From Macrostomum lignano (Eukaryota): a DNA stretch of 64,000 bases. The translations under genes and the position numbers were made by a program. Shown here one piece after another: positions 1-64,000 of the stretch (position 1 is its first letter; each line of letters opens with the position of its first letter). A model generated the notes under the pieces. That model did no database searches, was not told the origin of the DNA, and saw only the letters and a program-made list of their open reading frames with translations. The stretch lies in NCBI GenBank assembly GCA_002269645.1, contig NIVC01000910.1:136944-200943 (forward strand), written 5' to 3'.

Positions 1-90
1 TCATAATCAGTATAGTAGATTTGGTCCTATTTGATGAATCTATATGTTAAGAGTTTTCTTATTACAGAAATTTTGCAAGCGTTGCTCTTA

Positions 91-3000
91 TTAATGCTTT
101 CCCAGCTCCGCATGGCAGTTCAACTGGCTGAGCCAATCAGGAATCCTGATCAGTTCAGATTCTTCTTCCTTCTTGTGGGAATAGTTTCAAGCACTAAATA
201 GTAGAATTTACCTAAAGCTAAGGTTAGGAGTCGTTGGTGTGTATAAAACTGGTTTTTGTGTTTAAAACCGGTTGGTATGTTAAAACCGGTTGGTGTGTTT
301 AAAACCTGTTGGTGTGTTTAAAACCTGTTGGTGTGTTTAAAACCTGTTGGTGTGTTTAAAACCTGTTGGTGTGTTTAAAACCTGTTGGTGTGTTTAAAAC
401 CTGTTGGTGTGTTTAAAACCTGTTGGTGTGTTTAAAACCTGTTGGTGTGTTTAAAACCGGTTGGTGTGTTTAAAACCTGTTGGTGTGTTTAAAACCTGTT
501 GGTGTGTTTAAAACCTGTTGGTGTGCTTAAAACCGGTTGGTGTGTTTAAAACCTGTTGGTGTGTTTAAAACCTGTTGGTGTGTTTAAAACCTGTTGGTGT
601 GTTTAAAACCGGTTGGTGTGTTTAAAACCGGTTGGTGTGTTTAAAACCTGTTGGTGTGTTTAAAACCTGTTGGTGTGTTTAAAACCGGTTGGTGTGTTTA
701 AAACTGGTTGGTGTGTTTAAAACCGGTTGGTGTGTTTAAAACCTGTTGGTGTGTTTAAAACCTGTTGGTGTGTTTAAAACCGGTTGGTGTGCTTAAAACC
801 TGTTGGTGTGTTTAAAACCTGTTGTGTGTTTAAAACCTGTTGGTGTGTTTAAAACCTGTTGGTGTGTTTTAAACCTGTTGGTGTGTTCAAGACTGCTCAA
901 TCGATGCACCATCCATTGGTTCAGCAAAGAATCAAGAACAAAGCCAAAGTGAACTTCCGCTCGCAACCGGAAGTCAGAGCTGCATTAATATTTTTACAAA
1001 TTAGCAAACAATGTCGAGTGAGGTTTTGTCACAGCCGCAGCCACACGGGTCTGAGCAAGGCTCTGCACAGACTGGTGAAGTCCCAGCGCAGCATGCATAC
1101 TCGGTAGGCCATGCCCTGGTTCAGCAGCGGCTCCTTGGTGTGCACAGACCGGCAGTGCGCCGTCAGGAGGCTGTAGGGCGCCCCGGAAGGCGCTAAGGCG
1201 ATTCGCTTCCGGCGAAGAAGCCGCCGAGCTCGCGCAGCGGCCAGGGCGCAGCAGGCGGCCAGGAGGGAGGCGGCAACTCCGGCTGTAGCGGCCGCCGCGC
1301 CAACCATTGCCAAATGAGGGGCCGCCGGCAGAGACCGCGGAGAGTTGTCACTGCCGGCGTCAACGAGCGGCTGCGGCAATTCGACTCCAAAGCGGGACAG
1401 ACAGCAGCCGTCGTCTGCAACTCGCAGTTTCAACCGTCTGAAGGCCTCGTCTAGGGAAGCTGGCCGATCGCCCCACCGGCTGGCGCAGTCGGCCGACGGT
1501 GCGAAGACAAGGACAGACGTTGCGGAAGCGCCGCTCTTCGCGAGAAGGTCACGTGACACTGAGGCTGCAGCTTGGAATACGGGACCATGGAAATTACTTC
1601 GGTGTTGTTCCTGTGGTATGGATAGTGCAATTGCATCGAGTTCGATGAGTCACGATGGCAAGTTAAAAGGGGGGGGGGTAGAGCAGCTCAGCGGTAAATG
1701 CATCTGACTCTCGCGCCACGGGATGACTGGTTCGATTCCGCAAACACATGAGAGTCAAACCCATAAGGCACAGAGAGTGCACATGCCTGACGATTTAGAA
1801 AGTCAGGGCCGCAGTGCACCCTGTGTGAGCGTGTGTTAGCTCGTTTCTGCCCGAAGCGGCTCATCCATATTAGTGTTATAGTTAGCGGGCGTGAAACCAC
1901 GTTTCACGGGCCGCTGAGACTGTCTATGGTAAAATCTTATTTACTCCAATGCATTCAATCGGTTTCACGGCCCGCTGAAAATGTCTATGGCAAAGTCAGA
2001 AGAAAGCGGGTCAAGGGGGCGCTGAGCCCCCACATTAGCACACCAGCACACAAGACAAAGAAAGAAATAATAAAATCCTAAAATTGTCTATGGCCAAAAC
2101 TCCTTATTTTGCGAATTGAAAAAATAGTAACTAATACTAAGAATTATTAAGCAGCACTAAGCTTTACTTTTAAAATATAAAATACGATTGCTTATTTAAT
2201 CGGTAAAAAAATTGTACTATTCTGAGCCGGGAATGTGTTGTCTGTGGTAATTTTTAACAAAAACTAGGATATTATATCATATAATCTCCTTGAAATCAGG
2301 AGCAATCGAATTTAATATATGATAAACGCCGTTTAATTCACATTCTGTGGTTAGAATGTCCGAAGCTGCGTTTAATGGTCTCGAGGCGAGCGTAGCGAGC
2401 CGAGGACCATTGATTGCAGCCGAGGATATTCTAACCATAGACTATAATGAATTAAACGGCGTTTATCATATATTAAATGATAACCCCTTTAGATGATAAA
2501 TTAGGCTTATTAGGCTTTAGATGATAAACGCCGTTTAATTCACATTCTGTGGTTAGAATGTCCGAAGCTGCGTTTAATGGTCTCGAGGCGAGCGTATGTA
2601 GCGAGCCGAGGACCATTGATTGCAGCCGAGGATATTCTAACCATAGACTATAATGAATTAAACGGCGTTTATCATTTACATACAAGTTGTAGAACACATT
2701 AACTAGATACTTATATGCATTCGAGTTTTTTTACTTATTGAAGTTGGCCACAGATTATTGCAGCGGGCGGGATGCCGTGCGTTTCTCGCCGTTTCAACAC
2801 GCCCAGGCTAACTATAATTGTTATTAAAGTCAACTTGTGCCGCATCTATAAAATCTAAAATGGAATCAAGGCACAAGCCCAGGGGTTCGAGTTACTGCTG
2901 GGCTGCTGTGCCCCTCTTTGAGTGTCTTACCTGTACATCAGAGGCTTTAGATGAACCTTGTAGGCCTCCAGACTATCCCGAAGTCCTGGTGGCATCGGCA

Positions 3001-3337
3001 CCTTCAGCAGAGTGAAGCTCGCATTCGGCGACCCTGCAGCAGCAAAGTGCTGAGCGAACTCCCAGCTGACATTCATCGGTCCAACATTTCTGGCCGCACC
3101 GCTGCCGATCAGTTTAATCCAGAACACCCCGATCGCTTGGTGATTGGGCACGCTAGAGAAAGCCACAGCCAAACAGTCCGACGAAGTCGAATACTCGGCT
3201 AGCAACCGGGTCGTCCAGGTGCGAATCGCCCGCTCTTCGGGACTACCGTACATGATATTATAGCATTGCACACCGGCTAGAGTGGGCCAAAGCCATGCTA
3301 GCAGAATTGCGGAGGAAACAAGCTTGCTGCTGCTCAT
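91..3337 (-). CDS. Orphan predicted type I membrane protein, spliced; model tentative
   Basis: Exon 3337-2931 encodes a signal peptide MSSSKLVSSAILLAWLWPTLAGVQC and ends at a strong donor AG|GTAAGA. The acceptor CCACAG| at 1610 is phase-compatible (..YR-NNTEVISMVPY..). A hydrophobic segment (LAMVGAAAATAGVAASLLAACCALAAA) followed by basic RARRLLRRKR lies in a different frame (1559-1029), so an indel or another acceptor is needed. A possible terminal exon 171-91 (KEEESELIRIPDWLSQLNCHAELGKH*) joins through a phase-0 donor CGA|GTATGC at 1101. No family recognised. Confidence 0.5.
243..890. repeat. 19-bp minisatellite (GGTGTGTTTAAAACCTGTT)n, roughly 34 copies
   Basis: Directly visible tandem array with CCTG/CCGG variants. 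Confidence 0.95.
1678..1850 (+). mobile_element. tRNA-derived SINE copy (family A)
   Basis: A-box-like AGCTCAGCGGTAAA and B-box GGTTCGATTCC, followed by a body motif AGAAAAGTCAGGGCCGCAGTGCACCCTGTGTGAGCG shared with copies at ~12880, ~43014, ~50436 and ~60869. Confidence 0.7.
2311..2477. mobile_element. MITE-like ~150-bp hairpin element, copy 1
   Basis: Terminal inverted repeats ATGATAAACGCCGTTTAATTCA and TGAATTAAACGGCGTTTATCAT, plus internal imperfect inverted repeats (TGGTTAGAATGTCC / GGATATTCTAACCA). Confidence 0.75.
2521..2675. mobile_element. MITE-like hairpin element, copy 2 (direct repeat of copy 1 with a 4-bp insertion)
   Basis: Near-identical to 2319-2469 with the same terminal inverted repeats. 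Confidence 0.75.
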
Positions 3338-4469
3338 CGCGGGTCAAGCCGCAGTCTTAGACTCTGGTGTTTGTTTCTAGTGCTGTATTTATTGTTGCCT
3401 TTGCTATGGCTGCTTTTACACATAGCTTTGACTCAGGCGCTACGGTAGCGCGTTTGAGCAGGAGGAGAGAGGACAGAAACCCTGAGTGCGAGGCACAGTT
3501 ATTGTTCACCCCAGCAACTACTAGGCAGGCGCTGCTTTATTTGAGTGTACATTGCGTTTGAAAGCTTAACTGTCGTATTACAGAGTGCTTCAACCTGCAG
3601 CTTGTTTAAAATGCTGTAAGACTCAGACTGAGAGATGCTAGCAAACCTTGAGAGCGCGGACCCCGTGAATAGTAGCTGATTTATAAGGCTCCGTACTCGT
3701 AAGTCGTAGGTAGCTCGCGTTGGCTTACTCGTATTTTTAATTTTTCTAAAATCTGAGAAATCTGTAAGCTATTGCGTTGCAACGAGCAAATTTGTCTTGA
3801 GCAATAAAAGAAACAGAGATTACTGTGAATTATAAGTATATCATAGTACGAGTCGTATCAGGGGCGTCGCCATGGATTTTATGGTGGGGGGGACAAAGCC
3901 AAGAATTCAACACGTACATGTACATGACTAAATTCCTAGATTTCCATTATTTTCAGAATCGTGTTGTCAGCACTCATTTTGGCGCCGCAGGTATTCCTTT
4001 TAACGCTGCAGGCACTCATTTTAGCGCCGTAGGCACTCGTTTTGGCTCCACAGGCCCTCCTTTAGGCACCGCGCAGGCACTCCTTTTGACGCCGCAGGCA
4101 CTCATTTTAGCGCCACGGGCACTCATTTTGGCGCTGAAGGCGCTATATTTTGGCGCCCTGAAGAAAAATTATTGATTGCGACAACGAGTCTTTTAAGAAC
4201 GCTTGTCCACATGACCGTAAATGTAGTTTGAAATGAAATGCCATATTCAATAAAAAACAGAGAAATATCATTTCGTTATACACTTTATACATGTACTTAA
4301 TGCTCAATCATAAAATCGAGGTTTACCAATCAGGCACATTTTCTTGATTTCGAGGTGGCTCATTATAAAGAGATTGTGCATGACATATTTGTATCAAATC
4401 AGTACTTGTCAGTAAACTTGTACGACTACTGTAAAAATATTTTTGTTTAATTAATTAATGAACTTTGCC

Positions 4470-4885
4470 CACAGAAGATTCGCCCGCCGAGATTTGCCCG
4501 CCGAGCTTTTCAAGCAAGCCGCAATGCTTAGTAAGTCTTAATAAAGAGATTTACCTGATCAAAACGTTTCGATGGTAACTGCATGGATATCAAATGCATA
4601 TTTTTCTTGTAGGTTTAATTAATTCGATATGCATACAGCAGGGGTTACGCATCTGTGAGCGATTAGTTCATGCATACGTCATCTAGCTTTGTCCTTTAAA
4701 TCTCTTTATTAGGACTTACTTAGCATATGGAGGCAACGCAGACAACATTTGCCGCGTGGCTAAATACGCTGCAGCATTGCGGTCAAACCTCGGCGGGAAA
4801 AGCTCGGTGGGCAATTCGCTCGCGGGCAAAATACTGCGGTCAAATCTCGTAGGGAATTCGTCTGCGGGGTAAATTCTCACAGAAC
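4470..4885. mobile_element. MITE-like element with inverted subterminal CCCGCCGAG repeats
   Basis: The left arm carries CGCCCGCCGAG repeats and the right arm carries their complements (CTCGGCGGGAAAA). Architecture resembles 44127-44518. Confidence 0.45.
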
Positions 4886-5396
4886 CATCCGAAAGGTTCT
4901 AGCGAAATCGCTCTTTAATCGACTCGGCAGCATCGGTTGCTGAACCAATGCATGCAAAATAGAAGTATACTTTAACGTTCCGGCATATTCTTTTTAATTT
5001 TTATGCATTAAAACAAGCTTGTGAGAACAGTACTGCGTAGACTGCATATGACAAATATTTATTTAGCAATTTTACTAAAGTTAAAAAATTCCACAATTTT
5101 TGCGACTTTATATACTACTGTTAAAAGTTTATGGCATCGAAAGTTAAAACTTTGGCTTTACTGCACAATTTCAACTTTGGAATTCCGATTCATTTTTTAG
5201 ATACTGTGATGTGATTGACTTGATTGTGCCACAGAAACTTTTGCCCTACAGTAACAGTAGTTATAATTTGGTTAACATGTTGTAGTAATGATAGCATGTT
5301 CAAAAATTTACTACTTAAATTATCCAACTTCACAGTTTATTTAGTCGCAAATAGAAAGCAAAAATCAAGCAATATTTAATTTTAATAGTGAATTTT

Positions 5397-5555
5397 CAGG
5401 AGCGGATCCAGAAATTTTTTGATAGAGGCCCAGGCAAGCTATACCAAGCACTACAACCCAATATTGAAAAATAAACCATGCATAATTACAGGCCAAAAAT
5501 TATGGACAAAATTTACCTTTTTGGCCATTCCCCCCCTCCTGGATCGGCCCCTGTG
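5397..5555. mobile_element. Short element with imperfect terminal inverted repeats (CAGGAGCGGATCCAG ... CTGGATCGGCCCCTG)
   Basis: The inverted ends are visible directly. A related left end occurs near 46205. Confidence 0.4.
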
Positions 5556-6283
5556 AATTTTCTTGCATGAAATTATTTTTTTCAATTATATCACCGCAAC
5601 CATTCGTATAATATATTTTAATCATTTACGGTGGTTTCTTTTAACAATCTTATCAATCTTAAAGCAAAAATTTTCTGCAACTTTTTTTTGAACACTTAAA
5701 ATTAATGCATTAAATATTTACTGACAGAAACAAATAAGTACCAAATAATAGCCAATACTGCGATACATTGTGTTAATTAAATTTTATACATACTAAGATT
5801 TTTATAATAAAACTGAGTGTAACTTTTTTATTTTAGTACAATATATTTGATAAAGCATTTTTTATTTGTTCAACCCTTCTCATTCTTTATTCTTATTAAG
5901 GAAAATTTTTTTTAGTCATTACACAAAATATACTGCACTAATGGTAAATTAATCGAGCACAATAGAAAAAGAACTAAATTTTGACAATTTGTTATACAAG
6001 TGGAGACTGAAAAGTAAATGTTTAGAATTTTCTGTTATTGGATCTCAAGCATGCTAGCAGGTGGCACCAATAATCGCAAATTGTTTTTTAATCTAATACT
6101 AAAATTTAATCTAATTTGATAGCTGTTTATATCCTTGATGACTAGCAGTTGCATAGCTGTCTTTGAGTTTCGTTTTTTCTTTGCTACTTGCTAGATTTTT
6201 ATATATGCATAGCACACAAGGCATTTAATACAATAGCTTAAATGTCAAGTCCGAACCTATCGAACGCTCTGACTTCATGCGAC

Positions 6284-9200
6284 ATGGCTGAAGAGGTGAG
6301 TGCAGCAGTGATCAAGGCCACACAGAGCTCGCTTGGCAAATATGTGAAGCGACCGCCGCTAACAGAAAAATTGCTGGGCCGGCCGCCGTTCAAGTATCTG
6401 CACGACATCTTCACGGCAGTGATGAAGAGCACAGGTTTTATGGAGGGCCTGTTCACCGGGCCCGAGATGAACCCCGACAGTTTCAAGGATCGCGACTCAA
6501 AAATGGCGTACCTGGACAAGGTGATCCGCATGGTTGGTGAGTAGCCAAATATTAAGTATTTGGAGCTTTAGAAACGATTCTGTAAACCAATATCAGGTCT
6601 GCACAATCCATTTGTAAAAACTTCGCCTCCAACCCAATCCAGGGCTGGTCAACGGCAAAGAGGTGGTGGTGAAACCGTCCGCAATTGTGGCTGGCAAGGA
6701 GGCCGAAAAGACCAACGCGTTTCTGCAGGACCTTGCGGCTGCTATTGGCAAAAAGGTTCGATTCAACTATATGTAGGGAATGACGAATGCAGGGAATCGA
6801 AAGCTGGCCTCCTTGCAAATTTGCACGATTTCCGAGTGCTTTAGTCGTCCATGAACCTACGCCTTTCCCCGCAGGCAAATAACGCCGATTTCGTCAAGCG
6901 CGTCCTCAACGGCGAGGGCCCGGCGGCGTCGACGGGAGGCTCCTCTAAAAAGCCATCGCGCGAGGACGGCGGCGGCAGCAAAGAGCGGCGCAAAGACGAC
7001 AAACCGGACGAAGGCAGCCGGGACAAGAAGCGGGGCCGGGACGAGGGCGGAAAGGACAGAAGCCGCGACAGGGAGAAGGAGCGGGACAAAGAGCGGGAGA
7101 AGGACAAAGACCGAGAACGTGAGAAAGGCAAAGACAGAGAGCGAGAGAAGGACAAAGACCGGGAGAGAGAAAAAGACAAAGAGCGAGAGCGAGAGAAAGG
7201 CAAAGACAGAGAGCGAGAGAAGGACAAAGACCGGGAGAGAGAAAAAGACAAAGAGCGAGAGCGAGAAAAAGGCAAAGAACGGGAGAGTAGAGATAGCAGA
7301 GGGAAAGAGAGAGACCGAGGTCGAGGCGAAAAAGACGACGACAAAGACCGGAAGCGAGGACGAGGCGACGATAAGGATAAGGTGAGCCGCTCTTCAGAGA
7401 GGCGATAGCTCGGGTTAAATAAATCTCTAATTAATAATATTTTCCACTAGATTACAATCGGCCCCATAAAACTGGAATAACAAACTAAAAAAAAATTCGC
7501 ACGCAGCGAGAAAAGCCCAAACAGCCCATTGTCAACAAGCCCGTCGACAAGTCGACAAAAAAATCGGCGGCGGCGCCGGCGCCCTCAGCTCCCCCTGCCG
7601 AGGGCGCCGCCATCTCGGCTTCTAAGGTAACCAGCTTGAATCACTGCGCCAGGCTATTGTAAAGCCTTTGAAAGAGTAGAGAAGCAAAAAAACAATGCAT
7701 GTAGAGAAGAAAAAGCATTTGTTGTTAGCTTTAGATTGTGAGCCCTCACGCATGCACAACTGAAGTAGATCAAGGAAGCTACACTCGGTTTACTTAGAAA
7801 TCAGCTGGAGGCCGGTAAGGAACGTGCATTTTTCGCATCACCAGTGCGAAGTCTATGGTAAAACCCCATTCAACGCTATGCGTTCTCTAGAAGCTAATCA
7901 ACTCATTTCTAAGAAAATCAAGTGCAGCGTCCTTCAGCTTCAGTTGCCCAATGCCCGCACAGTGCACTGTGTTTTACCGCTCTGATGCAAATGGTATTTT
8001 ATAATTGAGCTTCACAGTTATGCTTCACAGTGAAATGATTTACACGATTGTGCACGCAAACATGAGTAGTTCAGAGTTCTCAGTCAGTACAGCGGCTTTG
8101 CTTGCGAATATTCCCGTTAGCAACAACGCGACGACGACGGCATACGGACGGACGAAGGCGGTGGAGCTTCGCAGCCCAGCTCCCGTCAGGGCTCCGCTGC
8201 AGAGGCGAGGTCGCAGCCGGTTGGTGCCCCAACAGTCGACTTCCAGCAAGCTGGTTCTAATCTTTTAGCTAGGGTCACTTTGGCTTCTAAATTGACCTCA
8301 CTTATACTATACGAAGGCTGAGTCATAAGTTCGTGGACAAATAATAATAATGTTGATTACACCTGCCCCAATTGGGCCAGATGTGCAACCGACAGCTCAG
8401 CCGCAGCTATCGCGCGGCGCATCTGAAGGCTGCGTACGGCTGTTCAGTCCAAGGACTGGGGGGTCGCCACACACATCCTCAATGACCCAAGCAAATGCTG
8501 GCACCCATTTTACAGCTGGGTGAACTGAAGCAATGCAGAGTTAAGTGTCTTGCTCAAGGACACAAATGGTTCCAGTGGGATCTGGAATCGAACCCCGACC
8601 TTCAAGTCGTGAGTCCGATGCTCAAACCACTAAACTACAACCACTTTCTCGCAGCGAGAAAGACAAAACAGCCTATTGTAAAAGCAAGCAGTGCCGAGTC
8701 TTGTCACATAATTGCCCTTCATCTGAACACACTTTCCTGGGCAAAGAATTCCTGGGGGGTCGTTTATCCCCACTGGTAGATTGCGGAATTTAGTGCAGAC
8801 ACACTGCTGTAGAATTCCAGCCTGTTTCTTTATCTTTAGCAGCAGATGTGGCAGATTGTGGCAGAGGTACCACTTATGACTACATCGAGCACTTGTCAGC
8901 GAACTTGTGACACAGCCATCGTAGCTCATGTCACAAACACTCAAGGACTTCTATTGTTGAAGGATTGGCCACTCTCAAGACATGTTTAGCTTTAGTTAGT
9001 CATAGTTCTGAGAAACTTTCACCGCAAGCAAGGTTCTAAGTCAGAGATATTAAAAACAACTGTCGAAAATCGAAATCCATTAAGTTTTACCGATAAGATT
9101 GCCGCTTCCTTCTACTTAGAAGAGTCCTTGATCTGTGACTGAGCAGCATCCTCGGATTATCGCCAATCTCTGTATTTTACTCTTAAGTTTATTTGTTATC

Positions 9201-12200
9201 AAAGTCTTCATTCTTGATTTTATTTTCAACCGTGCTCTGTTTATTACATTTATGCAATTCATTTCTCCCTGTCTCTGCCACAGACATCAAAAACAACAGC
9301 TGGGTCGCTCCATTTTTTTAGAGTTTATTTCGTTAATTCTTGCATGGAGCTAACATGGAGCTAGCATGTAACTAGCATGGAAATAGCATGGAGCTAGCAT
9401 GTAACTAGCATGCAACTAGCATGCAACTAGCATGGAACTAGCATGGAACTAGCATGGAACTAGCATGGAACTAGCATGTAACTAGCATGGAACTAGCATG
9501 GAACTAGAATGTAACTAGCATGGAGCTAGCATGGAACTAGCATGGAACTAGCATGGAACTAGCATGGAACTAGCATGGAGCTAGCATGGAACTAGCATGG
9601 AACTAGCATGCAACTAGCATGGAACTAGCATGGAGCTAGCATGGAACTAGCATGGAACTAGCATGTAACTAGCATGGAGCTAGCATGGAACTAGTATGGA
9701 GCTAGCATGGAACTAACACTGGAACTAGTATAGTTCCAGATTTTTGCCCATGGCCAAAACTGACGGATGTGACGCGATTTGCCCTTCCTACTATGCCATA
9801 AAGTTGAAGTTACTGAAAGCAGAAGTTTGTCAAGTTGCATTGCTATAAAATGGAGCGACTCAATCCAGTGTTTGATGACCTGTGGTCTCTATTAGTCTTA
9901 TCCTATTCATTAATTTCCTATTATCTTCTATTATAATATACTTACCCCATTCTTGTACTGGTAGCTTTTCATATTAACTACCCATTAGGTCATTGTCTTT
10001 TAGTTTAAAACACTTAGTGCTGCTAGTGTTTTTGATTTTCAATTAAAAATTATTTTACTGTGTAAAGTAATTACATAAGTATAATGTACTGTGTAAACTG
10101 TGTAAATTGTTCCACATGTACGTGTACTGTACACATTTTCAGGTGAAAGTTTTCTGCATTGCAATTGTCTGCATTTTCTATATTTATCTACTTTCACTGA
10201 TGTTGTAAAATTACCTACGCGTGAACTGTGCACTGCATGCTGAGGTGCTTGGCATGTAGGTATTAGACAATTGCATATCAAAGCTTGACAGACAGATAGA
10301 CACATGCAGTGATTCAGAACTTACACACTCAGACAGATCTACATGCACTCATAAATGCATTATTGACACAGATATCAATTACAGCATTGACTTGCAGGTC
10401 TGTACAGCATTGACAGGCAGATCTTTAATCCATAATCCGCAGGCGGGCAATGAAGGCGGCGACGGTGGCAGCGGCCAAAAAGGCTCCAAAGATGACGAGG
10501 GCAGCCCGAACAGAATGCAGCGACCCTCCAGCGCCAAAGGCAATCGGCGCCTACGAGACGGTGAGTTGTCATGGTAACGACTTCAACTTTGGAATTGTAG
10601 CTTGTAGAAGTTTCCGGCGAGAAACCGTAGTAGCTACTCGTATATCCTACTGTAAGAAATGATGCAAAAACAAACTACTAATACTACTTACTCGCTCACA
10701 GCAGCTTCGGGAAATATTACGAAGTAGTTTTGCATTTCCCAGATTTCACAAAATTTTCACTCACCCGTTTTATTTGTACTTTATAAAAGAAGACTTTGAA
10801 ACACCAGTAGGTTTTTTTATAGAAACACTTGTAGAAAGTGGATGTTAAACTTTAAACCTAAGGTAAATGCGTCTGACATCACTTTTCTCGCCATTGACAC
10901 CTCATCGAAAAAATAATAAACCGACGATTGTAGGTCGCCGGGCTCCAGCCAGCGCGGACTCAGGTTGAGTTTTAAATTAAGCACCTGACTTTTCTTATGC
11001 GCAGTGTGAAAATTGGTAAAAATCTTCTGGCAGGCCAGTGGAATATGAATAACATATGCTATATATACTACTGACTGATTTAAGTAGCATCGATTAATGC
11101 GATATACTATTGTCAACTGGTTTGTCTTCTAACATTAATTATCTGTATCTTCTTAGCATAGCACTGCCTCGAACCTTCTCTGTAGGTTCTTGACAATATA
11201 TGCCCATGAATATTCTGGAAGGTGTAGAATGGATTGCTAATCTATCGTCTTTGAATAAAGGTGTAGAATGGATTGCTAATCTATCGTCTTTGAATAAAGG
11301 TGTAGAATGGATTGCTAATCTATCGTCTATGAATAAAGGTGTAGAATGGATTGCTAATCTATCGTCTTTGAATAAAGGTGTAGGATTGCTAATCTATCGT
11401 CTTTGAATAAAGGTGTAGAATGGATTGCTAATCTATCGTCTTTGAATAAAGGTGTAGAATGGATTGCTAATCTATCGTCTTTGAATAAAGGTGTAGAATG
11501 GATTGCTAATCTATCGTCTTTGAATAAAGGTGTAGAATGGATTGCTAATCTATCTTCTATGAATAAAGGAGTAGAATGGATTGCTAATCTATCGTCTATG
11601 AATAAAGGTGTAGAATGGATTGCTAATCTAGCTAGTGTCCGTTAAGCCTACTGAATAAAAAATCAGATTTTTTAAATATCCTTTTATGCATCTCTTCTGT
11701 CTCGAGCCCAGCGATTATGCCAAATGTGTTTTGTTGGCTATCCATTAACATGTATACCAAGTGCCAAAAACGTGAACTTCTGTTTTGCTACATTACATAA
11801 TTCCTTAACTGGCAGAATGCGTTCTAACTACTGCTCAGCAATAGATCAGTAGTGCGGTTCGCTAATTGCACTATAAATGAATTTCAAATGGACATTATAA
11901 ATATACTTTCACCCAGGCACAATAGCAATTTGTGTTGGCCATTATTCCACAGTTGCTCCCCAATGTACATTTACCCATGTACAAATATGTCATCCGTGAC
12001 TGCTTTCCCGCATTTATTATCTATCCACCCCTTTGCATCTTTGCATTAGCATGGAATAAGTGTGGAATAATGGCATCTGGGCTGGGCTAAATGCAATAAA
12101 ATGCATTTGTTTAGTGTATAGCACAGATAATAGAATAACTAGATTGGTCACTCAGCACATTTGCATGCAAGCTACTTTCAGTTCAGTAGTAAGTCTAATA

Positions 12201-15200
12201 GAAACATTTTTTTGTATTTTTAAAGCCAAGGCTCATTTATTGGCTCTTACCCCCCAGCTTAAACCCTCCAACCGCGCCTTTCCATACTATCCCCCACCCC
12301 GCCCCAATTTCTAATTGGCAGCCTAAAGCTTCCATGTACATTTCAGTGGACTGGCTAATGTACATTACTGCTGAACCAATTAGCAAGCTGTTTACACCTC
12401 CAAGCTTGGGCTTCTAAACTTATCAAAGTCATTTCAGCCGCCTTTATTTTTATAAAATAACTTATGTATTCTTCTTTGCTACTGAACTGAAAGTAGAAAG
12501 CTGTTTTGCTAAGTATATATGCCTGAGTGGCCGCCTATCTAGATATTTCAGTGCTCGCACTTCTGCAGCCATTATTCAACACAGCTAGGGGTGCATACTG
12601 AACAAGTCTGCCATTGCACTGATCTAGTTTTGGTATTAACCAAAATCGTCTATATTTATCTGGTTAATCGCCGCACAGACAATCTCTAATGAAAATTCAA
12701 ATAAAATATTATTCGGATTTCTATTCTCAAAACTTCCACGTTACCCTTTCAGAAGAAGAGCAGCAGCGCAGGCAAAGAGGTGACGCAGAGGAGCCCAGCG
12801 GGTGAGTGGGGAACAGTCGAGGCAAGGAGCCTCAAATATTTGAAATTTTAGGGCTGCGGGCGACATGTCCCACAACCAGCGCTCACACAGGGTGTACAGC
12901 AGCCCTGACTTTCTAATCGTCGGGAATGTACACTCTTCAATGTACACACGAGGGTTTGGCCCTGATGGCTGTGAATCGCACACGACAACGCCATTTTTTG
13001 TACTCAAGCCCCAAATATGGCCGCTCATGGAATCAAACCAGGGGTCGAGGCGTGAGGAATTATTAAAAAAAACAGCGAATAACCTACTCTAGAATATCCC
13101 AGAAGTAGCCTCAGAAATGTCTCAGAGTAAGCCTAAGATTCCTAATAATTATTTCTCGGAAAAATAAGCACACAAATATCAACTTATACACCTTGAGAAG
13201 CTCGAGAGTAGCACCTACAATTACCCCAATAGTATCTTCTGAAATACCCACAGAAATACACACAGATGTACCCATAGAAATGCCAATCGAAGTGCATGTA
13301 CTCTCCCAAATACCCCAGAAAGAGTACCCCCGAAATACCCAAGAACACATACCCTCCGGAATACCCCAGAAGGAATACCCTCCAAAATACCCCAGAAAGA
13401 ATACCCTCCGAAATATCCAAGAACAAATACCCTCCGGAATACCCCAGAAAAAATACCCTTCGAAATATCTCAGAGGTAATACCCTTCAAAACACCTACGA
13501 ACAAATACCTTTCGAAACACCCCCAAAAATACCCTCAGAAATACCCCAAAAATAATACCCTCCTACCCAAAAAAATACCCTCCAACCTACCCCAGAAAGA
13601 ATACCCTCCAAAATACCCAAGAACAAATACCCTCCGGAATACCCCAGAAGGAATACCCTTCGAAATATCTCAGAGGTAATACCCTTAAAAACACCTACGA
13701 ACAAATACCTTTCGAAACACCCCCAAAAATACCCTCAGAAATACCCCAAAAAATAATACCCTCCTACCCGAAAAAATACCCTCCAAACTACCCCAGAAGA
13801 AGGCTAAAACACTGGGAAATTCCCCGCCCCTCCCCCACGCAGTAGCGGTGGCCGAACCTCCAGCGCTAAGCCGGCGCCGCTGCCGAAGACCAAGGCCGGC
13901 GCCGCGGTGGTCGACGACGGCAGCGGCAAGCGCGTCAGCGGGGTGATCATCGAGCGCGACCAGGACTCCGACGACGACCAGTTCGTGGTGGAGGAGGCGC
14001 CGCCAACCCTGCTAGCCGGCGGCCTAGGCGACGACGGCGGCGGCGGCCTCGACGACGACGAAGAAGGTCGCGACGAGCAGCACGGCGGGCTGGTGAAGGA
14101 GATGCTGAAGTCCAAGCAGGAGTTCAAGGACGCCAGCGGCGGCGCCAAGGACGCCGGCGGCAAGACGGTGCTGACCACCACAGACGCCAACAGGAAGCGG
14201 GAGAAGGCGGCCACGGCTAGGGAGATTGACAGGCTGAAGCAGCAGCTGCAGGCGCTGACCCGGGAGGCCAACCCGCTCGGCAAAGTCATCGACTACGTGC
14301 AGGAAGACCTGGACTCCATGTCAAAGGAGCTGGAGCGGTGGCGCGCCGAGACAAAAGAGGTCATGGCCCGGCTGAAGCAGGAGCAGAGGTACGAAATCCC
14401 ATAATATCTCTAATAATATTATGATCCCTGATCCCAAATATTCTCTGATCCCAAATACTCTCTGATCCCAAATGCTCTCTAATCCTAAATATTCCTTGAT
14501 CCCAAATATTCCCTCAAGCCAGATATTCCCTGATCCTAAATATTCCCTGATTCTAAATATTCCCTGATCCCAAATATTCCCTGATCCTAAATATTCCCTG
14601 ATCCCAAATATTCTTTGATCCCAAATACTCTCTGATCCCAAATGCTCTCTAATCCTAAATATTCCTTGATCCCAAATATTCCCTCAAGCCAGATATTCCC
14701 TGATCCTAATTATTCCCTGATTCTAAATATTCCCTGATCCCAAATATTCCCTGATTCTAAATATTCCCTGATCCTAAATATTCCCTGATCCCAAATATTC
14801 CCTGATTCTAAATATTCCCTGATCCTAAATATTCCCTGATCCCAAATATTCCCTGATCCTAAATATTCCCTGATCCCAAATATTCCCTGATCCTAAATAT
14901 TCCCTAAAGCCAGATGTTCCCTGATCCTAAATATTCACTGATCCCAAATATTCCCTGATCCTAAATATTCCCTGATCCCAAATATTCCTTGATCCTAAAT
15001 ATCCCCTCATCCCAGATATTCCCTGATCCTAAATATTCCCTGATTCTAAATATTCCCTGATCCCAAATATTCACTGATCCTAAATATTCCCTCAAGCCAG
15101 ATATTCCCTGATCCTATATATTCCCCGATTCTAAATATTCCCTGATCCCAAATATTCCTTGATCCTAAATATTCCCTCAAGCCAGATGTTCCCTGATCCT

Positions 15201-15701
15201 AAATATTCCCTGATTCTAAATATTCCCTGATCTCAAATATTCCTTGATTCTAAATATCCCCTCATCCCAGATATTCCCTGATCCTAAATATTCCCCGATC
15301 CTATATTCGGGAATTCCATATTTCATGATAACCAAATCCTCAGCCCCTGAAGCCACGCACCCACCAGCTCCTGAAGCCACGCACCCGCCAGCCACTGAAG
15401 CCACGCACCCACCAGCCCCTGAAGCCACGCACCCACCAGCCCCTGAAGCCACGCACCAACCAGCCCCTGAAGCCACGCACCCACCAGACCCTGAAGCCAC
15501 GCACCCACCAGACCCTGAAGCCACGATCTCCCCCGGTCCCGCAGCACGGCAGACGCCTCGCTGAATGGCCTGCGGCACCAGCTGGCTGAGCTGGAGCAAG
15601 CCGAGCGCGACAAGCTCGACCTCATCGCCACCGTCAAGGCCAACATCGTGCGCAACGATGAGCGAATATCCAAAATGATCGAAGCGCTGAGCCGCTCCTG
15701 A
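6284..15701 (+). CDS. IFT54: Intraflagellar transport protein 54 (TRAF3IP1/MIP-T3)
   Basis: Exons 6284-6536, 6643-6755, 6875-7381, possible 8121-8219, 10443-10560, 12753-12801, 13843-14388 and 15545-15701, all GT-AG with compatible phases. The N-terminal CH-like domain reads [40 protein letters not shown]...IVAGKEAEKTNAFLQ. It is followed by a charged D/K/R/E linker, an RPSSAKG motif and the C-terminal coiled coil LQALTREANPLGKVIDYVQEDLDSMSKELERW...VKANIVRNDERISKM, as in known IFT54 orthologues. Confidence 0.95.
8341..8643 (-). mobile_element. tRNA-derived CORE-SINE in an IFT54 intron
   Basis: The minus strand shows A box GTAGTTTAGTGGT and B box GGTTCGATTCC. Then GTGTCCTTGAGCAAGACACTTAACTCTGCATTGCTTCAGTTCACCCAGCTGTAAAATGGGTGCC resembles the MIR CORE domain (GTGACCTTGGGCAAGTTACTTAACC...CTGTAAAATGGG). 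A short (TTA)n tail lies at ~8341-8351. Confidence 0.8.
9350..9720. repeat. 11-bp minisatellite (GAACTAGCATG)n in an IFT54 intron
   Basis: Directly visible. Confidence 0.95.
10565..10578 (+). promoter_or_regulatory. RFX X-box motif GTTGTCATGGTAAC overlapping an IFT54 splice donor
   Basis: Matches the X-box consensus GTHNYY-AT-RRNAAC exactly and lies inside a core ciliary gene. Function untested. Confidence 0.4.
11220..11630. repeat. 39-bp minisatellite (GGTGTAGAATGGATTGCTAATCTATCGTCTTTGAATAAA)n, about 10 copies
   Basis: Directly visible and intronic. Confidence 0.95.
12860..13055 (-). mobile_element. tRNA-derived SINE copy (family A), degenerate
   Basis: B-box-like complement GGAATCAAACC at 13029-13039 and the shared body motif at 12880-12918. 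Confidence 0.5.
13290..13800. repeat. Irregular AAATACCC-rich repeat with an ~180-bp higher-order duplication
   Basis: Directly visible and intronic, ending just before the acceptor at 13842. Confidence 0.85.
14400..15300. repeat. 17-bp minisatellite (CTGATCCTAAATATTCC)n
   Basis: Directly visible in the last IFT54 intron. Confidence 0.95.
15340..15525. repeat. 24-bp minisatellite (CCCTGAAGCCACGCACCCACCAGC)n
   Basis: Directly visible, abutting the last IFT54 acceptor. Confidence 0.9.
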
Positions 15702-16029
15702 GCTTTGAGCGGGGGAAAACTTTCTGTGATTCTGATTTGTTTTGAAATGCAATGCTTTAGCTTCATCGCTTCGGAAGAAGTATAATCTCTTTTTTATAAA
15801 GTACTTCTATCTCTGTGAGCTCACCTAACAACAGAAGAATTTCGAACACGGCTTGAAGACGAGAAACAGTAATTACTTGTAACAGTATATATCAATTAGT
15901 CTACTCAATTCTTATCTGAATTGGGATAAGTGACGACAGAATGGACAGGTAGGGTAGAGTGCTTGTACAGCTGGGGACGAGACGTTGTTGCCAAAATAAC
16001 ATGAGAGCAGCTTTGACCTCTCCTGTCTT

Positions 16030-16310
16030 TTTCTCTTCTCTCTCCTCTCTCCTCTCTCTTCTCTCCTCTCTCCTCTCTCCTCTCTCCTCTCTTCTCTCTC
16101 CTCTCTCCTCTCTCCTCTCTCCTCTCGCCTCTCTCCTCTCTCCTCTCTCCTCTCTCCTCTCTCCTCTCTCCTCTCTCCTCTCTCCTCTCTCCTCTCTCCT
16201 CTCTCCTCTCTCCTCTCCCCTCTCCTCTCTCCTCTCTCCTCTCGCCTCTCTCTTCTCTCTCCTCTCTCCTCTCTCCTCTCTTCTCTCCTCTCTCCTCTCT
16301 CCTCTCCCCT
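16030..16310. repeat. CT-rich microsatellite (CTCTC/TCTCC)n
   Basis: Directly visible polypyrimidine tract. Confidence 0.95.
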
Positions 16311-16809
16311 TTTGCAGAGAGCCAGCCGCATTCAACTGCATTCTCAGCTTGGCAACCGCCCCCCCCCTCACCCCTAGCAGAGTCGCACTTTGTCCAAAAA
16401 TCAAAATTTCTAACGTTTGCTAACTATCATCGAATGCTGAATATGCTACTAACAGCGAAAGCCATCAGCTAAGTAGTATAATAGATATATCTTACAGTCT
16501 ATATGTATACAATTAACGAGCAAGTTGTTAGCGCACCGCACTCTGCTGCACTTTCGATTTAAACAGCAGAGCCCCCTCAACACTCTTAATGACTTTGATT
16601 TACTCGTGAAATTGACTGAATTATGCTTTATTTTAGTTTACTACTCAAGTCTCAATGTCAATAAAAAGTAATAAATAATAGATGCCTGATGAATTCGACT
16701 CAAACACACGAGCATCTTGTCGGCTCAGCCAATTTAATGGAGCGAGCTGATTTTATACGGCTTCTGGTCTGAGCTTCTGGTTCGCCACTACCGCTTTCAT
16801 AGGACCCAC

Positions 16810-17090
16810 AACAGACATCCCAAACAGAACAGCGCCCTACAACAGACACTCCAAACAGAACAGCGCCCTACAACAGACACTCCAAACAGAACAGCGCCCG
16901 ACAACAGACACCCCAAACTGAACAGCGCCCGACAACAGACACCCCAAACAGAACAGCGCCCGACAACAGACACCCCAAACTGAACAGCGCCCGACAACAG
17001 ACACTCCAAACTGAACAGCGCCCTACAACAGACACCACAAACTGAACAGCGCCCTACAACAGACACTCCAAACGGAACAGCGCCCTACCA
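16810..17090 (+). repeat. 31-bp minisatellite (AACAGCGCCCTACAACAGACACCCCAAACTG)n, left arm
   Basis: About 9 copies. It is the reverse complement of the array at 17710-18595. Confidence 0.9.
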
Positions 17091-17709
17091 TGAAGCAAAT
17101 TTGACTAAAAAATTGTCATCAGCAGCATAGTTAGAAGCGAGACACTGAAAAACATCAACCCGTATTTCCCCAAACTCTTCTCCGCCCCCTAGCACAGAAA
17201 ATTTTCCAATTGCTGTCCTTCTAGGCAACTCGTGACGCGCAACAATCTTGGGCTGGCGCCAGCGCCTGCTAAAAATTCATTCTCAAAAGTAGGCCAGCTC
17301 GGGGATAAACAGTCGCGCAGGCGGATAATCTAGAGATGAGGGGGGGGGCGTCGCAGCGCCTACCTAATTGAAACTTCCGGGAGAACTTCGGGATCCGGGA
17401 TGCGGGCTCTGAGATAGATCCAACCCCCCCCCCCAGTGCTCAATACAGAAGCCTTCCACCCAAACTGCGCGACTCTTCAAAGCAGAAAACGAAGACGAAG
17501 GGAGGCAGGTGAAAAAGCCGGCAACGAAACAGTCGGAGTAGCTTTTGAGAGGGGCAACAGTCAGTCTGCTTTTGCGTGACCAACTGCCAAGATTCTCATG
17601 ACAAGCGTCTTTAGTTAAGGCGAAAAATTCAAAATAAGTTTCCGAAATGATTTTTTTGATAGAGCCAATCGATTCTAGACTTTGGTAAACTGACTGATCT
17701 AAAGTGGCT

Positions 17710-18595
17710 TCAGTTTAGGGTGTCTCTTGTAGGGTGCTGTTCAGTTTGGGGTGTCTGTCATAGGGCGCTGTTCAGTTTGGGGTGTCTGTTGTAGGGTGCT
17801 GTTCAGTTTGGGGTGTCTGATGTAGGGCGCTGTTCAGTTTGGAGTGTCTGTTGTAGGGCGCTGTTCAGTTTGTGGTGTCTGTTGTAGGGCGCTGTTCAGT
17901 TTGGGGTGTCTGTTGTAGGGTGCTGTTCAGTTTGGGGTGTCTGTCATAGGGCGCTGTTCAGTTTGGGGTGTCTGTTGTAGGGCGCTGTTCAGTTTGGGGT
18001 GTCTGTAGGGCGCTGTTCAGTTTGGGGTGTCTGTTGTAGGGCGCTGTTCAGTTTGGGGTGTCTGTAGGGCGCTGTTCAGTTTGGGGTGTCTGTAGGGCGC
18101 TGTTCTGTTTGGAGTGTCTGTTGTAGGGCGCTTTTCAGTTTGGGGTGTCTGTTGTAGGGCGCTGTTCAGTTTGGGGTGTCTGTTGTAGGACGCTGTTCAG
18201 TTTGGAGTGTCTGTTGTAGGGTGCTGTTCAGTTTGGGGTGTCTGTCATAGGGCGCTGTTCAGTTTGGGGTGTCTGTTGTAGGGCGCTGTTCAGTTTGGGG
18301 TGTCTGTTGTAGGGCGCTGTTCAGTTTGTGGTGTCTGTTGTAGGGCGCTGTTCAGTTTGGGGTGTCTGTTGTAGGACGCTGTTCAGTTTGGAGTGTCTGT
18401 TGTAGGGTGCTGTTCAGTTTGGGGTGTCTGTCATAGGGCGCTGTTCAGTTTGGGGAGTCTATTGTAGGGTGCTGTTCAGTTTGGGGTGTCTGTTGTAGGG
18501 TGCTGTTCAGTTTGGGGTGTCTGTTGTAGGGCGCTGTTCAGTTTGGGGTGTCTGTTGTAGGGCGCTGTTCAGTTTGGGGTGTCTGTTGTAGGGCT
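17710..18595 (-). repeat. The same 31-bp minisatellite in inverted orientation, right arm
   Basis: Unit CAGTTTGGGGTGTCTGTTGTAGGGCGCTGTT, roughly 29 copies. Confidence 0.9.
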
Positions 18596-19125
18596 GCTCC
18601 TAGGCGAGTTGCTGCTGGTAGGAGCAAGCCCTGTTGCTTTACCTGCCCCAATGACACATTGGGATTTACAATCAGATGGTGGGGCAACATGCGCTGCTGG
18701 AAATTTTTCAGCCAGATTCTCTCCAAACTGCCGAGCACCCATTTACTCACAGGCAACAATAGTTCATTGTTTGGGTAAACATTTTTTCTAGAAAAGCAGA
18801 ACTGAACTCAGACCGAGCCAGCAAGCAGACGGGAAGGAAGGGACAGGCAAACATCGTAAGCGACGAATTCTGAAGTGGGCAGCAGGCTGCTCACTGCTGC
18901 ATTCCCTGACATTTGGGAGGCCTCTTGAGAACCTGGGAATGGAAAGAGCCACAATTCCGCAGATCCCTAAAAGCTCCGTTTCTGGAGCGCCGCAGGAGAG
19001 CGAAACACTGCTTGTTCGCTCTTCAGGCACTGACCAGGGAGCACTAAGACAGAGATTCTGGAGTGGCGACTGAGCTGACAGCGGAATTCGTCAGAGTTCG
19101 TGTTGCTACAGGGATAACGTAGAAT

Positions 19126-19990
19126 CCAGACTTCTATCTTCAGGCGTCCCTGGTCCAACTCTCGTCATCAATCCCAGTAAGAGAGCTTTGCAGTTTCCAA
19201 TCCAGACTTCTATCTTCAGGCGTCCCTGGTCCAACTCTCGTCATCAATTCCAGTAAGAGAGCTTTGCAGTTTCCAATCCAGACTTCTATCTTCAGGCGTC
19301 CCTGGTCCAACTCTCGTCATCAATCCCAGTAAGAGAGCTTTGCAGTTTCCAATCCAGACTTCTATCTTTAGGCGTCCCTGGTCCAACTCTCGTCATCAAT
19401 CCCAGTAAGAGAGCTTTGCAGTTTCCAATCCAGACTTCTATCTTCAGGCGTCCCCGGTCCAACTCTCGTCATCAATCCCAGTAAGAGAGCTTTGCAGTTT
19501 CCAATCCAGACTTCTATCTTCAGGCGTCCCTGGTCCAACTCTCGTCATCAATCCCAGTAAGAGAGCTTTGCAGTTTCCAATCCAGACTTCTATCTTCAGG
19601 CGTCCCCGGTCCAACTCTCGTCATCAATCCCAGTAAGAGAGCTTTGCAGTTTCCAATCCAGACTTCTATCTTCAGGCGTCCCTGGTCCAACTCTCGTCAT
19701 CAATCCCAGTAAGAGAGCTTTGCAGTTTCCAATCCAGACTTCTATCTTCAGGCGTCCCCGGTCCAACTCTCGTCATCAATCCCAGTAAGAGAGCTTTGCA
19801 GTTTCCAATCCAGACTTCTATCTTCAGGCGTCCCTGGTCCAACTCTCGTCATCAATCTCAGTAAGAGAGCTTTGCAGTTTCCAATCCAGACTTCTATCTT
19901 CAGGCGTCCCCGGTCCAACTCTCGTCATCAATCCCAGTAAGAGAGCTTTGCAGTTTCCAATCCAGACTTCTATCCTCAGGCGTCCCTGGC
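19126..19990. repeat. 76-bp tandem repeat, about 11 highly homogeneous copies
   Basis: Unit starts recur at 19126, 19202, 19278 and onward. Confidence 0.95.
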
Positions 19991-20302
19991 CCAAGCTCTC
20001 CTGAATCCACTTTGTCATGTAGAAATGCTCCCCAGTCGCCGAGCTGGCTCCATCCTGCCTTCGCTCCTCGGCTGGCACAGATTGGCCCCGGTTGCGTCCC
20101 CTGAGAGGTCCCCCCGCCCGGTGACTAGCGAGATTTACCTGCAGCTCCAGCCCGAGTCGGCACTTCTTTCTCTCTCTTTGCTTTTTTCGCGAGCGAGACA
20201 CTCTTTATAAAGTTATTTCGCTCTCAACAAATTTTTGTTAGGCTAATTTTTAAATAACCCAGTCCAGCACTGTCTGTTTATCATTCTACTCCAGTGAGGA
20301 TT

Positions 20303-22164
20303 ATGAATTTTCTAGGAATTCGAGGCGCAGGAGCGGCCCTGCCACTGGTGCTGCTGATCGCTGCCGCTCAGCTACAAGTGGTGAGTGAGCCTTGCATTGC
20401 GGAGTGTGGAGGCTGGGATGTGGGCAGATTATGCGTAGCTATCCCAGATAGTTGCTAAGGAAGTGAAAATTCTGGCCTCAATGGAATCTGTGCTTGCGAA
20501 AGTTGCAGATAAATTCGGGGTATCAGAATAAAATCAAGTAGCAGAGTGACGAGACAAAATTCACGGTGTGAAAAGACTCTCCCTTCCCACCAAATTAGCG
20601 GAGTGACAAGACTCCATTATCAAATTAGTAAAATGACAAGACTGTGACACGATTTTTTGGCAGAGTGACAAGATTGGCTAATTGGTAGAGTGACAAGACT
20701 CTCCCTTCCCACCAAATTAGCGGAGTGACAAGACTCCATTATCAAATTAGTAAAATGACAAGACTGTGACACGATTTTTTGGCAGAGTGACAAGATTGGC
20801 TAATTGGTAGAGTGACAAGACTCTCCTAGCTAATTATCGGAGTGACAAGACTCCCCCAGCTAATTATAGCGGAGTGACAAGACTCCCCCAGCTAATTATC
20901 GGAGTGACAAGACTCCCCCAGCTAATTATCGGAGTGACAAGACTCTCCTAGCTAATTATCGGAGTGACAAGACTCCCCCCAGCTAGTTATAGCGGAGTGC
21001 CAAGACTCCCCCAGCTAATTATCGGAGTGACAAGACTCTTCTAGCTAATTATCGGAGTGACAAGACTCCCCCATCTAATTAGCGGAGTGACAAGACTCCC
21101 TCAGCTAATTATAGCGGAGTGACAAGACTCCCCCAGCTAATTAGCGGAGTGACAAGACTCCCCCAGCTAATTAGCGGAGTGACAAGACTCCCTCAGATAA
21201 TTATCGGAGTGACAAGACTCCCCCAGCTAATTATCGGAGTGACAAGATTCCCTCAGCTAATTATCGGAGTGACAAGATTCCCTCAGCTAATTATCGGAGT
21301 GACAAGACTCCCTCAGATAATTATCGGAGTGACAAGACTCCCTCAGCTAATTATCGGAGTGACAAGACTCCCCCAGCTAATTATCGGAGTGACAAGACTC
21401 CCCCAGCTAATTATCGGAGTGACAAGACTCCCCCAGCTAATTAGCGGAGTGACAAGACTCCCTCAGCTAATTATCGGAGTGACAAGACTCCCCCAGCTAA
21501 TTAGCGGAGTGACAAGACTCCCCCAGCTAATTAGCGGAGTGACAAGACTCCCTCAGCTAATTTTCGGAGTGACAAGACTCCCCCAGCTAATTATCGGAGT
21601 GACAAGACTCCCTCAGCTAATTATCGGAGTGACAAGACTCCCCCAGCTAATTATCAGAGTGACAAGACTCCCCCAGCTAATTATCGGAGTGACAAGACTC
21701 CCTCAGCTAATTATCGGAGTGACAAGACTCCCCCAGCTAATTAGCGGAGTGACAAGACTCCCCCCAGCTAATTATCGGAGTGACAAGACTCCCCCAGCTA
21801 ATTAGCGGAGTGACAAGATTCCCGCCCGATTCCGCAGTCGCAGTCGCGCAGTCTCCGACCATCGAGCTACTTCGAAGAGGACCAGCAGCTCATTGACGAC
21901 GATTCCAACGAATTTGCCGATTCCGACTGCGACGATCTTGACCCCGTCGACGACTGCGGAGACGACACCCGAAGGGAGCCGCCGGCCAGGGCTGACGACG
22001 ACTGGGTTCGCTCGGAGCCGTCGCGCCGCAGCGACCTCCGCAAGCGCTACGACCCGCTGCTGGCCATCCGACGTCGGCGAAACGGCGACGGCAGCGGCGA
22101 CCAACGCGGATTTCTCCGACAGACAAGCCGGCAGCGACGCTACGACCCGCTGCAGTTCATCTGA
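20303..22164 (+). CDS. Neuropeptide/prohormone precursor, 134 aa, two coding exons
   Basis: Exon 20303-20380 encodes MNFLGIRGAGAALPLVLLIAAAQLQV and ends at GTGAGT in phase 0. Exon 21838-22164 follows TTCCGCAG and encodes SQSRSLRPSSYFEEDQQLIDDDSNEFADSDCDDLDPVDDCGDDTRREPPARADDDWVRSEPSRRSDLRKR-YDPLLAI-RRRRNGDGSGDQRGFLRQTSRQRR-YDPLQFI*. The layout is a signal peptide, an acidic spacer and two similar peptides at basic cleavage sites. Confidence 0.8.
20545..21820. repeat. 30-bp minisatellite (GAGTGACAAGACTCCCCCAGCTAATTATCG)n filling the prohormone intron
   Basis: Directly visible. Older diverged units at 20545-20830 include an ~116-bp duplication. Confidence 0.95.
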
Positions 22165-22371
22165 CCGGCGGACAGCAGAGTCAGCGGCACGGCAGCGTAG
22201 AAAGAATATTTTCAATAACGGTTAAAAATGGAAAATTAAGGAATGGCGAAAAACTTACTTGGCTGAGAAACTTTGAGATGAAAGAAATACAAGCTGGAAT
22301 CGCTGCAGAAATTCAGACTGCGCGTTCGTATTCTGCAATTATTGCTTTTTGTCCACTTTTTACTGTTTGAA

Positions 22372-24990
22372 CTCATCTGTCTGAGTAGGATCTGGTGTAC
22401 ACCTAATGTGACTCATCTGTCTGAGTAGGATCTGGTGTACACCTAATGTGACTCATCTGTCTGAGTAGGATCTGGTGTACACCTAATGTGACTCATCTGT
22501 CTGAGTAGGTTCTGGTGTACACCTAATGTGACTCATCTGTCTGAGTAGGATCTGGTGTACACCTAATGTGACTCATCTGTCTGAGTAGGTTCTGGTGTGC
22601 ACCTAATGTGACTCATCTGCATAGGTAGGATCTGGTGTACACCTAATGTGACTCATCTGTCTGAGTAGGATCTGGTGTACACCTAATGTGACTCATCTGT
22701 CTGAGTAGGATCTGGTGTACACCTAATGTGACTCATCTGTCTGAGTAGGATCTGGTGTACACCTAATGTGACTCATCTGTCTGAGTAGGTTCTGGTGTAC
22801 ACCTAATGTGACTCATCTGTCTGAGTAGGTTCTGGTGTACACCTAATGTGACTCATCTGTCTGAGTAGGTTCTGGTGTACACCTAATGTGACTCATCTGT
22901 CTGAGTAGGTTCTGGTGTACACCTAATGTGACTCATCTGTCTGAGTAGGTTCTGGTGTACACCTAATGTGACTCATCTGTCTGAGTAGGTTCTGGTGTAC
23001 ACCTAATGTGACTCATCTGTCTGAGTAGGATCTGGTGTGCACCTAATGTGACTCATCTGTCTGAGTAGGTTCTGGTGTACACCTAATGTGACTCATCTGT
23101 CTGAGTAGGTTCTGGTGTACACCTAATGTGACTCATCTGTCTGAGTAGGTTCTGGTGTACACCTAATGTGACTCATCTGTCTGAGTAGGATCTGGTGTGC
23201 ACCTAATGTGACTCATCTGTCTGAGTAGGATCTGGTGTACACCTAATGTGACTCATCTGCCTGTCTAGGTTCTGGTGTACACCTAATGTGACTCATCTGT
23301 CTGAGTAGGATCTGGTGTGCACCTAATGTGACTCATCTGTCTGAGTAGGTTCTGGTGTACACCTAATGTGACTCATCTGCATAGGTAGGATCTGGTGTGC
23401 ACCTAATGTGACTCATCTGTCTGAGTAGGATCTGGTGTGCACCTAATGTGACTCATCTGTCTGAGTAGGATCTGGTGTGCACCTAATGTGACTCATCTGC
23501 CTGAGTAGGATCTGGTGTACACCTAATGTGACTCATCTGTCTGAGTAGGATCTGGTGTACACCTAATGTGACTCATCTGTCTGAGTAGGTTCTGGTGTAC
23601 ACCTAATGTGACTCATCTGCATAGGTAGGATCTGGTGTACACCTAATGTGACTCATCTGTCTGAGTAGGATCTGGTGTACACCTAATGTGACTCATCTGC
23701 ATAGGTAGGATCTGGTGTACACCTAATGTGACTCATCTGTCTGAGTAGGATCTGGTGTGCACCTAATGTGACTCATCTGTCTGAGTAGGATCTGGTGTGC
23801 ACCTAATGTGACTCATCTGCATAGGTAGGTTCTGGTGTACACCTAATGTGACTCATCTGTCTGAGTAGGTTCTGGTGTACACCTAATGTGACTCATCTGT
23901 CTGAGTAGGATCTGGTGTACACCTAATGTGACTCATCTGCCTGTCTAGGTTCTGGTGTACACCTAATGTGACTCATCTGTCTGAGTAGGATCTGGTGTAC
24001 ACCTAATGTGACTCATCTGTCTGAGTAGGATCTGGTGTACACCTAATGTGACTCATCTGTCTGAGTAGGATCTGGTGTACACCTAATGTGACTCATCTGT
24101 CTGAGTAGGATCTGGTGTATACCTAATGTGACTCATCTGTCTGAGTAGGATCTGGTGTGCACCTAATGTGACTCATCTGTCTGAGTAGGATCTGGTGTGC
24201 ACCTAATGTGACTCATCTGCATAGGTAGGTTCTGGTGTACACCTAATGTGACTCATCTGTCTGAGTAGGTTCTGGTGTACACCTAATGTGACTCATCTGT
24301 CTGAGTAGGATCTGGTGTACACCTAATGTGACTCATCTGCCTGTCTAGGTTCTGGTGTACACCTAATGTGACTCATCTGTCTGAGTAGGATCTGGTGTAC
24401 ACCTAATGTGACTCATCTGTCTGAGTAGGATCTGGTGTACACCTAATGTGACTCATCTGTCTGAGTAGGTTCTGGTGTACACCTAATGTGACTCATCTGC
24501 ATAGGTAGGTTCTGGTGTACACCTAATGTGACTCATCTGTCTGAGTAGGTTCTGGTGTACACCTAATGTGACTCATCTGTCTGAGTAGGATCTGGTGTAC
24601 ACCTAATGTGACTCATCTGCCTGTCTAGGTTCTGGTGTACACCTAATGTGACTCATCTGTCTGAGTAGGATCTGGTGTACACCTAATGTGACTCATCTGT
24701 CTGAGTAGGATCTGGTGTACACCTAATGTGACTCATCTGTCTGAGTAGGTTCTGGTGTACACCTAATGTGACTCATCTGTCTGAGTAGGATCTGGTGTAC
24801 ACCTAATGTGACTCATCTGTCTGAGTAGGATCTGGTGTACACCTAATGTGACTCATCTGTCTGAGTAGGTTCTGGTGTACACCTAATGTAACTCATCTGC
24901 CTGTCTAGGTTCTGGTGTACACCTAATGTGACTCATCTGTCTGAGTAGGATCTGGTGTACACCTAATGTGACTCATCTGCATAGGTAGGT
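22372..24990. repeat. 40-bp satellite (ACTCATCTGTCTGAGTAGGATCTGGTGTACACCTAATGTG)n, about 65 copies
   Basis: Directly visible. Each unit junction spells TGACTCA. Confidence 0.97.
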
Positions 24991-25299
24991 TCTAAAGTAT
25001 AACTGTGATAGAAAAAAAATTGTGGCGATGCATTGAGTGTCAAAATTGAAATCTGTTGTGCCGTTTCACTTCTAGCCCAGCATAGTGCTGTGAGAAATTA
25101 TTCTACGGACGGCAGCTCAGGTATCGGCCGCTCACCTAATCTCATTAGATTTGCTGTATCAACTGTATGCTCGTATAAGCTTTGTGAACTGGCAGTGTTA
25201 GTACTTGCGCACTTGTGACTAGCTGCGGAGGATGGCAGAAGAGAGCGCCCTATTCTTTTAACAAGTTCACAAGTGATTTCAAATTCCAAGCCTTCGCAC

Positions 25300-25790
25300 G
25301 GTCCCATCTCAACACCAGTCCCATCTCAAAACCAGTCCCATCTCAACACCAGTCCCATCTCAACACCAGTCCCATCTCAACACCAGTCCCATCTCAAAAC
25401 CAGTCCCATCTCAACACCAGTCCCATCTCAACACCAGTCCCATCTCAACACCAGTCCCATCTCAAAACCAGTCCCATCTCAGCACCAGTCCCATCTCAAA
25501 ACCAGTCCCATCTCAACACCAGTCCCATCTCAACACCAGTCCCATCTGAACACCAGTCCAATCTCAACACCAGTCCCATCTCAACACCAGTCCCATCTCA
25601 ACACCAGTCCCATCTCAACACCAGTCCCATCTCAACACCAGTCCCATCTCAGCACCAGTCCCATCTCAACACCAGTCCCATCTCAACACCAGTCCCATCT
25701 CAAAACCAGTCCCATCTCAGCACCAGTCCCATCTCAAAACCAGTCCCATCTCAACACCAGTCCCATCTCAACACCAGTCCCAGTCCTATC
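25300..25790. repeat. 17-bp minisatellite (CACCAGTCCCATCTCAA)n
   Basis: Directly visible. Confidence 0.95.
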
Positions 25791-26279
25791 TCATCCCTAG
25801 CTTCAGTCACATCTCAATCTCTAGAGGCGCAGGCCTGCTCGATTTGCAGTTACGCTCGTAAAAGAATTCTAAAGGTACTATATTGTCAATTTAGTCGCAT
25901 GACTGCGAAATTAAATATGACTGTCTGAGAGCAGAAAACCTGTTTCGAATTGCAGCCATAAAGTGAGAACTGGGACAAGTTTAAAAAATTATTTTCCCGC
26001 TTTGAAAACGAAAGGTTTTTGTTCGAAATATTTCTCCAGACAGCAATGTGAGCTTTGCTCGATATGCGTTTATTTGCATTTACAAGCAATGCAGGAAAAA
26101 AAGAAACGACATTAATAATTAAAAAATATTTTTGGATTGTCTGACTTTTACAGCCTATTTTCAAAAACAAATATTTTTCCCGAAATGTGCTTATCATGCT
26201 GCTTTGGTCAGTAGATTATCATGAATCAGTACACGTACGTGTGATAAAATTCCAAAATAATAATTGTTCCTAAGCACTT

Positions 26280-27570
<1,291 letters not shown>

Positions 27571-27678
27571 CTAATCGCTTAGACTGAAATGCTTAAATCT
27601 ATATGATAGTTCATTGATTTTTATCAGCCTATATTCATTCAAGGTTTATAATCTCTGTTATCAGACCCAGGAACTATA

Positions 27679-27693
27679 GTTGTCTATGGTAAC
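27679..27693 (+). promoter_or_regulatory. X-box-like motif GTTGTCTATGGTAAC about 110 bp upstream of the microprotein ATG
   Basis: Fits GTNRCC-N(0-3)-RGYAAC with one mismatch. GTCTATGGT also occurs in repeats in this window, so a repeat origin is possible. Confidence 0.3.
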
Positions 27694-27804
27694 AGTCAAT
27701 CAGAGCATACTTAACTATTGTTCTCGGCTCCAAGATAAAACAGTTTGTTTAAGCAACTATCCTTAATCCGATCATTTGCAGTAGCCGCACTTCTAAAAAG
27801 ATCA

Positions 27805-30500
27805 ATGGGTCCTGATAAATATGACCAGTCGCCAGATATTCACCAGTTCTTTATCGATAAGCAAGTGATGCTTGATAGCATCAGCAACTTCTGGTTAAAT
27901 TTTCCATTTTACATTCTTGTTCTACTGACTGCCTACTTTGTACTGAGGTGAGTAGTTTCATGATAAATCGTATCAGTTCTACTGGCTTTTTATGAGAATC
28001 TAAATGCATGAAGATGCAACATGAATTGTGGGACTTAGTCATGCACTCCTAGAGGGTCTTCGCGGGTTTATGGGCCACTGGTGTTTACTGGCTTAGTTTA
28101 TGCATGGGATGTTGGTGTATTCTGAGTTAGTTTATGAAGTGTTAGTGCATTGTGGGTTAGTTTATAGGGTGTTGGTGTACTCTGGCTTAGTTTGTGGGGT
28201 GTTGGTGTATTCTGGGTTGGTTTATGGGGTGTTGGTGTACTCTGGTTAGTTTATGGGGTGTTGGTGTATTCTGGGTTAGTTTATGGGGTGTTGGTGTACT
28301 CTGGGTTAGTTTATGGGGTGTTAGTGTATTCTGGGTTAGTTTATGGGGTGTTGGTGTATTCTGGGTTAGTTTATGGGGTGTTGGTGTATTCTGGGTTAGT
28401 TTATGGGGTGTTGGTGTATTCTGGGTTAGTTTATGGGGTGTTGGTGTATTCTGGGTTAGTTTATGGGGTGTTGGTGTATTCTGGGTTAGTTTATGGGGTG
28501 TTGGTGTACGACTTCCGCGCCCTACGTGACCTGGTTACAAGTGGCCGCTTCTGTCTGGCATTTGCCGAGGCGCTAGAAGAACGGCCAGATACAACAACCC
28601 CAGCCGAGTATCCGGACATCAGTGCCGCCATCCAAGCCGCCGTTACAAAAACTCTACCGCTGGTGAAGCCAGCAGAAAGGAGTCGGCCAGTGTGGCAGAA
28701 CGACGAAGTGCTGCGGCAGGCCCGGCTAACAGTGGAGAGACTGCGGAGGAGCGGACAGCCTGCGGAGAAGGAAGAGGAGACTCTAGTTGAGACATTTAAA
28801 GCCCGGCAACGCGCCGCGGTAGAGACCGCTATTCAAGAGATCACGGACGCCGGTCCCGACAAGAAACCGCGTGCCGTCTGGTCGGTCGTCAATCAGCTGA
28901 CAGGCCGCAAGAGACGCAACGCTCTGAACCTGGCGGGTGACACGCCCGAAGAGAGGCGAAACGAGCTGCGGACCTTCTTCGCTGGTATCGTCAACGCGCC
29001 TCCTCCGCCGCAAAGGGACGACATGTCATGGCCCACGGAGGTTGAGCTGCCAGAGGAGAGCTCCTTTAACATCAGCCCCATCACCATCGACGAAGTGCTC
29101 CAACTTGCAAAGAAGACGCCAGGCAACAAGGCTACTGGACCAGACGACGTGCCTGTCGAGGTGCTGCGCCTCCTGCAAGTCGCGCTGGAAGTCCCACGAG
29201 TGATGAACTGCGTGCTAGCTGGGGGCCCCGCCCCTGCTGAGTGGCGGACTGCGCATATCGTCGGGATCCCAAAGAAACCAGGTTCCGTCAAGGTCGAAGA
29301 ACATCGCGGGATTTCGCTAATGTCTGGCGAGCACAGCTAAGCTATTTAACAGAGTTCTGCTGTCGCGGCTGCAGCCAGTGCTGGACCCGTTCCTCCGGCG
29401 CGAGCAAAATGGATTCCTGCCAGGCAGAGGCACTGTGACCAAAATTCTCGCTCTGTGTCGAATTCTAGAAGAGGCCCGCATCCACCAGTCGACCATCATC
29501 TGCATCTTCGTAGACTTCCTGAAGGCCTTTCACTCGGTGTCGAGGCGGGTCATCGCGAACATCCTGCGCGCGTATCACGTACCCGAGCAGCTGGTGACGG
29601 CTGTGTTAGCTCTGTAACAGGAAACTAGGGCGGCAGTTGTGACACCGGATGGCCTTTCCGACTTCTTCGACACGTCTTCCGGCGTTCTCCAAGGGGACAC
29701 CTTGGCTCCTTTTCTCTATTCGTCCTGGTCCTGGACTGGGTACTGCGCACTGGCCTCCCTGACGACTCCAAAGGATTCTTGCTCTGTCGCAGAACACGCA
29801 GGCGGCACCCCGAGAAGTGACCCTCCGTCCTAGCGTACGCGAACGATCTAGCGCTGCTGTCTAGCACAGCTGAAGGAGCTCAACGCTGCTAGACCAGCTG
29901 ACGGCGGCGGCCGCTGCGATCGGACTGTCTGTGAATACCAAAAAGACGATGGTGCTGACCGTGCCGACGGACCTCCCAGCTGAGATCTACTGCCGCTGCA
30001 CGAACGGGCAGGTGGCGTTGCTGCCCCGCTGCAAAGAGTTCGTCTACCTCGGTGGTCTGGTGCCAAGCATCACGGAGGACATGGCACGGCGCAGGGCGCT
30101 TGCCTGGGGCGCATTCCGCACCGTGTGGACTGTCCTGCAGAGTCCCGCGCTGCCGGATCGGCTGAGAGGGCGGCTGTTCCAGGCCGTCATTGAAACCGTC
30201 CTCTTTTACGACGGGCTGCTGCTATCCCTTCAAGGGCTGCGGCGGCTTGGTCAGGCGAGAAGTCTACGTTTCGTCGACCTGCTTTTAAGAGACGCTAAAA
30301 TCTCCGACCGCTAGCGGACTCGCTATTCTGCGCAAATCTGCGGTTGCGCGCGCATTTTGACAGCAACCCAACTTAATTGGCTTGCCCAGGGTGTCTGTAG
30401 TTTGTTTTTGTTTGTTGTTGTTGTGTACGACTAAACTGAAACATTTTCCAATTTCAGACATCTTGCCGAAGAGACAGCAGAAGTCCGAAGTGAGACCTGA
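27805..30500 (+). CDS. Putative 61-aa single-pass membrane microprotein, two coding exons
   Basis: Exon 27805-27947 encodes MGPDKYDQSPDIHQFFIDKQVMLDSISNFWLNFPFYILVLLTAYFVL plus AG|GTGAGT (phase 2). Exon 30458-30500 follows TTTTCCAATTTCAG and gives R-HLAEETAEVRSET*. One hydrophobic helix. An upstream coding exon cannot be excluded. Confidence 0.5.
28060..28510. repeat. 30-bp minisatellite (TGGGGTGTTGGTGTATTCTGGGTTAGTTTA)n
   Basis: Directly visible and intronic, immediately 5' of the LINE. Confidence 0.95.
28514..30422 (+). mobile_element. 5'-truncated, disabled non-LTR retrotransposon (RTE-like reverse transcriptase remnant)
   Basis: RT motifs are spread over several frames: KATGPDDVP, EWRTAHIVGIPKK, HRGISLMS, EQNGFLPGR, FVDFLKAFHSVSR, GVLQGDTLAPFL, YANDL (a degenerate YADD) and GLSVNTKKT. 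A C-terminal GLRRLGQARSLRFVDLLLRD motif follows. There are frameshifts, an in-frame stop near 29616, a (TTG)n-like tail and a flanking 10-bp direct repeat GTGTACGACT (28504-28513 and 30423-30432). Clade assignment is from motif recall. Confidence 0.9.
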
Positions 30501-31574
30501 GTGAACCATTGTTTTCGAGATCATTCGACTCCATTTGCTTATCGATTGGTTTGACGCAACTTTGAATATCACTGATGTTATGCTACTGTAATACAGTTTG
30601 TAATTGTCTAAAACAAGCTAATAATCTAAAGTAATCGGTGTTTTCAATAACAAAAAATGGTTGCCCAAGTTAATTAGGGAATCAGCAAAAGTAGTTTTTT
30701 TAATAGTAAAAGGGAAATCTGTTAGATAGTCTGAGAATCCTCAATTAGTACCTGAGAGATAATCTGTCAATACAATATGCCAGCTATAGTGTATCCAGAC
30801 ACCCGTCCGCGCGTCCCCACCTGCTTAATTAGATTTCTGCTTTAGGGCTTTGATTGAGCCGCATGCAATTATATCAGCCGAGCAGCCAGCCAGGTGACAA
30901 GATTGGCCAATCATTGGGCGTCGGATAAAGGCGACCGTAGACGGAGGAGAAAATTGCTGAGTTACCCACCAATTATAGTTGCCACACAAAGGTAGGGACA
31001 GCTGAGCATCAATGTTTTGGCCCTAGAAATCTTGGGATCTGCGTTTTCTACTCGCACTTTATTAGGTGGGAGTTATGGGTTAGTAAAGGGCAATCGCTTC
31101 AGCCAAATAGTTACACAGAATCTTCATTGACATCAGGCTGTTATACTCGGGCGCCTATAAATCAGTCATTGAAACCCTCGCATGCCTTGTGTATTTTTTA
31201 GGACTTGAATGAATGAAGCGGCCAGTATTATTGCTACTGTGCTAACTGCATGATAGTTTAAGCACATGCATTCCGAATAAGGTGGTGCACAGCTAAAGAT
31301 AACGCTTGAAAAGTACGATCTATACGTGACTCAATGTGACTCAACAAAAACATGGGATTGACAAGTAGAACAAATAAATCGGCGATAAAGCACACACAAC
31401 GCAAAATTACTCAAGGTAGCGAAGGTAGAGAGAATGCATACGAGTACTATAAGATATTATCTACTGTAAGGGATGATTTACGCTACAACACGGATGTTTG
31501 TTCTTCACGCCATTGAAAATTTTTTTACGAGCTTATAGTGCGTGAAAAACTTTGCATTCCGTAAAAAGTGAAAA

Positions 31575-31965
31575 AAGTTTCGCATTCCTTCTCCCCAAAG
31601 TTGACCGTGGTGGAGCCAAACACCCACCTCACTCTGCATTCCTTCTCCCCAAAGTTGACCGTGGTGAAGCCAAACACCCACCTCACTCTGCATTCCTTCT
31701 CCCCAAAGTTGACCGTGGTGAAGCCAAACACCCACCTCACTCCGCATTCCTTCTCCCCAAAGTTGACCGTGGTGAAGCCAAACACCCACCTCACTCTGCA
31801 TTCCTTCTCCCCAAAGTTGACCGTGGTGGAGCCAAACACCCACCTCACTCTGCATTCCTTCTCCCCAAAGTTGACCGTGGTGGAGCCAAACACCCACCTC
31901 ACTCTGCATTCCTTCTCCCCAAAGTTGACCGTGGTGGAGCCAAACACCCACCTCACTCCGCATTC
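31575..31965. repeat. 54-bp minisatellite, about 7 copies
   Basis: Unit GCATTCCTTCTCCCCAAAGTTGACCGTGGTGGAGCCAAACACCCACCTCACTCT. Confidence 0.95.
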
Positions 31966-32092
31966 CGTCCCCGGACTTGCGAAATGCCGATATCAAAACA
32001 ATCGAAGTAAAACATACATAGCCTTAAACAAACAGAGAACAAGCTAAGCAAAAAGCATTGTGACAATTATTAGTAAAACCCAAAACGTCAGT

Positions 32093-35000
32093 TCACACGC
32101 CCCTAGGCTTGAACAAGCCCTGCATCTGACTGTACGGAGCTGGCAAGCTGTAAGTCGACTGAACGAACGAAAAATGACCCACATTGGACTCTACTGGGTG
32201 CTGCTGCCGACTTGACGACTGCGAAGATGGTTGCGGCGATGTCTCCGGCGGCACCTGCGACTGCTGAGCGATTCCCGGCATGAGAAACGACGGCCCTGTG
32301 CTGCTTGTTGGCGACTGCCTGTACCAGGGCATGCTGTACATGTAGGCTGCAGCAGCTGCCGCCGCTGCGGCGGCTTCACCCTGCTGCGGCTTGCTGAGCT
32401 TCAGCAGCTCGGGAGGCGTCCTCGGCCGTCCGGGCGGACTGCTGTCCGACTGTCCGCCCGCGCCGGCATCGTCCGTCACACCGGCGCCGCCCTGGTCGCG
32501 TTTGAACTTCGTGCGTCGGTTTTGGAACCAGACTTTCACCTGTTGCAGCAGTGAAATAGGTCGTGAGACATTTGCAACGAACTATGACGTCAGCGGTGCA
32601 AGCGGGAAATTTATTAAAATAATTGAAATTGACTACTTTTCCGTTTAATTAGTTTCGCACCTGGGTTTCAGACAGGCCCAGGGCTTTAGCCAGGTCGTTT
32701 CTCTCCCTGCCCACCATGTAGTGATTGTGCCTGAACGCCTCCTCCAGTCGGACCAGCTGATCGCTGGAAAATGTCGTCCGAGCTCGTTTTGGCCTGTCGA
32801 GATCCAGCGCTTTGGGGAAGATCATTTCCTTCAGTACGCCGTTCGAGTCTGGAAGGGAAATGGGGATGCGATCGCTAAGTTTGAAGGGTCTTGGGACTCG
32901 TAGAACTTGTGTGTCCTATGTAAGAGTTCATATCTTGACATAAAGAGTCTGGAGTTTTGTATTAAAGACATTTTTTAGTCTTGGACTGAAGTAGCTGTGC
33001 AGTATTAGATCAAAGAATTTGTATCTAACATAGAAGGCATGTTTCTTGGATCAAAGATATGTGACTTGGATCAAAGACGTGTCTTGGATCAGAGGCTTGT
33101 CTTGGATCAAAGGCTTGTGTCTTGGATCATAGGCTTGTGTCTTGGATCAAAGGCTTGTGTCTTGGATCAAAGGCATGTGTCTTGGATCAGAGGCATGTGT
33201 CTTGGATCAAAGGCTTGTGTCTTGGATCAGAGGCATGTGTCTTGGATCAAAGGCTTGTGTCTTGGATCAAAGGCATGTGTCTTGGATCAGAGGCTTGTGT
33301 CTTGGATCAAAGGCTTGTCTTGGATCAGAGGCATGTGTCTTGGATCAGAGGCATGTGTCTTGGATCAGAGGCATGTGTCTTGGATCAGAGGCATGTGTCT
33401 TGGATCAAAGGCTTGTGTCTTGGATCAGAGGCTTGTGTCTTGGATCAAAGGCATGTGTCTTGGTTCAAAGGCTTGTGTCTTGGATCAAAGGCTTGTGTCT
33501 TGGATCAAAGGCTTGTGTCTTGGATCAAAGGCTTGTGTCTTGGATCAAAGGCTTGTGTCTTGGATCAAAGGCTTGTGTCTTGGATCAAAGGCTTGTGTCT
33601 TGGATCAAAGGCTTGTGTCTTGGATCAAAGGCTTGTGTCTTGGATCAAAGGCTTGTGTCTTGGATCAAAGGCTTGTGTCTTGGATCAGAGGCATGTGTCT
33701 TGGATCAAAGGCTTGTGTCTTGGATCAAAGGCATGTGTCTTGGATCAGAGGCTTGTGTCTTGGATCAAAGGCTTGTCTTGGATCAGAGGCATGTGTCTTG
33801 GATCAGAGGCATGTGTCTTGGATCAGAGGCATGTGTCTTGGATCAGAGGCTTGTGTCTTGGATCATAGGCTTGTGTCTTGGATCGAAGGCATGTGTCTTG
33901 GATCAGAGGCATGTGTCTTGGATCAAAGGCTTGTGTCTTGGATCAGAGGCATGTGTCTTGGATCAAAGGCTTGTGTCTTGGATCAAAGGCATGTGTCTTG
34001 GATCAGAGGCTTGTGTCTTGGATCAAAGGCTTGTCTTGGATCAGAGGCATGTGTCTTGGATCAGAGGCATGTGTCTTGGATCAGAGGCATGTGTCTTGGA
34101 TCAGAGGCATGTGTCTTGGATCAAAGGCTTGTGTCTTGGATCAGAGGCTTGTGTCTTGGATCGAAGGCATGTGTCTTGGATCAAAGGCTTGTGTCTTGGA
34201 TCAAAAGCTTGTGTCTTGGATCAAAGGCTTGTGTCTTGGATCAAAGGCATGTGTCTTGGATCAAAGGCATGTGTCTTGGATCAAAGGCTTGTGTCTTGGA
34301 TCAAAGGCTTGTGTCTTGGATCAAAGGCTTGTGTCTTGGATCAAAGGCTTGTGTCTTGGATCAAAGGCATGTGTCTTGGATCAGAGGCTTGTGTCTTGGA
34401 TCAAAGGCTTGTCTTGGATCAGAGGCATGTGTCTTGGATCAGAGGCATGTGTCTTGGATCAGAGGCATGTGTCTTGGATCAGAGGCATGTGTCTTGGATC
34501 AAAGGCTTGTGTCTTGGATCAGAGGCTTGTGTCTTGGATCAAAGGCATGTGTCTTGGATCAAAGGCTTGTGTCTTGGATCATAGGCTTGTGTCTTGGATC
34601 AAAGGCTTGTGTCTTGGATCAAAGGCTTGTGTCTTGGATCGAAGGCATGTGTCTTGGATCAAAGGCTTGTGTCTTGGATCAAAGGCTTGTGTCTTGGATC
34701 AAAGGCTTGTGTCTTGGATCAAAGGCATGTGTCTTGGATCAAAGGCTTGTGTCTTGGATCAAAGGCTTGTGTCTTGGATCAAAGGCTTGTGTCTTGGATC
34801 AAAGGCTTGTGTCTTGGATCAAAGGCATGTGTCTTGGATCAGAGGCTTGTGTCTTGGATCAAAGGCTTGTCTTGGATCAGAGGCATGTGTCTTGGATCAG
34901 AGGCATGTGTCTTGGATCAAAGGCTTGTGTCTTGGATCAGAGGCTTGTGTCTTGGATCAAAGGCATGTGTCTTGGATCAAAGGCTTGTGTCTTGGATCAT

Positions 35001-38000
35001 AGGCTTGTGTCTTGGATCAAAGGCTTGTGTCTTGGATCAAAGGCTTGTGTCTTGGATCGAAGGCATGTGTCTTGGATCAAAGGCTTGTGTCTTGGATCAA
35101 AAGCTAGTGTCTTGGATCAAAGGCTTGTGTCTTGGATCAAAGGCTTGTGTCTTGGATCAAAGGCATGTGTCTTGGATCAAAGGCTTGTGTCTTGGATCAA
35201 AGGCTTGTGTATTGGATCAAAGGCATGTGTCTTGGATCAGAGGCATGTGTCTTGGATCAAAGGCTTGTGTCTTGGATCAGAGGCATGTGTCTTGGATCAA
35301 AGGCTTGTGTCTTGGATCAAAGGCATGTGTCTTGGATCAGAGGCTTGTGTCTTGGATCGAAGGCATGTGTCTTGGATCAAAGGCTTGTGTCTTGGATCAA
35401 AAGCTTGTGTCTTGGATCAAAGGCTTGTGTCTTGGATCAAAGGCATGTGTCTTGGATCAAAGGCATGTGTCTTGGATCAAAGGCTTGTGTCTTGGATCAG
35501 AGGCTTGTGTCTTGGATCGAAGGCATGTGTCTTGGATCAAAGGCTTGTGTCTTGGATCAAAAGCTTGTGTCTTGGATCAAAGGCTTGTGTCTTGGATCAA
35601 AGGCATGTGTCTTGGATCAAAGGCATGTGTCTTGGATCAGAGGCATGTGTCTTGGATCAAAGGCTTGTGTCTTGGATCAAAGGCTTGTGTCTTGGATCAA
35701 AGGCTTGTGTCTTGGATCAAAGGCATGTGTCTTGGATCAAAGGCATGTGTCTTGGATCAAAGGCTTGTGTCTTGGATCAGAGGCTTGTGTCTTGGATCGA
35801 AGGCATGTGTCTTGGATCAAAGGCTTGTGTCTTGGATCAAAAGCTTGTGTCTTGGATCAAAGGCTTGTGTCTTGGATCAAAGGCATGTGTCTTGGATCAA
35901 AGGCATGTGTCTTGGATCAAAGGCTTGTGTCTTGGATCAAAGGCTTGTGTCTTGGATCAAAGGCTTGTGTCTTGGATCAAAGGCTTGTGTCTTGGATCAA
36001 AGGCATGTGTCTTGGATCAGAGGCTTGTGTCTTGGATCAAAGGCTTGTCTTGGATCAGAGGCATGTGTCTTGGATCAGAGGCATGTGTCTTGGATCAGAG
36101 GCATGTGTCTTGGATCAGAGGCATGTGTCTTGGATCAAAGGCTTGTGTCTTGGATCAGAGGCTTGTGTCTTGGATCAAAGGCATGTGTCTTGGATCAAAG
36201 GCTTGTGTCTTGGATCATAGGCTTGTGTCTTGGATCAAAGGCTTGTGTCTTGGATCAAAGGCTTGTGTCTTGGATCGAAGGCATGTGTCTTGGATCAAAG
36301 GCTTGTGTCTTGGATCAAAGGCTTGTGTCTTGGATCAAAGGCTTGTGTCTTGGATCAAAGGCATGTGTCTTGGATCAAAGGCTTGTGTCTTGGATCAAAG
36401 GCTTGTGTCTTGGATCAAAGGCTTGTGTCTTGGATCAAAGGCTTGTGTCTTGGATCAAAGGCATGTGTCTTGGATCAGAGGCTTGTGTCTTGGATCAAAA
36501 GCTTGTCTTGGATCAGAGGCATGTGTCTTGGATCAGAGGCATGTGTCTTGGATCAGAGGCATGTGTCTTGGATCAGAGGCATGTGTCTTGGATCAAAGGC
36601 TTGTGTCTTGGATCAGAGGCTTGTGTCTTGGATCAAAGGCATGTGTCTTGGATCAAAGGCTTGTGTCTTGGATCATAGGCTTGTGTCTTGGATCAAAGGC
36701 TTGTGTCTTGGATCAAAGGCTTGTGTCTTGGATCGAAGGCATGTGTCTTGGATCAAAGGCTTGTGTCTTGGATCAAAAGCTTGTGTCTTGGATCAAAGGC
36801 TTGTGTCTTGGATCAAAGGCTTGTGTCTTGGATCAAAGGCATGTGTCTTGGATCAAAGGCTTGTGTCTTGGATCAAAGGCTTGTGTATTGGATCAAAGGC
36901 ATGTGTCTTGGATCAGAGGCATGTGTCTTGGATCAAAGGCTTGTGTCTTGGATCAGAGGCATGTGTCTTGGATCAAAGGCTTGTGTCTTGGATCAAAGGC
37001 ATGTGTCTTGGATCAGAGGCATGTGTCTTGGATCAAAGGCTTGTCTTGGATCAGAGGCATGTGTCTTGGATCAGAGGCATGTGTCTTGGATCAAAGGCAT
37101 GTGTCTTGGATCAAAGGCTTGTGTCTTGGATCAAAGGCATGTGTCTTGGATCAAAGGCATGTTTCTTGGATCAAAGGCTTGTGTCTTGGATCAAAGGCTT
37201 GTGTCTTGGATCAAAGGCTTGTGTCTTGGATCAAAGGCTTGTGTCTTGGATCAAAGGCTTGTGTCTTGGATCAAAGGCTTGCGTCTTGGATCAAAGGCTT
37301 GTGTCTTGGATCAAAGGCTTGTGTCTTGGATCAAAGGCTTGTGTCTTGGATCAAAGGCTTGTGTCTTGGATCAAAGGCTTGTGTCTTGGATCAAAGGCTT
37401 GTGTCTTGGATCAAAGGCTTGTGTCTTGGATCAAAGGCTTGTGTCTTGGATCAAAGGCTTGTGTCTTGGATCAAAGGCTTGTGTCTTGGATCAAAGGCTT
37501 GTGTCTTGGATCAAAGGCTTGTGTCTTGGATCAAAGGCTTGTGTCTTGGATCAGAGGCATGTGTCTTGGATCAAAGGCTTGTGTCTTGGATCAGAGGCAT
37601 GTGTCTTGGATCAAAGGCTTGTGTCTTGGATCAAAGGCATGTGTCTTGGATCAGAGGCTTGTGTCTTGGATCATAGGCTTGTGTCTTGGATCGAAGGCAT
37701 GTGTCTTGGATCAGAGGCATGTGTCTTGGATCAAAGGCTTGTGTCTTGGATCAGAGGCATGTGTCTTGGATCAAAGGCTTGTGTCTTGGATCAAAGGCAT
37801 GTGTCTTGGATCAGAGGCTTGTGTCTTGGATCAAAGGCTTGTCTTGGATCAGAGGCATGTGTCTTGGATCAGAGGCATGTGTCTTGGATCAGAGGCATGT
37901 GTCTTGGATCAGAGGCATGTGTCTTGGATCAAAGGCTTGTGTCTTGGATCAGAGGCTTGTGTCTTGGATCGAAGGCATGTGTCTTGGATCAAAGGCTTGT

Positions 38001-41000
38001 GTCTTGGATCAAAAGCTTGTGTCTTGGATCAAAGGCTTGTGTCTTGGATCAAAGGCATGTGTCTTGGATCAAAGGCATGTGTCTTGGATCAAAGGCTTGT
38101 GTCTTGGATCAAAGGCTTGTGTCTTGGATCAAAGGCTTGTGTCTTGGATCAAAGGCTTGTGTCTTGGATCAAAGGCATGTGTCTTGGATCAGAGGCTTGT
38201 GTCTTGGATCAAAGGCTTGTCTTGGATCAGAGGCATGTGTCTTGGATCAGAGGCATGTGTCTTGGATCAGAGGCATGTGTCTTGGATCAGAGGCATGTGT
38301 CTTGGATCAAAGGCTTGTGTCTTGGATCAGAGGCTTGTGTCTTGGATCAAAGGCATGTGTCTTGGATCAAAGGCTTGTGTCTTGGATCATAGGCTTGTGT
38401 CTTGGATCAGAGGCTTGTGTCTTGGATCAAAGGCTTGTGTCTTGGATCAAAGGCTTGTGTCTTGGATCAAAGGCTTGTGTCTTGGATCAAAGGCTTGTGT
38501 CTTGGATCAAAGACTTGTGTCTTGGATCAAAGGCATGTGTCTTGGATCAAAGGCTTGTGTCTTGGATCAAAGGCTTGTGTCTTGGATCAAAGGCTTGTGT
38601 CTTGGATCAAAGGCTTGTGTCTTGGATCAAAGGCATGTGTCTTGGATCAGAGGCTTGTGTCTTGGATCAAAGGCTTGTCTTGGATCAGAGGCATGTGTCT
38701 TGGATCAGAGGCATGTGTCTTGGATCAGAGGCATGTGTCTTGGATCAGAGGCATGTGTCTTGGATCAAAGGCTTGTGTCTTGGATCAGAGGCTTGTGTCT
38801 TGGATCAAAGGCATGTGTCTTGGATCAAAGGCTTGTGTCTTGGATCATAGGCTTGTGTCTTGGATCAAAGGCTTGTGTCTTGGATCAAAGGCTTGTGTCT
38901 TGGATCGAAGGCATGTGTCTTGGATCAAAGGCTTGTGTCTTGGATCAAAAGCTTGTGTCTTGGATCAAAGGCTTGTGTCTTGGATCAAAGGCTTGTGTCT
39001 TGGATCAAAGGCATGTGTCTTGGATCAAAGGCTTGTGTCTTGGATCAAAGGCTTGTGTATTGGATCAAAGGCATGTGTCTTGGATCAGAGGCATGTGTCT
39101 TGGATCAAAGGCTTGTGTCTTGGATCAGAGGCATGTGTCTTGGATCAAAGGCTTGTGTCTTGGATCAAAGGCATGTGTCTTGGATCAGAGGCATGTGTCT
39201 TGGATCAAAGGCTTGTCTTGGATCAGAGGCATGTGTCTTGGATCAGAGGCATGTGTCTTGGATCAAAGGCATGTGTCTTGGATCAGAGGCTTGTGTCTTG
39301 GATCAAAGGCTTGTGTCTTGGATCAGAGGCTTGTGTCTTGGATCAAAGGCATGTGTCTTGGATCAAAGGCTTGTGTCTTGGATCATAGGCTTGTGTCTTG
39401 GATCAAAGGCTTGTGTCTTGGATCAAAGGCTTGTGTCTTGGATCGAAGGCATGTGTCTTGGATCAAAGGCTTGTGTCTTGGATCAAAAGCTTGTGTCTTG
39501 GATCAAAGGCTTGTGTCTTGGATCAAAGGCATGTGTCTTGGATCAAAGGCATGTGTCTTGGATCAAAGGCTTGTGTCTTGGATCAAAGGCTTGTGTCTTG
39601 GATCAAAGGCTTGTGTCTTGGATCAAAGGCTTGTGTCTTGGATCAAAGGCATGTGTCTTGGATCAGAGGCTTGTGTCTTGGATCAAAGGCTTGTCTTGGA
39701 TCAGAGGCATGTGTCTTGGATCAGAGGCATGTGTCTTGGATCAGAGGCATGTGTCTTGGATCAGAGGCATGTGTCTTGGATCAAAGGCTTGTGTCTTGGA
39801 TCAGAGGCTTGTGTCTTGGATCAAAGGCATGTGTCTTGGATCAAAGGCTTGTGTCTTGGATCATAGGCTTGTGTCTTGGATCAAAGGCTTGTGTCTTGGA
39901 TCAAAGGCTTGTGTCTTGGATCAAAAGCTTGTGTCTTGGATCAAAGGCTTGTGTCTTGGATCAAAGGCTTGTGTCTTGGATCAAAGGCATGTGTCTTGGA
40001 TCAAAGGCTTGTGTCTTGGATCAAAGGCTTGTGTCTTGGATCAAAGGCTTGTGTCTTGGATCATAGGCTTGTGACATAGCTAGTAAACTTTCAAGAATTT
40101 AGTCTGGAATCAAATGGATGGAAAATGGTAGGTATGTAAGCATTTGGAACAGATTCAAATCCAGCAGAAACCACTGCTGACGTGCGGGAAATTGAGTAGT
40201 AAAAATGAAAAGGACTCCGGGGGCACAGCAGGGGGGAGCAAGGCAATTTTGATAATTACCTTTGTCTCGATCCATCCAAGGAAACTGGCAACGAGAATTC
40301 CTAACCAAAAGCTCTTAACCAAAAGCTCATATTTGCAAGATACAATAAAAAGCTCACAGCAGTTCTCCCTCAAGATACATGTAGATTCGATGCTTTTTTG
40401 CGACAATTTTTTTAAACAGTTCTGACTCTCTGACCCTGACAGCAGCCGTGTGACAGTCGCGCGTATTGAGCGTGCATCTCTTTACCTTTCTAATTCCCTC
40501 CTAAGCAGAAGCTTCACTACAAATGTCGGTATTTTATTTGATTTGAATTTTTCTACCGATGCCAGCTGGAATCCTGGTTTTCAATTTGGCATCCCGAGTT
40601 TGGAACCAGGATGCCGAATATGACATTGCGATTCTGGCGCTCAAAAGCCCAGTTCGGCATATCGCGATTAATTAATTGATTGTCCATCGGATATAGCGAA
40701 TTTGGTAACTGTTTTTATTTGATAATTGATGAGTTTGTCAGCGATAAACACACTTCACTGACAGCCGTTTTGCTTAATTAGTTTTTTGCCGCGCTGGAGC
40801 TGCTCTGCCAATTTAAACAAAAGACGATGGGGGACCCCTTTCAAATGGAGCGGAGTGGACCTGTTAATTGAAAACTGCCTGTTTGCTTCAGCCAGCATTG
40901 TCAATACATTGTTAATGCGGCTCTTTTTTAAATAGCTATTGCTTTTAAAAGCAGCAAGTGCCGAAACAACTGATAAAGCCATTATGCAGATTGAAAATGC

Positions 41001-41709
41001 TGAATAGGCACTTCAGATGCTCGGAGCGCCTATGGGGGCGGACAAACGATTTTACGACGGGGATTATGATTTTTCAAGCAAAAGACCGATAGATGGAAAA
41101 TGATGAAATGTTAGCTACCTTGTTTTAGCTGTCAGCCCACTTTTACCTTTTGCTGGTAAATAACTGAATAAATAGATTTACACCGCCTGAACTCCTGTGA
41201 TTTACACCCTGATCCCTCACAGTGTGATCCGCTGCTACACCCTGAACCCTCACAGTGTGACCCGCTGCTACACCCTGAACCCTTACAGTATGACCCGCTG
41301 CTACACCCTGAACCCTCACAGTGTGACCCGCTGCTACACCCTGAACCCTCACAGTGTGACCCGCTGCTACACCCTGAACCCCCACAGTGTGACCCGCTGC
41401 TACACCCTGAACCCTTACAGTATGACCCGCTGCTACACCCTGATCATTCACAGTGTGACCCGCTGCTACACCCTGATCCCTCACAGTGTGACCCACTGCT
41501 ACACCCTGATCCCCCACAGTGTGACCCGCTGCTACACCCTGATCCCCCACAGTGTGACTCTATACATAATTGCAATCGCACTCACCCCTGACAGTCAGCT
41601 TGCGGCAATAGTCTGGCAGAGGGTTTTGTTGACATGGTTGATACTGCGGCTGAGACGACGGCTGCGGCTGCTGAAATCCATGACGCTCCTGATGGTGGTG
41701 GTTGAACAT
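32093..41709 (-). CDS. Vax: Vax-class (ventral anterior homeobox) transcription factor, 252 aa
   Basis: Exons 41709-41586 (MFNHHHQ...[12 protein letters not shown]), 32848-32661 ([63 protein letters not shown]) and 32539-32093 ([16 protein letters not shown]...). Phases 1 and 0 match. The N-flank [10 protein letters not shown]...[11 protein letters not shown] corresponds to the Vax signature DYCRRILVRD...[11 protein letters not shown]. Confidence 0.92.
33040..40075. repeat. ~7-kb 20-bp satellite (TTGGATCAAAGGCTTGTGTC)n, about 350 copies, in Vax intron 1
   Basis: Directly visible, with recurrent variants (AG/AA, CAT/CTT, 18-bp deletion units) in higher-order blocks. Confidence 0.98.
41200..41560. 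repeat. 33-bp minisatellite (CACAGTGTGACCCGCTGCTACACCCTGAACCCT)n
   Basis: Directly visible, starting just inside the Vax intron 1 donor. Confidence 0.95.
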
Positions 41710-44126
41710 TCTCCGCTACAGCTGATCGCGGTTGTCCAACAATGATATCAGAGATGTATAGTTCTAACAACCAGTTGTGGGAGAAACAATAAACTGTGAA
41801 AGTTGACTTATTTCAATAATTAAAAAATTAATAAGCGCCAGCGGAATTGGGCCAGAGAAATATTTGTGGCCACTAAGCGCAGTTCTATTAGTAGCAAATA
41901 TTGGTTTGGAGCAGAACACAGGCTAGAGTGAGGTGTGCAAGTTGAGCACGATTGCGAACACGAGAGAAGCTGGTGCTCAACGGAGACAAACAGTTTTGGA
42001 TTGGCGACTTGGGGGGAGGGGGGGTCGTGTCGCAGAGTGGCGGGGGGGATTTAATTTCGGGCGGCTCCCCGCGGCGACCACTCTCGCTTTCAATGGTGTC
42101 AGCACGGGCCTTAATTAGGCTGGGCCCCTGCCTCGCAGGGTTGCTAAATGAAATCAGAGGCCTGCAGGAGGACAGAAAGACAAGCCTGGAAGAGGAGCGG
42201 ATGCTGTGTAATTACCTGCTGGGTCGGGCAGCGGAGACGCCTCGGTCGCGTTTTGTGCCTTCGAGAGTCGAGAGGGGGAAGCGCGGCGGTCGACGACTCG
42301 CTGCAGGTGATGGCAATTAATTTTATTCGCTCATTGTTTGCGCTGGCAATTATAAACTGATCGAGAGAGAGAGAGACGCGCTTGAGGGCAGGCAGAGCAT
42401 GGGTTGGCGCGGGGTGGGGTTATTCTAACAAACAATGCAATGGGCCGCACTGCCCCACCCACTCGTCCCGCATCCATTGGCGGCAGGAATCCCCAAGCCG
42501 ATCGAGCTTCGGTTCCACGGGCCCTGGCCCAAGCCCCGCGTCAGACCGCTTTGATTCGCTGTGGGTTTCCTGTGTTAGCCGGGAGTGGAATTGCTCAGTA
42601 GATTACATGAAATTGGCGTGGGATAATAAGTGTACGGCTTGTAGCCTCGAGTTTGTAATTACACTTTCAAGAGCAACCTGAGCAGTCGGAGCTGTTGTTT
42701 GCGATCATTTATTTTGGCGCGCATTATTATGGCGTCCAACCAAAGGGCTACTCGTATTCTCAAAAATATGAACGCACGCAGTAGAATTTTACCTGACCAA
42801 AATTCCTTCGTCAACAAAAGACGTCACCCAAAGCTTGGAAAATTTAATAAAAGATTTTGACGGCAAACATGCATCATGCCAAGGTCTCTTGGTTCCAATC
42901 CGCTCTGCAGTCCCATTTCTGCGGGACTGGTGCGCGTAAAAGCGGCCTGGGGGCTTGTCGTATCGACCAACCCCTGAGGTAAAGGGTGTGTGTGTGTACA
43001 CAGCTATGTTATGAGAAAATCAGGGTCGCTGTACACCCTCCTGTACACCCTGCCGACCGTGGGTCCTCTTGGGGCTACAGGCGGCCAGGTAATCACTGAA
43101 AAGAGGGCTTAAAAGCTTAGATGGGTTGAGACGAATTCGGGGCAAAATTTATGCTGTGTAATATTTTCTTCTATTGTGTTTAGTGTCTTTCCCTCGTACT
43201 CGGAGCATGCTTAACGTTTTTGCTTTTCGGCAGATTTGCTGTGGCTTTAATAAATTACAGAATTAGTAGTATTGGCAGAGCAGCGATTTTTCCATCTTAT
43301 TTTTTGGTCATATTTTTTGCTGTTTCATATATTTCTTTCACAACAAATTTTCAGGGTAGGGTCATTGGTTTTCAAGGTTTTTTTCGTAGATTTTATGAAT
43401 AATTACTCGGATGTAATTGCTGCCTTTTGGTCGGGGTTGTCCTCTCGTTACTTGCGGGGACCAGGTGTGGGCATCGCGGTCTGAGTCCCGAGGAAGACCA
43501 AACCATGCAAAGCAATTTTCGTTGTCCAAATGAACATCAATGTGTAGCAGAAAAATTGTTGCTCCTACCTGGCTTTGAAGTTTTCTTTACCTTGCCTGCC
43601 ACAGCTGCTTGCGAGGAATTAAATGCTATTTTTTTCTACCAGCTGATTGATAAGATTTCACATGGATCTTTTTAACCGATTTTTTTCTTCTTTTGCAAAG
43701 AGCAAGAGAGAAAATTACGATGCAAGTCAGGATTTGGACAAAACTTGATCTATGAATGAATTTGCACTAAAGTAACGTATGCAATGAGTGTAAATTTATT
43801 GTAAAAAGTGAGCAGATTACTGAAGACTGAGTACATGGACCAAGTTGCTCTTCATTCTGTGAAGAGGTACAAAACGACCCAACGACTTTTCCGAGACGGC
43901 CTTTCTAAGAATGCTTCTTAGATGCTAATTATTTCTTTCTAAGATGGGTTGATTCGGACGAACTGTATGCCAAAGGCTAACGGAATGCTGACGGAATTCA
44001 GCGGCTCGGCTAACTTGTTCCCGACGTCCGGGAGGCTTTGCCTGGACTGACTTTCCAGTTTTGTAAGGACAGTCCAGCAGTTACGTGCTAGACCGCCAGA
44101 ATGCGGCGTTGTTCCAGGGGGAGTAC

Positions 44127-44518
44127 GAGAATTTTCCGCAGGAAGTTTTCCCGCCGAGGTTTTCCCGCTGGAGGTTTTCCCGCAGAATTTTTCCTGTCGA
44201 AATTTCAAGTCAAATATAGTCTATAGACAATGCTAGACTAGAGTAGACTAGACTAGACTAGACTACACATTAACTAGACTAGATTAAAAACTAGACCAGA
44301 CTAGATTAAAAACTAGACCAGACTAGATTAAAAACTAGACCAGACTAGATTAAAAACTAGACTAGACTAGATTAAAAACTAGGCTAGACTAGATTTCAAT
44401 AATACGATTGGAGTTGACTTGAAATTCCGAACTGGAAAAACTCTCACGCGAAAACCTCGCTGCGGGAAAAGCTTGTGCAGGCAAACATCGGCGGGAAAAC
44501 TTCCTGCGGGAAATTCTC
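44127..44518. mobile_element. MITE-like element with long inverted arms around an (ACTAG)n-type core
   Basis: The left end GAGAATTTTCCGCAGGAAGTTTTCCCGCCGA and the right end TCGGCGGGAAAACTTCCTGCGGGAAATTCTC are near reverse complements. The internal repeat lies at 44230-44395. Confidence 0.7.
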
Positions 44519-46554
44519 TATAGACCCGTTCCAGGTGGGTAGTGTGGAGACCTCATCGCCCGATCAGCAGGTTGACGCGGTACATGCACGTCTTTCACTA
44601 GGTCGGCGACGAGCAATCAGTCACCAACGAGGAAACTCTATCTGGAACCTGACAGAGTTTCTTCTTGTTGCGCCACTTTTACAGCTGTAGTCTAGTTCCA
44701 AGCTGCAATCGGCTAATCGTATTGGCAGTTACTTGAAATAAATTTTTTTGAAAGGTTGTTTTGATGTTTCATAACATAGTACATGTACATGTATATGTGA
44801 TAAAAAGGCTACTATCCAAGAATTCACTATACTTGTAGTAAAACATGAGGTGTGTATGATGATTTTCTGGTGAAAAAAATTTTTCTTGCATCGTGAACTT
44901 TGACTTACTTTGTATATATGTAATTTGTGGCATACATGTAAATGCATCGATTAATGAATTTGAGCAATCAGAGCTTTTGACGGCTGCCGCAGTGGCCAGC
45001 CAGAGACGCAGCTAGGGTTTATTTTCTTGGGGAGGGGGCAATCTGAATCACAGAAGATCAAAACACTTTATTACTGTTTAACAGACGTGTGAAGAAAAGG
45101 TTCCCAAAAACTTTTGACATGATTAGGCACGGCGGAAGAAGAGAAACACTGCAGTTTGTACATGTATTTGGCGGGGGGCAACACAAGGGCATGCAAATTC
45201 TGATATATTTTGGATAGAGGAAGCCTTTTTATAATTGTAACATTATTTAGTCATTTAGGCATATATTTGAGTATTTAATATATTCCGCGTGCAGCAGCAT
45301 ACAGCATACAAGGACCACTACACTTCGTTATATGCAGTCTAGGTAGTCCTTGACAGCATACTGCGAAAACATGTAATTGGGAAAGGCACCCCCCCACCCC
45401 AACAAAATTGTTGGTCGGTCAATCGCCCAAACCCTGCTCCCTGAGTCCGTCGCTGATGGATATGATTTTGAGGGGGGGGGGGGTGGTGCGGCCCAAGGCC
45501 AGCAGCAGCAGCGGTCCTCAAACAAACCAAATTTGTCTATTTAGACCCATCCTGCAGTGTAATTCAACTTTCTGGTTTTGCTAAGAAAGTAATTCGGGAG
45601 TGTTTTCCTCTGCATCTCTAAACATGGACAACTAGTTGTCCTTGACTCTAAATTGAGCTTATACCTCATGACGTTGACAATTTTTCCGGAATTTTCCCAT
45701 TATTCGGAACCCGCTACCCGTGTTCACGACGTAAAGCCAAAAACGCGCGACGCGCGCGCACTTCCCGGCTTCACCCGCGAAGCTTCATTTTATTGGAGGG
45801 AATTTAAACTGCTACATAAATCTAAGAAATGCAGTACATTTTGTATACCTTGTACTTTGATAACTTTTTAAGTAACAAAACAATATCGTTACCTTTCTTT
45901 CTGAACAACCCGTATGCACTTGACTTTTAATTTTTGCTTTTGTCTGCATTTAGTCCATCTAATATTTTACATAGAAAATCTTGGTTATTGTAATTAATAA
46001 TGTGTGCAGTGTTTATAATTATAGTAGGTAGTATGTAAATTTTCATTTTATGGCTTTTATAGCCAAGTGGTTCACGACCTCAGACCAGGATTTATCTGTT
46101 AGAAAAAAGGCCTACTGGAAGTTATTGTGAGAAATAAAAACATAGGCCTACTGCTTTGCTTTTACTGAAACTTATAAAACTTGTTACTTTGATGGATTCA
46201 AGTGCAGTGCAGATCCAGAAAATTTTGAATGGGGGCACAGATTACTAAGGTACATGCATGTACATGATAGTGTATTTTCCATATAAAAACTAAAAAAATC
46301 TAACTCAATGGGGTGCTCCCTGACCCTATGTGTCCCCCCTTAAATCCCCCAGTAAATCATAGTAAATGGATTAATTTTTATCAAATTAGGCCTAGGAAAT
46401 CAATGTTTGATTTTTAATGACACATTAGTATTATATTAGTAGTAAAGACCCAGTATGCTAGTAGAATATAATATAATATTAGATTAGTTTTCAAGCAGCA
46501 TATTATTTATAAATATTTTAATTTAGATATATAACTATCTAACCATATGCCTAG

Positions 46555-47183
46555 TCAGGATCATGCTGTGTGCTCCGGAAGCCACCTCAAAATTTTTTTG
46601 GTGTGCGCCAGGTACAACAGGCAAAATGCACAAGTGTGCCAGGTACACCAGTCCTAAATCCTAATCCTAATCATTAGGATTAGGATCCTAATCCTAATCA
46701 AATGATATCCATCATTTCTCTAATGTAAAAAATGCATGATAGGCCTATACACAAAATCACGATATATTGTAAGTTGTAACATTTCATGTTATTGCAAATA
46801 AAGATTATAAATTAAAGATTTGAAGATTTATGTTTTTAATTTAAAAAAATAAAGAATAAAAACGAGAAACAAAACATGATTTAGAGAATATTTTAAATGA
46901 AGCAACAGTTGTCAATTGTCATAACAATGTATTTGTGAAATCATTGTTAAACTTTATATAAAATTTCATGCTTCACATTAGGTTCTTTGATTTTGTCTTT
47001 CACAGTGGCCGTGGCGTAGCCTACTCCAGTGTGTGCCATGCATATGTGCCATGCAAGGTGCGCCAATTGTATATATGCCAAGGTGTACGCTAGAAGACCC
47101 TTTCAAAAATTTTGTGCGCCAAGTGTATGCCAGCTGTCCTGAATATGTGCCAGGAATTTCTGGCGTACATGACATGATCCTGA
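46555..47183. mobile_element. Possible MITE with TCAGGATCATG terminal inverted repeats and GTGTGCCA-type internal repeats
   Basis: An 11-bp perfect inverted repeat marks the ends. No clear target-site duplication. Confidence 0.35.
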
Positions 47184-47397
47184 GTGTGGCTATCTAATAA
47201 CTAAAATTTATACTTGATTAAAAATGCAATATTTCATTTAAATATTTATTTTTTTATTTGATAATTTGATAATCTTTGTTTCAATTACAACATAGTCATA
47301 AGCCTTTTGCAATGATATTTATATGTATGTTTTAATTGCTATTTATCTTTTTTTATAAATTTTGCTATAAAATTAATATCTACTTTATAATATACAT

Positions 47398-47552
47398 GTG
47401 CAACCTTGGGAATCACTCAGCTGTTTCTATTGGCAACACACATATAAGTCGCTATTGGCTGAGAGCAGTCACATGATTACTATTCTGTCCAATAGCAACT
47501 TACATGTGTGTGTTGCCAATAGAAATGGCCAGGTGAATCCCTAAGTTGTGTC
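47398..47552. repeat. ~150-bp imperfect palindrome upstream of GGCT
   Basis: TTTCTATTGGCAACACACA pairs with TGTGTGTTGCCAATAGAAA, and the flanking arms also pair. Confidence 0.8.
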
Positions 47553-47955
47553 CAAGCATGCTTTATAATAAGTTTTTCCTTAAGTAATTATTAATAGGCA
47601 ATCAAAATATTTAAAATAAAAAAAATATTTTTCCTAGATCTACCTAATTTAATGATTAATAGCTCAAAGTAATATTCTATTGCTTTTTGCTTTTTGATTG
47701 GCTATAAATCACTTAATTAAGTCTTTATAAAACTATTATTTACACTATGGTAGACCATTGTTTAAATAATAAGAAAGTAATCAATTTTATAACTAAATAG
47801 TAATGAATATGTGCTCATCTGCTGAGTTCTTTTTGAGCAACTATTCAAGCTGTATCTTTCCTATGTGAGTGTTCTCAACCTGAAAATTTTTGTCCAAATT
47901 CTCATGTCTCTGCATGTCATAGACAGTCAGCACGCCCTCAGCAGCCAATCAAATC

Positions 47956-48579
47956 ATGTCGGTCTCCTCTCTGGCCCGCCCTGGCCGATTTCTCTACTTC
48001 GGTTTTGGCAGCAACCTGCTGCGTGAGCGGCTTCGTCTGGCCAACAAGTCGGCCGAATTTCAGGCCACTGGCCGCCTGTCCGGTTATCGGTTGGAATTCG
48101 CCGACCCGTCGCATTCGCTGCCGCAGTCGGATCGCGATAAAGCGCAGCGCACTTGGCACGGCGGCGCGGCCACTATAGTTGAAGCCGACGCCCAGAAGTT
48201 TGTCTTCGGCACCGTCTGGTCCCTAGCCGATGGCGACTCCGACTCGTTGGACAGTCAGGAAGGCGTCGACAGTGGAATCTACGAGAGAATCAGCGTGACA
48301 GTCAGGCTGCTGGACTCCGGACAGGAGGTCCGGTGCCGCAGCTACCGCATGGTCCGCTGCCAGCCCATGGCCCCGTCGCCGCACTATCTCGACATCATCC
48401 TCCGCGGCGCCGTTCAGTCTGGCTTGCCAGCCGACTATGTCGACAATTTGCGCAAACGGCAGCACAATGGCTACGCTGGCGAGTGCATAAAATACTTTGA
48501 AGTGTTGCGGCAGTGCGCGGCAGCCGCTGATGATGTACCGCCATGCCAGATTGATGCGCTGCGCGGCCTGCAATTCTGA
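47956..48579 (+). CDS. GGCT: Gamma-glutamylcyclotransferase, single coding exon, 207 aa
   Basis: Motifs FLYFGFGSNL, GYRLEF, WHGGAATIV, VFGTVWSL, LDSQEGV (catalytic Glu) and PSPHYLDIILRGAVQSGLPADY match the GGCT/C7orf24 family. Confidence 0.93.
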   Translation: MSVSSLARPGRFLYFGFGSNLLRERLRLANKSAEFQATGRLSGYRLEFADPSHSLPQSDRDKAQRTWHGGAATIVEADAQKFVFGTVWSLADGDSDSLDSQEGVDSGIYERISVTVRLLDSGQEVRCRSYRMVRCQPMAPSPHYLDIILRGAVQSGLPADYVDNLRKRQHNGYAGECIKYFEVLRQCAAAADDVPPCQIDALRGLQF

Positions 48580-48629
48580 GTAGCCCTTTTTAATATTCGA
48601 AGCTTGAGCTTGTGCAGATGTCGGGTATA

Positions 48630-48780
48630 GATTGTGTCTAGATGTCTGACTAGATTGTGCTTAGATATCTGACTAGATTGTGTCTAGATATCTGACTAGA
48701 TTGTGCTGAGATATCTGACTAGATTGTGCTGAGATATATGACTTTGTGCTGAGATATCTGACTAGATTGTGCTGAGATAC
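48630..48780. repeat. 23-bp minisatellite (TAGATATCTGACTAGATTGTGTC)n
   Basis: Directly visible downstream of the GGCT stop. Confidence 0.85.
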
Positions 48781-49379
48781 AGTGTATCTGTCTGGGTGAA
48801 ATCCTAAAGCTGCAATTTTCAACTAGTTTTTGTATATTTAAAGCTTCAACTGTGCCGAATATTGCTTTTAATAAAGATATCGCTTGTTCTATGCATAATG
48901 GGTGACAGGGTACATTTATAGTCTGCATCGAAGAATTTTGATACGTTTTAGATCTTCAGTGATTTCTTTCTACTCTGTGTCTCTGGGCAGCGGGCTGAGT
49001 TGTTCAATTTGAAACCTGGTGGGAAACCTCATGAGCGGCTCTTGAACTGCTTATTTGAAATAAAAATGTTAGCGTTATGTTATTGCAATATTTATTAATA
49101 GAAAGTTCCTATAAAATCGATTATCATCAAACTTTAATCTGTTGGAGTTCAAAAGTGATTTTTTTCTCCAAGTTATTACTTACAGTAGATAGTTAAATAA
49201 ATGTAAATAGATGTACAATCTGGCTTTTCCCGAAGTTATTCCCCGATGCATGAGGTCTATTGTGCCCTAAAATCTGGTTCAATCCGGAATTGATGTTTAG
49301 CGACTTTGTCTATGAAATTTTACATTCTTCAGCTATAGATTAGCAATCCATTATAGTATATAGTTTAGCAATACACATT

Positions 49380-49970
49380 CTGGTCTATAGATTAGCAATC
49401 CACTAGTCTATAGATTAGCAATCCACTAGTCTATAGATTAGCAATTCACTAGTCTATATATTAGCAATCCACTAGTCTATAGATTAGCAATCCACTAGTC
49501 TATAGATTAGCAATCCACTAGTCTATAGATTAGCAATCCACTATTCTATATATTAGCAATCCACTAGTCTATAGATTAGCAATCCACTAGTCTATAGATT
49601 AGCAATTCACTAGTCTATAGATTAGCAATCCACTAGTCTATAGATTAGCAATCCACTAGTCTATAGATTAGCAATTCACTAGTCTATATATTAGCAATCC
49701 ACTAGTCTATAGATTAGCAATCCACTAGTCTATAGATTAGCAATCCACTAGTCTATAGATTAGCAATCCACTAGTCTATAGATTAGCAATCCACTAGTCT
49801 ATAGATTAGCAATCCACTATTCTATATATTAGCAATCCACTAGTCTATAGATTAGCAATCCACTATTCTATATATTAGCAATCCACTAGTCTATAGATTA
49901 GCAATCCACTAGTCTATAGATTAGCAATTCACTAGTCTATAGATTAGCAATCCACTTGTCTATAGATTAG
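49380..49970. repeat. 23-bp minisatellite (TAGATTAGCAATCCACTAGTCTA)n
   Basis: Directly visible. Confidence 0.95.
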
Positions 49971-50117
49971 AAGTACATTTTAATCAATGTCGATAATACT
50001 TGAGAATTTATAGCTAAATTAAATCTGGCCACTGAAGATACAGATTTTAACATTTAAGGCTTCTTCACAGCGTTGTCATTGAGCCATTGAAATTATATAC
50101 GGCTGACGTGCCAGGAG

Positions 50118-50320
50118 TACACTTAGCCACCAATACACTTAGCCACCAATACACTTAGCCACCAATACACTTAGCCACCAATACACTTAGCCACCAATAC
50201 ACTTAGCCACCAATACACTTAGCCACCAATACACTTAGCCACCAATACACTTAGCCACCAATACACTTAGCCACCAATACACTTAGCCACCAATACACTT
50301 AGCCACCAATACACTTAGCC
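50118..50320. repeat. 16-bp perfect minisatellite (ACACTTAGCCACCAAT)n
   Basis: Directly visible. Confidence 0.95.
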
Positions 50321-50799
50321 ACGCGAAAAATATGGGTATACATTAAAAAGAAGCCGCCTTCTCCGCGTTCTCTAGTAGCCTCACTCTACATCAATTGTCC
50401 AATAATTGTCCAATAATAGTTGATGTAGCCTGACAATTAGAAAGTCAGGGCCGCTGTACACACTGCGTGAGCGATTGTATTAGTGCGTGCATTGCGCCAG
50501 TGTGCTCATGTTTTATTGGATTTCTTAGGTCCCAGTTTGCCAGACAAAACAGAAACGACTCAAATCATACAGTTGAATCGGTTTACCAGCAATTACGTAA
50601 ACCTCGTATATTATAACACTTTAGCCTTATTTTGAGCCAGCTATACTGGAGTATTAAAAAACCATCGCTTTCAAGTGACGATTAACCTTCAGCGCATCGT
50701 TAAGGATTAGCGATTAAAAGAAACTTTATTTCTTTTGTCTGTCGTATTATCAAAATTGCAACCTGATGCCGCACAACATGTTGTCAGGCCGATAGTCTA

Positions 50800-52214
50800 T
50801 CACTGCCGACCGCGGCCAGGCAGTGGGCAGAGGCACACGCACTTGGAGCCGTACCAGCCTTGCTGATAGTATCCGTAACAGTCCGAGGCGGCCAGTCCAG
50901 AGCCAAACTTGCGCCGGCATGTTCGGGTGCAGTACAGCATTAGCTGTTTGTAGTACTTGTCTGCGAAAAGTGGCCGGCGGGGGTCGGAGAAGTGCTGGCG
51001 TCACAGTATAATTTAATGAAGAGTACATGTATAGCAAGAGAAGAATTTAAAGCGAATCTCTTAGCTTGTATAGCGTGTGCGAAAAGGGTTGCATCCTGAT
51101 AAGGAACTTATAGATCTGTCGTCTTTTAGTATGCATGCTTTCATACAACGCATACATGTAGCGCTGAATAAGGGTTCCGTCATACACTGCAGGATCTGCA
51201 CGTAATGTGGCACCTTCCAATGTGACGCCCTCTCGGACATCTGTGACGCCTTCCCGGACATCTATAGCGCCCTCCCGGACATCTATAGCGCCCTCCCGGA
51301 CATCTATAGCGCCCTCCCGGACATCTATAGCGCCCTCCCGGACATCTATAGCGCCCTCCCGGACATCTATAGCGCCCTCCCGGACATCTATAGCGCCCTC
51401 CCGGACATCTATAGCGCCCTCCCGGACATCTATAGCGCCCCCTCCCGGACATACTGTGACGCCTTCCCGGACATCTATAGCGCCCTCCCGGACATACTGT
51501 GACGCCCTCCCGGACATACTGTGACGCCCTCCCGGACATACTGTGGCGCCCTCCCAGACATCTACATGTATAGCGCCCTCCCGGACATACTGTGTGGCGC
51601 CCTCCTGGACATCTATAGCGCCCTCCCGGACGTACTGTGACGCCTTCCCGGACATCTACATGTATAGCGCCCTCCCGGACATACTGTGACGCCTTCCCGG
51701 ACATCTACATGTATAGCGCCCTCCCGGACATACTGTGACGCCCTCCCGGACATACTGTGGCGCCCTCCCGGACATACTGTGACACCCTCCCGGACATTTA
51801 TAGCGCCCTCCCGGTCATACTGTGGCGCCCTCCCGGACATCTATAGCGCCCTCCCGCACATACTGTGACGCCCTCCCGGACATACTGTGGCGCCCTCCCG
51901 GACATACTGTGGCGCCCTCCCGGACATACTGTGGCGCACTTCCTAACATACTGTAGCGCCATCAACCGAGTTTAATCGGGTCGAAGTTTGTACATGTAAT
52001 AGAAGGCGGAATCCAAATCAAACCTCGTACATGCAAATGCATCAAGGCGCTTACGCAGATTGAAGACCGATCGCTTATCTCGACTGCCCCCCAGTAATCC
52101 GGCAGTGCGAGCTTTTCCGGCAGTCATTTCTGGCACAGCTGAGGACAGGTGAGCTGTCAGCTGGAGCATTGCGCAGCAGCAGATCAGCATAGCAACAGCC
52201 GACATTGAACGCAT
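50800..52214 (-). CDS. Secreted cationic six-cysteine prepropeptide (defensin/mytilin-like), 106 aa
   Basis: Exon 52214-52055 encodes MRSMSAVAMLICCCAMLQLTAHLSSAVPEMTAGKARTAGLLGGSRDKRSVFNL plus C|GTAAGC (phase 1). Exon 50960-50800 follows CTTTTCGCAG and gives H-KYYKQLMLYCTRTCRRKFGSGLAASDCYGYYQQGWYGSKCVCLCPLPGRGRQ*. An AATAAA lies at 50730-50725. The layout is signal peptide, short propeptide, KR site and a CxxxC...C...CxCxC mature domain. Confidence 0.75.
51210..51960. repeat. 21-bp-based minisatellite (GGACATCTATAGCGCCCTCCC)n filling the peptide-gene intron
   Basis: Directly visible. Confidence 0.95.
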
Positions 52215-53334
52215 AATCACTGTAGCAACCACGCGGATGTCTAAAATAACGTGCCGAAGTAAAAACGAGCGGAGGGATTTTTCAAAAAGAAGAAATCTGC
52301 AACAGAATCGCGGAGCCGTCGATAGATTTTAAAGGGTAACAGCTACATGTGTAGCCGAAGCTACCGGAGGATCATGATTGGCTGCTATGCTATTAACAGC
52401 TGCATAGAACCAAGCAATTTGCAGTCTTCTCAGCTTTCAACTATCTACAGTCAGGCTCTGCGTGGGCGGCTGGCAGCCCGTATATCCATGGCAGCAGATG
52501 CGCCGTTCGCGTGATCTATAGTACTTTATTTGATCTGCGGTTACAACAAGGAATCGAAATGGAGTAAAATGATACTAATCTTTTTCTACGAGCGTGATTT
52601 CAACTGCACCGCCCTACTCTTTGGGCGAAACTGGACGACATGAGAAATTGGTATTCCTTGGAGACGTGCTAGCTATAGTATGAGCCTTTGTTGGAATGAA
52701 TTCAGCTTCAGACGTACGACTCGTCTCTGCCTGCGTTCACTTCGTTAGACCGCTATTTTTATATCTTCTCCGGATCCTGGACCCGATCTCTATATTCAGC
52801 TAGGATATGTGTGGCTCAAGATTCAATATACTCCCGCCCTAGCAACTAAACTCAGTATCTACATCTAAATCAATAGATACGTACTGGCACTTGACGACTT
52901 AATTGATTTGTAGAGTGGCATAGATTAACAGCTAGCTCAGGCTCTTCAGAGCCGATTAAATAACTATAGTGCTAGTGCAGATCTGTAACGACTATAAGCA
53001 ATACAATTTGCTCACGGGTTAATGTGAAATCTAAAATAGATTGATAATATACGCAAATGGGGCTGATAGAATCCATTAAAATGCATTACACTTATTGACA
53101 AGCTAGCTATAGCTGAGATCCACTTCACTCATGGATTGGCAATGTCACGTGGACAGCAAATTGGAGCAAGTAGGTTTTTTTCCACGAGGTTTATCTATCA
53201 ATTAATATTTTTAATTCTTAAAGGCTCGTTTACTCCGTCATGAAGTCACGGTAATTTTAGGGCGATCACGCGACTTGCACATATGATTTCGTCCCTTTGT
53301 ACTGTTACCATAGAAAAATTTCCACGAATTGAGG

Positions 53335-54580
53335 TATTTACCATAGACATCTAACTATATCTGTCTATTTACCATAGACATTAACTATATCTGTCTATTT
53401 ACCATAGACATCTTACTATATCTGTCTATTTACCATAGACATCTTACTATATCTGTCTATTTACCATAGACATTAACTATATCTGTCTATTTACCATAGA
53501 CATCTAACTATATCTGTCTATTTACCATACACATCTAACTATATATGTCTATTTACCATAGACATCTAACTATATCTGTCTATTTACCATAGACATTAAC
53601 TATATCTGTCTATTTACCATAGGCATCTAACTATATCTGTCTATTTACCATAGACATCTAACTATATCTGTCTATTTACCACAGACATCTAACTATATCT
53701 GTCTATTTACCATAGACGTTAACTATATCTGTCTATTTACCATAGACATCTTACTATATCTGTCTATTTACCATAGACATCTAACTATATATGTCTATTT
53801 ACCATAGACATTAACTATATCTGTCTATTTACCATAGGCATCTAACTATATCTGTCTATTTACCATAGACATCTAACTATATCTGTCTATTTACCATAGA
53901 CATCTAACTATATCTGTCTATTTACCATAGACATCAAACTATATCTGTCTATTTACCATAGACATTAACTATATCTGTCTATTTACCATAGGCATCTAAC
54001 TATATCTGTCTATTTACCATAGACATCTAACTATATCTGTCTATTTACCATAGACATCTAACTATATCTGTCTATTTACCATAGACATCTAACTATATCT
54101 GTCTATTTACCATAGACATCTAACTATATCTGTCTATTTACCATAGACATCTAACTATATCTGTCTATTTACCATAGACGTTAACTATATCTGTCTATTT
54201 ACCATAGACATCTAACTATATATGTCTATTTACCATAGACGTTAACTATATCTGTCTATTTACCATAGGCATCTAACTATATCTGTCTATTTACCATAGA
54301 CATCTAACTATATCTGTCTATTTACCATAGACATTAACTATATCTGTCTATTTACCATAGACATCTAATTATATCTGTCTATTTACCATAGACATCTAAC
54401 TATATCTGTCTATTTACCATAGACATCTAACTATATCTGTCTATTTACCATAGACATCTAACTATATATGTCTATTTACCATAGACATCTAACTATATCT
54501 GTCTATTTACCATAGACATCTAACTATATCTGTCTATTTACCATAGACATCTAACTATATCTGTCTATTTACCATAGACA
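53335..54580. repeat. 31-bp satellite (TTTACCATAGACATCTAACTATATCTGTCTA)n, about 40 copies
   Basis: Directly visible. Confidence 0.97.
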
Positions 54581-55271
54581 AATTCCGCAAAGCGAGCTTT
54601 TTACCGTCGACAAGACTCAGTCGAGAATGAAAATGAAAAAACGCGTAAAACAGCAAAATGAGTTATCGGTAGCATTTCAGCCGACAAGAATAGCGTTGTC
54701 ATCGTCGCATATAGCAAGCAGATAAGTTAAAATTTGCAACACAAAATGCATTATTAAATCCCAAAATTTCAGTTTTTATAAGGAACCCGTGTATTATAAT
54801 TTATAAGTTTATATTTCAGTATTGATAACATACTCGACAATTGACAAAAACAGTGCACTAAAGAAAATGATTACAAATACACATTCAAGTGCTTTGTACT
54901 AGATATATTCAATTAAAAATCATGTGCCTACTAGTATTCAATATTACTCAAATAAGCTGCACATACAAACAAATATTTAGTTAGTTAACTTACGCGCATT
55001 AATCTGTTATGTAGCTTACTTATTATTGCTACTACAAGTAGTGCAAACGGATGTTGAAAACAGAACACAAACGGGCGAAGTGCGTGGAATTAATTAAATG
55101 TATGCTGAAAATTTAACAAACAACAAAGTGAAACTCGCTAAACAATTTTCATTTTATTTAACACAAGTTTTGATCCTGGTATTAAATATTTTGGTTTATT
55201 TAGCCTGGTTACACAAAGTAGGCAATAGATATTAGATCATAGTAGGGACAAAATAACTCGGATTAAGTTTC

Positions 55272-62477
<7,206 letters not shown>

Positions 62478-64000
62478 CTAGTAGAGAAGCAATAGTTATT
62501 TCAATCAGTGACGTTGTCTAGTTGAAGTATCGAGGCAGTGTAATGCACACTCGTATTCCTAATAACAAAGCTTATATGAGGCTTTCTATTCAAAAGTGTC
62601 TATGGCCATCTGAGCTGAAGATAATAAGCTGGTTTTCAATGAATTGATTGTGCATTTGAGTGGAAGAAGAGTAAAATAAAGGTGGAAGACGAGTGTGAAA
62701 GATACCTGTTGTTATCTGTCTAACTTTTCAATAACTTTGACAATCGGCAGAGTATTTCCTTTAATCAAATACTTAGCATTACATTCACGACACTGCATGA
62801 TAGCAGACAAATGAACCAGCAATCTAGTTTTGCCATGATTTGGCCTATTATCTCACCTATTTAAGTAGTCTTAGTAGTCCTAAGTATAATCCTAGTAGGT
62901 CAAGTACTTACTGCTACCAGTACATTGACTAAATTTACATTTAATCGACAGATTTTTATTACAAAGTATATTGATATCAATTTAGAGCAGCTTCTGTAAT
63001 GCAAAGAGTAAGTTAAACAGTTAAAATAAGAAATTTAAATTGAAAACAAGCAAAGAAATATTCTAACAATTCTAACAATGACAGTTTATAATACGAGCTA
63101 TTAGTGAGTTCCATATCAATTTAATAGTCTACTTGCTTTGTCTATTGGTTCTAATGTGTGATTCAAATTGGTTTTATCCCTAATGTGCTAATAGATAACC
63201 CTAAATGGTCTAAAATGTCTGAGACTATTTAGTATCAATATGTTACTTATAACCACTGCACTATAATTGTTTTATAATCTATAATCTAATCTAATTGCTA
63301 AAAAGTTTAGTAAAAAATACCAAATATATATTTTAATGTTAATTTGTTATAAAAGCTAATATATTATCTTGCCTTGATTTGCTTTAACAAAAATTTATTA
63401 TAGAAAAAGTAAGATATAGTAGTTATAATAATATAATTAATCTTGATACTAATTGATAATAAATTACTTTTCATTGCATATAAAATCAAAATAACTATCT
63501 AGCAATTTAAGTATATTGAATCTACTAAAAGTAACAATTATTAACTAGATATCATTTTAGTTTTGTTGTAAGACTTGGCTATAGTCAAAGTAATACTCTT
63601 GTCTCAGAAATTGACCATATATAAATTGATTTTGATACTTTCAGATATTTTTTGGCTTTGTCTAACTATTATTATTAGTTGTACTATGTTTAACCATTTT
63701 GTAGTTCATTATTAGTATTGGAACAGTTTTGGGTTTTCTCTTTTGATTTTTATTATTGTCATTTTAAATGAACCTTTAAGCAAAAAGCAGTCTTTATGGC
63801 CATGATTATATGCTAAAATGCCCTTAGTAGGCTAAGTCTACTTTTTATTATAAACATGTAAGCCATTTTGGTACAAAGCTAAACTTACAAATGCTAGGCA
63901 TAAAGTATAATTAGGCAAACCATATTTTATTATAATTAGTTTTACATAGATTAGTATTCCACTGTAGCCATAGCTACAGCTACGGGATCCTATAGCAAAT

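Follow-up and report, generated by a model that had tools for sequence, protein, structure and literature searches.

The locus lies in a window of 64,000 nucleotides of Macrostomum lignano contig NIVC01000910.1 (positions 136,944 to 200,943 of the forward strand), in which positions 20303–22164 hold two exons that are joined in phase 0 and encode a protein of 134 amino acids (Table 1). The stop-free translation of exon 2 runs SQSRSL...RKRYDPLLAIRRRR...RQRRYDPLQFI*. An original prediction, made from the letters of this stretch, had proposed two phase-0 exons separated by an intron of 30-bp repeats, and this model agrees with the GT..AG splice sites, with the open translation and with the deposited RNA-seq-based coding sequence. 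Its description of the gene as unannotated is wrong for the public record: GenBank entry PAA74970.1, 'hypothetical protein BOX15_Mlig001801g3', carries the identical 134-aa model over the identical 1862-bp span. Three loci, g1, g2 and g3, carry Mlig001801 in the deposited record, each as a hypothetical protein, and Mlig001801.g3 is the one in the window. The Mlig_3_7 annotation was built from RNA-seq and transcriptome assemblies only, with ORFs called by TransDecoder (PMC5730564), and the 20380/21838 junction is therefore supported by transcripts.

Mlig001801.g3 is a real, transcribed two-exon M. lignano gene, and its base composition sets the exons (64% GC) apart from the intron and flanks (41–50%). 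The GC contents at the first, second and third codon positions of exon 2 are 0.70, 0.49 and 0.77, the same pattern as in a bona fide AIG2/GGCT-like coding ORF of the window, and this correct pattern is seen in the proposed frame alone. ORF length by itself says little here, because several frames of the GC-rich exon 2 are open. An antisense ORF of 137 amino acids (21802–22215) was rejected as the coding frame, having no Pfam match, no transcript-based model and the wrong codon-position GC; an alternative-frame ORF of 110 amino acids was discarded on the last two of these grounds. The original prediction had remarked that the coding frame is missing from the ORF track, and exon 2 indeed contains no in-frame ATG, GTG or TTG, its frame being absent from the mechanical ORF list even at 20 amino acids. 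No Pfam family was found in the 134-aa protein at E ≤ 0.1, no Mlig001801 entry was found in the supplements of four M. lignano papers, and literature string searches for YDPLQFI/YDPLLAI and 'Mlig001801' found no relevant paper.

Table 1 Features of the Mlig001801.g3 locus, in positions of the window.
Feature	Positions	Strand	Details
TATAAA, candidate TATA box	20206–20211	+	97 nt 5' of ATG; sequence reading and pattern scan; putative promoter element
Exon 1, coding part	20303–20380	+	Codons 1–26, MNFLGIRGAGAALPLVLLIAAAQLQV; equals PAA74970.1 residues 1–26; signal peptide plus 4 residues
Predicted signal peptide	20303–20368	+	Residues 1–22; n-region Arg7, h-region AALPLVLLIAAA; likely cleavage at AAA/Q, predicted by the -3/-1 rule
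Single phase-0 intron	20381–21837	+	1457 bp, GTGAGT...CCGCAG; sequence reading and comparison with paralogous loci
122-bp higher-order repeat	20568–20854		2.4 copies, 5' end of intronic array; Tandem Repeats Finder
30-bp minisatellite	20810–21823		GAGTGACAAGACTCCCCCAGCTAATTATCG, 33.5 copies, 92% matches; Tandem Repeats Finder
Exon 2, coding part	21838–22164	+	Codons 27–134 and stop; encodes entire propeptide
Acidic Asp-rich spacer	21838–22038	+	Residues 27–93; Cys57 and Cys66; internal RR at 71–72 and 89–90
RKR processing site (predicted)	22039–22047	+	Residues 94–96, before peptide 1
Predicted peptide 1, YDPLLAI	22048–22068	+	Residues 97–103; free acid; calculated [M+H]+ 804.4502
RRRR processing site (predicted)	22069–22080	+	Residues 104–107; fits furin-type R-X-K/R-R
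Linker peptide	22081–22128	+	Residues 108–123, NGDGSGDQRGFLRQTS; calculated [M+H]+ 1694.7841
RQRR processing site (predicted)	22129–22140	+	Residues 124–127; R-X-R-R type
Predicted peptide 2, YDPLQFI	22141–22164	+	Residues 128–134, then TGA; [M+H]+ 895.4560
Internal duplication, copy 2	22138–22188	+	Begins at the Arg codon preceding Tyr, spans the peptide and extends into the present 3' UTR; copy 1 at 22045–22098

The N-terminal region of the protein reaches a hydropathy peak of 2.68 over residues 11–22 (Kyte-Doolittle 11-residue means, a heuristic) and turns hydrophilic after residue 22, in windows with starts up to residue 30. Two UniProt models with a near-identical N-terminus (P14L) bear the name 'Secreted protein'. 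D, R and S predominate in exon 2, where Asp accounts for 21 of the 108 residues. R-X-K/R-R is the furin-type consensus. The C-terminus of YDPLQFI is set by the stop codon, and neither peptide is followed by a Gly that could serve as amidation donor. The sequence thus contains what the original prediction had described, namely a putative signal peptide, a spacer rich in Asp and containing two Cys, and dibasic-flanked YDPLLAI and YDPLQFI that both lack a C-terminal Gly. The prediction had also recognised the hallmark of a prohormone convertase substrate, and the generic anatomy of such a precursor appears to be present in the 134-aa protein: a signal peptide (by the heuristic above), peptides bracketed by multibasic sites, a small size, and no enzymatic or transmembrane domain. 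Generic multi-copy prohormones processed by PC2 and carboxypeptidase E share this plan, their peptides lying between KR, RR or RXRR sites behind a signal peptide and an acidic spacer. Unlike generic multi-copy prohormones, the M. lignano precursor has no amidation signal and only two short predicted products.

The repetition of the peptide unit was assessed at the protein and DNA levels. An identical 4-mer directly behind two dibasic sites arose in 48 of 200,000 residue shuffles of exon 2, and in the six-frame translation of the window the event at this locus is the sole one outside repetitive, low-complexity Arg/Lys-rich sequence. At the protein level, the repeated YDPL pattern exceeds what chance would produce. 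Local alignment of positions 22045–22098 with 22138–22188 gave a score of 43, compared with 14.9 ± 2.2 for shuffled sequences (n = 1000; maximum, 26). Because the units form an internal duplication at the DNA level, the repetition of YDPL counts as one evolutionary event and not as two independent ones. Both duplicates have the same 16 nt for R-Y-D-P-L, the remainder having diverged with indels, and the TGA that follows peptide 2 aligns with CGA, the Arg codon that opens RRRR in the other duplicate.

At the paralogous loci g1 and g2, neither the ORF nor the splice sites are disrupted, and both peptides and every basic site are preserved. Three amino-acid changes distinguish the loci; they fall in the core of the signal peptide, in the acidic spacer and in the linker. 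Codon differences between the three loci comprise three non-synonymous and two synonymous ones, and because only 5 codons differ, dN/dS between the loci is without power and purifying selection cannot be demonstrated from it. The flanks of the three loci are ~5% diverged, with indels, and the introns differ two-fold in length.

The original prediction had likened the peptides to a remembered [F/Y]DPxxF family of planarians and schistosomes. This family is real and comprises the products of spp-15, spp-16 and npp-26, whereas the M. lignano peptides miss its FDPI core and its C-terminal aromatic residue. Smed-spp-15 yields FDPIQFamide and Smed-spp-16 yields QFDPIMY, both of them confirmed by MS and expressed in the cephalic ganglia and nerve cords. 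The Sma/Sja-npp-26 peptides, encoded in Schistosoma by Smp_071050, include NFDPILF and SYFDPIIY. In S. mansoni they are MS-confirmed free acids that mark a neuron cluster and are candidate ligands of SmGPCR9, and RNAi of npp-26 gives a motility phenotype. The Koziol 2016 catalogue reportedly covers 12 parasitic species, M. lignano not being among them.

Comparison with 77 peptide units from 15 relatives found the FDPI core in 69 of them, YDPL in none and an extra Ile in none; in 63 of 69 cases KR, RK or a stop came directly after the family 6-mer. Within the core, D and P are identical between FDPI and the M. lignano YDPL, and the exchanges of F for Y and I for L are conservative. A family peptide ends at the aromatic residue in position 6, followed by a basic site, a stop or Gly, whereas both M. 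lignano peptides carry an extra Ile, and in peptide 1 Ala occupies the position of the family's Phe or Tyr. YDPLQF shares four identical and two conservative positions with planarian FDPIQF. The precursors differ further in copy number, with two peptides in M. lignano and 3–10 in the FDPI relatives, and in the long Asp-rich spacer with two Cys, which is particular to M. lignano. Similarity to the FDPIxF/Y precursors beyond the motif was not detectable.

The M. lignano gene and the FDPIxF/Y precursors have several architectural features in common. Both are small precursors (100–150 aa) with a signal peptide, and in both, dibasic sites enclose repeated peptides of 6–8 residues built on an aromatic-Asp-Pro-Ile/Leu core. 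Mature npp-26 and spp-16 peptides are not amidated but free acids, as the M. lignano peptides are predicted to be in keeping with their lack of Gly. The last peptide adjoins the stop codon in each case, as YDPLQFI in M. lignano and as EHFDPIIY (Sma), EYFDPIIY (Sja) and QFDPIMY (Smed-spp-16) in the relatives. A single phase-0 intron, with two exons of which the first corresponds approximately to the signal peptide, is shared with npp-26 of S. mansoni and Paragonimus westermani, exon 1 having 26 codons in M. lignano and P. westermani alike and 31 in S. mansoni, and exon 2 encoding the remainder of the precursor. This common architecture is weak evidence of orthology, because an intron just after the signal peptide is frequent in secreted-peptide genes.

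Homology searches outside M. lignano, by a word-indexed search and by an exhaustive HMMER search of 1.84 billion representatives, found no homologues; the only matches were the M. lignano copies and low-complexity sequences. Orphan status is what one would expect of a neuropeptide precursor, since full-length sequence comparison typically fails to reveal homologues of such proteins. When M. lignano was searched with an FDPI-family profile, no canonical FDPI precursor turned up and Mlig001801 was the sole candidate; the M. lignano proteins matched this profile only because one of them had been included in it. A reconstructed Smed-spp-15 used as a single query was uninformative, giving weak, irrelevant matches (nematode NLP-like proteins and an ENA fragment), the planarian protein being absent from the database. 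Since the peptides miss the FDPI core and the C-terminal aromatic end, membership of the FDPIxF/Y family stands as a resemblance and is not demonstrated.

Taken together, we consider that Mlig001801 probably encodes a real, expressed and secreted convertase substrate, which most likely gives rise to neuropeptides and, given the precursor and gene architecture it shares with the FDPIxF/Y family, may be a macrostomid relative of npp-26 that has diverged. The N-terminal signal peptide would direct the protein to the ER and would be cleaved after Ala22. A PC2/furin-type convertase of the regulated secretory pathway would then cut after RKR96, RRRR107 and RQRR127, and a carboxypeptidase E-like enzyme would remove the basic residues. 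The predicted products are the two non-amidated heptapeptides YDPLLAI and YDPLQFI together with the acidic propiece and the linker peptide. By analogy with spp-15, spp-16 and npp-26, we infer that the precursor is expressed in neurons and that its peptides would most likely act as neuropeptides at a rhodopsin-type GPCR. A PC2 homologue of M. lignano is expressed in the nervous system, and its knock-down is lethal (PMC4490696).

A secreted product of another kind would share much of this anatomy. A layout of signal peptide, acidic propiece and basic sites is also known from non-neural secretory precursors, and Mlig001801 may belong to a non-neural gland (seminal-fluid, adhesive, mucous or defensive), with the acidic Cys-containing domain or other cleavage products as the functional part and the YDPL units as a by-product of a recent internal duplication. 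The origin of both units in a single DNA duplication and the departure from the FDPI core fit such a gland product, but the stretch for R-Y-D-P-L has stayed identical while the duplicate downstream of it diverged with indels, and both units sit exactly between R-X-K/R-R sites or a stop codon. Mlig001801 was, moreover, not found in the supplements of a seminal-fluid ISH screen, and its sequence and architecture resemble those of a family with proven neuronal expression, so that we regard a glandular, non-neural role as unlikely. We judge it distinctly improbable that the locus is an orphan ORF confined to this lineage and devoid of any selected function, that is, a transcribed, GC-rich, repeat-embedded locus with a TransDecoder-called ORF whose prohormone features are fortuitous. 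The failure to find homologues outside M. lignano or a Pfam domain, the openness of exon 2 in several frames, the uninformative substitution counts and a genome saturated with repeats and duplications would all suit a fortuitous ORF. Against it stand the codon-position GC, which is correct in the proposed frame only, the canonical signal-peptide exon joined in phase to exon 2, and a motif pattern that is improbable by chance. The ORF has also stayed intact at three loci despite the divergence of their flanks and the unequal length of their introns.

Two further readings concern the affinity of the peptides. In C. elegans, the NLP-12 peptides DYRPLQFamide and DGYRPLQFamide are ligands of CKR-2 (PMC3527849). 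The string Y-x-P-L-Q-F is common to NLP-12 and the M. lignano gene, YDPLQF and YRPLQF agreeing in five of six residues in a likeness checked at the level of the peptide string only. The NLP-12 precursor, like Mlig001801, carries two related short peptides. An assignment to this CCK/sulfakinin-like type in place of npp-26 nevertheless seems extremely improbable: the M. lignano peptides have an extra Ile and no Gly as amidation donor, whereas NLP-12 precursors read ...YRPLQFG, the charge at position 2 is reversed (D versus R), YDPLLAI matches poorly, and a match of six residues has no statistical weight, HMMER having found no precursor homology. A bolder proposal, which we rate as very improbable, sees in Mlig001801 the true macrostomorphan orthologue of npp-26/spp-15/spp-16 and in Y-D-P-L-Q-F a bridge between FDPIQF(amide) and the nematode NLP-12 peptide YRPLQFamide; the FDPI peptides, labelled 'flatworm-specific', would then constitute the platyhelminth branch so far missing from the bilaterian CCK/sulfakinin-type system. 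True orthology would place the origin of FDPI signalling at the base of Rhabditophora, and with the CCK/sulfakinin bridge an SmGPCR9-type receptor would represent the corresponding receptor lineage.

If the favoured reading of Mlig001801 as a secreted neuropeptide precursor were confirmed, a functional label would be given to an M. lignano gene whose deposited name is merely 'hypothetical protein', in the only flatworm model for which transgenesis is known to be routine. Confirmation would also open a free-living, genetically tractable entry to a family whose npp-26 has recently been linked to a GPCR, motility and gonad function, and would indicate the extent to which the FDPI core, otherwise rigid in this family, can drift. 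By itself, the finding is an incremental annotation and not a new principle.

The introns of the two paralogous loci measure 694 and 664 bp and use the same splice sites as the 1457-bp intron in the window, and the number of minisatellite repeat-core copies varies between the three loci (38, 13 and 12). Three frameshifted UniProt models were rejected as possible divergent paralogues or pseudogenes; they represent the same DNA read in shifted frames, from the older and less accurate ML2 assembly. The UniProt names attached to these models, 'Kinesin motor domain-containing protein' and 'Death inducer-obliterator 1', are unfit for such short sequences and look like misnomers.

The two exons of Mlig001801 g3, the gene under study, splice into a product of 134 aa whose anatomy is most likely that of a secreted convertase substrate. 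The original prediction of two phase-0 exons around a 30-bp-repeat intron agrees with the translation, the splice sites and the repeat analysis, and the translated protein contains the anticipated Asp-rich spacer with two Cys residues as well as the KR-YDPLLAI-RRRR and RR-YDPLQFI-stop arrangements. The exon-2 frame is indeed absent from the ORF track; it has no ATG, GTG or TTG and is for that reason missing from mechanical ORF lists, even at 20 aa. Tandem acceptors lie 6 nt apart at 21832-21843 (CGCAG/TCGCAG/TCG), and splicing at the second AG (21842-21843) would keep the frame but drop two codons, Ser-Gln; exon 2 of the deposited model starts at 21838. With the intron retained, the exon-1 frame (20294-20458) would continue to a stop at 20456-20458, giving an ORF of 54 aa, or 51 aa if counted from the ATG, that would keep the signal peptide and end in a 4-Cys tail (…VSEPCIAECGGWDVGRLCVAIPDSC).

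Features of Mlig001801 g3 (window coordinates) and its 134-aa product (residue numbers).
Feature	Position	Strand	Remarks
Exon 1	20303-20380	+	26 codons from ATG at 20303, MNFLGIRGAGAALPLVLLIAAAQLQV; then GTGAGT donor
Intron	20381-21837	+	Phase 0; CCGCAG acceptor
122-bp higher-order repeat	20568-20854		Within intron
30-bp minisatellite	20810-21823		Within intron; 33.5 copies, 92% matches
Exon 2	21838-22164	+	Stop-free frame to TGA at 22162-22164
Hydrophobic segment	N-terminus of product
Asp-rich stretch			21 D in 108 exon-2 residues; includes Cys57 and Cys66
RKR	94-96		Before YDPLLAI
RRRR	104-107		After YDPLLAI
Linker			16 residues between RRRR and RQRR
RQRR	124-127		Before YDPLQFI; stop codon directly after YDPLQFI

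The signal peptide is supported as a prediction by Arg7 in the n-region, a mean hydropathy of 2.68 across the 12-residue h-region, an AAA/Q site that fits the -3/-1 rule, and the label 'Secreted protein' on UniProt models sharing a near-identical N-terminus. No Pfam domain was found in the 134-aa protein. Around both peptides, the basic sites follow the R-X-K/R-R consensus of furin- and PC-type enzymes. Convertase cleavage at these multibasic sites, followed by carboxypeptidase trimming, would release YDPLLAI and YDPLQFI as free acids; neither peptide has a C-terminal Gly, as originally noted, and therefore no amidation is predicted. Expression of the gene would be neuronal, and the M. lignano PC2 homologue is expressed in the nervous system, its knock-down being lethal (PMC4490696).

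The top database matches of the protein are Macrostomum lignano proteins. A cluster look-up revealed that the gene, originally described as unannotated, is already deposited as an identical model, PAA74970.1 ('hypothetical protein BOX15_Mlig001801g3'), on contig NIVC01000910.1 (Mlig_3_7, GCA_002269645.1); the deposited gene spans 1862 bp, and its locus matches window 17303-25164 at every base. The gene is therefore annotated, though with no function assigned. Wudarski et al. 2017 (PMC5730564) describe the Mlig_3_7 GenBank annotation as based on RNA-seq assemblies alone, both genome-guided and de novo, in which TransDecoder called the ORFs; the 20380/21838 splice is thus transcript-supported. 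Two further loci, g1 and g2 (PAA67536.1 and PAA89378.1), encode the 134-aa protein with three substitutions (P14L, P62S and S112G) and keep both peptides, every basic site and both splice sites unchanged. Their introns measure 694 and 664 bp versus 1457 bp in the window, with 13 and 12 minisatellite repeat cores versus 38, and their flanks are ~94-95% identical to the window. The presence of three gene copies fits expectation, as chromosomes are duplicated in the sequenced DV1 line (PMC5730564). The minisatellite copy number thus differs about three-fold among three paralogous or allelic loci whose flanking exons are ~98% identical. Four UniProt models of the same gene (P0002, P0003, P0004 and P0006) were considered as diverged paralogues and rejected, because they stem from the older ML2 assembly and read the gene with a shifted frame or an extension. 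Two of them, A0A1I8F7B4 and A0A1I8FTW2 (P0004 and P0006; 180 and 183 aa), are named 'Kinesin motor domain-containing protein' and 'Death inducer-obliterator 1', names that do not suit the sequences and look like propagated misannotations.

The gene model is thus public, and the prohormone reading that yields YDPLLAI and YDPLQFI appears to be unpublished: literature searches for both peptide strings and 'Mlig001801' gave no relevant match. A 2009 flatworm catalogue reportedly made use of M. lignano ESTs; the 2016 catalogue reportedly covered 12 parasitic species and left M. lignano out. The prohormone reading is a sound, incremental annotation of a functionally unannotated gene.

An identical 4-mer directly after two dibasic sites arose in 48 of 200,000 residue shuffles of exon 2, and YDPL is the sole such event outside repetitive low-complexity Arg/Lys-rich sequence in a six-frame translation of the whole window. 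The GC content at codon positions 1/2/3 of the proposed frame (0.70/0.49/0.77) matches the pattern of the reference, the AIG2/GGCT-like ORF at 47956-48579, which represents the one clearly conserved single-exon gene in the window (0.64/0.47/0.73); overall GC is 64% in the exons versus 41-50% in the intron and flanks. Both peptide units form a DNA-level internal duplication (22045-22098 and 22138-22188) with an alignment score of 43, whereas 1000 shuffles gave 14.9 +/- 2.2 and never exceeded 26. The stretch of 16 nt that codes for R-Y-D-P-L is identical between units, the next two codons (LA versus QF) show 4 mismatches over 6 positions, the Ile codon is shared, and the copies diverge, with indels, further downstream. 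At 22162-22188, the unit-2 TGA stop aligns with the CGA for the first Arg of RRRR in unit 1, a CpG-type C>T difference, and the start of the 3' UTR, its first ~25 nt, is therefore a decayed linker copy. The ancestral precursor may conceivably have been longer, with a third segment.

The duplication pattern is mildly suggestive of constraint on RYDPL..I, yet it reflects one duplication event, and a non-neural gland secretion would carry the YDPL repeat as an incidental duplication. We consider such a secretion unlikely, and a functionless orphan ORF on this transcribed locus more doubtful still. Against both stand the signal-peptide exon in phase with exon 2, the correct codon-position GC pattern, the ORF kept intact at all three loci despite divergence and length change in their non-coding parts, and the placement of both units exactly between multibasic sites or the stop codon. 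Mlig001801 is probably a prohormone or neuropeptide precursor, and may be related, in diverged form, to a known flatworm family.

The planarian and schistosome [F/Y]DPxxF peptides invoked in the original prediction are real, and are encoded by Smed-spp-15, Smed-spp-16 and Sma/Sja-npp-26 (PMC2953531). Smed-spp-15 yields FDPIQFamide (8 copies) and FDPIMFamide, confirmed by MS (Collins et al. 2010, PMC2953531), and its expression sites are the cephalic ganglia, ventral nerve cords, sub-epidermal cells and pharynx. Smed-spp-16 yields the free acid QFDPIMY, its last copy C-terminal, and npp-26 yields NFDPILF, SYFDPILF, SYFDPIIY and EHFDPIIY-stop (PMC2953531). Work on cercariae confirmed the npp-26 peptides in free-acid form (PMC9495596), and npp-26 is the unique marker of a miracidial neuron cluster (PMC11349301). 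SmGPCR9 has NFDPILF as a candidate ligand, and knock-down of npp-26 by RNAi leads to curling and lower motility (PMC13367911).

An exhaustive HMMER search returned no homologues beyond M. lignano. Small neuropeptide precursors usually lack detectable whole-sequence homology. A profile search built on the spp-15, spp-16 and npp-26 precursors (alignment A1) picked up schistosomatid relatives along with others from Paragonimus, Mesocestoides and Schmidtea. From M. lignano it gave only the Mlig001801 proteins, themselves part of the profile, so that no canonical FDPI precursor is visible there. Among 15 non-Macrostomum relatives, 69 of 77 units carry the FDPI core; of these 69, 63 continue straight from the 6-mer into KR, RK or a stop, and none has a YDPL core or an extra hydrophobic residue before the dibasic site. 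The M. lignano peptides share D-P with the family, and F>Y and I>L are conservative replacements, but there is an additional Ile; peptide 2 (YDPLQFI) matches planarian FDPIQF well, whereas peptide 1 (YDPLLAI) lacks the aromatic position 6. A single phase-0 intron separates exon 1 from the rest of the coding sequence in S. mansoni npp-26 (31 codons, exactly the signal peptide), P. westermani (26 codons) and M. lignano (26 codons), an architecture that is supportive but not specific. The proposed likeness holds for D-P and architecture, but the FDPI core and aromatic C-terminal end, both defining traits of the family, proved lacking on testing, and we therefore do not file the gene as a family member. 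By analogy, we conclude that it probably works like an npp-26-type precursor and is the sole M. lignano candidate for the family. In an environmental data set, a JGI metagenome contig of 904 nt (P0019) encodes a 186-aa precursor with ten YFDPIMY/YFDPILY units, an npp-26/spp-16-type gene from a presumably free-living animal.

YDPLQF is also identical at 5 of 6 positions to YRPLQFamide of C. elegans NLP-12, but differs in amidation and in the charge at position 2. The resemblance is only a lead, and an NLP-12/CCK-type relationship is very improbable.

The window is saturated with tandem arrays (42 rows with a score of at least 200; Tandem Repeats Finder, window 1-64000), for example at 33034-40073, 22371-24979 and 19123-20000, and includes 353 copies of a 20-bp unit in a 7-kb array. 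The gene is directly flanked by a 2.6-kb array of a 40-bp unit on its downstream side and by a 76-bp array on its upstream side, a repeat context that recurs at the paralogous loci. The 31-bp-unit arrays at 16808-17088 and 17709-18594 form an inverted pair ~620 bp apart, their consensus units being mutual reverse complements with one mismatch. An exon-sized ORF at 13907-14404 (+) matches Pfam MIP-T3_C (TRAF3IP1/IFT54 C-terminal region; E = 5.8e-26), which places a ciliary intraflagellar-transport gene ~6 kb upstream of Mlig001801. At 47956-48579 (+), a 207-aa ATG-to-stop ORF with AIG2_2/GGACT domains (E = 7.5e-25) represents a gamma-glutamylcyclotransferase-like gene.
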